DNA of 64,000 nucleotides, taken from positions 32,468 to 96,467 of the forward strand of contig CALGMT010000026.1 of assembly GCA_937958885.1 (NCBI GenBank), written 5' to 3'. The position numbers were made by a program, and so were the translations under genes. The notes under the pieces were generated by a model, which did no database searches, was not told the DNA's origin, and saw nothing but the letters and a program-made list of their open reading frames with translations. Below are positions 1 through 64,000 of the stretch, piece after piece; the stretch's first letter is position 1; each line of letters begins with the position of its first letter. Source of the DNA: an uncultured bacterium. Its GTDB lineage: Bacteria; Verrucomicrobiota; Kiritimatiellia; CAIVKH01.

Positions 1-98
1 GGTCTGTTGATGTGCCTGTTCATTCGGTTCGTTCCGATGATTGCCGGCTTCGAGCTTCGCGAATTGTTGCACAAGAAGAAATCGCATCACCACTAACC

Positions 99-692
99 AT
101 GAGCGCGCAGGCCCCCAACTCCGGAAAGATTTATGCGGCGGTAGCGGAATACGCGACACCCGAAGCGCTGCTGAAAGCGGCCGAGCGGGTACGCGACGCG
201 GGCTACAAACGCATCGATGCGCTCACGCCTTTTCCTGTTCACGGCATGGTCGAAGCGCTGGGCATCCCCAAAAGCAGGATGGCCGGTTTGGTGCTGTTTG
301 GCGCGCTGGCCGGCGCGGTCGGCGGCTTCGGGTTGCAGGTGTGGCAGTCGATGATCCAATACCCGCACGTCGTCTCCGGACGGCCGTATTTTAGCTGGCC
401 TAATTTCATCCCGATCGTGTTCGAATGCGCCATTCTCGCCGCGGGCATAACCGCCTTTGTCGGTATGCTGGTGCGCAACAACCTGCCGCGCCCGCATCAT
501 CCGGTGTTCTCCGCGCCTCGCGTCGAGAACACCACCGTCAGTACCTTCATGCTCGTCATCGAAGCAAGCGACCCTCTATTCGATGAGGTAAAAACCGCCG
601 AGCTGCTGAAGCAGACCGGCGCGGAATTTGTCGGCGTGGCCCCGGTGGAAGGGGACCCGGCCGATCCGCACGACGGACCCACCTTGAACTGA
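99..692 (+). CDS. Alternative complex III membrane subunit ActD-like (DUF3341 family)
   Basis: ORF 12..692; internal ATG at 99 (MSAQAPNSGKIYAAVAEY...). Two predicted TM helices, DUF3341-like sequence, followed directly by a cytochrome c and an NrfD-like subunit as in act operons. The window probably starts inside the upstream gene. Confidence 0.5.
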   Translation: MSAQAPNSGKIYAAVAEYATPEALLKAAERVRDAGYKRIDALTPFPVHGMVEALGIPKSRMAGLVLFGALAGAVGGFGLQVWQSMIQYPHVVSGRPYFSWPNFIPIVFECAILAAGITAFVGMLVRNNLPRPHHPVFSAPRVENTTVSTFMLVIEASDPLFDEVKTAELLKQTGAEFVGVAPVEGDPADPHDGPTLN

Positions 693-694
693 CC

Positions 695-1282
695 ATGCGA
701 AACCTGTTCACCATAGCCTTGATCGGCGCGGCGTTTGCCGGAACCGGATGCGAGCTCCGGCAGGCGATGTACGACCAGCCGAAGTACCGCCCGCTCCAAC
801 GCAGCGAGTTCTTTAGCGACCAGCGCGCCTCGCGTCCGTTGCCGGAGGGCACGGTTGCCCGCGGGTTGCTCAAGGACGACGAGCACCTCTACGACGGAAT
901 GGAAAACGGCGCGATGGCTCAAACATTTCCGTTTCCCGTGACGTCCGAGGTCCTCGCGCGCGGCCAGGAGCGCTTCAACATTTTCTGCGCTCCGTGCCAC
1001 GACATGGCCGGGTCCGGCAACGGGATGGTGGTTCAGCGGGGCTACAAGAAACCGGCATCATTCCATGAGCAGCGGCTTCGCGATTCCGCTCCGGGATATT
1101 TCTACGGCGCGATCAAAAATGGATTCGGCCAGATGCCGAACTATGCGGATCAGATTCCCGTGCGCGACCGGTGGGCGATCGTCGCGTACATCCGCGCACT
1201 TCAGTTGAGCCGAAACGCCACGATTGACGATGTGCCGCCCGAGGAGCGCGCTGCGCTGGAGACGGCAAAGGCAGGGCATTGA
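695..1282 (+). CDS. Mono-heme cytochrome c lipoprotein (ActE-like)
   Basis: CAPCH heme-binding motif; N-terminal lipoprotein-type signal (LIGAAFAGTGC); M-P-N-Y motif typical of class I cytochrome c; position in act-like operon. Confidence 0.6.
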   Translation: MRNLFTIALIGAAFAGTGCELRQAMYDQPKYRPLQRSEFFSDQRASRPLPEGTVARGLLKDDEHLYDGMENGAMAQTFPFPVTSEVLARGQERFNIFCAPCHDMAGSGNGMVVQRGYKKPASFHEQRLRDSAPGYFYGAIKNGFGQMPNYADQIPVRDRWAIVAYIRALQLSRNATIDDVPPEERAALETAKAGH

Positions 1283-1286
1283 TTTC

Positions 1287-2501
1287 ATGAACGAGCTGAT
1301 CCAATCGATTCGCGGCAAAGCGCTCGGCGTTGGCGTCCTCGGCACCGCCGCGACCGCTGCGGGTTATTTCATCGCAGGACCCGACCAATTTTTTCAGTCG
1401 TGGTTGATGGCCTTTTGTTTTGTGTTTGCCTTTGCCGCCGGCGGACTCGGCCTGCTGATGATCCATCATCTGGCGTCCGGCCGCTGGGGATTCTGCCTGC
1501 AACGCCCCTATGAAGCGGCGGCGAAGACCTTCCCGCTGATCGCCCTGTTGTTTGTTCCTCTGCTGTTCGGCATGGATCGGCTCTATGCCTGGGTGAACCC
1601 CGAAGCGCACCACGACCATGTGCTCGAACATGTGATGCACCATAAAGGCATGTATCTCAACGTGACCGGCTTTTATATCCGCGCGGCGGTGTATTTTGCC
1701 GTCTGGATCGGCCTTTCCTCGCTCCTGCTACGCTGGTCGCGGCTACAAGATGAGCACAAAGCGGATGCCGAGCTCTATGGACGCAAGATGCGCATGTTGA
1801 GCGGGATTGGTCTGGTGATTTTCGGATTGGCCGTCACATTCGCATCCTTTGACTGGGCCATGTCCGTAGAGCCCAAGTGGTATTCCGCCCTGTATGGCGC
1901 AACGTTCATGGTCGGGCAGGGCGTGGCCACGCTTTGCTTGATGGCATTTGTTGCGCGCATGCTCTCGCGCGATAAGCAATACGGCTCGGTAATCGGCGCG
2001 CAGCAATATCACGACATCGGCAACCTGATCTTTGCCTTTACGATTCTCTGGACGTATATGAACGTCGGCCAGTTCGTGATCATCTGGTCCGGCAACCTGC
2101 CCGAGGAAATTGAATACTACCTGCATCGCAGCCACTCCCCCTGGCCCGAACTGGTCACCGGCATCGCCATTCTCCATTTCGCGGCGCCGTTTGTCCTCCT
2201 GCTCTTCAAGGCGAACAAGAAGAACCCCAACATCCTCGTAAAAATCGCCGGCGGTTTGCTCGTGATGCGGTTTGTCGACTATTTCTGGACGCTGATGCCC
2301 GCGTTCCGCCACGATCATTTCCACGTGTCGTGGGTGGACATCGCCGCGCCAGTGGGTTTGATGGGCCTCTGGCTATACGTTTTCCTGGGCGCGCTGCAAA
2401 AACGGCCCTTCCTCCCGTTGAACGACCCCCGATTCGCCTCTATATTGTCTCACCCTGAAGAACGAGACACCGGTTGGGAGGCGGACGCTTCCGATGCATA
2501 G
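1287..2501 (+). CDS. NrfD/PsrC-like polytopic membrane subunit (ActF-like)
   Basis: ATG at 1287 just after the actE stop (1280-1282). About 10 TM helices with a NrfD-family pattern. Confidence 0.55.
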   Translation: MNELIQSIRGKALGVGVLGTAATAAGYFIAGPDQFFQSWLMAFCFVFAFAAGGLGLLMIHHLASGRWGFCLQRPYEAAAKTFPLIALLFVPLLFGMDRLYAWVNPEAHHDHVLEHVMHHKGMYLNVTGFYIRAAVYFAVWIGLSSLLLRWSRLQDEHKADAELYGRKMRMLSGIGLVIFGLAVTFASFDWAMSVEPKWYSALYGATFMVGQGVATLCLMAFVARMLSRDKQYGSVIGAQQYHDIGNLIFAFTILWTYMNVGQFVIIWSGNLPEEIEYYLHRSHSPWPELVTGIAILHFAAPFVLLLFKANKKNPNILVKIAGGLLVMRFVDYFWTLMPAFRHDHFHVSWVDIAAPVGLMGLWLYVFLGALQKRPFLPLNDPRFASILSHPEERDTGWEADASDA

Positions 2502-2904
2502 TCCATCCACAGATCCTGTCAAGAATCCGAGCGGCGCGGATTTCGCTGATCGCGATATTCCGGTCTCAAAGATTCTGGTCTTTGGGTTTTACATCGCGCT
2601 GTTCACCGCCGTCTCGTTTGTCGGGCTGCGCTTCCTTTACCTGGCGTTGGATCGCAAGGCGGAGCGCGCAGACGAGGCTGTTGCCGCGTTTGCGCGAGAG
2701 ACGCGCGTGCTGCCGCCGGAACCCCGCCTTCAAGTGGATGAACCCGCCACATGGGCGCGGGAAAAAGCGCGCCAGCAGGCGATGATCTCCGGCTACGAGT
2801 GGGTGGATGCCAATGCCGGCGTGGTGCGCATTCCGGTCGAGCGGGCGATGGAAATTCTCGCCGAGCGCGGTCTGCCCGCGCGCGCGGAAGGAGTGAGCCC
2901 GTGA
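2494..2904 (+). CDS. Hypothetical single-pass membrane protein (possible ACIII accessory subunit)
   Basis: 136-aa ORF with one hydrophobic helix. Overlaps neighbouring genes by 8 and 4 bp (operon-like). Confidence 0.35.
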   Translation: MHSPSTDPVKNPSGADFADRDIPVSKILVFGFYIALFTAVSFVGLRFLYLALDRKAERADEAVAAFARETRVLPPEPRLQVDEPATWAREKARQQAMISGYEWVDANAGVVRIPVERAMEILAERGLPARAEGVSP

Positions 2905-3749
2905 ACGCGCGGATCTTCATCGGCGCGATTTGCGCGTGGGCCGCAACGTCCGGCGTATATGCAGCCACTCGTTCGACTCCGATCGAGCAAAAAAACGAAC
3001 CGCCGCCGCCCGCTGTGTTGAAGCGAACCGGTTTCGATCAAAACCTCGGCGCGCAGTTGCCGTTGGATGTCAACGTGCGCGATGAAGAAGGCCGCGTGGT
3101 GCCGCTCGGGACGTTCTTCAAGGATCGCCCGGTCGTCTTCTCGCTCGTTTACTACAACTGCCCGATGCTGTGCACGTTGGTGCTCAATGGCATTGTGGAT
3201 GTGTTGAAGCAAATCGCGTTCGAGCCCGGACGCGATTACGACATCGTCACCTTGAGCTTCAATCACGAAGAAACGCACCTGCTCGCAGCGCAGAAAAAAG
3301 CCAACTACCTCGAAATGTTCAGCAAACCGGGCGCCGCGGCCGGATGGCACTTCCTTACAGCCGACGAGCCGGCCATCGCCGCGATTGCGGACACGGCCGG
3401 ATTCAAATTCGCGTGGGATGAAAAAGCGCAGGAATTCGCGCACGGCAGCGGCATCATGATTGCCACGCCGGATGGAAAGCTCTCTCATTATTTTTACGGC
3501 GTCATGTACAGCCCGCGCGATGTCCGTCTCGCGCTGGTCGAGGCCTCGTCCGGAAAGATCGGCAACCCAGTCGATCAACTCATGCTGCTCTGCTATCACT
3601 ACAATCCCACGATGGGCGGATACAGCGCGGCGGTGATGAACGTGGTCCGGCTAGGATGCTTTGCGACGATAATTGCGGTGGGCGGTTTTATCGCACTGTC
3701 GTGGAATCGCGAACGTAAAGCCATCGCACCCCAATCAATTCCCGCATAG
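2901..3749 (+). CDS. SCO1/SenC family copper chaperone
   Basis: GTG start at 2901 overlapping the previous stop (GTGA). Thioredoxin-like CPMLC (CxxxC) motif, N-terminal membrane anchor, sits between the ACIII and oxidase genes. Confidence 0.7.
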   Translation: MNARIFIGAICAWAATSGVYAATRSTPIEQKNEPPPPAVLKRTGFDQNLGAQLPLDVNVRDEEGRVVPLGTFFKDRPVVFSLVYYNCPMLCTLVLNGIVDVLKQIAFEPGRDYDIVTLSFNHEETHLLAAQKKANYLEMFSKPGAAAGWHFLTADEPAIAAIADTAGFKFAWDEKAQEFAHGSGIMIATPDGKLSHYFYGVMYSPRDVRLALVEASSGKIGNPVDQLMLLCYHYNPTMGGYSAAVMNVVRLGCFATIIAVGGFIALSWNRERKAIAPQSIPA

Positions 3750-3772
3750 GCGGATCGGGTGCGACACCAACT

Positions 3773-4720
3773 ATGAAAAGTGTTTTTAATATATTGCCCG
3801 AGCAGGCCTCGACGGTCGCGTCCCACGTAGACGCGATATACTTATTTCTGATTGCCATCAGCGTCGTTTTCACGCTGTTGGCCGCGGGTCTCGTCATCGT
3901 ATTCGGAGTGAAATTCCGCAGACGGCCGGACGGACCCGCGCCCGAAAAACCGCATGAGGATAGCCGCCTTGAAATGGCCGCCGGCGCTTTTCTTCTCGTG
4001 TTGCTCCTCGTGCTTTTTGGATGGGGCGCAAAGGTCTATTTCCAAAACACGCGCCCGCCCGCTGACGCGATGGAGATTCTGGTTACCGGCAAACAGTGGA
4101 TGTGGAAACTTCAGCACCCGAATGGCCGGCGCGAAATCAACACGCTCCACATCCCGGTGGGCAAGCCGGTTCAGCTCACCATGACCTCGGAAGACGTGAT
4201 TCACAGCTTCTTCATTCCGGCCTTTCGCGTGAAGCAGGATGTGCTTCCAGGGCGCTATACGCGCCTCTGGTTCCAGGCAACCAAGACCGGCCGTTACCGC
4301 CTCTTCTGCACGGAATACTGCGGGACCGAGCATTCCATGATGGGCGGATGGGTCAATGTCATGACCGCGGCCGATTATGAACGATGGCTCTCGGGCGAAG
4401 TCGCGGGCGCGGCTCAAGAGACGCCCGTGCAGGCCGGCGAGCGGCTCTTCACCCAACTCGGCTGTCAAACATGCCACAATGCAGGCTCCGGCGCGCTCGG
4501 TCCGAACCTGGCCGGCGTGTTCGGACACACCGTCAAACTCGCCGACGGCAGCGAGGTGATCGCCGACGAGGAATACTTGCGCGAATCGATCCTTAACCCG
4601 CATGCGAAACTCGTGGCGGGTTTTGCCCCCGTCATGCCGGTGTTCAAAGGCATTATCAACGAAGATCAACTCCTCCAGTTGATCGCCTACATCAAGAGCC
4701 TCAGCGGAGCGTCCAACTGA
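3773..4720 (+). CDS. ctaC: Cytochrome c oxidase subunit II with fused C-terminal cytochrome c domain (caa3-type)
   Basis: Two N-terminal TM helices; CuA motif H..CTEYCG.EHSMM; C-terminal CQTCH heme c site. Confidence 0.85.
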
Positions 4721-4721
4721 T

Positions 4722-6371
4722 ATGAGCGAAACGGCGACCATCGCGGCGACTGCCGAGCCGAAAAATTATCTAACGAACCGCCACACGATCCAGTCGTGGC
4801 TCTTCACGGTCGACCACAAACGGATCGCGATCCTCTATCTGATCAGCCTGACCGTGTTCTTCCTCCTCGGCGGCGCGGCGGCGGCCCTGTTCCGCCTCGA
4901 CCTGATGACGCCTCAGGCCGACCTGCTCCAGTCCGAGACCTACAATAAATTGTTCACGATGCACGGCATCGTGATGATCTTCTTCTTCCTTGTCCCGTCA
5001 ATCCCCGCCGTGATGGGCAACTTCCTCGTTCCCGTGATGATCGGCGCGAAAGACGTCGCCTTCCCCCGGCTGAACCTCTTGAGCTGGTACGTCTTCATGG
5101 CCGGCGGCCTTATCGCACTCGGCGCCATCATCAGCGGCGGGGTGGACACCGGCTGGACGTTCTACACGCCGTACAGCAGCATGTACGCAAATTCCCACGT
5201 GATCCTCGCCGTGGCGGGTGCGTTCATTGCCGGTTTCTCATCGATCATGACGGCTCTGAATTTCATCGTCACCATCCAGAAAATGCGCGCGCCCGGCCTC
5301 ACCTGGTTCCGCCTGCCGCTCTTTATCTGGGCGATGTACGCCACAAGCCTCGTCGTGATCCTCGGCACGCCGGTGGTCGCGATCACGCTGGTCATGATTT
5401 TCATCGAGCGCTTCTTCCAATTCGGCCTGTTCGATCCCGCGCTCGGCGGCGATCCGGTCCTCTTCCAACACCTCTTCTGGTTCTATTCGCACCCCGCGGT
5501 TTACATCATGATCCTGCCCAGCATGGGCGTGATCAGCGAGATTGTGTCCTGCTTCTCCCGCCGCCGGTTGTACGGCTACACCTTCGTTGCGTTCTCCTCG
5601 CTCGCGATCGCGGTGATCGGATTCTTCGTGTGGGGCCACCACATGTTTGTCAGCTCCCAATCGGCCTATGCGGGGCTCATCTTCTCGTTTCTGACCTTCT
5701 TCGTCGCGATTCCGACCGCCATCAAGATCCTCAACTGGATCATGACGATGTACAAGGGATCGATCTCCTTCGACACCCCGATGCTTTACGCATACGGCTT
5801 TCTCGGCCTCTTCACGATCGGCGGTCTGACCGGTCTGTTCTTGAGCACCATGGCGACGGATATCCATCTGCACGACACCTATTTCGTCGTCGCGCATTTC
5901 CACTACGTCATGGTCGGCGGCGGCGTGATGGGGTTCCTCGGCGCCTTGCATTTCTGGTGGCCCAAGATGACCGGTCGCATGTACCCGGAAGGCTGGGCCA
6001 AGTTCGCCGCCATCGTCATTTTTATCGGCTTCAATCTGACCTTTTTCCCACAATTCCAACTCGGCTACCATGGCATGCCGCGCCGCTACCACACCTACGC
6101 GGAGGAATTCCAGATTCTCCACGTCATGTCCACCGCCGGTGCGTCGGTGCTTGGGGCGGGATACCTCATCATGGCCGCCTACCTCGGCTGGTCCCTCTTC
6201 AAGGGCAAGCGCGCCTCCGCCAACCCGTGGGATGCGCGCGGCCTCGAGTGGGAGACCACCTCGCCGCCGCCCACCGAAAACTTCCTGTCCACACCGACCG
6301 TCACACAGGAGGCCTATGCGTATGACAAGCCTTCCGTGACGCATGTCCCTCCGGAGGAGAAACGTGTCTAG
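4722..6371 (+). CDS. ctaD: Cytochrome c oxidase subunit I
   Basis: 549 aa with canonical heme-copper oxidase motifs ([29 protein letters not shown]). Confidence 0.95.
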
Positions 6372-7083
6372 CCACGCCCACGCGCACGTCGCGCATCACT
6401 TCGAGAGCGCCGAGCAGCAGCGCCAATCCGCGCAGCTCGGCATGTGGATATTTCTCGTCACCGAGGTCATGTTTTTCGGCGGCCTCTTTGCCGCCTATGT
6501 CGTCTATCGTTCGCTGTATCCGGAGGCCTGGGTTGTCGGCAGCCACCTGTTGAGTATCGGGCTTGGCGGGTTCAACACCGCGGTGCTGCTCGCCTCGTCG
6601 CTCACAATGGCGCTGGCGGTGCACGCCGCGCAGACCGACAAGCGGAACGCCACCGCGATGTGGATTGTCCTCACGATGGTCCTCGGCTTTGTCTTCCTCG
6701 GCGTCAAAGTTGTCGAATACGCCGGCAAGTTCGAACACCACCTCGTACCCGGCGCGCATTTCCATGTCGATCCGATGGCCGAACTCGCGAAGCTGGAGGC
6801 GGCCGGCGTCCACGTGGGCCAGCACCTGCGCCACGCCTTTGAGACGGCGAACCCGAGCCATGTTCAACTCTTCTATTCACTCTACTTCGCGATGACCGGC
6901 ATGCACGCAGTGCACATGATCATCGGCGCCGGCCTCATGATCTGGCTGCTCGCCAACACGCTGAAGGGCCGCTATTCCTCCGCTTACTACAACCCCGTCG
7001 AAGTCACCGGCCTCTATTGGCACTTCGTGGACATTGTCTGGATTTTCCTGTTCCCCATGCTCTACCTGATCGGGAGACACTGA
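6343..7083 (+). CDS. ctaE: Cytochrome c oxidase subunit III
   Basis: HHFE...multi-TM COX3 pattern; start could alternatively be the GTG near 6364. Confidence 0.85.
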
Positions 7084-7418
7084 TGAGCGAACATCACGTC
7101 ATGCCTATCCGCGTCTACCTGACCATTATCGCTATTTTGATGGCGCTTACGGTCGCCACGGTCTGGGTCGCCTTCCTCGATTTCGGCTATCTCAACACCG
7201 TGATTGCCGTCGGCATCGCTGTCATAAAGGCCCTGCTCGTCGTCATGTATTTCATGCACCTGAAGTACGCGGCGCCGATTACCCGCCTCTTCGCCGGGGC
7301 CGGCGCCGTATTTTTCGTGATCCTCATTGCGATCACCCTGAGCGACTACCGATCCCGCGATTGGTTCCCATTCCCCGAGCCGTGGGAGCAAGCCCATGAA
7401 GCTCCCGCGTCGCACTAA
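7083..7418 (+). CDS. Cytochrome c oxidase subunit IV (prokaryotic caa3 small subunit)
   Basis: ATG at 7083 overlapping the ctaE stop; ~110-aa protein with three TM helices (COX4_pro-like). Confidence 0.6.
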   Translation: MSEHHVMPIRVYLTIIAILMALTVATVWVAFLDFGYLNTVIAVGIAVIKALLVVMYFMHLKYAAPITRLFAGAGAVFFVILIAITLSDYRSRDWFPFPEPWEQAHEAPASH

Positions 7419-8307
7419 ATCCAACTCAGCGGACGCGCCGAGCTGGTCCGACTACTATCAGCTCGCCAAGCCGCGCATCGTCGGCATGGTGCTGGTCACC
7501 ACCGCCACAGGCTTCTTCGTCGGCGGCGCGGGCATCGGATCCTGGGAGCGCACCCTCCTGCTCGTCCTGACCCTCCTCGGCACTGCCCTCGCCGCCGCGG
7601 GCGCAGCGGTTCTAAACAACTACCTCGAGCGCGACACCGACGCGCGCATGGAGCGCACCCGCCTGCGCGCCCTGCCCGCGGGCCGCATCGAGCCCGCCGT
7701 CGCGCTCGCGCTCGGTGTCCTGCTCGTCCTCGGGGGCGTCGCGATACTCGCGGCGCTGGTCAATCTTCTCGCCGCCTTTCTCGTCCTGCTCACGGCGTTT
7801 CTCTACGTGCTTGTGTACACGCCGCTCAAAAAAGTGACCTGGCTCAATACGCCGATCGGCGCGATCCCCGGCGCGTTGCCGCCGATGGTGGGGTGGGCGG
7901 CCGCCGCGAACGAACTGCATGTTGGCGCATGGATTCTGTTTGCCATTCTCTTTCTCTGGCAGCACCCCCACTTCTACGCCATTGCGTGGATGTACCGCAG
8001 CGACTACGCCGCCGCCGGCTACAAGATGCTCTCAACCATCGACCCCACCGGGCGCCGCGTCTTCCGTCAGGCCATCCTCTTCTCCCTCGCGCTGATCCCT
8101 GTATCCATTGCCCTCACCGGCTTCGGCCTCGCGGGCCGGACCTACCTCGTCGGCGCTGTATTCCTCGGATCGGCCTTGCTTGCCGCCAGCTTGCACCTCG
8201 CCCAGCACCAGCGCCTGGCCGACGCGCGCCGCGTTCTGCTCGCCTCCGTCGTCTATTTGCCCCTTCTACTCGCCCTCATCGTGCTCGACGCCGGACTCGC
8301 CCGCTGA
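7396..8307 (+). CDS. ctaB: Protoheme IX farnesyltransferase (heme O synthase)
   Basis: UbiA-family prenyltransferase pattern (YYQLAKPRI..., multiple TM helices); linked to the oxidase operon. Confidence 0.85.
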   Translation: MKLPRRTKSNSADAPSWSDYYQLAKPRIVGMVLVTTATGFFVGGAGIGSWERTLLLVLTLLGTALAAAGAAVLNNYLERDTDARMERTRLRALPAGRIEPAVALALGVLLVLGGVAILAALVNLLAAFLVLLTAFLYVLVYTPLKKVTWLNTPIGAIPGALPPMVGWAAAANELHVGAWILFAILFLWQHPHFYAIAWMYRSDYAAAGYKMLSTIDPTGRRVFRQAILFSLALIPVSIALTGFGLAGRTYLVGAVFLGSALLAASLHLAQHQRLADARRVLLASVVYLPLLLALIVLDAGLAR

Positions 8308-8318
8308 CGGCAAAAAAG

Positions 8319-8374
8319 TTCCATGCTCTGTAAAAACTTTTTTTCGCGCTTCCATACTCTGTAAATTACAGCGC
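8319..8374 (+). repeat. Two tandem copies (31-bp period) of the dispersed motif TTCCATGCTCTGTAAAAA
   Basis: Copy 1 at 8319-8336 (exact); copy 2 at 8350-8365 (TTCCATACTCTGTAAA). Lies immediately upstream of the ATG at 8375. Confidence 0.8.
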
Positions 8375-10150
8375 ATGGAAATAATAAGGAGACGCGCGCG
8401 CGGGCTGCTGGTCTTCGCGCTTCTCGCCGCGGGCTGTGCGGAAGCGCCGCGCGACGGCGATATCCTCCGCGCAAACACCCTCTATCTCGCATCGGCGCGT
8501 GTGCGGGGATTCGATCCCGCTAAAGTGTCGGATGTCGCGTCTGCCAAAGCCATCCAGCTCGTGTATGAACCGCTGCTGCAGATCGCGTATCTCGACCGCC
8601 CGTACCGCCTCCAACCGCTGCTTGTGGAATCAATGCCGGAGCGCTCAGGAGACGGCCTGCGCTACCTCTTTCGACTTCGACGCGGCATTTATTTCGCCGA
8701 CGCCCCCTGCTTCCCCGGCGGGCGGGGTCGCGAAATGACCGCGGACGATGTTGTCTATTCGATCAAGCGCATCGCCGATCGCAAGGTCGCTTCCAGCGGA
8801 TGGTGGGCGTTCGAAAACCGTATCGTCGGACTCGATGAATTCCGAGAGGCATCGGCGGGCGAGCAGCCGACGGACTATTCGATGCCCGTCGCGGGACTTG
8901 TCGCACGCGATCGATACACCGTGGAAATCGAGCTGGCCCGACCGTTCCCGCAATTTCTTTGGATTCTTGCGCTGCATTACGCCGCCGTCGTCCCGCGCGA
9001 AGCGGTGGAGCATTATGGCGAACGATTCGCAAGCCATCCGGTCGGCACCGGACCTTATCGCCTCGTGGAGTGGCGTCGCAATTACCGGATGATGTTCGAG
9101 CGCAATCCGAAGTGGAGCGAAACCGGACGGATTGATCGTTATCCTTCGTCAGGCGAGCCGGAAGATGAAGCCGCCGGCTTGCTTGCCGATGCCGACCGCC
9201 CGCTGCCGCTGATCGATCGCATCGTCATGTCCGTGATTGCGGATGGCGCAACGCAGTGGATGATGTTTCTCCGCGGGGAATTGGACGAGTCGGAGATTTC
9301 GCGCGACAACTGGGGCGCGGTTATGGATGAGAATGGCGCATTGCGCGCCGATCTCGCCGCGCGCGGCATCCGGCTTTCCGTCGCGCCGCAATTGCGCGTG
9401 AACTACATCGGGTTCAACATGGACGATCCGGTCGTCGGTCCGAATCGCGCGCTCCGGCAGGCGCTCACGTCGGCCTTCAACTCGGAGGAGTGGATTCGCC
9501 TCAACAACGGGCGCGTGAAGCGCGCGCTTGGACCCATTCCAAGTTCGTTGACGGGCTTCGAGCCGAATTATCAGCCATTCCCATTTGATTTGGATCGCGC
9601 GCGGGCGCTGCTCGCAGAGGCCGGCTATCCGGACGGCCGCGATCCGCGCACCGGACGCCGGCTCGAACTGACACTAGAGCTCGGGCGGGCCGACGATCTG
9701 GAGCTGCGCCAATCCGCGGAGCTCATCGCCGCCTTTTTCGAGCGCATCGGCGTGGTCCTGCGTTTGAGCTTCAACAACGGCCCTGCGTTTTTCGAGAAAC
9801 TCGAGCGCGGCCAAGCGCAATTGTTTTATGTCGGTTGGCTCGGCGATTACCCCGATGCCGAGAATTTTCTCCAATGTCTCTACGGCCCGAATGCCGATGG
9901 TGGCCCTAATCGCGCGAACTATCGAAACCCCGAATTCGATCGCCTCTTCGAGCAAGCCCGTGTGATGGAAGATTCGCCGGAGCGGACGGCCCTCTATTCG
10001 GCCCTCGCGCGAATCGCGATCGAAGACTGCCCATGGATCTTTGTCGCCGAACCGTTGAGCTACACGCTGCACCAGACGCGGCTGCTCAATCGCAAGCCTC
10101 ATCTGTTCCCGTATGGAATGGAGAAATACTATGCCCTCCGGCGCCCCTGA
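8375..10150 (+). CDS. ABC transporter substrate-binding protein, family 5 (oligopeptide/dipeptide/nickel type), lipoprotein
   Basis: ORF 8108..10150 with ATG at 8375 (MEIIRRRARGLLVFALLAAGCA lipobox); SBP_bac_5-like sequence throughout. Confidence 0.8.
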   Translation: MEIIRRRARGLLVFALLAAGCAEAPRDGDILRANTLYLASARVRGFDPAKVSDVASAKAIQLVYEPLLQIAYLDRPYRLQPLLVESMPERSGDGLRYLFRLRRGIYFADAPCFPGGRGREMTADDVVYSIKRIADRKVASSGWWAFENRIVGLDEFREASAGEQPTDYSMPVAGLVARDRYTVEIELARPFPQFLWILALHYAAVVPREAVEHYGERFASHPVGTGPYRLVEWRRNYRMMFERNPKWSETGRIDRYPSSGEPEDEAAGLLADADRPLPLIDRIVMSVIADGATQWMMFLRGELDESEISRDNWGAVMDENGALRADLAARGIRLSVAPQLRVNYIGFNMDDPVVGPNRALRQALTSAFNSEEWIRLNNGRVKRALGPIPSSLTGFEPNYQPFPFDLDRARALLAEAGYPDGRDPRTGRRLELTLELGRADDLELRQSAELIAAFFERIGVVLRLSFNNGPAFFEKLERGQAQLFYVGWLGDYPDAENFLQCLYGPNADGGPNRANYRNPEFDRLFEQARVMEDSPERTALYSALARIAIEDCPWIFVAEPLSYTLHQTRLLNRKPHLFPYGMEKYYALRRP

Positions 10151-11108
10151 CGCCACGCCCGCGCTGCTGAAGGTCGAGAACCTTTCGATCCATTTCGGGA
10201 CGGAAGCGCGCCCGGTCCGCGCGGTGGACGATGTTTCGTTTGAGGTGCGAGAGGGTGAAACGGTCGCGCTGGTCGGCGAGAGCGGGTGCGGCAAGAGCGC
10301 AACCGCGCTCGCGTTGGCACGCCTGTTGCCGGAGCCCGCCGCGCGCTACGTCGGCGGCTCGATCCGGCTGCTCGGCACGGACGTGCTGCGCGCGGATGAA
10401 GCGGAACTTTGCCGCCTGCGGGGCGGGCGAATCGCTTATGTGTTCCAAGAACCCGCGGTCGCTCTGAATCCGGTGTACACGATCGGATTTCAAATTCGCG
10501 AAGCCCTTGCCGCGCATCGATCCGGGATCGACCGCGCCGCCGAATGCGCCCGATTGCTGAGCGAAGTCGGATTGGATGCCCCCCGCGTCGCGGGAGCGTA
10601 TCCGCACGAATTGAGCGGCGGCATGCAGCAGCGCGCGGTCATCGCCATGGCGCTGGCCGGGAACCCGCGCCTGCTCGTGGCCGACGAACCGACCACCGCG
10701 CTCGACGTGACCGTTCAGGCGCAGGTGTTGGATGTGCTTGTCCGTGTGCAGCGCGCTGAGCGCGCGAGCATGCTGTTCATCACGCATAACCTGGGGTTGG
10801 TCGAGCGCATCGCCCAGCGCGTGTTGGTGATGTATGCCGGCCGCATTGTAGAGACCGGGCCGGTCGAGGACGTGCTGCGGCGACCGCGCCATCCCTACAC
10901 CCGCGCGTTGATCCGAGCGGTGCCGCGCCTGCGCGGAGGCGCCGCGCGGCTCGAGGGGATCCCTGGCGTGGTGCCGTCTGCAGCGGAATATCCGTCCGGA
11001 TGTCGATTCCATCCTCGGTGTGCGCATAAGCGAGCGCGCTGCGAAACGGATGAACCGGAAGACGACGATGGCGTGCGTTGTCACTTTTGGCGGGAGCTAC
11101 CGGCATGA
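10113..11108 (+). CDS. ABC transporter ATP-binding protein (OppD/DppD-like) with C-terminal oligopeptide-transporter extension
   Basis: Walker A GESGCGKS, LSGGMQQR signature, Walker B LLVADEPTTALD; alternative start at 10132. Confidence 0.85.
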   Translation: MEWRNTMPSGAPDATPALLKVENLSIHFGTEARPVRAVDDVSFEVREGETVALVGESGCGKSATALALARLLPEPAARYVGGSIRLLGTDVLRADEAELCRLRGGRIAYVFQEPAVALNPVYTIGFQIREALAAHRSGIDRAAECARLLSEVGLDAPRVAGAYPHELSGGMQQRAVIAMALAGNPRLLVADEPTTALDVTVQAQVLDVLVRVQRAERASMLFITHNLGLVERIAQRVLVMYAGRIVETGPVEDVLRRPRHPYTRALIRAVPRLRGGAARLEGIPGVVPSAAEYPSGCRFHPRCAHKRARCETDEPEDDDGVRCHFWRELPA

Positions 11109-11887
11109 ACAATGATCCCGCGCAAATTTCGGTTGATGCGCTGTCCGTCCTTTACCGCCGCGGGGGCCACACGGTTCGCGCGCTGGACAACGTTTCGTTG
11201 GCGATACACGGCGGCGAGGCCGTCGGCATTGTGGGAGAAAGCGGGAGCGGGAAAACGACGATGGCCCGCGTGCTGACGGGCTTGGTATCGCCCACGACGG
11301 GCTCGGCGCGCATCGAGGGCCGTACGATTGCCGACTGGCTTCGGTCGGATCCTATGCGTTTTCGACGGCGGGTGCAGATGATTTTTCAAGATCCATACGG
11401 TTCATTAAATCCGCGATTGACCGTGCGCCAAACCTTGGCGGAGGCGCTGCAGGTCCACCGCATCGTTCCGCGCGGCGCGGAGGGCGAGCGGATCGTCGAA
11501 CTGATGCGCGCGGTTGGGCTGGACCCATCGTATGCGGATCGCTATCCGCATGAATTCAGCGGCGGCCAGCGGCAACGGATCGGGATCGCGCGCGCGCTGG
11601 CGGTGGATCCGGCGATCTTGATTGCAGATGAACCGGTATCCGCGCTGGACGTATCGGTGCAGGCGCAGGTGTTGAATGTGTTGCGCGACCTGCACGCCGC
11701 GCGCGGCTTGACGCTGGTGCTGATCGCCCACGATCTTGCGGCTGTTCGGTACGTGTGCCGGCGAATTATCGTAATGCATCGCGGCCGGATCGTGGAAGAG
11801 GGAACGTCCGATGCGATCTGCGAAAATCCACGCGATGATTACACGCGTCAGTTACTCGCCGCTGTCCCCTCGCTCGGCGTGCAATAG
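11105..11887 (+). CDS. ABC transporter ATP-binding protein (OppF/DppF-like)
   Basis: Walker A GESGSGKT, FSGGQRQR signature, LIADEPVSALD; ATGA overlap with the previous gene. Confidence 0.85.
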   Translation: MNNDPAQISVDALSVLYRRGGHTVRALDNVSLAIHGGEAVGIVGESGSGKTTMARVLTGLVSPTTGSARIEGRTIADWLRSDPMRFRRRVQMIFQDPYGSLNPRLTVRQTLAEALQVHRIVPRGAEGERIVELMRAVGLDPSYADRYPHEFSGGQRQRIGIARALAVDPAILIADEPVSALDVSVQAQVLNVLRDLHAARGLTLVLIAHDLAAVRYVCRRIIVMHRGRIVEEGTSDAICENPRDDYTRQLLAAVPSLGVQ

Positions 11888-11928
11888 CGCGTGCCTGTCG
11901 TCCATTCGAGCGGCTGCGCCTAGTTGCG

Positions 11929-12855
11929 CTAGGGCATTGGATGCTTCAGGAAAAAATCCCACATCATGTCGTTCGCGGAAATGTCTCGCGTGCTGATACC
12001 CAGCTTTTTCGGATGTTCATTCTGGCCCGGCCAGGTATGTCCGCCGCCTTCGATCAGAATGAGGATCACCTCGGATCCTTGTCGCCCGCCGGCGTAGACC
12101 TTGCGGATCACCCGCGTTCCATCGGCCGCTTTGTCCGGCAGCGCTTCCACAATCGGCTCTTCTTTGCAACCGTTGGCGTTCACCCACGCGCGAATCGAGT
12201 ATTCGACGGAGATGAAGTCAGTTCCCGAGACCCCTTTCCCGACGCCACCGCCCAAGGGAAGATTCTCATCGGCGGTGCCGTGAAAATGAATAATGGGCAC
12301 AGGTCTTTTTGCATGAATCTTGGTCAACCCCATCGTCCCGGCCACCGGAGCGATGGCTGCGATCCGGTCAGCGAGTTCTGACGCGAGACGGTACGTCATC
12401 ATGCCTCCGTTGGACATGCCTGTTGCATAAATGCGCTTGGGGTCGATGTTCAATAGCGTCTCAAGTTCATTCAAGATGCGGCGCGTGAATGCAACGTCGT
12501 CGATCTTCTTATGCATCGCATAGCCGCAACAATTTCCGGCATTGAAGGTCAGTAGAGACGGCAAACGCCCCGCGCCGGACGGATAGACGACGATAAACCC
12601 GGCTTGATCCGATTTCTCATTGAGTCCGCTGAATGAGACCATCCGCTTCGCATTGCCGCCGCCTCCGTGAAACGCGAGAAGCACAGGGGTTGGCTTTGCC
12701 GGATCATAGGATGGCGGAATGTGGAGGAGATAGCTTCGTCGCATGCCATCGCTGACGATGGCACGAGTATGATCGCCCGGCCCCAGCACGGGCTCGCTAT
12801 GCGCGAAAGGATGCCAGCAGACCAGAATGCCCAGCGCGATTAACAATCGTATCAC
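11929..12855 (-). CDS. Secreted esterase of the poly(3-hydroxybutyrate) depolymerase / LpqC-like family
   Basis: Signal peptide; HGGGG oxyanion-type motif; GMSNGG nucleophile elbow (GxSxG). Confidence 0.6.
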   Translation of the reverse strand: MIRLLIALGILVCWHPFAHSEPVLGPGDHTRAIVSDGMRRSYLLHIPPSYDPAKPTPVLLAFHGGGGNAKRMVSFSGLNEKSDQAGFIVVYPSGAGRLPSLLTFNAGNCCGYAMHKKIDDVAFTRRILNELETLLNIDPKRIYATGMSNGGMMTYRLASELADRIAAIAPVAGTMGLTKIHAKRPVPIIHFHGTADENLPLGGGVGKGVSGTDFISVEYSIRAWVNANGCKEEPIVEALPDKAADGTRVIRKVYAGGRQGSEVILILIEGGGHTWPGQNEHPKKLGISTRDISANDMMWDFFLKHPMP

Positions 12856-13036
12856 GATCGACCCTCATATGTTCACGTCGATATCGAATGGGCCGCTCAA
12901 TCCATGTCGTGTTGCATGGCTTCACTTCATCAAACAACGCGGCGGGAGCCCAATTATTATTAGCCCGCATGCAAATTTTTGACGAAGCTGACGTGCGACC
13001 AGTCGGAACTGGATTTGAGGGCTGCGCAACGCGGTT

Positions 13037-13777
13037 TTACGTACCGGCGCGTGTGAAGGCGGCGATGCAGGGGGTGCCGAAGCGGCGGGTCAGACCGAGC
13101 CGGTCGGGGATCCACTCGAGGGCTTCGGATAGCGCGACGCGCTTGAGGGCGCGGTGCAGTACCATGGGGCAGATAAATTGTCCCGTCCGCCCGGCGGGCG
13201 CGAAGCCGGCCGCCGCGAATGCGCCCGCGACCTCTGCGTGTGTGAAATTGCGCCACGTGCGGGTGTTTTTTTCCAGCTTGCGCTTGGCGGAGAAGAGCCA
13301 CGGCGCTAGCGCGTTGAGCCCGCTTTTCACCGGATAATCCACAACGACCACCGTTCGCGCGACGCGGGCGCATTCTCGAATCAACTGCGGCCAGCGCGTG
13401 CAGTGCGGCAGCAGGCGCACCGTGACCACCGCATCGAACGATCGGTCGGGGAAGGGCAGGGCGACCACGCTGCCGACGATGAACCGGCAGCGGCCGGCGG
13501 CAACGAGGTCGGCGATACGCTCGGCGCAGACCGATTCGCTGCCCAGGACGGTGACCTCATAGCCCGCCGCCGCGAGCGGACGCGCGAGCTGTCCGTGGCC
13601 GCCGCCGACGTCCAGCACCGTTCGCGCGCCCGCGGCGCGCAAGCGCTCGAGCACGAGGCGTTCCTGACGCGCGAGCATCCACGCGCCGATGGGGCCTGCG
13701 AAGCGCGCGGCATAGGAGGCGGATGCGGTCTCAACATCGGCCAGTTCCGGCCCGTGTGATTCGCGGTCGTCATTCAT
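13037..13777 (-). CDS. Class I SAM-dependent methyltransferase
   Basis: ORF 13037..13900; the true start is probably the ATG at 13777 (MNDDRE...), because the upstream part of the ORF reads through the dispersed 23-bp repeats. VLDVGGGHG SAM-binding motif. Confidence 0.75.
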   Translation of the reverse strand: MNDDRESHGPELADVETASASYAARFAGPIGAWMLARQERLVLERLRAAGARTVLDVGGGHGQLARPLAAAGYEVTVLGSESVCAERIADLVAAGRCRFIVGSVVALPFPDRSFDAVVTVRLLPHCTRWPQLIRECARVARTVVVVDYPVKSGLNALAPWLFSAKRKLEKNTRTWRNFTHAEVAGAFAAAGFAPAGRTGQFICPMVLHRALKRVALSEALEWIPDRLGLTRRFGTPCIAAFTRAGT

Positions 13778-13798
13778 CCCCGCGCACGATGTCAAAAG

Positions 13799-13847
13799 TT
13801 CCATGCTCTGTAAAAACTTTGTTGGAAAGTTCCATGCTCTGTAAAAA
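13799..13847 (+). repeat. Two tandem exact copies (31-bp period) of TTCCATGCTCTGTAAAAA
   Basis: Copies at 13799-13816 and 13830-13847. Located in the divergent intergenic region between the methyltransferase and the GDPD gene. Confidence 0.85.
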
Positions 13848-13930
13848 ATTGTTCGCGGCCGGCCCTGATGTAGCGACGAGCGGGATCGGAGGGGACCCAT
13901 GCGCAGACCGCGTCGTTGATTGACGAAGAC

Positions 13931-14260
13931 AGCCTTGTAATTCCGCCGCTCTGCCGGCGGAAGTGCAGGGCCGATGACCTCCGGCGACCGCGCGCCGGAG
14001 CTACAGCAGTGCCGCAGCGTCGGCTGAAATTGCTAAAAAAGTGTCAGACCGCGTCATTTATAGACCTGCGACGGCTCTGTTCGTATGTCTCTCCGTATCT
14101 GTTCATGCTCTCATCTCATCTCGCATCAAGTCCAAGTGCACATACGTAGGGACTAACGCCACTGCCCCGACCCAGTTGGCATCCCGACGTTAACATTCAT
14201 CGTTTGACCCCTTTTGGTCTACGACGTTAACATTCATCGTTTGACCCCTTTTGGTCTACA
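13931..14260 (+). repeat. Copy A of a ~330-bp conserved non-coding element (candidate structured RNA / cis-regulatory leader); its 37-bp tail is tandemly duplicated
   Basis: About 85% identical over ~320 bp to the reverse complement of 28113-28440. The tail ACGACGTTAACATTCATCGTTTGACCCCTTTTGGTCT occurs twice (about 14186-14222 and 14223-14259). Oriented toward the GDPD start at 14309. Coordinates are approximate (+/-10 bp). Confidence 0.7.
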
Positions 14261-14308
14261 AGGGGGGGGTGGACGGGCGGGCTCGAGTTGAGTAGGCTAC
14301 TCCATTCA

Positions 14309-15061
14309 ATGAAAATTATTGCGCATCGCGGGGCCTCGCAGGAGGCGCCGGAGAATACGCTGTCGTCGGTTCACCTGGCGTGGCAGGAAAAGGCCGACGG
14401 GGTCGAGGTCGATGTGCGAATGACGGCCGATGGAAAGGTCGTCCTGCTGCACGATTCGAATACGATGCGCACGACCCGGCACTCGATGGAGGTGGCCGAT
14501 CAGACATGGGATGCGATCCGTCTACTAGACGCGGGGAGCTGGAAAAGCCCGCGCTTTCGGCTCTCGACGATTCCGCTGCTGCGGGATATTTTGAAAATGC
14601 TGCCGCCGGGCCGGCAGATGTGGATTGAAATCAAGTGCGGCGCGGAGATCATACCGGCGTTGCAGCGCGACTTGGATGTGCAGCGGCTGCCGCCGCAATC
14701 GATCGGTTTCCTCGGATTTAGTGCGCATGTGATGGGGCAGGTGAAGCGCGCGTTTCCCAAACATCCGGTGTTTCTCAATGTCGAGGCGCAGGGCCGGATC
14801 GGCGCGCCGCAGCCGTGGACAGCAGAAGTGATGGTTGACGCGGTTCGAAAAAACATGCTCGACGGATTGAGCGTCGGCCTGTCGGATGCCGTGGATGAGG
14901 CGTTCATTGCGCGGATTCGGCACGAGGGACTTGGATTGATGGGCTGGGTGTCGGACGACGAACACGTCGCGTTGCGCCTCGCGCGCGCGGGGCTTCCCGC
15001 GCTGATGACAAACCGGCCGGCGTATATCCGGCATCGGTTGCGCGCGCACGGGGCGCTATGA
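14309..15061 (+). CDS. Glycerophosphodiester phosphodiesterase (GDPD family)
   Basis: IAHRGAS..ENT and E.D...T.DG..V..HD motifs of GDPD. Confidence 0.8.
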   Translation: MKIIAHRGASQEAPENTLSSVHLAWQEKADGVEVDVRMTADGKVVLLHDSNTMRTTRHSMEVADQTWDAIRLLDAGSWKSPRFRLSTIPLLRDILKMLPPGRQMWIEIKCGAEIIPALQRDLDVQRLPPQSIGFLGFSAHVMGQVKRAFPKHPVFLNVEAQGRIGAPQPWTAEVMVDAVRKNMLDGLSVGLSDAVDEAFIARIRHEGLGLMGWVSDDEHVALRLARAGLPALMTNRPAYIRHRLRAHGAL

Positions 15062-15819
15062 GGGCCGCGGCGCGCGCCGCCGCGCTGGAGGCGAGTTATG
15101 CGCGCTGGCATCGCGCCGAAGAGATCGAGCGCGATCCGATCCTGTGGGCGCGCCGCTACGCGGACCCGCTCGACCGCGAGGTGGCCGGTTTGATCGCCGC
15201 GCTGACGGCTTTCGGCCGCATACAGCAGATCTTGGACAATGTCGCGCGCGCGGTCGCGCCGATGGGCGAGCATCCGGCGCAGTGGCTTCGGCATATCGGG
15301 GATCGCGGGCTGCGCGCGCATTGCATGGGGTGGCGTCATCGATGGGCGACGGCGGAGGAGCTGGCGGAGTTGATGGCGGCCGCGCGCGGGGTCGCGCGCG
15401 AATGGGGTTCGCTGGGGGCCGCGTGGAGCGCCGTGCGCCGGCCGGAGGACCGCGATGCGCACGATACGCTGCGGCGTTGGATCGCGCTGTTCGACGCGCA
15501 CGGTCTTTCGCGCGACAACTCGCTGGCGCCGCGGCCGGAGCGCGGGTCGGCGTGCAAGCGCTGGCATCTGTATTTGCGGTGGATGATCCGCTGCGATGAC
15601 GTGGACCCGGGCGGGTGGGCCGATGCGCCGGCGAGGTTGCTCTATCCGCTGGACACGCACATTCACCGGTTCGCGCGCGCGCACGGTTTCACGCGGCGGC
15701 GCGCGGCAGACCTGCGCACGGCGCGCGAGATCACCGCGCGGTTTCGCCAGATCGATCCGGCGGACCCGGTGCGGTTCGATTTCTCGCTGATTCGGCACGG
15801 GATCGCGCGCGGGTCGTAA
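15058..15819 (+). CDS. Conserved hypothetical protein (resembles TIGR02757/DUF2400 family)
   Basis: 253-aa ORF overlapping GDPD by 4 bp (ATGA). The family assignment is from memory and weakly supported. Confidence 0.4.
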   Translation: MRAAARAAALEASYARWHRAEEIERDPILWARRYADPLDREVAGLIAALTAFGRIQQILDNVARAVAPMGEHPAQWLRHIGDRGLRAHCMGWRHRWATAEELAELMAAARGVAREWGSLGAAWSAVRRPEDRDAHDTLRRWIALFDAHGLSRDNSLAPRPERGSACKRWHLYLRWMIRCDDVDPGGWADAPARLLYPLDTHIHRFARAHGFTRRRAADLRTAREITARFRQIDPADPVRFDFSLIRHGIARGS

Positions 15820-15881
15820 AATCTATTGGCTCGCCGCGCGCGGGTCTGATACCGTGCAGTTCTCTTTTGGGAGGCGTCTAC

Positions 15882-18059
15882 ATGCTTCAGCACGGCCTTG
15901 TCCGCGGTCTCTGTTTGTTCTTGTTCGCTGCTTGTTGCGTCAACGCACAGGCGCCCGCGCGGGCGTCCAAAGAAATCGACATTACGGCGGACAGCCTTGA
16001 ATACCTCGCCGACCAGCGGCTGGTCGTCGGCGCGGGGAACGTGGTGGTGCGCGAGGGCGAGGATCTGCTGCAGGCGGACTACATTTCGGTGCATCGCGAC
16101 ACGCGCGATGTCTATGCGCGCGGCAGCGTGGTGCTGCGTCGGGGCGGCACGCTGTGGCAGGGCGAGGAATTGCGCTATAACCTGCTGACGAGGCAGGGCG
16201 ATTTCGGATCGTTCCAAGCGTATTATGATCCGTACTACATCCGAGCGGAAGGTTCGAAGCGGGTCGGCACGAATGTGATTGTGTTGAGTCGGATGACGCT
16301 GTCCACCTGCGAGGGCGATCCGCCGGATTTTTCGGTGCGCGCGCGAGAGGCGACGCTGATCGAGGGGCAGCGCGTGATCGGCAAGGGGGTTACGGTCAAT
16401 TTCGGCAATGTGCCGGTTTTGTGGTTCCCGCGGTTGTCGCGAGGGTTGACGGACCGCCGGACGTATTGGGTGTTCGAGCCGGGATTCAATTCCCGGATGG
16501 GGGCGTTCCTGCGGTCGTCTTATAACATTCGGTGGGTGCCCGGGTTCCGCAGCTCGACGGACGTCGATTTGTTTTCCAAGAAAGGCGTCGGACTCGGGCA
16601 GGGATTCCACTGGGATTCCACGACCAATAGCGAGCAACGATACTCGGGATTCATCAAGGGGTACTACATCGACGATCAGGAGCCGTTCCGCAACGAGGCC
16701 GAGCGTGAGCGGGAGCAGGACTTGGTCAGCAATGAGCGCTACCGCATCAAACTCGCGCACAACCAAACCTTCTCGCCGCGCGATTTCCTGATTTCGGAGT
16801 TCAACTACGTCAGCGACCCCGAGTTCCTGAAGGACTTTTTCCGCGCGGAGCATATCGGCGGGGTGCAGCCGGAAAACCGCGCGACGCTGACGCACATGGG
16901 CGACAACTTCGTCGCGGCGCTGCAGCTCAACGTCCGGCTGAACGATTTTTACGAAAACGTCAATCGAATGCCCGAGCTGACCTTGAAGGCGAATCGGCAG
17001 GAGCTCGGCGACAGCGGGCTGTACTACGAAAGCGACAACAGCGCCGCCTATCTCGAGCGCGTGTTCCCGGACGGTTCCACCCGCGAGGACTATGACGCGT
17101 TCCGAATCGACTCGCGCCACACGGTATTCTACCCGACCCGCCATTTTGGCTTTCTGAACGTCACGCCGCGCGCCGGTTATCGCGGCACGTATTATTCGGA
17201 TACCTTCAAACAGGAGACGGTCACGAACCAGGTGGTCAACACCGACACGAACGGGGTGGTGACGGTCGAAGACGAGGTCGTCACCGTGAAGCGCGATACG
17301 GGCGCCGATCTGCGCAATGTCTATGAGCTCGGGGCGGAGGTTTCGTTCAAAGCGTTCCGCACGTGGGACGATCTCGTCGTGCTGGAGGACGGCGACGGTC
17401 TGCGCCATGTGGCGGAGCCGTTTGTGCGCCACACGTATGTTCCGGAACCGAACCTGCTGCCGGAAAATCTCCCCCAGTTCGACCGCGTAGACCAAGTGAC
17501 AGATCAACATACGCTGCGGCTCGGCATGCGCAATAAATTCCAGACACGCCGCGATGGGACGCCGGTTGATCTGGTCAATGCACTTGTCTTCACGGATTTC
17601 CGCATTGAGAAGCGGGAGGATCAGAACGATTTCACCGACATTTTCTTCGATGTCGATCTCCGCTTGAGTCGCCGCTTGCCGATCGATTTCGACGGCGCCT
17701 ACGACCCGTATGAGAGCGAGTTGTCCCGGTTCAGTCTCCAGGCGGCGTTCTTCGCCGACGACATGAGCGTACTGAGCGTGGACTACAACTACGCGCGCGA
17801 GCAGTACCAGCAGGTCGGCGCGCAGCTCAAGTTGTTTCCGAACAACAAGTGGTCGTTCCTGACCTATGCGCGTTGGGACATTGACGGCGACGGTCTGCAG
17901 GAACATTCCTATTTCATTCAGCGGCGCACGCCTTGCCTCGGCTACGGCATCGGGTTCCGTCAGATTCGCAAGGATCAGGGCGAGGACGACGACAATACGA
18001 TCTGGGTGCAGCTCTGGCTGTCGGCCTTCCCCGAATCCGTCATGCAGCTCGGCGGATGA
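15882..18059 (+). CDS. lptD: LPS-assembly protein LptD (OstA/Imp family outer-membrane protein)
   Basis: ATG at 15882 (MLQHGLVRGLCLFLFAACCVNAQA signal); N-terminal OstA-like domain; large beta-rich C-terminal region. Confidence 0.7.
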   Translation: MLQHGLVRGLCLFLFAACCVNAQAPARASKEIDITADSLEYLADQRLVVGAGNVVVREGEDLLQADYISVHRDTRDVYARGSVVLRRGGTLWQGEELRYNLLTRQGDFGSFQAYYDPYYIRAEGSKRVGTNVIVLSRMTLSTCEGDPPDFSVRAREATLIEGQRVIGKGVTVNFGNVPVLWFPRLSRGLTDRRTYWVFEPGFNSRMGAFLRSSYNIRWVPGFRSSTDVDLFSKKGVGLGQGFHWDSTTNSEQRYSGFIKGYYIDDQEPFRNEAEREREQDLVSNERYRIKLAHNQTFSPRDFLISEFNYVSDPEFLKDFFRAEHIGGVQPENRATLTHMGDNFVAALQLNVRLNDFYENVNRMPELTLKANRQELGDSGLYYESDNSAAYLERVFPDGSTREDYDAFRIDSRHTVFYPTRHFGFLNVTPRAGYRGTYYSDTFKQETVTNQVVNTDTNGVVTVEDEVVTVKRDTGADLRNVYELGAEVSFKAFRTWDDLVVLEDGDGLRHVAEPFVRHTYVPEPNLLPENLPQFDRVDQVTDQHTLRLGMRNKFQTRRDGTPVDLVNALVFTDFRIEKREDQNDFTDIFFDVDLRLSRRLPIDFDGAYDPYESELSRFSLQAAFFADDMSVLSVDYNYAREQYQQVGAQLKLFPNNKWSFLTYARWDIDGDGLQEHSYFIQRRTPCLGYGIGFRQIRKDQGEDDDNTIWVQLWLSAFPESVMQLGG

Positions 18060-18862
18060 GCGACGCCGCCGCCACGTCGGACGCGCTGCTCGCCTGCGCC
18101 GTGGAAGCCGCCCGCCGCGCGGGCGCGCATGCCTGCTCGAATCTGCATCGCCGCGCCGAGCACGTGGCCCGAACGGCGCATGATGTGAAACTCGCGCTGG
18201 ACCACGAGTGCCAGCGCGAAATCGAGCGCACGATCAAACGTCATTTTCCGGATCATGCGATTTTGGGGGAAGAGGGGAATAGCGATGGGGACGCCGCCGG
18301 CTGGCTGTGGGTGGTGGACCCGCTCGACGGCACGGTGAATTTCTCGCACGGCATTCCGTATTGGTGCCACTCCATCGCCGTGCAGCACAATGGCGAGACG
18401 CGGGCGGCGGCGGTTTATGCGCCGATTTTTGACGAGTTGTTCACCGCGACCGCGGAGGGTCCCGCGCTGTGCAACGGCGAGACGATCCGCGTGTCGGAAA
18501 CGCCCTCGCTGCGCGAGGCATTGCTGCTGACGGGGCTGGAAAAGAATTTCGATCAGTATTCCGATTCGCTCGACGTTGCGCGGGCGGTGGCGTCGAGCGC
18601 GCAGAAGATGCGCCTGCTGGGCGCGGCCGCGCTCGATCTGTGCCAAGTCGCCTGCGGGCGGGCGGACGGCTTCTACGAGTCGGGCTTGAATGTGTGGGAC
18701 GTTGCGGCGGCCGACCTCATTTGCAGGCGCGCGGGCGCGACCACGCGCACGATTGCGCAGCTCGCTCCGCACAAGCGCCGCTACATCGCGACAAACGGAC
18801 GGATCGATGCGGAATTGCTGGCGCTGCTCGGCCGCTATCCATCGTGGATGTCCGGCAGTTGA
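18056..18862 (+). CDS. Inositol monophosphatase family protein (SuhB-like)
   Basis: GEEG and WVVDPLDGT motifs of the IMPase family; start overlaps the lptD stop. Confidence 0.8.
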   Translation: MSDAAATSDALLACAVEAARRAGAHACSNLHRRAEHVARTAHDVKLALDHECQREIERTIKRHFPDHAILGEEGNSDGDAAGWLWVVDPLDGTVNFSHGIPYWCHSIAVQHNGETRAAAVYAPIFDELFTATAEGPALCNGETIRVSETPSLREALLLTGLEKNFDQYSDSLDVARAVASSAQKMRLLGAAALDLCQVACGRADGFYESGLNVWDVAAADLICRRAGATTRTIAQLAPHKRRYIATNGRIDAELLALLGRYPSWMSGS

Positions 18863-18938
18863 TTTTATCCTCCTTCGCCTTAACGTATTGCCGGTTTTAG
18901 GCGTCGACGGGAATCGTGTCGCGGCGCCATGAGCCGAC

Positions 18939-19478
18939 ATGGAAGATCGCATGATGCGCGAACGACAGGTATTGAGGGGGATATATGCGCTTTCCGCGGT
19001 TCTGGTGGCGGCGGTCGCCGTTATCTATAACCTGCCCAAAGCGGAGCACGTGCCGGATTTTGTGCCGTGGCTGCCCCGCCTCAATGCAGGCATCAATACT
19101 GTTTGTACGATCTTCCTGATTTGCTCGTTCGCCGCGATCAAGCGGGGTCGGGTGGAGCTCCACAAGCGGTTGAACATCGCGACGTTCGCACTGTCGGCGC
19201 TCTTTCTGATGTCGTATGTGACGTTCCACACGTTCGGCGTCGAGACGCGCTTCCCGGCGGACAATCCCTGGCGTCCGATCTACCTGTTCATTCTCATCAC
19301 GCACATCGTGCTGGCGGCGGTGGTATTGCCGCTGGTGTTGGCGACCTTCTATCGCGGGCTCGCGGGCCCGGTGGCGGCGCACCGGCGCATCGCGCGCTGG
19401 ACGCTCCCAATCTGGCTGTATGTCACGGTGACGGGTGTGATCGTGTATCTGATGATCTCGCCACACTATTCGTTCTGA
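18939..19478 (+). CDS. DUF420 family membrane protein
   Basis: About 4 TM helices; resembles the YozB/DUF420 family. Confidence 0.55.
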   Translation: MEDRMMRERQVLRGIYALSAVLVAAVAVIYNLPKAEHVPDFVPWLPRLNAGINTVCTIFLICSFAAIKRGRVELHKRLNIATFALSALFLMSYVTFHTFGVETRFPADNPWRPIYLFILITHIVLAAVVLPLVLATFYRGLAGPVAAHRRIARWTLPIWLYVTVTGVIVYLMISPHYSF

Positions 19479-19558
19479 AACGCGTCGCGCTCGTTGACAG
19501 GGCGCGCGCTTGAACGGTAGGGTATGTCCTGTTTTCCGAATCCTCCGCCGGGTGTTTC

Positions 19559-21268
19559 GTGACTGCCAACGACGAATACATCATTGAAATTCTCGAAAGC
19601 GTCGGGCTGATCACCCATCAGCAAGGCGCGGAAGCGCTGCAGAAGGCGCAGCAAGCGGACAGGGCGGTCGTCGATGTACTCGCCGATCTCCACTATGCGG
19701 CGAAGACGGACGTCCTCAAGGCGCTCGCCAATCAGTTTGGGATGGAATTCATTAGTCTCTCCGGGGTCGAGATCGACCAGGAGGTTGTCGACCTGGTGCC
19801 GGGCGAGGTGGCGCGCCGCTATCGCATCGTCCCGGTGTACCGCATGGAGAACACGATCACGGTGGCGCTGAGCGATCCGCTCGACGTGGAGACGCTGGAC
19901 AGTCTGCGCTACGTATTGCGCTGCGACGTCGGCGGCGTAGTCGCGATTCCGGAGGAGATCGAGGCGGCGATCGCGCGGTATTATCCCGCGACCGGCACCA
20001 CGGTGGCGTCGATGTACGACGAACTGACCGAAGGTTCCGTGCAGACGCCCGGCGAAAAGCCGCCCAAACTCGAGGGCGAGGACGAAGTCACCGACGCGGA
20101 TGCGCCGATCATCAAGCTGGTAAGCTTGATCATCCTGGAGGCGTTCCGAAGCCGGGCCTCGGACATCCACCTTGAACCGTTGGAGCGCAAGTTCCGCGTG
20201 CGCTACCGCATCGACGGCGTGCTGCACGAGGTGGAAAGCCCGCCGAAGCGCCTGCAATCGGCGATTATCAGCCGCGTAAAGATCATGGCGAACATGAGCA
20301 TCGCGGAGAAGCGCCTGCCGCAGGACGGACGCATTCAGATCAATGTGATGGGCCGCGATCTCGATTTGCGCGTATCGTCGGTCCCGTCGAATCACGGCGA
20401 GTCGATCGTCATGCGTATTCTCGACAAGGACAGCCTCTCGCTGGGTCTGCCGAAACTCGGATTCTTCTCTGACGACCAACAGACATTCGAGCGGCTGATC
20501 GGATTGTCTGACGGGATCATCCTCGTCACCGGCCCGACAGGTTCGGGCAAGACGACCACGCTATACGCCTGCCTGAACCACATCAACAAGCCGGACCGCA
20601 AGATCATCACGGTTGAAGATCCGGTCGAATATCAAATTACCGGCATCAACCAGGTGCATGTGCGGTCGGATATCGGGCTGACCTTTGCGGCGGCGCTCCG
20701 ATCGATCCTTCGCCAGGCGCCGAACATCATCATGATCGGCGAAATTCGCGATTTGGAAACGGCGGAAATCGCCGTGAACGCGTCGCTGACCGGCCACCTG
20801 GTGTTTTCCACACTGCACACGAACGACGCGCCGAGCGCGGTCACGCGGTTGATCGATATCGGCGTGAAGCCTTTCCTCGTCGCGTCGTCCACGCGCGCGA
20901 TCATGGCGCAGCGGCTCGTGCGCAAAATTTGCGAGCGGTGCAAGGAACCGGTGCAGCCGACCGACGCCGAGCTGCGCATCCTGGGCGGGTTGGCGGGGTC
21001 GGTGGCGTCCGCGCAGCTCTATCGGGGGCGCGGGTGCGCGGACTGCAACCACACGGGGTATCGCGGCCGCCTCGGCATCTTCGAAATTTTCCTGATCACC
21101 GACGAGGTCCGGCACATGATCTACGAGCGGGTTTCCGCGTCGCAGCTGCGCGCCCGCGCGCGCGAACTCGGCATGCGGACGCTGCGCGAGGACGGCGTCC
21201 GAAAAATCATCGCGGGCCAGACCACGCTGGAAGAAGTCGTGCGCACGACGATGGGGGATGCGAACTGA
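19559..21268 (+). CDS. pilB: Type IV pilus assembly / T2SS ATPase (PilB/GspE family) with N-terminal T2SSE_N domain
   Basis: Walker [11 protein letters not shown]; Asp and His boxes; tetracysteine C..C....C..C zinc motif; N-terminal GspE-N domain. Confidence 0.85.
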
Positions 21269-21270
21269 CC

Positions 21271-22359
21271 ATGACCATGTCCGCCGCCCAGATTCAAATG
21301 AACGATCTTCTCGATCTGGTGATCGAGGAGGGCGCATCGGATCTGCACATCGGCATCGGGCTTCCGCCGGTGCTGCGCCTGCACGGGCGCCTGCAGCCGA
21401 TCGATACGGAGCCGTTGAAGCCGGAGGACACCGAACGCCTGATGGCGTCGTTCACGCCGGAGGAGCATATCAAACGACTGCGCGACAACGGCGGCACGGA
21501 CTTCGGGTTCGGCCACGGGAACAAAGGGCGGTTCCGCGTCAGCGTGTTTCGCCAGAAGGGCGCGGTCGGCATGGTGCTGCGCCTGATTCCATCGCGGCTT
21601 CTTTCGCTGGAGGAGATCGGATTGCCGCCCGGCCTGCGGGATTTATTGTTCAAGCCGCGCGGGTTGATCCTGGTGACCGGCCCGACGGGTTCGGGCAAGA
21701 CGACCACGCTCGCGAGCATGCTGAACGTGATTAATGAGACACGGGATGTGCACATCATCACCGTCGAGGACCCGATCGAGTACTACCACCCGCACAAGAA
21801 AAGCGTCATCACGCAGCGCGAGGTCGGCGTGGACGTGCCGAGCTTCAGCGAGGCGCTCAAGCGCGGATTGCGCCAGGACCCGGACGTGATCCTCGTCGGC
21901 GAGATGCGCGATCTCGAGACGATTCAGGCCGCGATCACCGCCGCGGAGACCGGCCACCTCGTTTTTGCGACCCTCCACACCACCGGCGCGGCGCGCACGG
22001 TGGACCGCATCGTGGATGCGTTTCCGATGGAGCAGCAGAACCAGGTGCGCACCCAGCTCGCGGCCAGCCTCGAGGCGGTCATCTCACAGTTGCTGCTCAT
22101 TCGCCATGATCGCCCCGGCCGCGTGGCCGCCTTCGAGATCATGGTGGCGACGCCCGCGATCCGCGCGCTGATCCGCGACAACAAGACCTTCCGGATCACC
22201 TCGGACATTCAGACCGGCGCGAAATACGGTATGATGACCCTCGACGACCATCTCGTGAGCCTCTTCGAGCAGGGGATCATCAACTACGAGGAGGTCGTCA
22301 CGAGCGCGCAGGATATCGAGTCGGTAATGCAGAAAATCCAACCCAAGGGACGCCGCTAG
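21271..22359 (+). CDS. pilT: Twitching-motility / pilus retraction ATPase PilT
   Basis: ATG at 21271; PilT-type sequence without the N-terminal domain; [10 protein letters not shown] Walker A; HLVFATLHT. Confidence 0.9.
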
Positions 22360-22367
22360 GAGACGCC

Positions 22368-24077
22368 ATGTCGGACGCGGAATTCAAAGATCCGTTTCTC
22401 CAGCAGTTGGTTGACGACGGGCTCATTAATCGTCAGCAGGCCGAGGAGGTCGCCGACGAGCACGAGCGCACCGGCAAGCCGGTGCGCGAAGTCCTCATCG
22501 ATATGGAGATCATCGATGAGATGACTTTGTTGCAGGCGATTGCGAGTCACCTGGGTACGCGCGTCATCGATCTTAGCCGCACGGAAATCAGTCCGTTTGT
22601 GCTCAAGTCGATTCCCGCGAGCGTCGCGCGGATGTACAACGTGGTGCCGATCGAGGCGGACGCGCATTCGGCCACACTGGCCACGTATGATTTGTTGACG
22701 CCGGACGTGGTGGACGAGCTCAATTTCGTGCTTACGCGCGATGTCTCGTTCGTCGTGGCCCGCGAGTCGGATATCCGCACGTATCTCAACCAACACTATG
22801 GCGACGCCAGCGAATCGGTGAACGACATGCTGTCGGCGCTGGAGAGCGAACTGGAGCACGTCGGCGAGACGGTGGGGCATGCCGGCGGCGATCAGACAGC
22901 CGAAATCGAGGAAATGGCGAATCAGGCGCCGGTCATCCGGTTCGTGAATCTCGTGCTGTTCCAAGCGGTCAAGGACCGCGCGTCCGACATTCATTTCGAG
23001 CCGTTCGAGACCGAATTCAAGATTCGCTATCGCGTGGACGGCGCGCTTTATGAGATGGCGCCGCCGCCGAAGCATCTCGCACTTCCAGTGATTTCGCGCA
23101 TCAAGGTCATTTCAGGGTTGAACATTGCAGAACGCCGCCTGCCGCAGGATGGGCGCATCCAGTTGCCGGTGGGAGGGCGGCAAATTGATTTCCGCGTCTC
23201 CACGCTGCCCACGCAGTTCGGCGAGAGCGTCGTGCTCCGCGTGCTCGATCGCAGCTCGGTTCAGCTCGACCTGCAGAACCTCGGGATGCCGGACGACGTA
23301 TTCAACGCCTTCTGCGCGGACATCGACAAGCCGAACGGTATCGTCGTCGTCACCGGTCCGACGGGTTCCGGCAAGACCACCACGCTGTATTCCGCGCTGC
23401 GACGCCTGAACACGATCGATTCGAAATTGCTCACCGCGGAAGAGCCGGTCGAATACGACATCGAAGGCATCATTCAGATTCCGGTTCACGATGCCATTGG
23501 ACTGACCTTCGCGCGCGTGCTGCGCGCCTTCCTGCGCCAAGATCCCGACATCATCATGGTCGGCGAAATTCGCGATAAGGAAACCGCGGAAATCGCCATC
23601 CAGGCCTCCCTCACCGGCCACTTGGTGTTTTCGACACTGCACACCAACGATGCGCCCGGCGCGGTGACCCGCTTGATCGACATGGGCGTCGAACCGTTCC
23701 TCATCTCGTCCACAATGGAAGGCGTGCTGGCGCAGCGGCTTGTCCGCACCATCTGTCAGGATTGCAAGGAACCGTATACGCCGGATAATGAGGTGCTGGA
23801 ACTCCTCGGGTTGCGCCGGGATCAGGTGCAGGACCGCCCCTTTTTCCACGGAACCGGCTGTGTGAAGTGCAACGAAACGGGATACCGCGGGCGTCGCGGC
23901 GTCTATGAGTATTTGCGGGTCACCGATCCGATTCGCGACCTGATCAACGAGCGGAAGCCGACCATCGTCATTCGCGACAAGGCGATGGAACTCGGCATGC
24001 GGACCCTGCGGCAGGACGGGATTCGCTGCATCTTGGACGGCTATACCACTGTCGAGGAAGTGTTGAAGTACACATAA
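22368..24077 (+). CDS. Second PilB/GspE-family assembly ATPase paralog
   Basis: Same domain architecture as 19559..21268 (T2SSE_N, Walker A, tetracysteine motif) but only moderate identity to it. Confidence 0.85.
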   Translation: MSDAEFKDPFLQQLVDDGLINRQQAEEVADEHERTGKPVREVLIDMEIIDEMTLLQAIASHLGTRVIDLSRTEISPFVLKSIPASVARMYNVVPIEADAHSATLATYDLLTPDVVDELNFVLTRDVSFVVARESDIRTYLNQHYGDASESVNDMLSALESELEHVGETVGHAGGDQTAEIEEMANQAPVIRFVNLVLFQAVKDRASDIHFEPFETEFKIRYRVDGALYEMAPPPKHLALPVISRIKVISGLNIAERRLPQDGRIQLPVGGRQIDFRVSTLPTQFGESVVLRVLDRSSVQLDLQNLGMPDDVFNAFCADIDKPNGIVVVTGPTGSGKTTTLYSALRRLNTIDSKLLTAEEPVEYDIEGIIQIPVHDAIGLTFARVLRAFLRQDPDIIMVGEIRDKETAEIAIQASLTGHLVFSTLHTNDAPGAVTRLIDMGVEPFLISSTMEGVLAQRLVRTICQDCKEPYTPDNEVLELLGLRRDQVQDRPFFHGTGCVKCNETGYRGRRGVYEYLRVTDPIRDLINERKPTIVIRDKAMELGMRTLRQDGIRCILDGYTTVEEVLKYT

Positions 24078-24163
24078 GACGCTCATGCGGGTAAAACGAT
24101 TAAGCGTTTGCCATCTCTTGAGCGAGCGGCTAGCATTGGGCCAACTGTTTCGGATTATATAGC

Positions 24164-25474
24164 ATGCCGAAATTCAACTTTATAGCGCTTGATTCGCGCG
24201 GCCGCGAGAGCCAGGGCGAGGTCGAAGCGGACAACCAGACCATGGCGCTGGCCCGCATACGCGAGCGCGGCCTGTTCCCCACCAGCGTGACCGAGGCCGG
24301 AGCCAAGGCTCGCAAACCGGCGCCCGGCAAGCGCGCCACTGCAAAAGGCGGCGGCTCCGCGCTGAACATGAACATTGAGATCAAGATGCCCTCGTTCATG
24401 ATGAGCGTGAAGCCGAAGGAACTCATGGTGTTCACACGCCAGCTCGCGACGCTGGTGGACGCCGGGCTTCCGCTGGTCCGCAGCCTCGAAGTGCTCGGCA
24501 AGCAGGAGCGGAATCCATTGCTGCGCAAGGCGCTTCGCGAAATGGCCGAGGCCATTCAGTCCGGCAGCACCTTTGCCGAGGCCCTCGCGCAACACCCGAA
24601 AGTGTTCAACAAGCTCTATGTGAACATGGCCAAGGCAGGCGAAGTCGGCGGCGTGCTCGACAAGGTGCTGATCCGCCTCGCGGAGTTCATGGAGAAGGGC
24701 CAGAAGATCAAGAACAAGGTCACCAGCGCGATGGTCTATCCGATCGTCGTCATGGTGATGGCCGTAGGTATTCTGGCGTTCCTCATGGTGTTCATCATCC
24801 CGAAGTTCAAAGAGATCTTCTCCGAACTGCTGGAGGGCCAGGCGCTGCCGGGCCTTACGGAGTTTGTGATGGGCATCAGCTCCACGGTTGCGGGCATGGT
24901 GGACCTCGGCTTCATCCGTGTGCCCGGTATAATTCTGGTTATCACCGGCGTCTTTTTCCTCGTGTCGATCCTCAAGCTCGCGGCGAAAACGCAGACGGGC
25001 GCGTACATGCTCGACAATTTCAAACTGAACATGCCCGTGTTCGGGACGCTCGTGAAGAAAACGGCCGTAGGCCGGTTCACGCGAACGCTCGGCACGCTGA
25101 TGTCGTCCGGCGTGCCCGTGTTGCAGGCGCTCAATATCGTGCGCGACACGGCGGGCAATGAGGTGCTGGCCCGCGCGGTATCGAGCGTGCATGACGCGGT
25201 GAAAGAGGGCGAAAACATGGCCCCGCCGATCGAGGCGACGAAGGTCTTTCCTCCGATGGTCATCAGCATGGTACAGGTCGGCGAAGAAACCGGCGAGTTG
25301 CCCGAGATGTTGATGAAGATCGCCGACAACTACGACGATGAGGTGGACAACGCCGTCGCCGGCCTCACCTCCGTGATCGAGCCGCTGCTGATTGTCTTTC
25401 TCGCGCTCGTGGTCGGCACCATTGTGATCGCGCTGTTCCTTCCGCTGATCTCGATCATCGGCAAACTGAGCTGA
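24164..25474 (+). CDS. pilC: Type IV pilus / T2SS inner-membrane platform protein (PilC/GspF family)
   Basis: Two T2SSF repeats; about 3 TM segments. Confidence 0.85.
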   Translation: MPKFNFIALDSRGRESQGEVEADNQTMALARIRERGLFPTSVTEAGAKARKPAPGKRATAKGGGSALNMNIEIKMPSFMMSVKPKELMVFTRQLATLVDAGLPLVRSLEVLGKQERNPLLRKALREMAEAIQSGSTFAEALAQHPKVFNKLYVNMAKAGEVGGVLDKVLIRLAEFMEKGQKIKNKVTSAMVYPIVVMVMAVGILAFLMVFIIPKFKEIFSELLEGQALPGLTEFVMGISSTVAGMVDLGFIRVPGIILVITGVFFLVSILKLAAKTQTGAYMLDNFKLNMPVFGTLVKKTAVGRFTRTLGTLMSSGVPVLQALNIVRDTAGNEVLARAVSSVHDAVKEGENMAPPIEATKVFPPMVISMVQVGEETGELPEMLMKIADNYDDEVDNAVAGLTSVIEPLLIVFLALVVGTIVIALFLPLISIIGKLS

Positions 25475-25483
25475 TCCGCCGCC

Positions 25484-26083
25484 GTGCAACCGGACGGCCA
25501 GCGTGCGAACGATACCCCCGCCGCTTCGCCCGCGCGCGCGCGCTGGACCCGCGCCGAGTGGGTGATTGTCGCCGCATTGCTGCTGGCCGCGCTCTCGACG
25601 GTTTGGCCCGCGATCGCCGTGTTCCGTAGCCGACAACGCATTGCGATGGCGCGCCACGATGTGTTCGCCCTGCAGCGCGCGATCATGCGCTATCACCGGG
25701 AATACGGCGCATGGCCGGCGGACGCCGGCGGTCGCAACGTGGACTTGCGATTCGGCGGGCGACGCCCGAACGCGGAGGTTCTGCGCGTCCTTCGCGCGGA
25801 GGCCGGACCGGGAAACACGGACCATGAAATGAACGCGCAGCGGATGATCTTCATCGAGGTGGAGCCTTATGTGCGCGGCTACTCCGGGCTGGATGCGACC
25901 GGCGAATTTCTCGACCCTTGGGGCACGCCCTACCAGATCGTGCTCGACACCAGTTACGACAACGCCGCGCAGGTGGACAACAGCGTGTATGGCCGCGTGC
26001 CCGGCGTCGGCGTCCTCGTCTGGTCCCTCGGGCCCGACCGGAAATCCGAAACGCGCGACGACATCCTGTCGTGGAAGCGGTGA
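25484..26083 (+). CDS. GspG-like pseudopilin domain protein with a non-canonical N-terminus
   Basis: C-terminal DPWGTPYQ and SLGPD motifs matching T2SS GspG (DPWGNPY / SLGADG). N-terminal hydrophobic helix with E at +5, but no G at -1 and no FTLIE consensus. Confidence 0.5.
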   Translation: MQPDGQRANDTPAASPARARWTRAEWVIVAALLLAALSTVWPAIAVFRSRQRIAMARHDVFALQRAIMRYHREYGAWPADAGGRNVDLRFGGRRPNAEVLRVLRAEAGPGNTDHEMNAQRMIFIEVEPYVRGYSGLDATGEFLDPWGTPYQIVLDTSYDNAAQVDNSVYGRVPGVGVLVWSLGPDRKSETRDDILSWKR

Positions 26084-26101
26084 GCGCAAGTCCAGCGCGA
26101 T

Positions 26102-27049
26102 CTATCCGTCGATCGACGTCACACGCACCCGCGATAGCAGCGCTTCCACATCGGCGCGATCGAAGAGCGCGGGGATTTCCGACATCGCATTCGCGGAACC
26201 GCATGCGATCCCCCATACGGCGGACGCGATGGCCGAACGCCCGGTCGTCAACCCATGTAGAAGGCCCGCCGTCACCGAATCGCCGCTGCCGATCGGGTTG
26301 AGCGCCTTCACGGTAGGCGGCTGGATGCGCCATGACGATTCGCCCGCGAGCAGGCAGCATTCATCCGCGCCCGCAGTGACCAGCACATTCTGCGCGCCTC
26401 GTGCGCGAAGCGCGCGCATGGCCGCCATGCAAGAGGTCGGATCGCGCGCGGGCAAGCCGGTGGTGATCTCCAATTCCTCGCTGTTGAGCTTCACCCAGTC
26501 GGGCTTCGTGTCCAGGGCCGCGCGAAGCGGCGCGCCTTGCGAATCGATCAGCAGCGCGAGTCCGGCCTTGCGCGCGCCGCGGGCGATCTCCATCAGACGC
26601 TCGGCCGGCGCGCCCGGCGGCAAGGCGCCGCTGATTGCGAGCCAGGAGCACTCCGGCGCTTGTTCCGCGAAAAGCCGATCGAACGTCGCCCACTCGCCGA
26701 GCGTGGGCGGTGCGGCCTCCTCCACCCACTCGGTTACGCGCGTACCGTCGCCCTCGACCGCGGTGTGGCAATGCCGCGTTTCCGCCTCCGTCTCGATCCA
26801 GTGGGCATCCACACCGAGATCGTTCAGGGCGCGCGCGATGAATGCGCCAGACGGGCCGCCCCGAAATCCGATAAGGCGCGGGCGCGCGCCGAGCCGCGCG
26901 AGGGCGGCGGCGACGTTGACCCCCTTGCCGGCGGCAGATATTCGGGTTCGTCGCGCGCGGTTCACCTCGCCTGGGCGCATGGCCTCCATAAACAGAGTGC
27001 GCTGAACCGCCGGGGTCAGCGCGAGACAGAGAATCGGGCCGACGCTCAT
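26102..27049 (-). CDS. PfkB-family carbohydrate kinase (1-phosphofructokinase/tagatose-6-phosphate kinase-like)
   Basis: N-terminal LTPAVQRT...PGEVNRA and C-terminal GSGDS motifs of the PfkB family. Confidence 0.75.
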   Translation of the reverse strand: MSVGPILCLALTPAVQRTLFMEAMRPGEVNRARRTRISAAGKGVNVAAALARLGARPRLIGFRGGPSGAFIARALNDLGVDAHWIETEAETRHCHTAVEGDGTRVTEWVEEAAPPTLGEWATFDRLFAEQAPECSWLAISGALPPGAPAERLMEIARGARKAGLALLIDSQGAPLRAALDTKPDWVKLNSEELEITTGLPARDPTSCMAAMRALRARGAQNVLVTAGADECCLLAGESSWRIQPPTVKALNPIGSGDSVTAGLLHGLTTGRSAIASAVWGIACGSANAMSEIPALFDRADVEALLSRVRVTSIDG

Positions 27050-28023
27050 TGCGCGCGCGGGGTCGCACGGATCATCGGTTCCATAGCGTGTAAAAGTTGG
27101 ACCTCGCGAAAGTCCTCGATCACCTCGTCAAAAAGTCGCCACGCCTCCGTGTGAACGGCGCGCGCGCCGGGTTTGAGCGCGGTCAACGGGGCGAGTGTTT
27201 CCAGTTCCAGAATCTCGCTGTTCGTGAAGACCTCGGCATTGCACCCCATGTCCGGATAAACGGCCTGCGGGTCATGCGTATGCCGCTTGATGAACGTGCC
27301 GAAGGGCAGGGCGTAGGCCATCCACGCGGGCGAGGAGCGAAACCCAATCTTCTGCGGCAGCTCGGCGCGCGGGTCTTGGCGCAGTTGGATAAAATTCTCC
27401 CCCCACGTCCAGCGGGGATCGTTCATCTTGGTGTACTTCCAAAGGACCAATGGGCGGGCGGGCAGCAGATGGCGCGTGTGCGATCCGTAGGGTTCCTGGG
27501 GCAGCACAGCGATGCCGCCGGGCGCCATCACCGAGAGCGCCCACGGCGCGACGGACTGCGTCGTGCGGCCTCGATTGATGAGCGTGTGGGTCAAGTGGAC
27601 CGCGCCGCCGACGAGACGGATATCGAGCTGCTTCTGAAGTCCGCTTGGCTTATCGGGCTTTTGAATCAGGCGAAGCGTATTCCCGTCCCATTCCCATGGC
27701 ACGGGATCGTTGTCCGGGACGTATGTCAGCGGTTTAGACTCCGGCGCAATCCAGAACCGGTGACCGCCGAAAATGCGCCATTTCGACCCGCGCGTCTGAC
27801 CGAGCTGATTTTCGAACTCGCGGAAAACATTTTTGCCGTCCACGCGGCCGAATCGGATCACCCGCGGTCCGACATCCGCGGTGACGATCAACTCCGTTCG
27901 GCCGTCTGAGAGACGAAGACAATTCGGCCAGCCGGCATATTCGATGAGGGAAAGATTTGTTTTCATAAAGCGTATTGGGACGGCGCCACGTTCATTCATC
28001 GGAATCTGCATCTCAATCGGCAT
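27046..28023 (-). CDS. Hypothetical protein (325 aa)
   Basis: ORF with good codon structure; 4-bp overlap with the PfkB kinase; no motif recognised. Confidence 0.4.
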   Translation of the reverse strand: MPIEMQIPMNERGAVPIRFMKTNLSLIEYAGWPNCLRLSDGRTELIVTADVGPRVIRFGRVDGKNVFREFENQLGQTRGSKWRIFGGHRFWIAPESKPLTYVPDNDPVPWEWDGNTLRLIQKPDKPSGLQKQLDIRLVGGAVHLTHTLINRGRTTQSVAPWALSVMAPGGIAVLPQEPYGSHTRHLLPARPLVLWKYTKMNDPRWTWGENFIQLRQDPRAELPQKIGFRSSPAWMAYALPFGTFIKRHTHDPQAVYPDMGCNAEVFTNSEILELETLAPLTALKPGARAVHTEAWRLFDEVIEDFREVQLLHAMEPMIRATPRAQ

Positions 28024-28112
28024 CGCGCCCGAGCGATGGCGTTGTATATCGGATGTGGACGAAAATGCAAAAGAATGGCTTTGGATGCCAGCCCATTTGC
28101 GCAGCCTCGCTC

Positions 28113-28440
28113 GCCCCCAAAAGGGGTCAAACGATGAATGTTAACGTCGGGAAAATCGGGATGCCAACGGGGTCCGGGCAGAGCGTCAGTCCGTGTGTAT
28201 GGGCATTTGGACTTGATGCAAGAGGAGATGAGAGCATGAACAGATGCTGAGAGGCATGCGAACAGCGCCGTCGCAGGTCTATGCATGACGCGGTCTGGCG
28301 TTTTCTGTGCGATTTCAGCGGACGAAGCGGCGCTGCTGCAGCTCCGGCGCTCTGCCGCCGGAGATCAACGGCCCTGCACTTCCGCCGGCAGAGCGGCGAA
28401 ACTGCAGCGTGGAATCGCACTCGATATTCGCCGACAAGGC
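28113..28440 (-). repeat. Copy B (inverted) of the ~330-bp conserved non-coding element
   Basis: Reverse complement aligns to 13931-14260. The tail motif CGACGTTAACATTCATCGTTTGACCCCTTTTGG is present once, adjacent to the start of the minus-strand gene 27046..28023. Confidence 0.7.
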
Positions 28441-28522
28441 AGCGTAAATACAGCTTGGTCTGAAAACGCCACTCAGCCCTCAACGCCGCTGTAATGGCGC
28501 CGCGACATTCATCTTCGCAGCG

Positions 28523-29326
28523 TTGCGACACCGAACTGTTCCGGCTATGCTGTCCACCATGTTTTGGCGCCGCCTGTTCCTTCTGCCGGCCGCGCTCCTC
28601 GCGATCGGAGCGCTGTCCGCGCGCGCCTCGGGCGATGCGGCGTATGCGCGCCTGCTCGCCGCTCATGTTCGCGACGGATTGGTCGATTACAAGGGCCTCA
28701 AGGCGAACCGCATGGACCTCGATGCCGCGCTTCGCGCGTACGCAGATGTCTCTGAGCGCGAGTTTGCCGGGTGGACCGTCCCGCAGCGACTCGCATACCT
28801 CATCAACTTATACAACATGACAGTCCTCAAGATTGTGGTGGACGATTACCCGCTCTCCAGCATCCGCAAAGCCGGCGGTTGGTTCAGCGGCGACCCGTTC
28901 GAGTGGAAAGCCGTCTCCCTCTTCGGCCATCGCATCTCGCTCAATCTCCTGCTGCGAAACTACATCCGGCGCGATTACGCCGAACCCGGCGTACACTTGG
29001 CGCTCTGCCAGGGCGCGCGCGCGAGTCCGCCGCTCCGCGCGGAGCCGTACGACGGGGAGCGCTTCTATGAGCAGATCGCCGATCAGGCCCGCGTCTTTCT
29101 CGCTCGCGCGCCGCACAACCGCATCGACACGCAGCGGCGCCGGATGCATCTTTCCCCCGTGTTCAAATGGTACGCATCCGATTTCGCGCGCCAGACGGGC
29201 GGCGTCGAGGGCTACGTGCGCATGATCGCGCCTGCAGAGTGGGGCGTGCGCGACGTGGCCGGGCGGTTTTCCATTTCCTATTCTGATTTCGACTGGCGTC
29301 TGAATGACCTCGCGCCCCGCCGCTAA
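28523..29326 (+). CDS. DUF547 domain protein (secreted/periplasmic)
   Basis: LAYLINLYN and FKWY motifs characteristic of DUF547; N-terminal signal. Confidence 0.55.
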   Translation: MRHRTVPAMLSTMFWRRLFLLPAALLAIGALSARASGDAAYARLLAAHVRDGLVDYKGLKANRMDLDAALRAYADVSEREFAGWTVPQRLAYLINLYNMTVLKIVVDDYPLSSIRKAGGWFSGDPFEWKAVSLFGHRISLNLLLRNYIRRDYAEPGVHLALCQGARASPPLRAEPYDGERFYEQIADQARVFLARAPHNRIDTQRRRMHLSPVFKWYASDFARQTGGVEGYVRMIAPAEWGVRDVAGRFSISYSDFDWRLNDLAPRR

Positions 29327-30900
29327 TGAGCGCGCCGACACCCACCGCTGCCCCCGTCGAAGAATCCGCGATCCCCGCGTTCCCGGCGATGCGCCTCGCG
29401 CAGCCGGTGACGATTACGATTCTCGGCGCGTCGGGCGACCTCACGCGGCGCAAGTTGCTGCCCGCCCTTTATGCGATGTACGCGCAGGGCCTGCTGCCGA
29501 AGGAATTCGCCATCGTCGGCGTCGCTCGACGCGAGCACGACGATAACTCATTTCGCGCCTTCGCCGAGGAAGCGCTGCGCGCGTTCGCGCGGCTGCCGGT
29601 CCGCGACGAAGTCCTGCGCAGCTTCTGCGCGCGACTTCACTACCACCGCGGCGACATCGAACAATACGAGGCCTATCGCAGCCTGCATGCGCGCCTGTTC
29701 GACCGCCGCCTGTTCCCGCCCCATCGACTCTTCTATCTGTCCATCCGCCCTGAGCTGTTTTCCCCGGTGCTCGGCCACATGAAGGCTGCAGGCCTAGTCG
29801 AACCGCACGACGCGGAACACTGGACGCGCGTGGTCATCGAGAAGCCCTTCGGCCATGACCTCGACTCCGCGCGCGCGCTGAACCGCGACGTCCTCACGCA
29901 CCTGCACGAGTCGCAGGTCTTTCGCATCGACCATTATCTCGGCAAGGAGACGGTCCAGAACATCCTCTCATTCCGGTTCGCCAACGCGATTTTCGAGCCG
30001 CTCTTCAACAGCCACCTCGTGGACCACATCCAAATCACTGCCGCCGAGACTGTCGGCATGGAGAGCGGGCGCGGCGCCTACTACGATGCCAGCGGCGCGC
30101 TGCGCGACATGCTGCAGAACCACCTGCTCCAGTTGATGTGCCTCGTCACGATGGAGCCGCCCGCCAGCCTCACCGCGGAGGCGCTGCACAACGAGAAGGT
30201 CAAGGTGCTGCAATCGATCCGCCCGCTCGATGAAGCGACCTTGCCTGCGGCGGTCGTGCGCGCGCAGTACCGCGCGGGCGTCCAAAACGGCGCAGCCGTG
30301 CCCAGCTATCGCGAGGAGGAGCGCATCGCCCAGGACTCGAAGACTGAGACCTACGTCGCGCTGCGTTTGCACATCGATAATTGGCGCTGGGCCGGCGCGC
30401 CGATTTATCTGAGAACCGGCAAGCGCCTCGCCCGCCGCGTCACCGAGATTGCGGTGCAGTTCAAGAAACCGCCGCTGCAGTTGTTTCAACTCGTCGAATG
30501 CGAAGGCGACGTCTGCGATTTGACCGGCGCGAGTCCGAACCAACTGGTGTTTCGCATCCAGCCCGACGAGGGCATTTCGCTTCAGTTCGCCGCCAAGCGG
30601 CCCGTGATGCAACTGCAGGTGGAAAACGTCGCGATGGATTTCTCCTATTCCGCCACCTGGCGCAAGCAGTTGCCCGAGGCCTACGAGCGGCTGCTGCTCG
30701 ACGTGTTGCGCGGCGACTCGACGTTGTTCACACGATCCGACGAGGTGGAGGCCGCCTGGCGCGTCGTCGATCCGATCTTATCCGCGTGGTCCTCGAACCC
30801 CGACTTTCCGCTCGCGTTCTACGCCCCCGGAAGCTGGGGCCCCGCCGAAGCCGACGCGCTGTTCACCGGCCCGGATCAGTCGTGGCGCAATCCGGCGTAA
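29326..30900 (+). CDS. zwf: Glucose-6-phosphate 1-dehydrogenase
   Basis: GASGDLTRRKL NADP-binding site; RIDHYLGKE active-site signature. Confidence 0.95.
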   Translation: MSAPTPTAAPVEESAIPAFPAMRLAQPVTITILGASGDLTRRKLLPALYAMYAQGLLPKEFAIVGVARREHDDNSFRAFAEEALRAFARLPVRDEVLRSFCARLHYHRGDIEQYEAYRSLHARLFDRRLFPPHRLFYLSIRPELFSPVLGHMKAAGLVEPHDAEHWTRVVIEKPFGHDLDSARALNRDVLTHLHESQVFRIDHYLGKETVQNILSFRFANAIFEPLFNSHLVDHIQITAAETVGMESGRGAYYDASGALRDMLQNHLLQLMCLVTMEPPASLTAEALHNEKVKVLQSIRPLDEATLPAAVVRAQYRAGVQNGAAVPSYREEERIAQDSKTETYVALRLHIDNWRWAGAPIYLRTGKRLARRVTEIAVQFKKPPLQLFQLVECEGDVCDLTGASPNQLVFRIQPDEGISLQFAAKRPVMQLQVENVAMDFSYSATWRKQLPEAYERLLLDVLRGDSTLFTRSDEVEAAWRVVDPILSAWSSNPDFPLAFYAPGSWGPAEADALFTGPDQSWRNPA

Positions 30901-31057
30901 TGAATTCGGGAAACGGAAGACGGAAAACAGAAGAATTTCCAGGTCTTTTGTGCTGCAGGCGCGGGCGCAAGAACCCGCCGAGATCGGATCAACGCATGCC
31001 CTGCGTGCGGCTATCGGGCCGTAAATCGAAACCCTAACCCCGGCCCTATTCCGCGCG

Positions 31058-31170
31058 GCGGGAGGGGGAGGGGGAGGGAGAGGGAGAGGGAGAGGGAGCG
31101 GGAGCGGGAGAGGGAGAGCGAGAGGGAGAGGGAGAGGGAGAGCGAGAGGGAGGAAGAGCGAGGGAGAGGG
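31058..31170. repeat. Homopurine hexanucleotide microsatellite (GGGAGA/GGGAGC/GCGAGA), about 19 units
   Basis: Read directly: ~113 bp of G/A with occasional C, hexamer period. Lies between the convergent zwf and rubredoxin genes. Confidence 0.9.
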
Positions 31171-31173
31171 CAT

Positions 31174-31253
31174 TTCCATGCTCTGTAAAAACTTTTTTAA
31201 GAACTTCCATGCTCTGTAAAAAATTAATTTGCGGCTTCCATGCTCTGTAAAAA
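31174..31253 (+). repeat. Three tandem exact copies (31-bp period) of TTCCATGCTCTGTAAAAA
   Basis: Copies start at 31174, 31205 and 31236; directly follows the hexanucleotide tract. Confidence 0.9.
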
Positions 31254-31274
31254 ATTTGTTTGCCGCGCGCGCCG

Positions 31275-31463
31275 TCAAAACGGCTCGAAGGCTTTCTTGA
31301 GCGCGAGGCAAAGAGGGCAGACCCAGCCGTCGGGCAGCGCCTGGAACGGTGTGCCGGGCGCGATGCCGTGTTCGGGATCGCCCATTTGCGGGTCGTACAC
31401 ATACCCGCAGCAGGTGCAGACCCAACGCTCCGCCGTAACCGGGGTTTCGTCTTTCGTTGTCAT
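31275..31463 (-). CDS. Rubredoxin
   Basis: [12 protein letters not shown] and GWVCPLC motifs; probable start at the internal ATG (MTTKDE...). Confidence 0.85.
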
Positions 31464-31524
31464 GGCTTCGGCACCATAATACAAGACGCGCGCGGGTCAA
31501 GCGATCCCAGGGAGAAAAGGTCCG

Positions 31525-32331
31525 ATGAAGAAGAATGCACAGATCATCACCGGTTTGGGCGAGGGCGAGGTCGCGGGATACGCTTTCCTGCCGGGCGACC
31601 CCGGGCGCGTGCCGAAAATCAGCGAGGGGTGGGACGATCTGCAGGAGGTGTGCCGCGTTCGGGAATACGTGGTGCACACGGGCCGTGTGCAGGGCGTCCG
31701 AATGACCGCCGCATCCACAGGCATCGGCGGGCCGTCGCTCGCGATCCTCGTCGAGGAACTCGCGAAACTCGGCACGCACACGTTCATCCGCGTCGGCAAC
31801 AGCGGCGCGATTGCGGATGAAGTGGAATTGGGCGATTACGTCATCTCGACCGGCGCGGTTCGCGACGAGGGCACCTCGCGCACGTACGTCGGCCTCGAAT
31901 ATCCGGCCGTCGCGGACTATCGCGTGGTGTCGGCGCTGGTGGAGGCCGCGCGCGAGTCGGGGCAGCGGTATCACACGGGGGTCACGGTTTCTACAGATGG
32001 TTTCTATTCCCGCAACAAAGTGGTCGGGGAGGGCGGGCGCATCCTGCCGATGTCGTTCGGCGGCTATGAGCAACTCGGCATGAACGATGTGTGCGCGAAT
32101 TGGAAGCGCGCGCGGGTGCTGAATGTGGAGATGGAGTCGGCGACGTTGTTCACGATGTGCAATCTCTTCGGCCTTCGCGCGGGCACGATCTGCACCGTTT
32201 CGGATCGCACGCCGTGGACCGCGCCCGGACAGGACGCGTTGTCGCTCGACAAAAATATCCGCGGCGCAATCCAGATCGCGATCCAGGCCGCCTTGATACT
32301 TGAACGCGCAGGGACCCGCGATTCAGCATGA
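31525..32331 (+). CDS. Nucleoside phosphorylase (PNP/UDP phosphorylase family)
   Basis: PNP_UDP_1-like sequence (GIGGPS, EMESA motifs). Confidence 0.7.
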
Positions 32332-33122
32332 AGCCCTATCTCGATCTACTGCGTCGGGTGCGCACTGAAGGCGTGCGGAAATCAGATCGCACCGGCACCG
32401 GCACGTTGAGCGTATTCGGGCATCAAATGCGTTATGACCTCGCGGCGGGGTTTCCGGCGGTGACGACGAAGAAACTGCATTTTCGCTCCATTATTCACGA
32501 GTTGCTCTGGTTCCTGAAGGGCGACACGAATATCGCGTATCTCAAAGCCAACAAGGTCACGATCTGGGATGAATGGGCGGATGCCAACGGCGATTTGGGG
32601 CCGGTGTACGGCGCGCAGTGGAGATCGTGGAGGGCGGCGGACGGGCGGACGGTGGATCAGATCGCACAGGTCGTGGAGCAAATTCGGACGAATCCGGATT
32701 CCCGTCGCCTCGTTGTGACGGCGTGGAATCCCGGCGAGATCGACCGGATGGCGCTCGCGCCGTGCCATTGTCTTTTCCAGTTTTACGTCGCCGAGGAGCG
32801 GCTGTCGTGCCAGCTCTATCAGCGCAGCGGCGATGTGTTTCTCGGGGTGCCGTTCAACATCGCATCGTATGCGCTGCTGACGATGATGATGGCGCAGGTG
32901 ACGGGTTTGCGTCCGGGCGAATTCATCCACACGCTCGGCGACGCGCATTTGTATCTGAACCACCTTGAGCAGGCCGATCTTCAGCTCGCGCGCGAGCCGT
33001 TTCCGCCGCCGACGATGCGCCTGAATCCCGCCGTGAAATCGATCTTCGATTTTCGCTACGAGGACTTTTCGCTTGAGCATTACCAGTGCCACCCGGCGAT
33101 TCCCGCCCCGATTGCGGTGTGA
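32328..33122 (+). CDS. thyA: Thymidylate synthase
   Basis: Canonical ThyA sequence (DRTGTGT, PCH..FQFYV). Confidence 0.95.
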
Positions 33123-33130
33123 GCACGCGC

Positions 33131-33634
33131 GTGAACATTATCGTGGCCGTTTCGGACAACGGCGTGATCGGACGCGGCGGCGGGCTGCCGTGGCGGCTGC
33201 CGGACGATCTGCGCCGGTTCAAAGCATTGACCATCGGGCATCCGGTCATCATGGGCCGGCGGACGTGGGAATCGCTGGGGCGTCCGTTGCCCGGTCGGCG
33301 CAACATCGTGGTCACGCGCAATCGAGCGTATGCCGCGCAGGGGGTTGAAATTGCGGGTTCATTGCAGAAGGCCCTGGCGCAGGTCGCCGACGCCGCGGAG
33401 GTCTTTGTGATCGGCGGCGCATCGCTCTATGCCGACGCGTTGCCGCTTGCCCATCGGCTGTATCTGACGCGCGTTCACGCCGAGGTGGAGGGGGACGTGC
33501 GATTTCCCGCGTGGTCGCCCGACGACTGGCAGGAGGTTGAAGCCGACGCGCATCCGGCGGATGCGCAACATCCTTTCGCGTTCACCGCACTGGTCTTCGA
33601 ATCTCGCCGCAATCGGCTTGATAAGCGCATTTGA
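33131..33634 (+). CDS. folA: Dihydrofolate reductase
   Basis: GTG start; IVAVS.NGVIG..G.LPW and GR.T.ES motifs; classic thyA-folA pair. Confidence 0.85.
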   Translation: MNIIVAVSDNGVIGRGGGLPWRLPDDLRRFKALTIGHPVIMGRRTWESLGRPLPGRRNIVVTRNRAYAAQGVEIAGSLQKALAQVADAAEVFVIGGASLYADALPLAHRLYLTRVHAEVEGDVRFPAWSPDDWQEVEADAHPADAQHPFAFTALVFESRRNRLDKRI

Positions 33635-33652
33635 CGCGCGTATTGTCTCATC

Positions 33653-34039
33653 GTGTCCCGCGCCGTCCATTTCATCGTCGCCGTTGCCCTATTTGCCGCG
33701 TCCAATTTGCATCTGCCCGTGCTGCAGGTGGTGGCGTGGACGGGCATGATTGTCTCCTACAGCCAGGGCCGAACGGTTTCAGAGGCGGTTCGCATGACCT
33801 TCGACGGCGAGCATCCGTGCCCGATGTGCAAAGCCATTAAGAAGCAGCAAACGGAGCAACCGCAGCAACTTCAAGTTGCGTCGCCCACAATGAGATTGAT
33901 GGCCGTTTGGGAACCCCCTGACGGTTACGAGCATATCCGCATTATGGTGGATCGTCTGGGCGATTTTACTAACGCCTGGGCTTCATTTTCATGGCCGCCC
34001 GAGCGGCTTCCTCCGCGCGTACACGCCATCTTCGGCTAG
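33653..34039 (+). CDS. Hypothetical small membrane-anchored protein with an HPCPMC (CxxC) motif
   Basis: N-terminal TM helix; single CPMC motif; no family recognised. Confidence 0.4.
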   Translation: MSRAVHFIVAVALFAASNLHLPVLQVVAWTGMIVSYSQGRTVSEAVRMTFDGEHPCPMCKAIKKQQTEQPQQLQVASPTMRLMAVWEPPDGYEHIRIMVDRLGDFTNAWASFSWPPERLPPRVHAIFG

Positions 34040-34130
34040 CCGTACGACGATCGTTCAAGAGCGCACAACCCGTCCAACTCTCGGCGGGCGGAGTGCGCCG
34101 TCCAATAAAATCAATTCGGAGGAATCTTTT

Positions 34131-34928
34131 GTGAAGAAAGTTTTACTGTGTGTCTTAGCTCTGCCGCTTGCTGTTCAAGCGGCCACCATTACCAACGTCC
34201 CGATGCAGGGCGGCATGATCATGCCGATGTTCGAATATCACGACGATCACGGGCATCTTCATGTGATGATGCCGACGAATGTCCCCCAGTTGACCCCCTT
34301 GTTGGTCAGTCATCCGGCGGACAATTTCGATCCGGCCGATCCGTGGTTCAACAACCTGGATCCCAGCGCGCAGGGATATTCATTCAGCCGCCGGTATGGC
34401 TGGGTGATGAGCGGCATGAGCGATCCGCTCCCGCCCAACACAGCAATATGGATTCGAAAACTTTCCGGCTCGCCTGAGCTGGGGTTTTATCGCTACAGCG
34501 GGTCCATGCCCAAAGCGTGGGAGCCGATCTACGGCACTGACGGTTCGCCTATGGCGCGGATGTGGAACGGCATGATGTTCCATCCGGGCGTCTCTGCGCC
34601 GCCCGGAACAAACCCGCTGTCGGCGACGTTCGAGGCCTATCTGGTGGATACCGTCACGTCGAACGAAGTCGCCGGCTCCAGCACAGGGCCGTTCGTCCTC
34701 AACTTCACGAATGTGGGGGATGGGCGTCCGGTGTTGGATGCAGCGATGAAGTTTGCCGTGCAATGGGATCCTGCTGCGACAAACTGGGGCTTGGAGTGGG
34801 CGCATTCGCCTACATCCACCGTGTGGAATGCTGTGACCAATATGCCTGTTGAGATCGACGGTTCCGCTACCGTGATCCAGGACCCGAGCGCAGGCTCGCG
34901 CGTCTATCGGCTGCGCAGATTGCCATAA
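34131..34928 (+). CDS. Secreted hypothetical protein with a Met/His-rich N-terminal region (candidate metal-binding)
   Basis: Signal peptide MKKVLLCVLALPLAVQA; MQGGMIMPMFEYHDDHGHLHVMMP segment; Trp-rich. Confidence 0.45.
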   Translation: MKKVLLCVLALPLAVQAATITNVPMQGGMIMPMFEYHDDHGHLHVMMPTNVPQLTPLLVSHPADNFDPADPWFNNLDPSAQGYSFSRRYGWVMSGMSDPLPPNTAIWIRKLSGSPELGFYRYSGSMPKAWEPIYGTDGSPMARMWNGMMFHPGVSAPPGTNPLSATFEAYLVDTVTSNEVAGSSTGPFVLNFTNVGDGRPVLDAAMKFAVQWDPAATNWGLEWAHSPTSTVWNAVTNMPVEIDGSATVIQDPSAGSRVYRLRRLP

Positions 34929-34992
34929 CGCACTCGTCCGGCCTCGACCCCGCAACGGGTCGAGGCCGGATTCGTGCGGCGAGGATGTAGTC

Positions 34993-35658
34993 ATGCGAAG
35001 GGGGAATGCGGCCGCTAATGCGTTCACGCTGATCGAGTTGCTGGTCGTGCTGGCGATCATCGCGATTCTGGCCGGCCTGGTCGTGCCGTCCTTGTTGCGC
35101 GCGCGCGAGCAAGCGTTCCGGGCGGCGTGTTCATCCAATATGCGGCAGATCGCCATCGCAACGTTGTCGTTTGCGGATGATCGCGACGGGCGGTTTCCCC
35201 GAAGCCAGCATTCGGCTTTTACCCATGGCGAGCGTCCATGGGCGCGCGCAGTGGCCACGTATCTCGGATCGGATGATCGACGCTGGACGAATCTGCTCAA
35301 GGGCGTGTATCGATGCCCGCGCGACGGCCGCCGGAATATGTTGAGCTACGGCTTGAATGTCTATTTTGAACTGGGGCCTGAAGACGATTATGAAGGGCGG
35401 CCGGCCATGTGGCGTACCCGCGATGCGGTGCCGCGGCCGTGGGCCACGATTTTATTGGGGGAGAATGACAGCGACGCGGACCATATCATGCCCAATTTCT
35501 GGGGTTCCATTTCGGACGTCGCCGATCTTGCCTTCGACCGGCACGGGGAGGGCGCGAATTATGTGTTTGTGGACGGGCACGTCGAATTTCGAGCTTTGAA
35601 TCGGGTGTTTGACCCTCAACGAAATGTCGACGCATGGAACCCCCTTAAAGCAGAATAA
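34993..35658 (+). CDS. Prepilin-type N-terminal cleavage/methylation domain protein with C-terminal H-X9-DG (DUF1559) domain
   Basis: NAFTLIELLVVLAIIAIL class III signal; FVDGHV motif near the C-terminus. Confidence 0.8.
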   Translation: MRRGNAAANAFTLIELLVVLAIIAILAGLVVPSLLRAREQAFRAACSSNMRQIAIATLSFADDRDGRFPRSQHSAFTHGERPWARAVATYLGSDDRRWTNLLKGVYRCPRDGRRNMLSYGLNVYFELGPEDDYEGRPAMWRTRDAVPRPWATILLGENDSDADHIMPNFWGSISDVADLAFDRHGEGANYVFVDGHVEFRALNRVFDPQRNVDAWNPLKAE

Positions 35659-35678
35659 CAAACCAGGAGCGTATCGAT

Positions 35679-37076
35679 ATGCAGACGAGAACCTCTGCGA
35701 TAACGGCATTGGCTGAAGAACAGGCGCGGGCGACGGCGCCGCGGATCGGATGGGTCGGCTTACACGGGTGGCTCATCGCAGCGGCGATGGCGCTTGCGGT
35801 AGCTGCGGGGCTCGCCATGCGCGTGGAATGGCTTACGCCGCAACTGGACGCGATGCAGGCCCGGACCTTTGGCGTAGCGCTTACGGCACACGGCGCGCTT
35901 TCGTTTTACTTTGTGCTGATCCCGTCCGCGTTCATTATCCCCATGCTGATGATCGCGCAACGCGGGCGCGCGGATGGAACTATGCCATTTCCTCGACTGG
36001 TGCGCACAGCCGCGTATTTGCAAGCCGCGGGATTGCTTGCGCTGTTGATGCTCGTCCTGACAGGAGGGAGCGAGGCGGGCTGGAATGGCGCGTCAATTTT
36101 TGGCGGGTCGTTTAATGATGCGTCTCTAATCGGCTTGGCCGGCCTCCTGGCCGCGCTGGCGATGGTGGCGCAGGGTGTGCACGCCGCGATGGTCGGCGCG
36201 ATGGCCAACGGCACGGATCAAGACCGCACGGTTTCGCGCGTGGCGTTATTCACCTCCGGCGTGATGGCCTTGCCGACGGGCGGTGTTCTGGCGCTGTGCA
36301 TGGCGAGTGTGCTGATGGATGGTTTGGGCGTTGCCTCCATGTTCAACGCGGCGTTCGGCGGCAATCCGGCCCTCTATGAGCGCTTATTTCAACTCTTCAA
36401 GGTTTCCGCGCTCGCGCTGTGTTGCGTGACGCCCGCCTTTGCGTTTGCGGCCTTGGCGAGCCGCGACCCGCTTGGCGCTCGCGCGCAGATCGCGCTCAGA
36501 GTGCTCGCGGCCGTTGCACTCGTTGCCGCCGTTCCGATCGGCGGCATTCTGCTGTCTTGGAAATACGCGATGGCTGCGGCGGTCTTTTTCGGGTTGGGCG
36601 TGTTTTCGATGAGGCGCAGTCGAGGCGCTCCCGAACACTGGGCGACATACGGCATTTGGGCAATGTTTTGGATTTCCGGCATTCAGGGCTTGATGGCCGG
36701 ATTCATGACCTCGCTTCCGGGCGCACTGTCCATCTTCAGCCAGACCACCCTGGAGAGCGCGGCGCTGCACATGACCGCGCTCGCGGCGTTCGGGTTCGGC
36801 CTGCCCGCCGTGTGGCTGGCAAGCGATGAAGCGGCAGGGCGCGCGAGCAGAGCGCCGCGGATATTTTTCTGCGCCCTCGTGCTTTTTGCCGGCGTTCAAC
36901 TGACGTTTTTGCCGGATGCCTTGCTCGGATTGCGAGGACTCTCATACCGCGCAAACGCGTATCCAGCCGAGTTTCAGGTGCTCAAGATTTTTGGGACAGC
37001 GGGGTCAACAGTCATGGTGACCGGTCTCGCGCTGGTGTTCGGGTCCCTGCTTTTCAGGAAACCGCGCGCGGAGTAG
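35679..37076 (+). CDS. Heme-copper oxidase subunit I-like polytopic membrane protein lacking the canonical CuB histidines
   Basis: Direct comparison with the ctaD product in this window: LTPQ.D..Q..T......T.HG..(S)F.F.L.PS / FPRL / AGL.AL....GG...GW / GG.P.L...LF / LTF.P blocks are conserved, but WFYSHP reads QLFKVS and GHHMF is absent. 465 aa, about 12 TM helices. Confidence 0.55.
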   Translation: MQTRTSAITALAEEQARATAPRIGWVGLHGWLIAAAMALAVAAGLAMRVEWLTPQLDAMQARTFGVALTAHGALSFYFVLIPSAFIIPMLMIAQRGRADGTMPFPRLVRTAAYLQAAGLLALLMLVLTGGSEAGWNGASIFGGSFNDASLIGLAGLLAALAMVAQGVHAAMVGAMANGTDQDRTVSRVALFTSGVMALPTGGVLALCMASVLMDGLGVASMFNAAFGGNPALYERLFQLFKVSALALCCVTPAFAFAALASRDPLGARAQIALRVLAAVALVAAVPIGGILLSWKYAMAAAVFFGLGVFSMRRSRGAPEHWATYGIWAMFWISGIQGLMAGFMTSLPGALSIFSQTTLESAALHMTALAAFGFGLPAVWLASDEAAGRASRAPRIFFCALVLFAGVQLTFLPDALLGLRGLSYRANAYPAEFQVLKIFGTAGSTVMVTGLALVFGSLLFRKPRAE

Positions 37077-37211
37077 CGGCATCATTTCCGGCAAACGGTG
37101 ATTGCTGGCTGAACGACGCGCCGGCATGCGCCAGCGCGCGCGATGAGCTCAGCCCTCTTGCATTGCTCAATTAGCCTTCATTATATAAAAATATTTTCTC
37201 AATAAAAACGC

Positions 37212-37228
37212 TTTACTAAATTAGTAAA
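37212..37228. promoter_or_regulatory. Perfect palindrome TTTACTAA-A-TTAGTAAA (candidate operator) in an AT-rich island upstream of the amylase gene
   Basis: Read directly; the surrounding 37150-37240 is strongly AT-rich in a 65% GC genome. Confidence 0.4.
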
Positions 37229-37241
37229 TCGTTTTACTTTT

Positions 37242-37278
37242 GCCCTTCAGAAGTCGGGACGCGTTCAAACTGAAGGGC
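37242..37278 (+). promoter_or_regulatory. 5'UTR hairpin (9-bp stem GCCCTTCAG/CTGAAGGGC, 19-nt loop) ending 6 nt before the amylase ATG
   Basis: Inverted repeat read directly from the sequence. Confidence 0.4.
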
Positions 37279-37284
37279 ATAAGC

Positions 37285-40200
37285 ATGAGTACACGGACGT
37301 TGAAATGGATGCTTTTAGGGGGATGGATTGGATTGGCCTTGGGCCTTTCGGCGGTCGCGGGACCGCACGATATCATTTCCCGGTTGGAGGGGAATCCGGG
37401 ATACTCGTTTTTCCCAAGTCCGTCAGACTGGCGCGATGTGAACATGTATCAGTTGTTCACCGACCGTTTTTACGACGGCAATCAGGCCAACAACCTCGCG
37501 CGCCAATCGACCGCCGGCGTGCCGTGGTACAACGTGTCCGGCAGCAACCATGAGACGAACCGACATTTTGCGCAGGGCGGCGACTGGGCGGGGATCAAGC
37601 AGAAGCTGCCCTATCTCAAGGGAATGGGGGTCAATGCGATCTGGATATCCGGCGTTCAGATCAACGAGCAGGGGATCGACAAGCGCTTCACGCCGTATCA
37701 CGCGTATCACCCGTCCGATTTCTACAAAGTCGAGCCGCTCTTCGGCACGTTCGCCGAGCTGAAAGACCTGATCGACACCGCACACAGCAACGGCGTCTAT
37801 GTGATCATCGATGTGGTGGTCAACCACATGGCGGACTTGCTGAAGTACACCGATTGCAACTGCAACTATGCGGGCTATTGCGCCAACAACTGCGGGCAGC
37901 TCGCCTATTGGGACAACAACGTCCGATTCGGCGCGCCGTTCGACAACCCCGCGCTGTTCCACAACAACGGCACGATCGGCGACAGCGACTGGGACACCTA
38001 TCCGCGCTACATCAACGGCGCGTTTCTCGGCACGGAGGATTTGAAGACGGAAGACCCGTTCGTTCAAAGCGAGCTCAAGAAGGCGTTCAAACATCTGATC
38101 GACGCGACGGATTGCGACGGCTTCCGCGTGGATGCGATCAAGCACATGGAATACAATTTCATCAAGGATTGGGCGCACGAGATGCGCGTGCACGCGGCCG
38201 CGCGCGGCAAGACGAATTTCATCCTGTTTGGCGAGTATTTCTCCTACGACGACAACACGCAGGCGTCGTACTGCAAAGACGAGGGCTATTCGTTCAACTC
38301 GACGCTTTGGTTTCCGATGCAGATGACGCTGAAGAATGTCTTCGCGTTCGAGCAGGGGACGGTCCAGCTCGAGCAGCGCATGAACGCGATGAACCTCTAC
38401 GGCGAGGCGAAGGACAAGCTCGTCGCCTTCCTCGACAACCACGACGTGGACCGCATCGCGCTGGAGGCGGGTCCGCAGTGGGAGGCGAAATTGCGCCCCG
38501 GCCTGACGTTCCTCTACACCGCGCTGCCGGTGCCGTGCCTGTTTTATGGCACGGAGCACGGCTTCAATCAGGGCGAGCGCCGGAACGGATCGCCGGTGCT
38601 GGGCCTGGCCGATTTTCAGCGCGAGAACATGATGAACTTCGGCTTTCAATGGGGCAACGCATACGGCGACAAGTTTTTCGCGAGCCCGCTTTACAACCAC
38701 ATCAAGAAGCTCAACGAGCTGCGCGCGCAGTATCCGTCGCTCCGGCGAGGCGCGATAACGCAGCGCTGGTCTGAGGGCGGCAAAGGGTTGTTCGCATTTA
38801 CGCGCACGCTCGGGCAGGAGGAGGCGCTCGTCGCGTTCAATACCGATTGGACCAGCAAGTCGATGAACCCGCAGGTGGCCAAGCCGAACGGCACCGTGTT
38901 CGTGAATGCGCTGAATCCGTCCGAGCAGGTGACGGTGGCGGGCGGACGCCTGTCGTTCTCCGTGGCGGGCAAGGAGTCGAAAATCTTTGTCGCCGGCGCG
39001 GGCTCTTCCTCCGTCAGCACGACGTGCAACGCGACGACCTTGAACATCACCTACACGCCGAACGCGGGCCCCCTGGCCGCGCCGGTGGGGAATGTGCGTT
39101 TGGGGCTCGTCCGCAATTCGGACACGGGGCATATCGATGTGGTGATGACGAAGGTGGCGAACGATTGGATTTACGCGTATCCGCTCACCTCCGGCACGAC
39201 CAGCGTTCGCTTTTGGTTTCGGGATGAGGCCGTCCCTCCGACGTACGACAATCGCGGCGGACAGGATTGGATCGTGGACACCAGCGGCTGCGGGTTGCCG
39301 ACGGTGGATCTCGCGTGGATCGGCAATGAGTATCACTGGCCGCCGAACGGCGATCTCGACGCGGGCGAGACGCTGTGGATCAACGTCGAGTCCTGGCCGC
39401 AGGGCGCGGCGATTGATGGGCAAGTGGTCTATCAAGTCAATGGCGGCGCGTGGAATTCGGTTCCGCTGGTCTGGAATGGCACCGCGGGGAATAACGATGC
39501 CTGGCATCGAAACCTCGGTTCATTCCCCGGCGGCGCGACGATCAAATACGCGATCAGCCTGCGCGGTCGAAACGGCGACCTCTGGCTGAACAACAACAAC
39601 CAGGACTACACGGCGACCGTCAATGCCAGCCCGAACGGCGTGCAGTGGATCGGCAACACGCATCACTGGCCGGAAAACGGCGCGATCGAGCCGGATAGCG
39701 ATCTATGGATCAACATCGAATCCTGGCCGATCGGCGCGGCGGTCACCGGCGAGGTGGTGTATTCCTATGACGGCGGCGCGACCTGGTTCGCGCGGGGCTT
39801 GAGGAAGAACGGGACTATCGCGAACAACGATTGGCTAAACAGCAACCTTGGTCAATTCCCGCCGAGCGCGACCGTGCGCTACGCGGTGAAGGTCACCGAC
39901 GGCGATGGCGTCGATCACTGGGACAACAACAACGGCAGCAACTTCGTCGCGTTGATCAACGCCGCGTCGTCGTCGCTGCGATGGTTCGGCAACACCAAGC
40001 CCGGCGGTGTGAGAAAGCCGGAGGCCGGCATCGGTATGAACCCGGCCACGCGCAAGGTGCAGGTCGAGATGGAAAACCTGACCAGCAACGCGCTTTACAG
40101 CATCCTCGTTTCGCAAAATCTGATGACCTGGTCGAATCTCGCCTCCGTCGCGGCGGATGAACCGGTCGAAATCATGGAATTGCTGAATGATCCCGTGCAG

Positions 40201-41721
40201 GGCCCCTTCGCGGCCTTCGCCATTCGCGTCGATTGGACGCCTGCCGTCGCGGTCTATGACGGCGAAGAAGCGATGGTTAGCGTGGAAACGTGGCCTATCG
40301 GCGGCGCGACAGGCGCGACCATCGTGTTCAGCTCGGATGGCGGGACGAACTGGCACGCGCGTCCGATGCGCAAGTCCGGCACGCGCGGCAACAACGACGT
40401 CTGGACCGTCTCGCTCGGCAACTTTCCGATCGGAACGACCGTTCGCTATGCCATTGAAATCATGGACGACCAGGCGCAGGCCCAGTGGGACAACAATAAC
40501 GGACAGGACCACCGCTTTACGGTGCTCGACCCGAACCAGACGGACTTCAATCCGCCGACGACGGGCTACAGTCCGTCCAATCTGACGACGTCGGCGTCGA
40601 CGTTGGGCGTGACCTTGACCGCGTCGGACGACATCGATCCTAACCCGACGATCTACTACACGACGAACGGTTCCACGCCGACGACCGGCAGCGCGGTCTA
40701 TTCGGGGCCGATTCTGGTGACCGACCAAGGTTCGGGCATCGACATGACCATCAAGTTTTTCGCGCGCGACGCGTCGGGCAACAACTCGGCCGTCGTCACG
40801 CTGGACGTGCGCGTCAACCATACGACCGCATTCGGCGCCGACAAACCGTATTCGACCAACCCGACGCTCGGCCGCCGGGTGCCCAACGGGTCGATCACCA
40901 TCGATGGCGCGAACAGCGGCGAGTGGACCACGAATAATCTGATCGCGCTCGACATGGCAAACGACGACCCTCGTTCGCTCGGGTCGAACTGGACGATGCA
41001 CGAAGCGCCGATCGACCTCACGCATATGTGGGCGGCGTGGGACGACAACTATCTCTATCTCGCCTGGCAGTACGTCGATGTGACGGACATCATCGATCCG
41101 GCAAATGCCGGCAGCGCCGGCGGCGGGAAAATCTCCAATAACGACGGCATCTTGCAGTGGATCGTCCTCGACACGATTCCCGGCGCGGGCTCGACGAACG
41201 ACATGTGGAACAAGAAGAACCACTGGGCCGGGTCGCATCGGCCGGACTATCAAATCTATCTCGCGGGCAGTCTGTGGCAGGGCTACATCTCGCGCGCGGT
41301 GGGCGGCGTGTTTCCGGTCGATGACGGCGGCGTGAACTACCGCACCATTGCGGGCGCGGGGATCACGGTGGCGAAGGGCAACCTTTTCGCGGCAAACGCG
41401 CTTTGGGGGGTGGGTGACGCGGATGACCGTTTCAATCCGGGCGCGCCGAACCGCAATTTCCTCGCGGAGGGCCACAACACCGCGCGCGACAGTTTCTATG
41501 AGATGCGCATACCGCTGTCCTACCTGAACGTGACCGCCGCGCAGTTGGAGGCCGGCGGAATCGGTGTGATGATTGGCGGCGGATCCTTGTCGACGATGGA
41601 TTCGATTCCAAACGATCCGGCCACGTCCGACACGCCCGGCGTCGAGTCCTACAACTCGTCCTTTGAGTGGGCTGATCGGGACGTCTTCACCGTTCCGTTC
41701 GCGCGCATAGGCGCGGACTGA
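37285..41721 (+). CDS. Secreted multidomain GH13 alpha-amylase with four tandem CBM25-like starch-binding repeats and a C-terminal chitobiase/Fn3-like region
   Basis: Signal peptide after ATG 37285. GH13 regions DVVVNH, GFRVDAIKH, GEYF, FLDNHD. Four ~100-aa repeats each ending in ...WDNNNG. TIYYTTNGSTPT CHB_HEX_C-like segment. Confidence 0.85.
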   Translation: MSTRTLKWMLLGGWIGLALGLSAVAGPHDIISRLEGNPGYSFFPSPSDWRDVNMYQLFTDRFYDGNQANNLARQSTAGVPWYNVSGSNHETNRHFAQGGDWAGIKQKLPYLKGMGVNAIWISGVQINEQGIDKRFTPYHAYHPSDFYKVEPLFGTFAELKDLIDTAHSNGVYVIIDVVVNHMADLLKYTDCNCNYAGYCANNCGQLAYWDNNVRFGAPFDNPALFHNNGTIGDSDWDTYPRYINGAFLGTEDLKTEDPFVQSELKKAFKHLIDATDCDGFRVDAIKHMEYNFIKDWAHEMRVHAAARGKTNFILFGEYFSYDDNTQASYCKDEGYSFNSTLWFPMQMTLKNVFAFEQGTVQLEQRMNAMNLYGEAKDKLVAFLDNHDVDRIALEAGPQWEAKLRPGLTFLYTALPVPCLFYGTEHGFNQGERRNGSPVLGLADFQRENMMNFGFQWGNAYGDKFFASPLYNHIKKLNELRAQYPSLRRGAITQRWSEGGKGLFAFTRTLGQEEALVAFNTDWTSKSMNPQVAKPNGTVFVNALNPSEQVTVAGGRLSFSVAGKESKIFVAGAGSSSVSTTCNATTLNITYTPNAGPLAAPVGNVRLGLVRNSDTGHIDVVMTKVANDWIYAYPLTSGTTSVRFWFRDEAVPPTYDNRGGQDWIVDTSGCGLPTVDLAWIGNEYHWPPNGDLDAGETLWINVESWPQGAAIDGQVVYQVNGGAWNSVPLVWNGTAGNNDAWHRNLGSFPGGATIKYAISLRGRNGDLWLNNNNQDYTATVNASPNGVQWIGNTHHWPENGAIEPDSDLWINIESWPIGAAVTGEVVYSYDGGATWFARGLRKNGTIANNDWLNSNLGQFPPSATVRYAVKVTDGDGVDHWDNNNGSNFVALINAASSSLRWFGNTKPGGVRKPEAGIGMNPATRKVQVEMENLTSNALYSILVSQNLMTWSNLASVAADEPVEIMELLNDPVQGPFAAFAIRVDWTPAVAVYDGEEAMVSVETWPIGGATGATIVFSSDGGTNWHARPMRKSGTRGNNDVWTVSLGNFPIGTTVRYAIEIMDDQAQAQWDNNNGQDHRFTVLDPNQTDFNPPTTGYSPSNLTTSASTLGVTLTASDDIDPNPTIYYTTNGSTPTTGSAVYSGPILVTDQGSGIDMTIKFFARDASGNNSAVVTLDVRVNHTTAFGADKPYSTNPTLGRRVPNGSITIDGANSGEWTTNNLIALDMANDDPRSLGSNWTMHEAPIDLTHMWAAWDDNYLYLAWQYVDVTDIIDPANAGSAGGGKISNNDGILQWIVLDTIPGAGSTNDMWNKKNHWAGSHRPDYQIYLAGSLWQGYISRAVGGVFPVDDGGVNYRTIAGAGITVAKGNLFAANALWGVGDADDRFNPGAPNRNFLAEGHNTARDSFYEMRIPLSYLNVTAAQLEAGGIGVMIGGGSLSTMDSIPNDPATSDTPGVESYNSSFEWADRDVFTVPFARIGAD

Positions 41722-41746
41722 TTATGGAATTCAGAAGGACTAACGG

Positions 41747-43222
41747 TCAGCGCCAGACGGTCAGGTCGGGGCGGGGCGGGCGGTAGGGCAGGACAAAACT
41801 GCCGACGTAGCCCACGGCAAGTGTAACGAACAGCGAGAGCGGGAAATAGTAAATCCAGTGCACCTCGGTGCGGTGTTGGACCAGCAGGTTCGCGCCCACC
41901 GCGAGCAGCGCGCCGATCAGCCACGGGACGAATTGCGCGCGGCGCGTGAGCATCCCGAGCAGGAAGAGCGCGAGGATCGGCGCGTTGAAGAGGCTGATGA
42001 GGCTTGTATAGGCCTTGATCAGATGACCGAAACTCGCGATGTAAAACGAAACGCCCGTGGCGAAAATCCCCAGCGCAAAGGTCAGGGTTCGCGCGAGGCG
42101 GAGGTCGCGCCGCTCATCCGCCGGGCCCGCGCGGAGCGGCTTGACGAAATCGTTGATGATGACGGTTGAAATGCAACTGATGCCGGAATCCATGCTCGAC
42201 ATTGCGGCGGCGAAAAGCGCGGTGATCAGCAGCCCGGAGACGCCGTCGGGCAGGGCGTGAATGATGTAGTAAGGGAGAATCTGGTCGCGCGCGAGGCCGT
42301 CGGGCAGGCGTTCCGGAAATGCGGCGTGGTAGGCGAAGAGCCCGAGTCCGATGAACAGCAACGCTGCGATGATGACGAAGTCCACGACTGCATTGAATAC
42401 GAGCGCCTTGCCGACCCCGCGCATCGTCGGCACCGCCATCATGCGTTGCACGGTGGTCTGATCGGTGCCGTAGTCCTGCATCAGTTGGAAGAAATACGTG
42501 ACGGCCACAATCACGCCGCTCATCGCATAGAGATCTAAATCGAGATTGAGCACGTGCAGCCGGCCGGTTTCGGAAGCCAGCCGAAGGATGCCCGCCGCGC
42601 CGTCAGGCACGCGCGTCACGAGGGTGGCGATCAGCCACGCGACGCCGCCGATCATGATCACGAATTGAATCACGTCCGTCCAAATGTCGGCCGCGAGACC
42701 GCCGAGCGTGGTGTAGAGCGTTGCCAGCAAGCCCATGGCGAGCAGACAGAACGCGAGGGGAATGCCGGTCACCACGGAGAGCGCGAGCGCGGGGGCGTAG
42801 ATGACGGTGCCGAGCCAGCCGAGACGCGCCAGGATGAAGAGCGCCGATACGGAGAAGCGCGCGGCGCGTCCGAAGCGGTGGGCGACGTATTCGTACGAGG
42901 TCGTCACGCGCAAGCGTTGATAAAACGGATAAAACAGCACAATCAGGAACGGCGCGACCAGCGGGCTCACCAGGCTGACAACCAGGAAGGAGATGTTCTC
43001 CTGATATGCCGTCGCCGGGAGGGCCATAAACGTGATCGCGCTGGTGAGCGAGGCGTACATGCTCATCGCGACGACCAGCCAGGGCATGCGGCGTCCGGCG
43101 AGGAAGAAATCCTCCGTGTTCCGCTGGCGGCGCGCGAACCGGATCCCGACGCCGATCATCGCCGCGAGATACACGGCCAGGATGGCATAGTTCAACGGAC
43201 TGAAACCGGCGTGATCGTTCAT
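41747..43222 (-). CDS. Sodium:solute symporter family (SSF) transporter
   Basis: 13-14 TM helices; SSF-type N-terminus (GR.M....VA.S..AS). Confidence 0.85.
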   Translation of the reverse strand: MNDHAGFSPLNYAILAVYLAAMIGVGIRFARRQRNTEDFFLAGRRMPWLVVAMSMYASLTSAITFMALPATAYQENISFLVVSLVSPLVAPFLIVLFYPFYQRLRVTTSYEYVAHRFGRAARFSVSALFILARLGWLGTVIYAPALALSVVTGIPLAFCLLAMGLLATLYTTLGGLAADIWTDVIQFVIMIGGVAWLIATLVTRVPDGAAGILRLASETGRLHVLNLDLDLYAMSGVIVAVTYFFQLMQDYGTDQTTVQRMMAVPTMRGVGKALVFNAVVDFVIIAALLFIGLGLFAYHAAFPERLPDGLARDQILPYYIIHALPDGVSGLLITALFAAAMSSMDSGISCISTVIINDFVKPLRAGPADERRDLRLARTLTFALGIFATGVSFYIASFGHLIKAYTSLISLFNAPILALFLLGMLTRRAQFVPWLIGALLAVGANLLVQHRTEVHWIYYFPLSLFVTLAVGYVGSFVLPYRPPRPDLTVWR

Positions 43223-43244
43223 GGGTCCACCGTGTGAGAGGTCT

Positions 43245-44159
43245 TCATGGGCTGTTTCCGAGTGAAATCTCGATCATCTGGCGTCGGTGATCGCTCAACG
43301 GGGCGCTGCGCAGGCGGTAGCGGTGGATGGCGAGTTCGGGCGTCAGCCATGCATGATCGATCGCATAGAGCGGGATGGGCAGCGGCCAGGTGTACGGCCA
43401 TCCGCGGCCCGCCGCTTCATACGCGTGGCGCATATGCCGGCGGATTTCGCGGAACGCGCGGGAGTCGCGCGGCGTATTGAAATCGCCGATCAGCAACAGG
43501 GGGACGTTCTCCTCGCGCTCGGCGATCCAGCGCGAGAGTGGCGCGAGCGCGGCAGCGCGATCGATGGCCGGATGCGAGAGAATATCCACGATCACCAGAT
43601 CCAGCGCGCCTGTTGGCGTTTCGATTCGCACACCCCATGCGAAGCCGTCTTTGATCGGCACCTGCTCCATCGGCGCGAACGGGTAGCGGGACAGCACCAC
43701 CATGCCGTGCGCCTGCTTCGTATGCGAAAGACCCAGCTCACGCTCGGAGAAAAAGGGGATGTCCTGCGATTGCCGCGCCTCCGACAGGACGACGAGGTCG
43801 GGCCTGTACGGCGCAAGCGTCTCCAACAGCGGCACGAAGCCGAAATTGGCGTGTGCGACATTCCAGTGGGCCACGCGCAGCGCGTGCGGCGGAGGCGGAG
43901 TGGGGCGATTCCAGCGGCTGTCCACGGCGAGCGTTTTGACGAGCGCGATGCCGGTCAGCGCGAGGACCGCGATATTGCGCGCGCGCGTGACGCGGCGCAT
44001 GCGCACAAGCCACTCGATCACTCCATACGCCGCGACCGCGGGCGCCGGAATGAAATACAGCCACAACAACGGCGGCGGCCGATCGCCGAGAATCCAGCCC
44101 GCGAGCCATGCGAGCGCGCACATCGGAAACAAGGAGCGTCTCAGAACTCGCATGGGCAT
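43245..44159 (-). CDS. Membrane-anchored endonuclease/exonuclease/phosphatase (EEP) domain protein, paralog 1
   Basis: N-terminal TM helices; C-terminal EEP motifs (GDFN...DH). Start chosen at the internal ATG (MPMRVL...) to avoid overlap with paralog 2. Confidence 0.55.
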   Translation of the reverse strand: MPMRVLRRSLFPMCALAWLAGWILGDRPPPLLWLYFIPAPAVAAYGVIEWLVRMRRVTRARNIAVLALTGIALVKTLAVDSRWNRPTPPPPHALRVAHWNVAHANFGFVPLLETLAPYRPDLVVLSEARQSQDIPFFSERELGLSHTKQAHGMVVLSRYPFAPMEQVPIKDGFAWGVRIETPTGALDLVIVDILSHPAIDRAAALAPLSRWIAEREENVPLLLIGDFNTPRDSRAFREIRRHMRHAYEAAGRGWPYTWPLPIPLYAIDHAWLTPELAIHRYRLRSAPLSDHRRQMIEISLGNSP

Positions 44160-44169
44160 GCCCGTCCGT

Positions 44170-45090
44170 CTATCGCGAATCCGCGCGCGACAGGATGGCG
44201 AAATGGCGCAAATGCGTCGCATGGCGCGACCACCGATACCCGACGCCGTGCGCCGTCCACTCGCCGGACATCCACAGATGATCCCGGCCATACAGGGGCA
44301 GGCGGGCGGGATAAGAATAGGGCCAGCCGAACCCGGCCTTTTCATACGCAGGTTGCATGAGGCGTCGGAGGGGACGCCAAACGGCGTCCGTGCGCTCGCG
44401 GGCGTTGCCGCAGGCCAGGATCAGCGGTCGCGCCTCGGGATGTGTCCGGATGAACTCCTCCAACGCGCGGACCTGCGGCGCGCCGAGGGTCTCGCCCTCG
44501 GCGTCGAGGGCGAGCAGATACACCGCGCCAGCCGGATCGTTCACGCGCAGAAAGATCGTCTCGATCGCGCCGAACTGCGGCGGCGTCAGCGGGTCCATCG
44601 GGAATCGCGATATGACGAGGATAGCGTCGCGGCGTATCGCGAAATTCAAGCGGAGCCGCCGCGCGATGTCGAGTTGACGAAGCGTCGCGAGATTCTCCGG
44701 CGGATGATGAAACACGACAACATGCGGGCGCTCGCGGTCCAGTTCGGATAGGAGTCGATCGCCCGCGATTCCCGTGGCAAGCGTCCACTGCACGATGCGG
44801 AAGGTGGGGCGATCCGAAGGGTCGATGCGGCGATGCAGCCCGGCGTCGCGCGCGAGGGCCGCCGCGAGCAGCGCCGCCGCAAGTCCGCCCGCGAAGCGCG
44901 CGCGGGATCCTGCGGTCCACAGCCAGAGAACCGCGGCAACAAGCGACACGGGAACCGGAAGGAGGCGCGGCCACGCGGGCGCGGTCGAAGAGAGCATCGG
45001 CCACCAGACCGACAATCCCGCGACGGCGACGAGTCCGGCCAGCCAGGCGACCGCCCGGCGAAGCGGGCGCGTCTGACTTGGCGCGGTCAC
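44170..45090 (-). CDS. Membrane-anchored EEP domain protein, paralog 2
   Basis: Similar architecture and shared GWPY(S/T)(Y/W)P motif with paralog 1. Confidence 0.55.
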   Translation of the reverse strand: MTAPSQTRPLRRAVAWLAGLVAVAGLSVWWPMLSSTAPAWPRLLPVPVSLVAAVLWLWTAGSRARFAGGLAAALLAAALARDAGLHRRIDPSDRPTFRIVQWTLATGIAGDRLLSELDRERPHVVVFHHPPENLATLRQLDIARRLRLNFAIRRDAILVISRFPMDPLTPPQFGAIETIFLRVNDPAGAVYLLALDAEGETLGAPQVRALEEFIRTHPEARPLILACGNARERTDAVWRPLRRLMQPAYEKAGFGWPYSYPARLPLYGRDHLWMSGEWTAHGVGYRWSRHATHLRHFAILSRADSR

Positions 45091-46376
45091 AGCAGGTTGG
45101 CCGCGAGCTCCGCGACTTCAGACCGCACGCCGCGCCCGAGCACGATGTGCGCGGCGACATTATGCGGGCGGAATTTCTCGACGACGGAGGAGAGTCCGTT
45201 GGACATGCTGTCGAGGAACGGATTGTCGATCTGATAAATGTCGCCCGTGAGCACGATCTTCGTGCCGGGGCCGACGCGGGTCAGCACGGTCTTGGCTTCG
45301 AGCGGCGTGAGGTTCTGCGCTTCGTCCACAACGATGAACTGGTTCGGAATGCTGCGCCCGCGGATGTAGGTTAGCGGTTCGATGCCGATCCGATCGTCCT
45401 CGTCCTTGTTGCCGTCCCTGCTGCGTTTCCAGATGCGGCCGCCGGTCGAAAGGAAATCGAGCGCGTCGTAAATCGGCTGCATCCACGGATTGAGTTTCTC
45501 CTCCAGCGTGCCCGGCAGAAACCCGATATCCTTGCCCATCGGAATCGTGGGTCGGCAGATCAACATGCGCCGGTAGCGTTTTTCGTGCATGGTCTTGAAC
45601 ACTGCTGCGGCGACAGCGAGCAGCGTCTTGCCGGTGCCGGCCTTGCCGATAATCGTGACGACTTTGATATTGTCGTTCAGCAGCTCGTCCATCGCGTAGT
45701 GCTGTTCCTTGTTGCGCGGCTGGACGGGTTTGACCTCGTCGGGGCAGGGGATCAGCGGCACGAGCAGCTTGGATTCGCCGTCGAATCGCACCAGCACGGT
45801 GTGGTTGGGATCCGTCTCGGACCGCAACAAAACATATTGGTTCGGAGAAAGCGAAGCGCCTTCCGGCGGCGCGATCTTTCCGTCGCGGCGGAAGGTCTCC
45901 AGCGCCTCCGCGGGCGCGGTGACCTCGGTGTGGCCGGTGTAGAGTTCGGAGATGTCGACGCGATCGTTTTCGTAGTCCTCCGCCTCCAGTCCGAGCGCGT
46001 CGGCCTTCAGGCGCAGGTTGATGTCCTTGCTGACGACGATGCAGGGCAGGGGCTCCGACTTGGAGAGCTGCATCGCCAGTTCGAGAATCTGGTCGTCCGC
46101 GCTGAGCCCGTTTTTGTAGGTCTGACCCGGAAAAGCGATTCGCAGCGTGCCGCCATACGACAGCTCGACGCCTTTATTGAGCTTGCCGTGCTGGCGAAGT
46201 TCGTCGAGCAGGCGGGACACATGGCGGGCGTTGCGGCCGAGTTCGCTCTGGTCCTTCTTGAAGTGGTCGATTTCCTCGATGACCTTCAGCGGGATGATGA
46301 CATTGTTATCCGTGAAACGCTGGATGGCCGTGGCTTCGTGCAGCAGGACGTTGGTATCGAGAATAAAGTTTTTCTT
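45087..46376 (-). CDS. PhoH2-type protein (N-terminal PIN domain fused to PhoH-like P-loop ATPase)
   Basis: ILDTNVLLHE PIN motif; Walker A GKAGTGKT; PhoH-family C-terminus. Confidence 0.85.
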   Translation of the reverse strand, partial: KKNFILDTNVLLHEATAIQRFTDNNVIIPLKVIEEIDHFKKDQSELGRNARHVSRLLDELRQHGKLNKGVELSYGGTLRIAFPGQTYKNGLSADDQILELAMQLSKSEPLPCIVVSKDINLRLKADALGLEAEDYENDRVDISELYTGHTEVTAPAEALETFRRDGKIAPPEGASLSPNQYVLLRSETDPNHTVLVRFDGESKLLVPLIPCPDEVKPVQPRNKEQHYAMDELLNDNIKVVTIIGKAGTGKTLLAVAAAVFKTMHEKRYRRMLICRPTIPMGKDIGFLPGTLEEKLNPWMQPIYDALDFLSTGGRIWKRSRDGNKDEDDRIGIEPLTYIRGRSIPNQFIVVDEAQNLTPLEAKTVLTRVGPGTKIVLTGDIYQIDNPFLDSMSNGLSSVVEKFRPHNVAAHIVLGRGVRSEVAELAANLL

Positions 46377-46402
46377 CATGCGGAATCGCCATACTCCTTG
46401 GG

Positions 46403-47383
46403 TCAGAGCCAGTTCTTTTTGCGCAGGAACCAATAAATCAAGCCGGTGATCAGGGCGTTCAACCCCAGGATATACGCATAGGCGTAGGGCCACGAAGGCC
46501 ACTCTTCATTCGGGAAGTGCTGGATGTTCATGCCGTAGAAGCTGCTGATCACGACGATCGGCAGCGACAGCGTCGCGAGCACCGTCAGCACCTTCACGAC
46601 CTGGTTGGTCTCGGCCTGCTGCATGTTCAACTGCACCGTGATCAAATTCGTCAGGGCGTCGCGATAGCCGTCCGTCTGTGCGCCGAGCCGGATCATGGTG
46701 TCGTGCAGATCGCGGAAGTAGGGGACCAGATGCGCGCGGATGATCTTGAACTCGCCGCGCGCGATGCGCCCCAGCGTTTCCCGTTGCGGGCCGAGAATGG
46801 TGCGGAGCCGGGCCACCTCGCTTTTCGCGCGCAGCACATTGGCGAGAAAGTCCCGGCTCTTCGTGTTGACGGCGTCGGCCTCGATTTCGGCGATTTCGCT
46901 TGAGAGGCGCTCAATGGCCGGGTTGTATCCATCCAACATGAAATCGAGGATCGTATAGGTCAGCCGGTCCGGGGCGCGGGCGACGGTGGAGGAATGCTTG
47001 AGCACGCGGTCGATCGTTTGCGCGATGCACCGCATCGGGCGGTCGTGATAGGTGACGAGGAAGTTTTTCCCGATGAAAATGTTCAGTTCGTTCGTCTCGA
47101 AGCGATGAGCGGCGGCGGAAAAGTCCACCGCGTGCATGACAAGGAACAGATAGCCCTCGTATTCCTCCACCTTCGGCTGTTCGGAGACCGACACGCAGTC
47201 TTCGATCGCGAGCGGGTGAAAGTTGAACATGCCCTCGAGCAGGGTCTTGTTTTCCTCCGGCGTGGCCTGCTCGACATCGACCCAGATTTGGGCGTCCTCG
47301 TCGATCAACATGACCTTGAGGAAGTCCAGCCCGAGATCCTGCCCCACCAGCTTGCCGTGGCTGAATACAAACGATCGGATCAT
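46403..47383 (-). CDS. corA: Magnesium/cobalt transporter CorA
   Basis: YGMNIQHFPNE (GMN motif) before two C-terminal TM helices. Confidence 0.85.
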   Translation of the reverse strand: MIRSFVFSHGKLVGQDLGLDFLKVMLIDEDAQIWVDVEQATPEENKTLLEGMFNFHPLAIEDCVSVSEQPKVEEYEGYLFLVMHAVDFSAAAHRFETNELNIFIGKNFLVTYHDRPMRCIAQTIDRVLKHSSTVARAPDRLTYTILDFMLDGYNPAIERLSSEIAEIEADAVNTKSRDFLANVLRAKSEVARLRTILGPQRETLGRIARGEFKIIRAHLVPYFRDLHDTMIRLGAQTDGYRDALTNLITVQLNMQQAETNQVVKVLTVLATLSLPIVVISSFYGMNIQHFPNEEWPSWPYAYAYILGLNALITGLIYWFLRKKNWL

Positions 47384-47389
47384 CGCGGT

Positions 47390-47731
47390 TTACGGCGTTG
47401 TGCGATTGGTTTCGCGCACGTCAGACTGCGGGGCGCGCGCAGTTTTGGCAAGGTCATTTTCCGCGCTCATCGAATTCGCATCGAGCGAGGTGTAGCGCGC
47501 TTGTCGCATCTTGAATCTGCGAAAGGGGCGCATCGATCCGCGCAGGCTCGGGAAATGTTTGTGGAACCATGCCGACATCCGGCGAAAGGACTTCACATAG
47601 GGCGCCAGCAGCAGCGCGCCGACGGCGAGGAACAACGACCCCGGCACCATCGGCACGAGCATTCCGACGGCGCCGGCGCCGATCAGCGCCCAGCCCGCGG
47701 CTTGCCGCACGATGGGGGAGAGGTGCTTCAT
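47390..47731 (-). CDS. Small hypothetical membrane protein (PGPGW-like?)
   Basis: ATG overlapping the crcB stop (ATGA); two hydrophobic helices. The enclosing 425-aa ORF-track entry 47390..48667 is read-through through crcB on another frame and was not used. Confidence 0.3.
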   Translation of the reverse strand: MKHLSPIVRQAAGWALIGAGAVGMLVPMVPGSLFLAVGALLLAPYVKSFRRMSAWFHKHFPSLRGSMRPFRRFKMRQARYTSLDANSMSAENDLAKTARAPQSDVRETNRTTP

Positions 47732-48108
47732 ACGATCCACCGCCCGATCGCGACACCGGCAAACAGCATCAGAATCCCGATCGCATTCTGGCCCGCGATG
47801 TTCAGCGCGGCGGCGAACCAATCCGAGGCGCGCAGCAGCGCGGCGGTGTCGTGCGTGAAACTCGAAAAAGTGGTGAACGAGCCGAGAAATCCGATCAGCA
47901 CCACCGTGCGCCACGCCCCCAGCGCCGCGTGCCGCTGCTCGATCACGCTCCACAGCAAGCCGAAGAGAAAACAGCCCGTGATGTTCACCGCGAACGTGCC
48001 CCACGGGAATCCGTGCCCGGCCCATCGCTGGATCGCATGCGACAGGCCGTAGCGCGCGAGGGTGCCGCACGCGCCGGCGAAGGCCAGCCATGACAGGTGC
48101 GCGATCAC
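47728..48108 (-). CDS. crcB: Fluoride ion channel CrcB/FluC
   Basis: GFLGSFTTFSSF signature. Confidence 0.85.
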   Translation of the reverse strand: MIAHLSWLAFAGACGTLARYGLSHAIQRWAGHGFPWGTFAVNITGCFLFGLLWSVIEQRHAALGAWRTVVLIGFLGSFTTFSSFTHDTAALLRASDWFAAALNIAGQNAIGILMLFAGVAIGRWIV

Positions 48109-48111
48109 GGC

Positions 48112-49401
48112 TCAAAGGCTCACATAGCGGAAGCCCAGCTTGCGCGCCTGGTCGCGGTTGAAGAAGTGCTTCGCATCCACGATCACCGGCGTGCGGCAGA
48201 CCTTCCGAAGGCGGGCGAGCGTGAGCGGCTTGTACGCGTCGTGCTTGTTGATCAGGACGATCGCGTCGATGTCGCGCGCCTGCTGCGGTGTGACGGTTTC
48301 GATATCGAATTTCCGTTTGAGCGTCTCGGGCTCGCCGAGCGGCTCCCACGTCGTCACGTTGCAGCCGAAGCCGCGCAGGTAGGCGACCACATCCTCCGCG
48401 CGCGAGTTGCGGAAATCCGGCACGTTCTCCTTGAAGGTCATGCCGAGAATCCAGACGTTCGCGTTCTTCGGCAGACGGCCCGCCGCGATCATCTCGCGGA
48501 TGCACAGCTCGCCGACGTACGAACCCATCGAATCGTTGATGCGCCGTCCCGCGAGGATCACTTCCGGATGATAGCCCAGCATCAGCGCGCGATGCGTGAG
48601 ATAATACGGGTCCACGCCGATGCAGTGGCCGCCGACAAGACCGGGATGGTATTTGTGGAAGTTCCATTTCGTGCCCGCCGCCTCGATCACCTCGTGCGTG
48701 TCGATCCCGATCCGCGCGAAAATTTTCGACAGCTCGTTCATCAACGCGATGTTCAGATCGCGCTGCACGTTTTCGATCACCTTCGCCGCCTCGGCCGTTT
48801 TGATGTTCGACGCGGGATGCACGCCCGCCTTTACGATCGAGCGATAAAGCGCGGCACAGCGCTGGAGGGCCTTCGCGTTGTGGCCGCTGACGATCTTGAT
48901 CACGTTCGTGACGGTGTGCTCTTTGTCGCCCGGATTCACGCGCTCCGGCGAATAGGCGAGGTCGAACTCGCCGAGCTTCAGGCCGGAATGCTTTTCCAGC
49001 AGCGGCAGACAGACATCTTCGGTGACGCCCGGATAGACGGTGCTTTCATACACCACCATCGTTCCGCGCCGCATCACCTTGCCGATCATTTCGGAGGAGC
49101 GGATCAGGGGATCGAGGTCCGGCTCCTTCGCGATGTTCACCGGGGTCGGCACGGCGACGATGATCGTCGTGCAGCGCGCGAGGTCCTGAGGGTCGCTCGT
49201 AAAGTGCAGGTTCGGATGCTTGAGGTCTTTCGGATCCGCCTCGCCCGTGTGATCGCGGCCCGCGCGCAACTCGTCCACACGAACCGGACGAATGTCATAG
49301 CCCACGACCTCGGTTAATTTGGAAAACGCGACGGCCAGGGGCATCCCCACGTAGCCGAGGCCGACCACTCCGACGATTTCACGCCGCGCCGACTTCGCCA
49401 T
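48112..49401 (-). CDS. Nucleotide-sugar 6-dehydrogenase (UDP-glucose/UDP-GlcNAc dehydrogenase family)
   Basis: N-terminal GLGYVGMPLA Rossmann motif; central catalytic-Cys region (GGHCIGVDP); start at ATG 49401. Confidence 0.85.
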   Translation of the reverse strand: MAKSARREIVGVVGLGYVGMPLAVAFSKLTEVVGYDIRPVRVDELRAGRDHTGEADPKDLKHPNLHFTSDPQDLARCTTIIVAVPTPVNIAKEPDLDPLIRSSEMIGKVMRRGTMVVYESTVYPGVTEDVCLPLLEKHSGLKLGEFDLAYSPERVNPGDKEHTVTNVIKIVSGHNAKALQRCAALYRSIVKAGVHPASNIKTAEAAKVIENVQRDLNIALMNELSKIFARIGIDTHEVIEAAGTKWNFHKYHPGLVGGHCIGVDPYYLTHRALMLGYHPEVILAGRRINDSMGSYVGELCIREMIAAGRLPKNANVWILGMTFKENVPDFRNSRAEDVVAYLRGFGCNVTTWEPLGEPETLKRKFDIETVTPQQARDIDAIVLINKHDAYKPLTLARLRKVCRTPVIVDAKHFFNRDQARKLGFRYVSL

Positions 49402-49452
49402 AAACCCTCCGATGAACAAATAAAGTACAGGGTCTGTAATGAACAGAGCGCG

Positions 49453-49503
49453 CAATTTACAGCGGATGGAAGTCCGCGGAAACTCTTTTTACATCGGATG
49501 GAA
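49453..49503 (-). repeat. Two degenerate copies (32-bp period, minus orientation) of the TTCCAT..TGTAAA motif
   Basis: Minus-strand reading: TTCCATCCGATGTAAAAAG and TTCCATCCGCTGTAAATTG. Located 50-100 bp upstream of the dehydrogenase start. Confidence 0.6.
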
Positions 49504-49515
49504 GGTTTCAGGGCG

Positions 49516-49737
49516 CTAGGCGCCGGGGCTGCTCTTCAGCAAGCGGTCGATCAGCACGAACGCGAGCGCGGCGCGCTCGTTGCGCGAGAGTTTGGATTCG
49601 AGCGCGGCCAGTTCAGTTTGGATTCGCGGCGCGGCGTCTGGGTCCTCGTGGGCCAGGCGGAATGCGCTCCTGAGCTGGCTCTCGTTGATGCAATAGACGG
49701 ATTCGCCGCCGAGCAGCTCGATGGGTTTTACAGCCAT
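49516..49737 (-). CDS. Hypothetical small protein (73 aa)
   Basis: Internal ATG (MAVKPIELLG...) of ORF 49516..49818; no motif recognised. Confidence 0.3.
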   Translation of the reverse strand: MAVKPIELLGGESVYCINESQLRSAFRLAHEDPDAAPRIQTELAALESKLSRNERAALAFVLIDRLLKSSPGA

Positions 49738-49744
49738 GGCCGGC

Positions 49745-50065
49745 TCAGACCGCGAAGCTGGAGCCGCAGCCGCAGGCCTTGACCGCCTTTGGGTTTTTGA
49801 ATCGGAACCCGGATGCAATCAGATCGTCGGAATAATCGATCTGGAGCCCGTCGAGGAACATGGCGCTGTTCGGGTCCGCAATCACACGGAGATCGCGCTC
49901 TTCGAAAAGGACTTGATCCGTGTCTGACAGGGTGTTGTCGATGCAGGCGGAATAGGTCATTCCAGAGCAGCCGCCGGAAACTACAGAAATCCGCAGAAAA
50001 TTGGGTCCGGTCGCCTCGAGTTTCGCCAGCTCACTCTTGGCTTTTTCACTGATCTGAATCGTCAT
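49745..50065 (-). CDS. erpA: Iron-sulfur cluster insertion protein (ErpA/IscA, HesB family)
   Basis: C-x(n)-CGCG three-cysteine HesB signature; 106 aa. Confidence 0.8.
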   Translation of the reverse strand: MTIQISEKAKSELAKLEATGPNFLRISVVSGGCSGMTYSACIDNTLSDTDQVLFEERDLRVIADPNSAMFLDGLQIDYSDDLIASGFRFKNPKAVKACGCGSSFAV

Positions 50066-50349
50066 ATGCACACGCCTCCAACAAACGCCGACAAAATACG
50101 TCGGGAATGCCAGGTTGTCAAGGATTGCGCTGCCGCTAAACAAGCGATAGAGGCTGGCGCGTCGGAAGGCAGCGCCCTGGAAGAAAGGTAGGGCGGGGCC
50201 TCCGGACACGCCGGCCGATCAAGACCGGCGCCGCACTAAAACGTGTATATTCTTCACATAGCATTTGCCAAACGGGCTGTTGATAGAAGTTCTTTTTATT
50301 CGTTCGGCAAATGTCGGTTCGGGTCCGGACAAAACACCCCCCCGCTGCG

Positions 50350-50422
50350 CGGGCCCCTCCCAGGAGGGGACCTGAATACGACTCCCCTCCTCCGGAGGGG
50401 TGCCCGAAGGGCGGGGTGGGTA
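50350..50422 (+). repeat. G-rich double-hairpin element (CCCCTCC..GGAGGGG x2 + GTGCCCGAAGGGCGGGGTGGGT), copy 1
   Basis: Near-identical to 61240-61307; contains four G-runs (G-quadruplex-prone). Confidence 0.7.
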
Positions 50423-50588
50423 AAACCGCAAAAGTGTCCAAGGGGCGTAGTGTTTTTTGGGGCCATGATTTTGGCAACTGCCCCTTCACACGACCATTGC
50501 CGGCCGTTCCGTTCACGTCTGTTTCAATTTTGATGGCACGCGTGCGCCGCTTGAAGTTGGGATAAGGCACGAGTACGGTTGCAACCCG

Positions 50589-51161
50589 ATGAGCTCAATC
50601 ACCACCAAAGTGGGCGACAAAGGGACGACATTTCTGTTTTCCGGCGAGGAGGTGTCGAAGGATTCGCCGCGCACGATGGCGTACGGCGATCTCGATGAGC
50701 TGGTCAGCGTATTGGGCGTCGCGCGCTGCCATGCGCGGCTGGAAGAGATCAAAGAAGATATTCTTACGATCCAACGCGATTTATTCGTTGCTGGGGCGGA
50801 GCTGGCGACTGCGCTGGATCACGTGGGGTTGCTCAAGCAGCGGATTGGCGCGGTTGAGTTGAAGCGATTCGAGGCCCGGCGCGACGCGCTTGAAGCGCGC
50901 ATCAAAATGCCGGACGGGTTTATCATTCCCGGCGGAAGCGGCTCGATAGGCGCGGCGCACCTCGATCATGCGCGTACGATTGCGCGCCGCGTCGAGCGGC
51001 GCGCGGTGACGTTGCAGCGGGCGGGATTGATCGATAACGCCCATCTCCTCGTCTGGTTGAACCGGCTTTCCGATTATCTGTGGCTGCTGGCTCGATTGGA
51101 GGAGGGCGAGTCGCTCTCGCTGCGCGAAGTGCGGCGCCGAAAGGAGTCGGCCTCCACATGA
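50589..51161 (+). CDS. ATP:cob(I)alamin adenosyltransferase, PduO/MMAB type
   Basis: KVGDKGTT N-terminal motif and overall PduO-type sequence. Confidence 0.8.
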   Translation: MSSITTKVGDKGTTFLFSGEEVSKDSPRTMAYGDLDELVSVLGVARCHARLEEIKEDILTIQRDLFVAGAELATALDHVGLLKQRIGAVELKRFEARRDALEARIKMPDGFIIPGGSGSIGAAHLDHARTIARRVERRAVTLQRAGLIDNAHLLVWLNRLSDYLWLLARLEEGESLSLREVRRRKESAST

Positions 51162-52078
51162 GCGAGTATCGGCCTGGCGCGGCGCGCCGGAAAATGGGGC
51201 CGCGCCTCGCGGAGTTCACCACATTTCGACTGGGCGGTCCGTGCCGCGGGCTCACGACGTGCGCGACCCGCCTCGAATTGCGGCGCGCGATCGAACAATT
51301 GGGCGAAGCGGGCGAACCGTTTGTCCTGATGGGCGGCGGATCGAATCTGCTCGTCAGCGACGCGGGGGTCGATGCGCACGTGATCCGCTATTTCAGCGAA
51401 AAACCGTTGATCGCGCGCGCGGGCAACGACCTGTCCGTGCAGGCGTCCACGCGGCTCGACGACCTCGCGGCCTATACGGTGTTGAACGGGCTCGACGGGC
51501 TGATTTGTTGCACCGGCATTCCGGGCACCGTCGGCGGCGCGATTGTCGGAAATGCGGGCGCGTTTGGAGAGCAAATCGGCGACCGCGTCGTGAGCATTAC
51601 GGCGATGGACCGCTCAGGAAACGAGCGCGAGATGACAGCGGACGAGCTGTCCTTCGGGTATCGCCGTTCCGCGCTGGCGGATACCGACATCATCGTGGTC
51701 GCCGCGCGGTTGCGCCTGCGTCCGGGGGACCGCGAGCGCCTGCGCGCGCGGCGGCAGGAGATCCTCGCGCTGCGCGCATCGAAACATCCCGATTGGCAGC
51801 GCATCCCGACTGCGGGCAGTTTCTTCAAGAACATTGAGCCGACTTCGAGCGCTGAACGCCGCCAGGCGGCAGGATGGTTTCTTGAACAGGCGGGCGCGAA
51901 GTCGATGAGGGTTGGCGGCGCCCGTACGTTTGAGAAGCACGCCAACATCATCATCGCCGAACGCGGCTGCAAGGCGGCGGACGTGCTCGAACTCGCTCGC
52001 CAGATGGCGGCGCGGGTGAAAGAGAAGTTCGGGATCGATTTGCACCGCGAGGTGCGGCTGCTGGGCGCGTTCGAATGA
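51158..52078 (+). CDS. murB: UDP-N-acetylenolpyruvoylglucosamine reductase
   Basis: FAD-binding GGGSN motif; MurB C-terminal domain; ATG at 51158 overlapping the previous stop. Confidence 0.85.
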   Translation: MSEYRPGAARRKMGPRLAEFTTFRLGGPCRGLTTCATRLELRRAIEQLGEAGEPFVLMGGGSNLLVSDAGVDAHVIRYFSEKPLIARAGNDLSVQASTRLDDLAAYTVLNGLDGLICCTGIPGTVGGAIVGNAGAFGEQIGDRVVSITAMDRSGNEREMTADELSFGYRRSALADTDIIVVAARLRLRPGDRERLRARRQEILALRASKHPDWQRIPTAGSFFKNIEPTSSAERRQAAGWFLEQAGAKSMRVGGARTFEKHANIIIAERGCKAADVLELARQMAARVKEKFGIDLHREVRLLGAFE

Positions 52079-52752
52079 GTGAGTTTCGGGAAATTCGGAA
52101 CGTGCTGGCCGTTCGGGCCGTCGGCCCCGACATCGCCGCGATCGAGATCGAACGGCATGACTTGGCGTTCACCCCCGGCGACTGCATGGCGCTGTATGCG
52201 GACGACGGCCGGGTGTCGCGCCCATACAGCATCGCGTCGGGCACGGCGGATCCGATTTTGCGGTTCATCGTGCGCCGGATGCCGGGCGGCGATGTCAGCC
52301 CGTTTCTCTGCAGTCGGCAACCCGGCGACGAAGTGCGCGTGAGTCCGCCGTTCGGCTGGTTTCGGCCCGGCGCGAACGCGGCGCAACGGCCGTTCGTTTT
52401 TTTGGCGACGGGCACAGGTGTCGCGCCGTTTTTCGCCTATTTGCGCAGCCCCGGCGCGCGCCGACCGGCGTTGTTCCGGTACGGCTGCCGCGCGGCGGCC
52501 GACTTGGTGGAGCCCGACTGGCTGCGCGCGCATGGCGGTGCGGTATGTTATGTCTCGCGCGAGCGCGCGCCGGGCTGCGCTCACGGGCGTATTACCGACG
52601 GCATGGACGATCTGCCGCTGGGCGACTACGATTATTATTTATGCGGGTTGGATGCGATGATCGACGAGGCGACGCGGTACTTGCAGTCCCGCGGCATTCC
52701 GATCACTGCGATTCACCGGGAGTGTTTTTTCAATGCTTCTGCCGCGGGGTGA
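52075..52752 (+). CDS. FAD/NAD(P)-binding oxidoreductase (ferredoxin-NADP reductase-like)
   Basis: RPYSIAS FAD-binding motif; GTGVAPF NAD-binding motif. Confidence 0.6.
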   Translation: MSEFREIRNVLAVRAVGPDIAAIEIERHDLAFTPGDCMALYADDGRVSRPYSIASGTADPILRFIVRRMPGGDVSPFLCSRQPGDEVRVSPPFGWFRPGANAAQRPFVFLATGTGVAPFFAYLRSPGARRPALFRYGCRAAADLVEPDWLRAHGGAVCYVSRERAPGCAHGRITDGMDDLPLGDYDYYLCGLDAMIDEATRYLQSRGIPITAIHRECFFNASAAG

Positions 52753-52755
52753 GCA

Positions 52756-53442
52756 ATGAAGAAATGGCTATTGACTTATCCTGAAGACGGTCTGTCGGTT
52801 TTGCGCTACAAAGAATTTGTGCGGCTGTGCGGCGCGGAGCCCGTCTTGTTGGACGAACGGTGGGTTGCGCCGCCCGACCTTGATGCGTTTGACGCATTGC
52901 TGCTATCTGGCGGCGGAGATGTCGATCCGGCTCTATATGGCGCCGCTGAACGGCATCCCAAGGTTTACGACGTGGATCCCGCGCGCGACGAGTTGGAGCT
53001 GCAATTAATCGACGCCTTTTGTTCGAGCGGCCGCCCGGTCTTCGGCATTTGCCGCGGAGTTCAGATACTCAACGTCTATGCCGGCGGCGGGTTGATCCAG
53101 CACGTCCCCGACATCTGCCCGGAACAAGACGAACGCCATGAGCGACTGAATACATATGACGCGATGCACGCGCTTCGTCCTGTCCCGGAAACCCGGCTGG
53201 GCGCGGTGCTGGCATCGGTTAACGAAAGCAACAGCGCGCACCATCAGGCATTGGACCCACAGCGGATCGGACGGGGGTTGCGCGTGGCAGCGCTGAGCGG
53301 GGGCGGCGTGATCGAAGCCGTGGAGTCTGCCGAACCCGCGGCTCGACTCTCCGCCGTTCAATGGCATCCCGAGCGGCTGCCGCCCGATCATCCGGCGGCG
53401 GCCGTCCTTGCCGCATACTGGCGCGCACTCGGCGCCGAATGA
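52756..53442 (+). CDS. Class I glutamine amidotransferase-like hydrolase (gamma-glutamyl-GABA hydrolase / peptidase C26 family)
   Basis: GICRGVQ catalytic Cys context; HH...P near the C-terminus. Confidence 0.75.
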   Translation: MKKWLLTYPEDGLSVLRYKEFVRLCGAEPVLLDERWVAPPDLDAFDALLLSGGGDVDPALYGAAERHPKVYDVDPARDELELQLIDAFCSSGRPVFGICRGVQILNVYAGGGLIQHVPDICPEQDERHERLNTYDAMHALRPVPETRLGAVLASVNESNSAHHQALDPQRIGRGLRVAALSGGGVIEAVESAEPAARLSAVQWHPERLPPDHPAAAVLAAYWRALGAE

Positions 53443-53471
53443 ACCTGCCGCGATCGCTCGTTTCGCGCGGA

Positions 53472-53804
53472 TCAGGCTGCCGGGGCCGGTTTGGTGTAGG
53501 TTGCACTGCCGAACGCAAGAATCGGGTAAAAGACGATCGGCAGCAAAATCATCCCGGCCGCGAAGCCGCCGCCCTTTCCAAATGCCTTTGCGATGGCGAC
53601 TGTCAAAAGAATCCCAACGACGATGTTCACAAAGGGGATGAGGAACAGCGCGATCCACCAAAGCGGCTTGCCCGCGATCTGGATCATGACAATAATATTG
53701 TAGATGGGAATGATGCACGCCCAGCCGGGTTGCCCCGCTTTGGTGAATATTTTCCACATCGATACAATGCCGACCACAACCAGCGCCAGCCACACGATCA
53801 ACAT
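53472..53804 (-). CDS. Conserved small membrane protein (DUF-type, WKIF.KAG.PGW...IPIYN family)
   Basis: Three TM helices; the motif pattern is recalled from a widespread uncharacterised family. Confidence 0.5.
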   Translation of the reverse strand: MLIVWLALVVVGIVSMWKIFTKAGQPGWACIIPIYNIIVMIQIAGKPLWWIALFLIPFVNIVVGILLTVAIAKAFGKGGGFAAGMILLPIVFYPILAFGSATYTKPAPAA

Positions 53805-54010
53805 GCCGGCGCCGATCGATGCCGGCCGCCGCGTCCGCGTTATACGGTTCCATATCAGCTCCTCCTGTGGATTCGTACAGTATCGAAATAATGCGGAACG
53901 TACATCATTAGAGCGCCGCTGCCGCTACGCGAGGGTCGCGGCGCGCTTTTGACTTGCGCCGATTCCGAGGCTGGGTAAGGGTTTCCGCGCTGTTTTGAGG
54001 GGATGCTGGC

Positions 54011-54778
54011 GTGGATTCCAATTTGACACTGGATTTGACCATTTTCGTGCCTTGCTTCAACGAGGCGAAATTGATCGAGCGCACGCTCGATACTATCCGC
54101 GCTGCGGCGGAGGGGTTCCCGTTCACGTATGAGATTCTCGTGTATGACGATGCGTCCACCGACGGCACGTCCGATGTCGTGAAGGCCTACATCGAGAAGC
54201 ATCGCATACCGCCCGACCAGATCATCCTCGAGCGGTGCGAGACGAACGCCGGAATCGGGATCAATTACTTTCGCGCGGCGGAGCGGGGGCGCGGCGAGTA
54301 TTTCATTGTGCTGTTTGGCGACAACTCGGAGCCGGTGTCGTCGATCCGGAAAATTTTCGACCTGCTGGGCAAGGCGGATGTGATCATTCCCTACATCGAC
54401 AGCCGGTTGTTCGGCGGACGATTCAACAGCGATCATCGCAGCTTCTTTCGTCGCTTTTGCTCAATCAACTTTGCCCGTCTTGTGCGCTTGTTCAGCGGCC
54501 ATCGCATCCACTATTTCAACGGGTTTGTGATGCATCGCCGCCGAAATGTGCTGATGCACCGCATCCGAACGTATGGCCTGGGTTATCAGGCGGAGCTGTT
54601 GTGCCGCGTCCTGAACGATCCCAATGTGACGTTTCTCGAGGTGCGGGTTCCCTGCGCGACACGCGAGGAGGGGGCGTCCACCGCGTTCCGTCTTAAAAAT
54701 GTCATTTCGGTGGCCGGCTCGCTGCTTCGGATCTTGAAGCATCGCCTGGTTGGGCCCAAGCCCGCGTCGGCGGCTTGA
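54011..54778 (+). CDS. Family 2 glycosyltransferase
   Basis: VPCFNEA...YDDASTDGT GT2 motifs; GTG start. Confidence 0.75.
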   Translation: MDSNLTLDLTIFVPCFNEAKLIERTLDTIRAAAEGFPFTYEILVYDDASTDGTSDVVKAYIEKHRIPPDQIILERCETNAGIGINYFRAAERGRGEYFIVLFGDNSEPVSSIRKIFDLLGKADVIIPYIDSRLFGGRFNSDHRSFFRRFCSINFARLVRLFSGHRIHYFNGFVMHRRRNVLMHRIRTYGLGYQAELLCRVLNDPNVTFLEVRVPCATREEGASTAFRLKNVISVAGSLLRILKHRLVGPKPASAA

Positions 54779-54859
54779 GCCCCCGACATTCGCTGTTGAA
54801 ACGCCGGGGCGATCCGTGTATGAAGCGCGGGTTACGGAATTGAAGGAAGGGTAACGGTC

Positions 54860-55072
54860 ATGGCGGTCAAACACATTCGCAACAAGCATCTTCGGCGCAA
54901 GCGCAAGGGCGCGGCGGAAAAACTCCGCCGCCAGAAGCTCCAGAAAAAACGCGTCGTGGCCCTGGGCGTGCCGGAGGAAAAAGCGGCGAAAATGAACGCC
55001 AAGGAAATCCGCACCCTGCTTCGGAAGCCCAAGAAGACGGCCAAACGCTTCGCGAAAAGCGCGGCGGCCTGA
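54860..55072 (+). CDS. Hypothetical small highly basic protein (70 aa, about 40% K/R)
   Basis: ORF with Lys/Arg-rich composition; no family recognised. Confidence 0.3.
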   Translation: MAVKHIRNKHLRRKRKGAAEKLRRQKLQKKRVVALGVPEEKAAKMNAKEIRTLLRKPKKTAKRFAKSAAA

Positions 55073-55098
55073 TCCGCGCGCGACGCGAAGGCCGCCTC

Positions 55099-56019
55099 AT
55101 GCCGGTCCGCTGGCGCCATCGGGTCGAATACGTGCTGCTACGCGGGTGCGCGGCGCTGTTCCGCCGGTTGCCGTTTTGCATATCATTTGTTTTGGCGGCG
55201 GGCCTGGCGGCGCTGGCTTATCGGCTCTTTCCGAAGCGTCCTGCGGAGGCGCGCCGCCGGATCGCGCAGGTGTTTCCTCACAAGTCCCTGTCTGAAGTCC
55301 GCGCGATTGCCAAGATCGGATTGCGCAATTTGTTTTTCAGCGCGATCGAGACCATTCGATTCCAGAAATTGCCGGCTCGCTGGATCGAGCGGCATGTGGA
55401 GGTGGGCAACTTCCCTGAAAACGTCGAGGCCCACATCCAGAAGGGGCGGGGCGCGCTCTTCGTAATTCCGCACATGGGCAACTGGGAATTGGCCGGCTTG
55501 GTGGCGGGTCGTCGCGGCTTGCCCTTATTTTTTCTGGTGGGGCGCCAGCGGAATCCGCTCTCGGAGGCGTATTTGAACCGTGTTCGCAGGGCGACTGGAC
55601 TGGAGTACATTCCGCGAGACCATAAGTCCACTCGCATCCTGCTGCGGCGGCTCCGGGAGGGCAAAATCTTTGGCATCCTTCCGGATGTTCGGATGAAAAC
55701 ACCGGGCGTGCCGGTGCGGCTGTTCGGAGTCAACGCCGATATGCCCGGCGGCGTCGCCATGCTGGCCCGGCATTCGGATGTGCCGATTTTTCTCGGACAT
55801 GTCCGGCGTGTGGGGTGGTGGCGGCATGTCTGGGAATTCGAGCCGCCGATAAAAGTCGATCCTGCCGCCGACCCGGATCAGGAATCCTTGCGCATCCATC
55901 AGCGCATCGCCGATTATTTCACGGAGGTCGTGCGCAGGTATCCGGACCAGTATTTCTGGTACAACAGGCGTTGGGTCCTTGAGCCGCGCGCGCCGGGCGC
56001 GACGACCGCTGCACGCTGA
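55099..56019 (+). CDS. Lipid A biosynthesis (Kdo2-lipid IVA) acyltransferase, LpxL/HtrB family
   Basis: N-terminal TM helix; PHMGNWE (H-x4-E/D) motif; LPS-acyltransferase family pattern. Confidence 0.65.
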   Translation: MPVRWRHRVEYVLLRGCAALFRRLPFCISFVLAAGLAALAYRLFPKRPAEARRRIAQVFPHKSLSEVRAIAKIGLRNLFFSAIETIRFQKLPARWIERHVEVGNFPENVEAHIQKGRGALFVIPHMGNWELAGLVAGRRGLPLFFLVGRQRNPLSEAYLNRVRRATGLEYIPRDHKSTRILLRRLREGKIFGILPDVRMKTPGVPVRLFGVNADMPGGVAMLARHSDVPIFLGHVRRVGWWRHVWEFEPPIKVDPAADPDQESLRIHQRIADYFTEVVRRYPDQYFWYNRRWVLEPRAPGATTAAR

Positions 56020-56871
56020 TCACGTCTTCGCAGGCTGAAGCGCGTTCAGTCGACGGCCCAGCAGCCAGTCGTATGCGCACGTGGGGAGCAGCGCGCGCAA
56101 CAATGGCGCGACTTTTGCCGGCAATGTGACTCGGTACCGCGCGCGTGGACGCGTCGATTCCAGCGCGTGCGCAATCGCCTCTGCAACGGCATCCGGCGGA
56201 AGCGAAAAGCGATTGGCAGAGGATGCCTGCGCTGCATACAGTTCCAGATCGAATCGCGTCCCGCGCCGCAAGGTCGCCTCGCCGATCGCGCGCGCGTTGC
56301 GGTGGAATTCCGTCGTAATAGGGCCGGGCTCAACCAGCGCGACGCCGACACCGGTGCCGCGGAGTTCGATGCGCTGCGCATCGGCCAGCGCCTCGACCGC
56401 ATGTTTGGTCGCGCAGTAGGCCCCCATCATCGGGATCACGGCGCGGCCGAGCACGGAGCTGAGGTGGACCACACGGCCGGCGCCGGCATTGATCATCGCC
56501 GGTAGCACGCGATTGGTCAGGTCTTGCAGTCCAAAGACGTTCACCTCAAATTGGCGGCGTATCGCGTCACGCGAAACATCCTCCAGCGCGCCGGGCTGCC
56601 CATAGCCCGCGTTGTTCACCAGCGCACCGAGCGCGCCGCCGACGAGCGCGAGTGCGCGCGCCGCCCCGTCCTTCACCGACGCGTCATCAGCGACATCGAG
56701 GAGAAAGGACTCGAAGCCCTCGGCGGCGAGCGCCTCGACATCGGCGGCTTTTCGCGCGGTGGCCAGCACGCGCCACCCGCGCGCGCGCAGCAGCTTCGCC
56801 GCCGCGCGACCGATGCCCGTCGAACATCCGGTGATGAGGACGGAACGATTCGGAACAGGAGGTAATTTCAT
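56020..56871 (-). CDS. Short-chain dehydrogenase/reductase (SDR)
   Basis: TGCSTGIG cofactor motif; Y...K catalytic pair region. Confidence 0.85.
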   Translation of the reverse strand: MKLPPVPNRSVLITGCSTGIGRAAAKLLRARGWRVLATARKAADVEALAAEGFESFLLDVADDASVKDGAARALALVGGALGALVNNAGYGQPGALEDVSRDAIRRQFEVNVFGLQDLTNRVLPAMINAGAGRVVHLSSVLGRAVIPMMGAYCATKHAVEALADAQRIELRGTGVGVALVEPGPITTEFHRNARAIGEATLRRGTRFDLELYAAQASSANRFSLPPDAVAEAIAHALESTRPRARYRVTLPAKVAPLLRALLPTCAYDWLLGRRLNALQPAKT

Positions 56872-57053
56872 TTCTGATCAGTACGCGATGCATCCTGTGT
56901 GTGTCAAATGAGCGCCGCGCAGCACCGGCCTTGGGGCGGCGATTCTGCTGCCGATTCCGATCGCGATGGCGCTTCGGATTATGGCGGCGGCGCAAATGGT
57001 GCGCGCCGATTCGGGTTGCGAAAGAGGAGGCTGGGACGATACATCTTTGAGGA

Positions 57054-57866
57054 ATGAAACTGCGGATACTGCTTCTTTTGCTACCGCTCTTCGCGGTCGG
57101 ATGCGCAACGGTCGATCCGGTGACCGGGCGGAGGGTGAACAATCTCTATTCCATCGACGACGACATTCAGATGGGCCGCGAGGTCCTGGGCGAAGTCGTC
57201 AAAACGATGCGTGAGGGCAAGGTGCCGATCAATCGCGACGGCAAGAAGGTCGCCAAGCTGCAGGAAATGGTCAATCGAATCGCCGCCGTCTCGCATTTGC
57301 CGGACCTGCCGTACGAAATCTATTTGTTCGAGACCAACATCGTGAATGCCTTCGCCGCGCCGGGCGGCCAGATGGGCGTCTTTTCGGGGCTTTACCATCC
57401 CGAAATGGGACTGGTTCAGGACGACGACGAGCTCGCGGCGGTCATCGCGCACGAAATCGCGCACGTGACGTGCCGCCACACGACAGAGTCGCTCACGCGC
57501 GAATTGCCGGTGCGCCTCGCGTTGATCGGAGGCGCGTTGTATGCGGAAGCCCGCGGAAACGACGATCTGGCCCTCGCCCTCGGGGCGGGCTTCCTGGTGT
57601 ATGAAGGACTCATCCTGCCGCGATACTCGCGACGCGACGAGACGGAGGCCGATGCCGTTGGTTTAATGTACATGGCGAAGGCGGGCTACGACCCGCGCGC
57701 GGCGGTGCGGCTTTGGGAACGCGCGGCGGCGCGCTCGAAGGACCCCAAGCTGTTTGCGCTGTTTTCGTCGCACCCGACCGACCGCCAGCGCGCCGAGGCG
57801 CTGCGGAAATTGTTGCCGCAAGCCATGGAAGAATACGAGCGCGCGAAGGCCGTCCGCGCGCCCTGA
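57054..57866 (+). CDS. M48 family zinc metallopeptidase lipoprotein
   Basis: Lipobox LFAVGCA; HEIAHV zinc motif. Confidence 0.8.
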   Translation: MKLRILLLLLPLFAVGCATVDPVTGRRVNNLYSIDDDIQMGREVLGEVVKTMREGKVPINRDGKKVAKLQEMVNRIAAVSHLPDLPYEIYLFETNIVNAFAAPGGQMGVFSGLYHPEMGLVQDDDELAAVIAHEIAHVTCRHTTESLTRELPVRLALIGGALYAEARGNDDLALALGAGFLVYEGLILPRYSRRDETEADAVGLMYMAKAGYDPRAAVRLWERAAARSKDPKLFALFSSHPTDRQRAEALRKLLPQAMEEYERAKAVRAP

Positions 57867-57873
57867 GGGCGGC

Positions 57874-59226
57874 CTATTTCGCCAACTTGAGCAATTGATC
57901 GTAGGGATAAATCGAGGAGGAATGGCCGTCGCTCCAACTGATCGCCACCGCATAGTTTCCCATAGGGGTGATGCTGCGCGGATAGATGTTGTCAGGGACG
58001 GATGCGGGATCGAGCAACGGTCTGCCGGAAAACTCTTCGATACAATGCGCGCACCGGCAGGCGCGGCGCACGTCGGCCGGCGCGGCGATTCGTTCCTCGC
58101 CGCCCGCCAATGTCAGCACTATTCCACGCCCCGCGGAAAAGGAGACCTTGGGCCGCGCCAACCCGCCGTGCTCGATCCTCGCGACTTCGCGCACGACGGA
58201 GGAGGCGATGTCGAGATACAACTTCGCTAACCTGCCGTCAGGGTCCGCGAGCACCACGGGCGTTCCGCTGTCGCTCAAACGTGAAATCTCCGGCTCGAGC
58301 GGAATTTCGAATGAATTTTGGATGCCGAACTGGTCGATCAACTTCTGTCGGGCGCCCTGTCCGAATACATAGTACTTCTTTCCGTTGTCCGGGCAGAGGA
58401 AGTAGCTCATGTTTTCGACGACCGCGACGGTCGGCACCTTGAGTTTGTCGAACATCTGAATTCCTTTGACCACGTCGACGAAACTCAATTGCTGCGGCGT
58501 CGTGACGATGACCGCGGCGGTGATCGGGATAAGTTGCGTGAGCGTGAGTTGGATGTCGCCGGTACCCGGCGGAAAATCGATCACGAGATAGTCGAGTTCG
58601 CCCCACTCGGTTGTGGTCAGCAACTGATTGATGACCTGCGTGACCATCGGTCCGCGCATGATGGCCGCGCCGCCGCCGGGTCCGGCGGGAACGAAGCCAA
58701 ACGACATCAAGCGAATGCCCTCGAATTCAAGCGGCTGGATCAGTTCGTTCCGCATGAACAGCTCGCGATTCTTGGGCGACACCAGCGTGGGCAGGCTGGG
58801 GCCATACACATCGGCATCGAAGATGCCGATTCGTCCGCCCAGTCGCGCGAGGCTGTAGGCGAGATTCACCGCAGTCGTCGATTTCCCGACGCCTCCCTTG
58901 CAGCTCGACACGGCGATAATGTGCCGCACCTTTTCAAGTCCCGGCGCGCGCGCAAGCAGCGGATTCGCGCCCGCTTCGCGGGCGCGCGCGGACAAGGCGA
59001 CTTCGACGGCCGTGACCCAGGGCAGAGCGCGTATGGCCTCCTCGCAGCGCGTCTTGAATTGCTCCTTGATCGGGCAGGCGGGCGTGGTCAGCTCGACGGT
59101 GAACGAGACGCGTCCCGCCTCATCGTGTCGCAGATTCTTGATGAAACCGAGCGACACGATATCCTTGCCGAGGTCGGGATCGATGATGCTTCGGAGTTGA
59201 TCGAGGATTTCGGCTTCGCGGCTCAT
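57874..59226 (-). CDS. apbC: Mrp/NBP35 family Fe-S cluster carrier ATPase (ApbC) with N-terminal DUF59 and C-terminal DUF971-like extension
   Basis: CKGGVGKST deviant Walker A; CP..C and CxxC motifs; start at the internal ATG (MSREAEI...). Confidence 0.9.
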   Translation of the reverse strand: MSREAEILDQLRSIIDPDLGKDIVSLGFIKNLRHDEAGRVSFTVELTTPACPIKEQFKTRCEEAIRALPWVTAVEVALSARAREAGANPLLARAPGLEKVRHIIAVSSCKGGVGKSTTAVNLAYSLARLGGRIGIFDADVYGPSLPTLVSPKNRELFMRNELIQPLEFEGIRLMSFGFVPAGPGGGAAIMRGPMVTQVINQLLTTTEWGELDYLVIDFPPGTGDIQLTLTQLIPITAAVIVTTPQQLSFVDVVKGIQMFDKLKVPTVAVVENMSYFLCPDNGKKYYVFGQGARQKLIDQFGIQNSFEIPLEPEISRLSDSGTPVVLADPDGRLAKLYLDIASSVVREVARIEHGGLARPKVSFSAGRGIVLTLAGGEERIAAPADVRRACRCAHCIEEFSGRPLLDPASVPDNIYPRSITPMGNYAVAISWSDGHSSSIYPYDQLLKLAK

Positions 59227-59303
59227 GGGTATTCCTTTCGAGTAGTCACACAATAGCCGCGCCGCTCGCTGCTGCAAGCTCGCGCGCGCATCGGGAGGTC
59301 AAT

Positions 59304-59717
59304 ATGCCGGTCGAAATCAATGCTCGGTACGACGGAGCGCTGCGCTGCAAGCTGACGCATATGCCGTCGGGTTCAGTAATCGAAACGGACGCGCCAACGG
59401 ACAATTGCGGGCGGGGCGAGCGGTTTTCGCCGACCGACCTGGTCGCCTCGGCGCTGGCCACCTGCATATTGACGACAATCGGAATCGTGGCACAGCGCAA
59501 GGGATGGGACGTGTCCGGCATGCGCGCGCGAGTTGTGAAAGAAATGAGCGCCGAGCCGCCGCGCCGGATCGCGCGGTTGCCGGTCGAGTTGTGGATGCCG
59601 CCGTCAGTTCCGCTTGAGGCGCGTCAGCAGATTGAGAACACCGCCCGCGCGTGTCCGGTGCACAAAAGCCTTCACCCCGATATTGAGGCCCCTGTTCATA
59701 TTCACTGGGCCTCCTGA
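59304..59717 (+). CDS. OsmC/Ohr family peroxiredoxin-like protein
   Basis: OsmC family pattern with conserved Cys (ATC, ACP). Confidence 0.8.
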   Translation: MPVEINARYDGALRCKLTHMPSGSVIETDAPTDNCGRGERFSPTDLVASALATCILTTIGIVAQRKGWDVSGMRARVVKEMSAEPPRRIARLPVELWMPPSVPLEARQQIENTARACPVHKSLHPDIEAPVHIHWAS

Positions 59718-59728
59718 CGCGGACGGTA

Positions 59729-61057
59729 ATGAATCGTTTTTGGGCGAGTTATTTTGCGAGCAAGTGGCGACCCGCGCTTGTGTTCCTGATCGTACTCGCG
59801 TGTATGACGGGTGCGGCCATCTCCCGCATCCCTTTCCTCGTCATGGCCGCGAATGGATTGTTCATTCTTGCCCTCATCGCCTTGCTCGGCGTTGTCGCCG
59901 CCGCCATTTGGAATTTGCTGAAAAAGCGATGGTCCGAGGGCATCGTCAACGTGTTGATGATTGTCGCATGCGCGGTGGCGGCTTGTATGGCGTTTGCGGC
60001 GATCATGTTCGCAAGTTTGTTCGGTCCTAGCGAAGATGGATTTGCCGACGAGTTAGCCATCCCGGAAGGCCTGGAATGTGCCATTCCTGATCCAAAAGAG
60101 ACCTATTTTTGGGCAGACAGGTCTTTTATGGGAAGCGATGCATTTCAATCTGCGGTCCGAAATGCGCTCGCTGTTCCGGGCAACGGCGATCCATCCATCA
60201 CGCCCGCCATGCCTTCGCTGCGGAAAGCATCGACAGATCATGCGGCGGCCTTTCTCGACTATCTTGAAGCCTCGCCGGACTGGCACGTGTTTTTCGATCG
60301 GGGAAATCGCTTTGCTGCGCGTCGTTGGAGCTACAACGAAGAGCCTCAAGAAACATTGCATGGCTACATCTCGGAGTTCGGAGGTCCGACCATTTTTCAG
60401 ACGCGCTGCCTGCTGTGTTTGGATCGCCGGCCGTGGAGCCGATATGCGGTTCAGCATATTCAGGAAGGCGTGGATCCATCCGTACCCGAGATCAAGAAGG
60501 GGAACGATCTTTACGAGAGCAGGGTGATGATCGAGTGCGGTGGGGTGTGGGTGGAGCTCTTTGAGCAGTCCGACAATCCCGAAAGGCGCGTGACGAAGGC
60601 GACCATCAAACTATTGGAGGAAGAGTTTGCCTCATTTTTGACGGATCCAGAAGGCGCCGTCGAATCAGCGCGTTCATGGTCGATCGCATGGACTCAGCGT
60701 TTTGCCGGCGGCGATGAAGTTCCGTTTCGATTGGTGGATGGCCTGCAACCGGGCATTTACGATGTTGTCTATTTTCTGAATCCGGGCGAACCCGGAACGG
60801 TTTACTTGAAGGCGTACGAAGTCACGCGCGGCACGCCATTATCGGTGAACCGTCTAAAGGCGCGCTCTGCAACTCGAATGGCGTGGTCAACGAATGCGAC
60901 GGAGCGATTTGCGGCCAAGTCGGGATTTACGATTTATGAAGGCGATTGGGGGAAGCCTTATGCCGCGCGATTCGAGGTCTGGTTCGAACCTGATTCAGGC
61001 GCATCCGCGCGAAAGCTAGCCGAGCGTGTATACAAAATTGAGGGGTGGCAGCGGTAG
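59729..61057 (+). CDS. Hypothetical membrane-anchored protein (442 aa)
   Basis: Three N-terminal TM helices followed by a large soluble domain; noticeably lower local GC; no family recognised. Confidence 0.45.
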   Translation: MNRFWASYFASKWRPALVFLIVLACMTGAAISRIPFLVMAANGLFILALIALLGVVAAAIWNLLKKRWSEGIVNVLMIVACAVAACMAFAAIMFASLFGPSEDGFADELAIPEGLECAIPDPKETYFWADRSFMGSDAFQSAVRNALAVPGNGDPSITPAMPSLRKASTDHAAAFLDYLEASPDWHVFFDRGNRFAARRWSYNEEPQETLHGYISEFGGPTIFQTRCLLCLDRRPWSRYAVQHIQEGVDPSVPEIKKGNDLYESRVMIECGGVWVELFEQSDNPERRVTKATIKLLEEEFASFLTDPEGAVESARSWSIAWTQRFAGGDEVPFRLVDGLQPGIYDVVYFLNPGEPGTVYLKAYEVTRGTPLSVNRLKARSATRMAWSTNATERFAAKSGFTIYEGDWGKPYAARFEVWFEPDSGASARKLAERVYKIEGWQR

Positions 61058-61110
61058 GCCAACAGCCGCGCCGCGTCAAACTTTTGGATGCGAGCCGAAG
61101 AGAAGTGTAA

Positions 61111-61307
61111 TCCCCTACTTTGGAGGGATGTCCGAAGTGCGGTAGAGTCTTGGGTGACGGGAAACGGAACACGGAGTTGTTCAAATCCATCAGTTTGAAA
61201 TCGGAACGAATGCTTAAAAACCAACTCCCCCGCTTCGCGGACCCCTCCGGTGGAGGGGACCAAGAGAGTCCCCTCCTTTGGAGGGGTGCCCGAAGGGCGG
61301 GGTGGGT
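61111..61307 (+). repeat. G-rich double-hairpin element, degenerate copy (61111-61143) plus full copy 2 (61240-61307)
   Basis: Same TCCCCTCCTYYGGAGGGGTGCCCGAAGGGCGGGGTGGGT core as at 50350-50422. Confidence 0.7.
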
Positions 61308-61330
61308 CTTCGCTTCCTAATAAAAAAAGA

Positions 61331-61358
61331 AAACCGCATTAGCTGTGCGGTTTTCTTT
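61331..61358. terminator. Bidirectional rho-independent terminator between convergent genes
   Basis: AAACCGCA-TTAGCTG-TGCGGTTT stem-loop flanked by an A-run on one side and a T-run on the other. Confidence 0.6.
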
Positions 61359-61457
61359 CAACCCTCCCGTCACTCCTCGGCGTGAGAAATTCAAATCTCT
61401 ATCGATATGATGTAGTATCGATAAATAATGTCAATCAAACGTTTTCGGTTCGTCGTG

Positions 61458-61880
61458 TCACGCGAACGACAATTGAAGCGCCAGCGCCGATTTTGCCGTC
61501 CACGCTACCGTACGAATCCAGTTGGTGTGGATGAGTCGGTTGATCGTCGCGTTATCCCAGCCCTGTGCCAACTGGTGATGGAGGGGGACCTGAATAGCGA
61601 AAGTGGAAAACCAAATGACGGCGAGGAGCGCAATCTGCATTCTTTGGCCATCTTGCGAAAGAATGAGCAGGGCAATGCCGGAAAAAAGTTCGGCAAGCAT
61701 CAAGGGCAAGACAATGAAACTGATTGAGCGCGTATGATGTCGGTGGTAGTCCAGCCATGCGGACTCATGAATTCGCCTGAAGGCCGGATAAACCAGCAAT
61801 TGTACTACCCAGATCACGCCGGTCATGGCGCACGCGCTGAATTGCTGAATGTGAATCAAATGTAGCGTCGTCATTGACAA
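61458..61880 (-). CDS. Hypothetical membrane protein (4 TM, DUF1772/DoxX-like?)
   Basis: Four hydrophobic helices; the family assignment is uncertain. Confidence 0.45.
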   Translation of the reverse strand: MSMTTLHLIHIQQFSACAMTGVIWVVQLLVYPAFRRIHESAWLDYHRHHTRSISFIVLPLMLAELFSGIALLILSQDGQRMQIALLAVIWFSTFAIQVPLHHQLAQGWDNATINRLIHTNWIRTVAWTAKSALALQLSFA

Positions 61881-61974
61881 CCCGGCAAAAAGTCGTAGCG
61901 TACATCGTATCAGCCCAATAGTCTTAACTGATTTTTTTTACGTCAAATGGCGACATCTGTTGTCGGGAATTGAA

Positions 61975-62400
61975 ATGCTTACGCTGAGCAAACGAGTGGA
62001 ATATGCGCTGATGGCGATTCTGCACATGGCGGATTCGCCTTCGGGCGAGTGGTTGTCGTCGAAGGGCATCGCCGAGCGCTACTCGATTCCGTCCGAGCTG
62101 TTGGGCAAGGTGCTGCAATCTCTCGCGCGCGCTTCGATTGTCGCGTCCGCGCCGGGCGTCAACGGCGGCTATCGGTTGCAGACGCCAATCGGTCGCATCA
62201 ATCTGGGCATGGTGATCGAAGCGGTAGAGGGCCCCGTCGTTCTCGCGAATTGCCAGCAGGACCCGGACCGGTGCGATCAATTTCACGCGTGCTCGATCAA
62301 GGAGCCGATCAATCAATTGCGCACGCAATTGGTGCAGTACATCCATTCCATTTCGCTGGGGCAGTTTCGCGCGCCCCAACCGTTGGAGACATTGCGATGA
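61975..62400 (+). CDS. Rrf2 family transcriptional regulator (IscR/SufR-like)
   Basis: MLTLSKRVEYALMAILHMA winged-helix N-terminus and a cysteine cluster (C..C.....C) typical of Rrf2; directly upstream of suf genes. Confidence 0.8.
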   Translation: MLTLSKRVEYALMAILHMADSPSGEWLSSKGIAERYSIPSELLGKVLQSLARASIVASAPGVNGGYRLQTPIGRINLGMVIEAVEGPVVLANCQQDPDRCDQFHACSIKEPINQLRTQLVQYIHSISLGQFRAPQPLETLR

Positions 62401-62756
62401 GTGATCAACCGGAACAAGCATCGTCCACGCCTGCGACGCCGGAGCCTGCACTGGTTTGGACCCCCGACCAGGTACGCGAGGTCTTGCGCGGGGTCTTCGA
62501 CCCCGAGCTGCACATGAACATTGTCGATCTTGGGCTGGTTTACGACGTGCGAATTCCCGGCGAGGTTGTCGAGGTCGATATGACGCTGACGTCGCCCGGC
62601 TGTCCGTACGGACCCTATTTGATCCATCAGGTGAAAGATACATTGCAGAGCCTGAAAGGCATACGGGACGCCAAGGTCACGGTGGTATGGGAGCCGCCTT
62701 GGGGTCCGGACAAGATGACGGAAGAAGCGCGGCTGGAACTGGGATTCGATTTGTAA
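62397..62756 (+). CDS. DUF59 (MIP18/SufT-like) Fe-S assembly protein
   Basis: DPEL.MNIVDLGLVY and TSPGCP motifs of DUF59. Confidence 0.75.
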   Translation: MSDQPEQASSTPATPEPALVWTPDQVREVLRGVFDPELHMNIVDLGLVYDVRIPGEVVEVDMTLTSPGCPYGPYLIHQVKDTLQSLKGIRDAKVTVVWEPPWGPDKMTEEARLELGFDL

Positions 62757-62788
62757 TCGGATGCGAGGTTTTTCGATAGGAGCGAACC

Positions 62789-63562
62789 ATGAGTGAGCAA
62801 ACGCCATTTTTTGAAATCCGAAATTTGCATGCGAGCACGGAAGACAAGCCCATCTTGAAGGGCGTGGACCTGACGATTCAGCCCGGCGAGACGCACGCGC
62901 TGATGGGGCCGAACGGGTCCGGCAAAAGCACGCTTTCCAACGTGATCATGGGCCATCCGGCTTACGAGGTGACGGCCGGTGAAATTTTGTTCCGCGGCCA
63001 GAACATTCTCGAATTGGAACCGGACGAGCGCGCCCGACTGGGCCTCTTCCTCGCGTTCCAGTACCCGGTTGCGATCCCCGGCATCACCGTGGCGAAGTTT
63101 TTGAAGAGCGCGGCCGACGCGCGGTTCGGCCAAGGCGCGGTCAAGCCTTCGGACTTCATCAAGCGAATGCGCGAAAACCTGGCTTTCCTTGAAATGAGCG
63201 AGCAGTTCCTCAACCGGTTTCTCAATGACGGATTTTCAGGCGGCGAGAAGAAGCGGATGGAAATCCTCCAGATGCTCACGCTCAAACCGTCTCTCGCGGT
63301 GATGGACGAAACGGATTCCGGCCTCGACATCGACGCGCTGCGTATCGTTTCGAAAGGCGTGAATCGTTTAGTCGGCCCCGAGTTCGGTTTGCTGGTCATC
63401 ACGCACTACGAGCGGATTTTGAACTACATCAAGCCGGATCACCTGCACGTGTTGATCGACGGACGGATCGCGATGTCCGGCGGACCGGAGCTGGTCAAGG
63501 AAGTCGAGAAGAACGGCTACGACTGGATCCGCGAGCGATTCGGAAAGGAAGTGCTGGTCTAA
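62789..63562 (+). CDS. sufC: Fe-S cluster assembly ATPase SufC
   Basis: Walker A GPNGSGKST; FSGGEKKR signature; SufC-typical length. Confidence 0.9.
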   Translation: MSEQTPFFEIRNLHASTEDKPILKGVDLTIQPGETHALMGPNGSGKSTLSNVIMGHPAYEVTAGEILFRGQNILELEPDERARLGLFLAFQYPVAIPGITVAKFLKSAADARFGQGAVKPSDFIKRMRENLAFLEMSEQFLNRFLNDGFSGGEKKRMEILQMLTLKPSLAVMDETDSGLDIDALRIVSKGVNRLVGPEFGLLVITHYERILNYIKPDHLHVLIDGRIAMSGGPELVKEVEKNGYDWIRERFGKEVLV

Positions 63563-63587
63563 AGATACTGCACTGGAAAGGTCCACC

Positions 63588-64000
63588 ATGAACCAGACCG
63601 AAACCACCCACAAACTCGAAACGGACAGCAAGCTGGTGCGCGAGTACCAGTATGGTTTTGTCACCGACGTTGATACGGACGAGCTGCCGAAGGGGCTGAA
63701 CGAAGACATCATCCGCGCGATCTCGCAAAAGAAGAACGAACCCGTATGGATGACCGAGTGGCGCCTCAAGTCATTTCGTCGCTGGCAGACCATGCGCGAG
63801 CCGCGCTGGGCAAAGGTGACGTATCCAGAGATCGACTATCAGGACATCCGCTACTACTCGGCCCCCAAATCCGCCTCGTCCGGCGCGGCCCAAGCGGACC
63901 CGGAGCTGCTCAAGACCTTCGAGCGGCTCGGCATCCCTCTATATGAGCGCGATCGATTGGCGGGCGTCGCGGTGGACGCCGTGTTCGACAGCGTGTCCGT
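63588..64000 (+). CDS. sufB: Fe-S cluster assembly protein SufB (5' partial, runs off the window end)
   Basis: Manual translation from ATG ~63588: MNQTETTHKLETDSKLVREYQYGF...YYSAPK...DPELLKTFERLGIPL...GVAVDAVFDSVS. Open-ended, so absent from the ORF track. Confidence 0.8.
   Translation, partial: MNQTETTHKLETDSKLVREYQYGFVTDVDTDELPKGLNEDIIRAISQKKNEPVWMTEWRLKSFRRWQTMREPRWAKVTYPEIDYQDIRYYSAPKSASSGAAQADPELLKTFERLGIPLYERDRLAGVAVDAVFDSVS

Follow-up and report, generated by a model that had tools for sequence, protein, structure and literature searches.

One open reading frame in a 64,000-nucleotide stretch of DNA from an uncultured bacterium of the Kiritimatiellia (hereafter the window) raises the question of what a cytochrome oxidase subunit I can still be doing once the ligands of its catalytic centre are gone. 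The frame at 35679..37076 of the + strand encodes a protein of 465 aa with 12 predicted transmembrane (TM) helices, which an initial annotation had described as a degenerate paralogue of this subunit. The ORF is indeed present and intact. It starts behind the stop codon of a prepilin-like gene at position 35658, and its ATG is preceded at a distance of 9 nt by the Shine-Dalgarno sequence AGGAG (35665..35669, + strand), which was read from the sequence. This start codon is supported by the conservation of the N-terminal M-Q-[TA] among the homologues. As the ORF is intact and has a ribosome binding site, and as the homologues are full length with invariant ligands, it was rejected that this might be a pseudogene.

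Profile and structure comparisons confirmed that the product of the ORF is a genuine homologue of heme-copper oxidase (HCO) subunit I over its full length. The protein matches the Pfam family COX1 (PF00115) with an E-value of 7.2e-15 and 55 bits (cut-off 34.8) over profile positions 7–435 of 436, and COX1 was its sole Pfam match at E-values up to 1, NnrS (PF05940) not being matched. The blocks which it had been noticed to share with the window's own CtaD (4722..6371) were reproduced by BLASTP (25% identity over 465 columns, E = 2e-26). A profile search of the PDB returned A-family subunit I only, with the caa3 oxidase of T. thermophilus as top match (2YEV, 2.6e-55), and no NOR or C-family chain. 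Also the AF2 model (pLDDT 82, pTM 0.85) comprises 12 TM helices and reached a TM score of 0.77 against A-type subunit I structures in Foldseek. By its sequence, the clade formed by this protein and its relatives is placed among the descendants of the A-family, that is of cytochrome c oxidases and not of quinol oxidases; the bootstrap value for the clade in an NJ tree was only 61.

The ligand pattern was checked in three independent alignments, and all counts for the clade were taken from 22 aligned members. Not all of the six canonical His are present. Helix II retains its His as H71 (codon 35889-35891, + strand; aligning to H106 of E. coli CyoB), and from the H-x-H pair of helix X only the second His is kept, as H364 (codon 36768-36770, + strand; aligning to CyoB H421). 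Both are ligands of the low-spin heme, both are found in 22/22 members, and they are the two His which the initial annotation had expected to be retained. At the first position of the helix X pair, the place of the high-spin-heme His, the window protein has an Ala, with 7/22 members having His and 6/22 Gln. The predicted loss of the CuB His was borne out in all three alignments: the HPAVY motif of helix VI reads KVSAL, the GHHMF stretch of helix VII lies within a deletion of ~18 residues and is deleted in the core clade, and a His occurs in 0/22 members at any of the three CuB positions (helix VI H, helix VII HH). The cross-link Tyr is gone from the window protein and is found in a single member of the 22. 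The D-channel Asp is present in 2/22 members only, and neither the D-channel Asn, the K-channel Lys (replaced by hydrophobic residues) nor the Mg-site His/Asp occurs in any of the 22. The propionate Arg, Arg2 of the RR pair (R424, codon 36948-36950, + strand), and the Trp of the GGxxxGW motif are present in 22/22 members and the TM1 Arg in 19/22. We consider it very likely that the protein derives from an HCO, lacks CuB and has retained the low-spin heme site, and the conservation of its two ligands suggests that heme is bound there.

With the CuB His lost and only the low-spin bis-His pair surviving, a heme-copper catalytic centre cannot form, as had been proposed. None of the findings that would have refuted the initial annotation, namely absence of an HCO profile match, presence of all six His or a fold other than that with 12 TM helices, was obtained. 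Since the binuclear centre, the proton channels and the Mg site are lost, the protein cannot be a terminal oxidase or NO reductase. The idea of a working enzyme of either kind, the unconventional ligands of which were misplaced by the alignments, could draw on family membership and on the database labelling of relatives as ‘cytochrome c oxidase subunit 1’. However, the window protein contains just five His, two of which (H71 and H364) are invariant and another one (H29) is kept in 17/22 members; helices VI–VIII are devoid of any conserved cluster of His, Asp or Glu, and no conserved His, Glu or Asp was found at the NOR binuclear-site positions in the 22-member alignment. In addition to the deleted HH region of helix VII, the cross-link Tyr, the proton channels and a nearby subunit II gene are missing, and the score against the NCBIfam equivalog for CtaD/CoxA (TIGR02891) was 71 bits, far below the cut-off of 670.75. 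A true oxidase or NOR identity was rejected as effectively refuted by the sequence, its probability being close to nil. Electron entry via a bo3-like quinol site was also rejected: all four residues of this site (R71, D75, H98 and Q101 in CyoB numbering) are exchanged, predominantly for L, A, T/S and A/V, and in this the family resembles cytochrome c oxidases.

The COX1-like clade is rare. The 22 aligned members stem from Kiritimatiellia, Verrucomicrobiota and MAGs labelled as ‘Deltaproteobacteria’; the core family comprises only ~5 clusters at 90% identity. Genome contigs yielded no match to a profile of the narrow core alignment (A2), and matches were obtained only after the alignment had been widened (A3). 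A partial-ligand sister (P0022) is encoded by an orphan gene between those for glutamate synthase and carbonic anhydrase. Within the clade, 28% of the positions in periplasmic loops are at least 90% conserved versus 2% in cytoplasmic loops, and the periplasmic side carries the family-specific motifs ELLTPxLD, GG[ST]E[AV]GW and S[FY]RANAYP. The most conserved helices are TM2 and TM12, TM10 and TM3 are above average, and conservation is lowest in TM7 and TM8, which formerly served as the CuB/K-channel helices.

In the window, the COX1-like gene is the last of four co-directional genes with successive gaps of 91, 64 and 20 bp; an alpha-amylase gene is also among its neighbours. The first gene (33653..34039, + strand), just upstream of which a weak consensus match to a sigma-70-like promoter is located (33618..33646, + strand), encodes a small membrane protein of 128 aa, consisting of one N-terminal hydrophobic helix (LQVVAWTGM) and a subsequent invariant TFDGxHPCxxC motif. 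The second gene (34131..34928, + strand) encodes a secreted protein of 265 aa with a signal peptide and a predicted two-domain beta-sandwich fold. The initial annotation had called it Met/His-rich, of which the first half stood, with PMQGxMxMP and GMMFHP being invariant, and the second did not, the HDDHGHLH stretch not being conserved. No family was found in Pfam or NCBIfam for either of these two proteins. The third gene (34993..35658, + strand) encodes a prepilin-type protein of 221 aa with an N-methylation motif, which belongs to a special subfamily of the H-X9-DG/DUF1559 proteins with the invariant residues C46, H73, H78, C108, D163-H-I-M-P167, H184 and H196. A link between DUF1559 and copper was not found in the literature. 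No terminator-like site was found by a scan of the intergenic gaps of the module; the two + strand matches to such sites lie inside the second and the fourth gene.

The linkage of the COX1-like gene with those for the CxxC, the Met-rich and the prepilin-like protein, which had been noted from the window, recurs in relatives. In 8 distinct loci (the window, L003, L004, L005, L008, L009, L019/20 and L024) the COX1-like gene is the fourth gene of the same module, immediately downstream of the prepilin-like gene, and the arrangement is thus conserved synteny and not a coincidence of the window. The module of the first three genes is far more common than the COX1-like gene, with at least 749 clusters at 90% identity versus the ~5 of the core family, and often occurs without it (L016-18, L021-23). 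In L001, the COX1-like gene persists, and of the other three genes just a decayed remnant of the prepilin-like one is left. Neither COX2 nor COX3 was recognised in L001-L015, L019-L020 and L024-L028, where a subset of the neighbours was scanned against Pfam.

Proteins known from periplasmic copper-chaperone clusters (CopZ-like HMA, Sco/SenC, CusF, YtkA/CtaK, Csp1) recur as neighbours of, or in fusion with, the COX1-like proteins. Some COX1-like proteins (P0012, P0016 and those of L008 and L024) carry a 13th helix and a C-terminal HMA domain (GMHCExC), which is predicted to be periplasmic. L022 has HMA-Sco-CusF in the operon slot of the COX1-like gene and L021 has Sco-CusF, a CusA/CzcA RND pump is encoded upstream in L008 and CutC upstream in L028. 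In a second lineage (L011/L027, L014 and L015) the COX1-like gene is flanked by genes for a YtkA-like lipoprotein and the copper-storage protein Csp1 (TIGR04401, 103.6 bits); a YtkA-like gene is also present in L006. No copper gene was found nearby in 7 of the 21 distinct loci (L002, L007, L010, L012, L013, L025 and L026). It appears reasonably likely that the COX1-like protein is functionally linked to copper handling.

Such a link could also mean transport: the pore left empty by the loss of the binuclear centre and the K channel might conduct Cu(I), or another metal, across the inner membrane, the ion being delivered by the HMA, Met-rich and HPCxxC proteins. Fusion to HMA is a typical feature of metal transporters, the neighbours include ZIP and MacB/CzcB transport genes in addition to CusA, and a C207-M208 pair in TM5 is fairly conserved (C207 in 16/22, M208 in 14/22 members). 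Yet the membrane part does not contain an invariant ladder of Met, Cys, His or Asp, and apart from the two heme ligands no invariant Met/Cys/His cluster was found in the 22 members at all. The helices lining the vacated pore, TM7 and TM8, are those which vary most, and the cytoplasmic loops are nearly unconserved. Moreover, the HMA domain, being predicted to lie behind the 13th helix in the periplasm, would not mark a site of cytoplasmic entry or exit. A transporter is therefore quite improbable.

Several loci bring the COX1-like gene together with redox proteins. A dihaem cytochrome c is encoded immediately downstream of it in L025, a CxxCH protein is encoded nearby in L011, L014 and L015, and a CCP_MauG peroxidase in L011 and L015, with a fragment in L027. 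As the CxxCH protein of L015 had no significant match in Pfam or NCBIfam, its identity as a class II cytochrome c is a mere guess. Furthermore, nitroreductase and Usp genes are found in L007 and L012, and MsrAB in L013. Along with the descent from cytochrome c oxidases, these neighbours would suit a periplasm-facing electron-transfer protein which is not specific for copper, which might link c-type cytochromes with stress enzymes of the periplasm or serve the canonical subunit II as an alternative partner, and which has copper neighbours for regulatory or assembly reasons. However, without copper it is difficult to account for the direct HMA fusions and for the three kinds of neighbourhood with copper proteins, and we regard such a role as unlikely.

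The protein may also not be a redox protein at all. Its heme might solely stabilise the fold of a large membrane protein on which copper chaperones of the periplasm are anchored or dock (e.g., a decoy subunit I), or the protein might be a slowly decaying paralogue. This would fit with its fast evolution, the identity between the window and L008/L009 being 32% for the COX1-like protein and 52-60% for its module partners, with the poor conservation of the former active-site helices and with a three-gene module that commonly works without it. In L008, L024 and P0012/16 it replaces the simple lipoprotein anchor which a stand-alone HMA protein has in L022. Decay or a mere structural role is, however, argued against by intact full-length ORFs persisting across at least two phyla, by invariant heme ligands, propionate Arg and Trp next to the family-specific periplasmic motifs, by the persistence of the gene alone after the decay of the module in L001 and by the cytochrome c genes adjoining it in other lineages. 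Overall, a pseudo-enzyme of this sort seems unlikely.

The best overall explanation, to which we would give about an even chance, is a single-heme membrane redox module that acts on the periplasmic side in copper handling. The low-spin heme of HCOs is located close to the periplasmic face. Having descended from the A-family, the rare clade has shed the O2/NO-reducing binuclear centre and retained the low-spin heme pocket with its bis-His ligation, and electrons would pass between the COX1-like protein and copper or copper-chaperone proteins of the periplasm. We infer this redox role, copper as its substrate, and both the donor and the direction in which electrons flow. In the most specific version, the conserved surface that faces the periplasm above the heme would be the place where Cu(II) is reduced to Cu(I), and the Cu(I) would then feed Cu(I)-specific sites of the partners, i.e., of the Met-rich, HPCxxC and prepilin-like proteins and the fused HMA domain, or of Sco, CusF and Csp1 elsewhere. 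That the protein is specifically a cupric reductase is a tentative idea. The membrane-anchored prepilin-like protein might take the topological role which subunit II has in real oxidases. In its full form, the proposal would be that of an oxidase catalytic subunit which lost its copper and its O2 chemistry and was put to new use as a metalloreductase driven by heme, with a pseudopilin-like protein replacing subunit II and the assembly generating or relaying Cu(I) for an undescribed copper-trafficking module of PVC bacteria, which we put forward as a speculation with rather more chance of being wrong than right.

Known membrane redox proteins which serve a periplasmic or extracellular metal or partner, such as CcoG, MsrQ/YedZ and cytochrome b561/Dcytb, would be analogous to the COX1-like protein in function only, e.g., in providing Cu(I) for chaperones; they are not known to be related to it in sequence or fold. 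CcoG, to our knowledge the only cupric reductase in periplasmic copper handling, uses Fe-S clusters. Dcytb and MsrQ have membrane-spanning hemes or a defined quinol or cytoplasmic donor, whereas a single heme near the periplasmic face is predicted for the COX1-like protein. It also differs from soluble copper chaperones in being a polytopic, heme-type membrane protein without a recognisable copper-binding motif.

The closest relatives of the COX1-like protein, which account for all of its best sequence and structure matches, are the subunits I of A-family oxidases (A2-type caa3/aa3), such as 2YEV or the CtaD of the window. It shares with them the 12-TM fold, the low-spin bis-His ligands, the propionate Arg, the Trp of GGxxxGW, the TM1 Arg and several periplasmic loop motifs. 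Unlike them, it is devoid of the CuB His, the His-Tyr cross-link, the high-spin-heme His, the D and K channels and the Mg site, has lost the ~18 residues at helix VII and is encoded in a copper-protein operon without adjacent genes for subunits II, III and IV. Other HCO members without the cross-link Tyr and with an altered active site, namely eNOR, sNOR, gNOR, nNOR and NOD, have likewise been mined from environmental sequences (Murali et al., 2024; PMC11214002). These are derived from the B- or C-family and keep both subunit II and the binuclear metal site, whereas the A-family-derived COX1-like clade has no subunit II and lacks all three CuB His, the window protein also lacking the heme b3/a3 ligand. 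The replacement of one His by Asp in gNOR was reported as the first of any active-site His, the active-site His being otherwise completely conserved in that 2024 survey (PMC11214002). A description of a CuB-less HCO family was not found in the literature, in agreement with the initial annotation, the author of which was not aware of a characterised family with such a pattern.

The COX1-like proteins thus apparently constitute a rare, undescribed family which is recurrently encoded beside, or fused to, periplasmic copper-binding proteins. The branch has been invisible because surveys filtered out sequences without the active-site His, the standard HCO database having explicitly discarded those without six His (PMC3084760), and in databases its members are mislabelled as ‘cytochrome c oxidase subunit 1’. 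Such mislabelling would wrongly credit genomes of Kiritimatiellia and Verrucomicrobiota with an extra terminal oxidase. With the low-spin heme as the only one kept, the clade shows the minimal stable core of the HCO fold, and it offers a natural ‘heme a/b only’ subunit I in which electron entry could be studied without a catalytic site. The recurrent association with HMA, Sco, CusF, YtkA and Csp1 suggests that the handling of copper in the periplasm includes a step not recognised so far, and it would provide an initial clue to the function of one subfamily within the very large, uncharacterised group of DUF1559/H-X9-DG prepilin-like proteins in PVC bacteria.

The 465-aa open reading frame of the COX1-like gene (35679..37076, + strand) is present as initially annotated. 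An AGGAG motif (35665-35669, + strand) lies nine bases 5′ of its ATG, the stop of the preceding gene being at 35658, and as its homologues align with the same M-Q-[TA] N-terminus the start codon is sound. The protein matches the Pfam COX1 profile (PF00115, gathering score 34.8) with 55 bits (E=7.2e-15) over profile positions 7-435 of 436; the real ctaD of the window (4722..6371) scores 494 bits. BLASTP aligned the two proteins over their full length (E=2e-26, 25% identity) and recovered the same sequence blocks that had previously been noticed as common to both. An AlphaFold2 model contained 12 long helices (pLDDT 82, pTM 0.85), and the top Foldseek matches of this model in the PDB were all A-type subunit I chains (TM ~0.77). 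A profile search of the PDB likewise returned A-family chains only (caa3, aa3, aa3-600, bo3) and none of the B family, the C family or NOR. By both sequence and fold, the protein is therefore a member of the heme-copper oxidase (HCO) superfamily, and the profile match and the 12-helix model bear out the origin suggested in the initial annotation.

Ligand positions were assigned from three concordant alignments, namely to the ctaD product of the window, to E. coli CyoB, whose numbering was verified residue by residue, and, by profile, to T. thermophilus caa3. H71 in helix II (CyoB H106) and H364, the second histidine of helix X (CyoB H421), are retained; these two residues are the axial ligands of the low-spin heme. 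The CuB histidine of helix VI is replaced by Val, the cross-link Tyr by Ala and the high-spin heme ligand, the first helix X histidine, also by Ala; about 18 residues, the HH pair of helix VII among them, are deleted. The supposed loss of the helix VI histidine and the GHHMF pair, and the survival of one histidine each in helices II and X, were thus correctly read, and the structural inference of the initial annotation holds as well. Among the five histidines of the protein only H71 and H364 are invariant in the 22 aligned full-length members (H29 occurs in 17 of 22). In the propionate-binding RR pair the second Arg is kept by all 22, as is the GGxxxGW Trp, and 19 of them have the TM1 Arg. None has any of the three CuB histidines, one has the cross-link Tyr, seven have the high-spin heme His and only two the D-channel Asp. 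No member has the D-channel Asn, the K-channel Lys, the His/Asp of the Mg site or the first RR-pair Arg, and the clade reads S[FY]RAN in place of PRRYH. In the CyoB alignment the family also lacks the bo3-type quinol-binding residues. The protein consequently fails four cofactor features of HCOs (CuB histidines, high-spin heme His, Tyr and proton channels). Filing it as an oxidase, quinol oxidase or NOR was rejected, as these defining features are missing; the rival idea of a cryptic oxidase meets the same objection.

The protein is one of a family and not an isolated case. By word-indexed searching no more than four close relatives came up (43-51% identity; one of them in a Kiritimatiellae MAG). 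When 1.84 billion representatives were searched exhaustively with a profile, the matches formed a graded series, with a core clade (P0003-5, P0009-11), a wider clade (P0012-P0027, E 1e-62 to 1e-36) and, beyond it, partial-ligand forms as well as canonical oxidases. In a neighbor-joining tree the 22 members were monophyletic (bootstrap 61) with the Kiritimatiellia core nested inside (bootstrap 80), which is modest support. Genome scans located members in Verrucomicrobiota MAGs, in others that carry the label Deltaproteobacteria and in MAGs without classification, where they are annotated as ‘cytochrome c oxidase subunit 1’ or left unnamed. Further degenerate subunit I homologues were also seen (P0038, P0045, P0049, P0065; P0022, P0027, P0029, P0031, P0036); some of them lack one or both heme histidines, others retain the Tyr, one CuB histidine and both helix X histidines, and P0022 is an orphan gene without subunit II. 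Ligand loss appears to be graded over several lineages.

When conservation in the 22-sequence alignment was mapped onto the helices of the model, assuming standard HCO topology, positions conserved to at least 90% made up 28% of the periplasmic loops, 10% of the helices’ periplasmic thirds, 4-6% of the deeper membrane and 2% of the cytoplasmic loops. Among the helices, TM2 and TM12 were the most conserved and TM3 and TM10 above average; TM7 and TM8, the former carriers of CuB and the K-channel, were the least. This pattern indicates purifying selection on the low-spin heme pocket and the overlying periplasmic surface, and none at the old active site or the cytoplasmic side. It speaks against a decaying pseudogene as well as against a transmembrane transporter. 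Rival readings include a heme-stabilized scaffold or pseudo-enzyme and a copper transporter. What has been selected is a stable A-family-derived subunit I scaffold with its low-spin heme site kept, and without binuclear center or proton channels.

Upstream of the COX1-like gene lie, all on the + strand, genes for an HPCxxC membrane protein (33653..34039; a single hydrophobic helix followed by an invariant TFDGxHPCxxC), a Met-rich secreted protein (34131..34928; signal peptide, invariant PMQGxMxMP and GMMFHP) and a His/Met-rich, prepilin-type H-X9-DG/DUF1559 protein (34993..35658), the subfamily invariants of the latter being C46, H73, H78, C108, DHIMP (163-167), H184 and H196. Successive genes are 91, 64 and 20 bp apart, which confirms the tight co-directional spacing reported earlier; the first is preceded by a promoter-like site, and none of the intergenic gaps holds a terminator-like site. 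The second product had been described as Met/His-rich: its Met-rich motifs are indeed invariant, but conservation does not extend to its HDDHGHLH run. Structure prediction gave a two-domain beta-sandwich whose structural neighbors are only generic. By tblastn, the prepilin-like gene lies directly 5′ of a COX1-like gene at eight distinct loci (the window, L003, L004, L005, L008, L009, L019/L020, L024), with the full four-gene order wherever the flank suffices. Neither Pfam nor NCBIfam provides a function for any of the three upstream genes, and this three-gene module looks like an undescribed copper module. It is widespread in PVC bacteria (33653-35658 in the window; also L016-L018 and L021-L023). 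L001, from a Kiritimatiellae MAG sharing the synteny of the window (G6PD, rubredoxin, PNP, ThyA, DHFR, COX1-like), has lost the module and keeps at 9795-9953 a stop-interrupted C-terminal remnant of the prepilin-like gene 5′ of an intact COX1-like gene. In L002 an 88-bp tandem repeat (73-301; 2.6 copies, 96% matches, internal palindromes) directly precedes the COX1-like gene at the expected place of the module.

The genetic association with periplasmic Cu(I)-binding proteins recurs outside this module. In P0012, P0016, L008 and L024 the COX1-like protein is extended beyond TM12; the added part has basic residues and a 13th hydrophobic helix, and carries GMHCE[GS]C, a Cu(I) motif, in an HMA domain. 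Given 13 helices and the positive-inside pattern, this domain should be periplasmic. Where the module occurs without the COX1-like gene, copper chaperones sometimes follow it (a lipoprotein CopZ-like HMA, Sco/SenC and CusF in L022; Sco-CusF in L021). A CusA/CzcA pump (1294 bits) lies directly upstream in L008, MacB and CzcB-type genes upstream in L023, a ZIP transporter near the L009 locus and CutC upstream in L028. A second lineage (L006, L011/L027, L014, L015) lacks the PVC module. There, the genes flanking the COX1-like gene encode a 426-aa lipoprotein with a YtkA-like domain (MPSMPGMP), transcribed divergently, and a Tat-signal Csp1-family copper storage protein (TIGR04401, 103.6 bits, cut-off 100), the latter not seen on the short L006 contig. 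The lipoprotein is multi-domain with His-rich motifs, and the cluster is conserved in these non-PVC MAGs (L011 6015-11965; L014, L015, L027). In some lineages there is coupling to c-type cytochromes, with a CxxCH protein upstream in L011, L014 and L015, a CCP_MauG dihaem peroxidase nearby, following the cluster, in L011 and L015 (a fragment in L027) and a dihaem cytochrome c directly downstream in L025.

Altogether, a copper-protein neighbor or fusion is present at 13 of the 21 distinct loci, to which L001 adds its decayed remnant of the module; these represent about three to four evolutionarily independent arrangements and are not independent samples. The link to copper is weakened by the other seven, near which no copper gene was seen; they neighbor nitroreductase and Usp, a histidine kinase, radical SAM with MsrAB, or a cytochrome c, and L002 is uninformative. 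It is also weakened by the greater frequency of the module, which often stands alone (L016-18, L023), by the intact COX1-like gene that L001 keeps beside a mere remnant, and by the missing bo3-type quinol-binding residues. Between the window and L008/L009, moreover, the partner proteins are 42-60% identical and the COX1-like proteins only 32%. A generic periplasmic electron relay, the remaining rival, would suit the cytochrome, nitroreductase, Usp and MsrAB neighbors, and the recurrent copper proteins stand on the other side. We are confident that the protein is a CuB-less, heme-only HCO derivative and lean towards a role in copper handling; that it is a cupric reductase is a tentative proposal, and rather doubtful. 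A single bis-His heme close to the periplasmic surface would exchange electrons with periplasmic partners and might reduce Cu(II) to Cu(I), or keep CxxC, HMA or Sco sites in their proper redox state, to the benefit of the Cu(I)-specific proteins encoded adjacent or fused. The position of subunit II in real oxidases may here be taken by the prepilin-like protein with its single-helix anchor, or by the tethered HMA domain.

The window also encodes a complete respiratory cluster (12-8307), about 30 kb from the COX1-like paralogue, comprising alternative-complex-III-like genes including a CxxCH subunit, a Sco-like CxxxC protein (2751-3749), CoxB with a C-terminal cytochrome c domain (3773-4720), an A2-type CtaD with YSHPAVY (4722-6371), CtaE, CtaF and a heme O synthase-like gene (7396-8307), which makes the organism a real aerobe or microaerobe. 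Two intergenic tandem repeats, GAGGGA x 17.8 (31062-31170) and a 31-bp unit x 2.9 (31174-31263), separate the G6PD and rubredoxin (31275-31484, minus strand) genes. The COX1-like gene is followed by a gene for a 1493-aa secreted alpha-amylase-family protein (37240-41721), syntenic in L002, L003 and L019/L020 and on the opposite strand in L009; this adjacency probably reflects lineage synteny and not a functional link.

The initial annotation knew of no characterized family with this ligand pattern, and neither such a family nor a description of a CuB-less HCO clade was found in the open-access literature. The exchange of one His for Asp in gNOR was reported in 2024 as the first replacement of any active-site histidine (PMC11214002); gNOR and the other nearest published precedents of active-site erosion keep a binuclear site, unlike the COX1-like protein. 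The classical HCO database dropped sequences without six histidines (PMC3084760), which is probably why the clade has gone undescribed. As a heme-only branch of cytochrome oxidase subunit I without copper, the family has probably been recruited to the handling of copper or to redox processes in the periplasm; it is of relevance to bioenergetics and metal homeostasis, tempered by its rarity. The three-gene module is far commoner, with at least 749 clusters (90% identity) of the Met-rich protein against a handful for the COX1-like gene, and may be the larger story.
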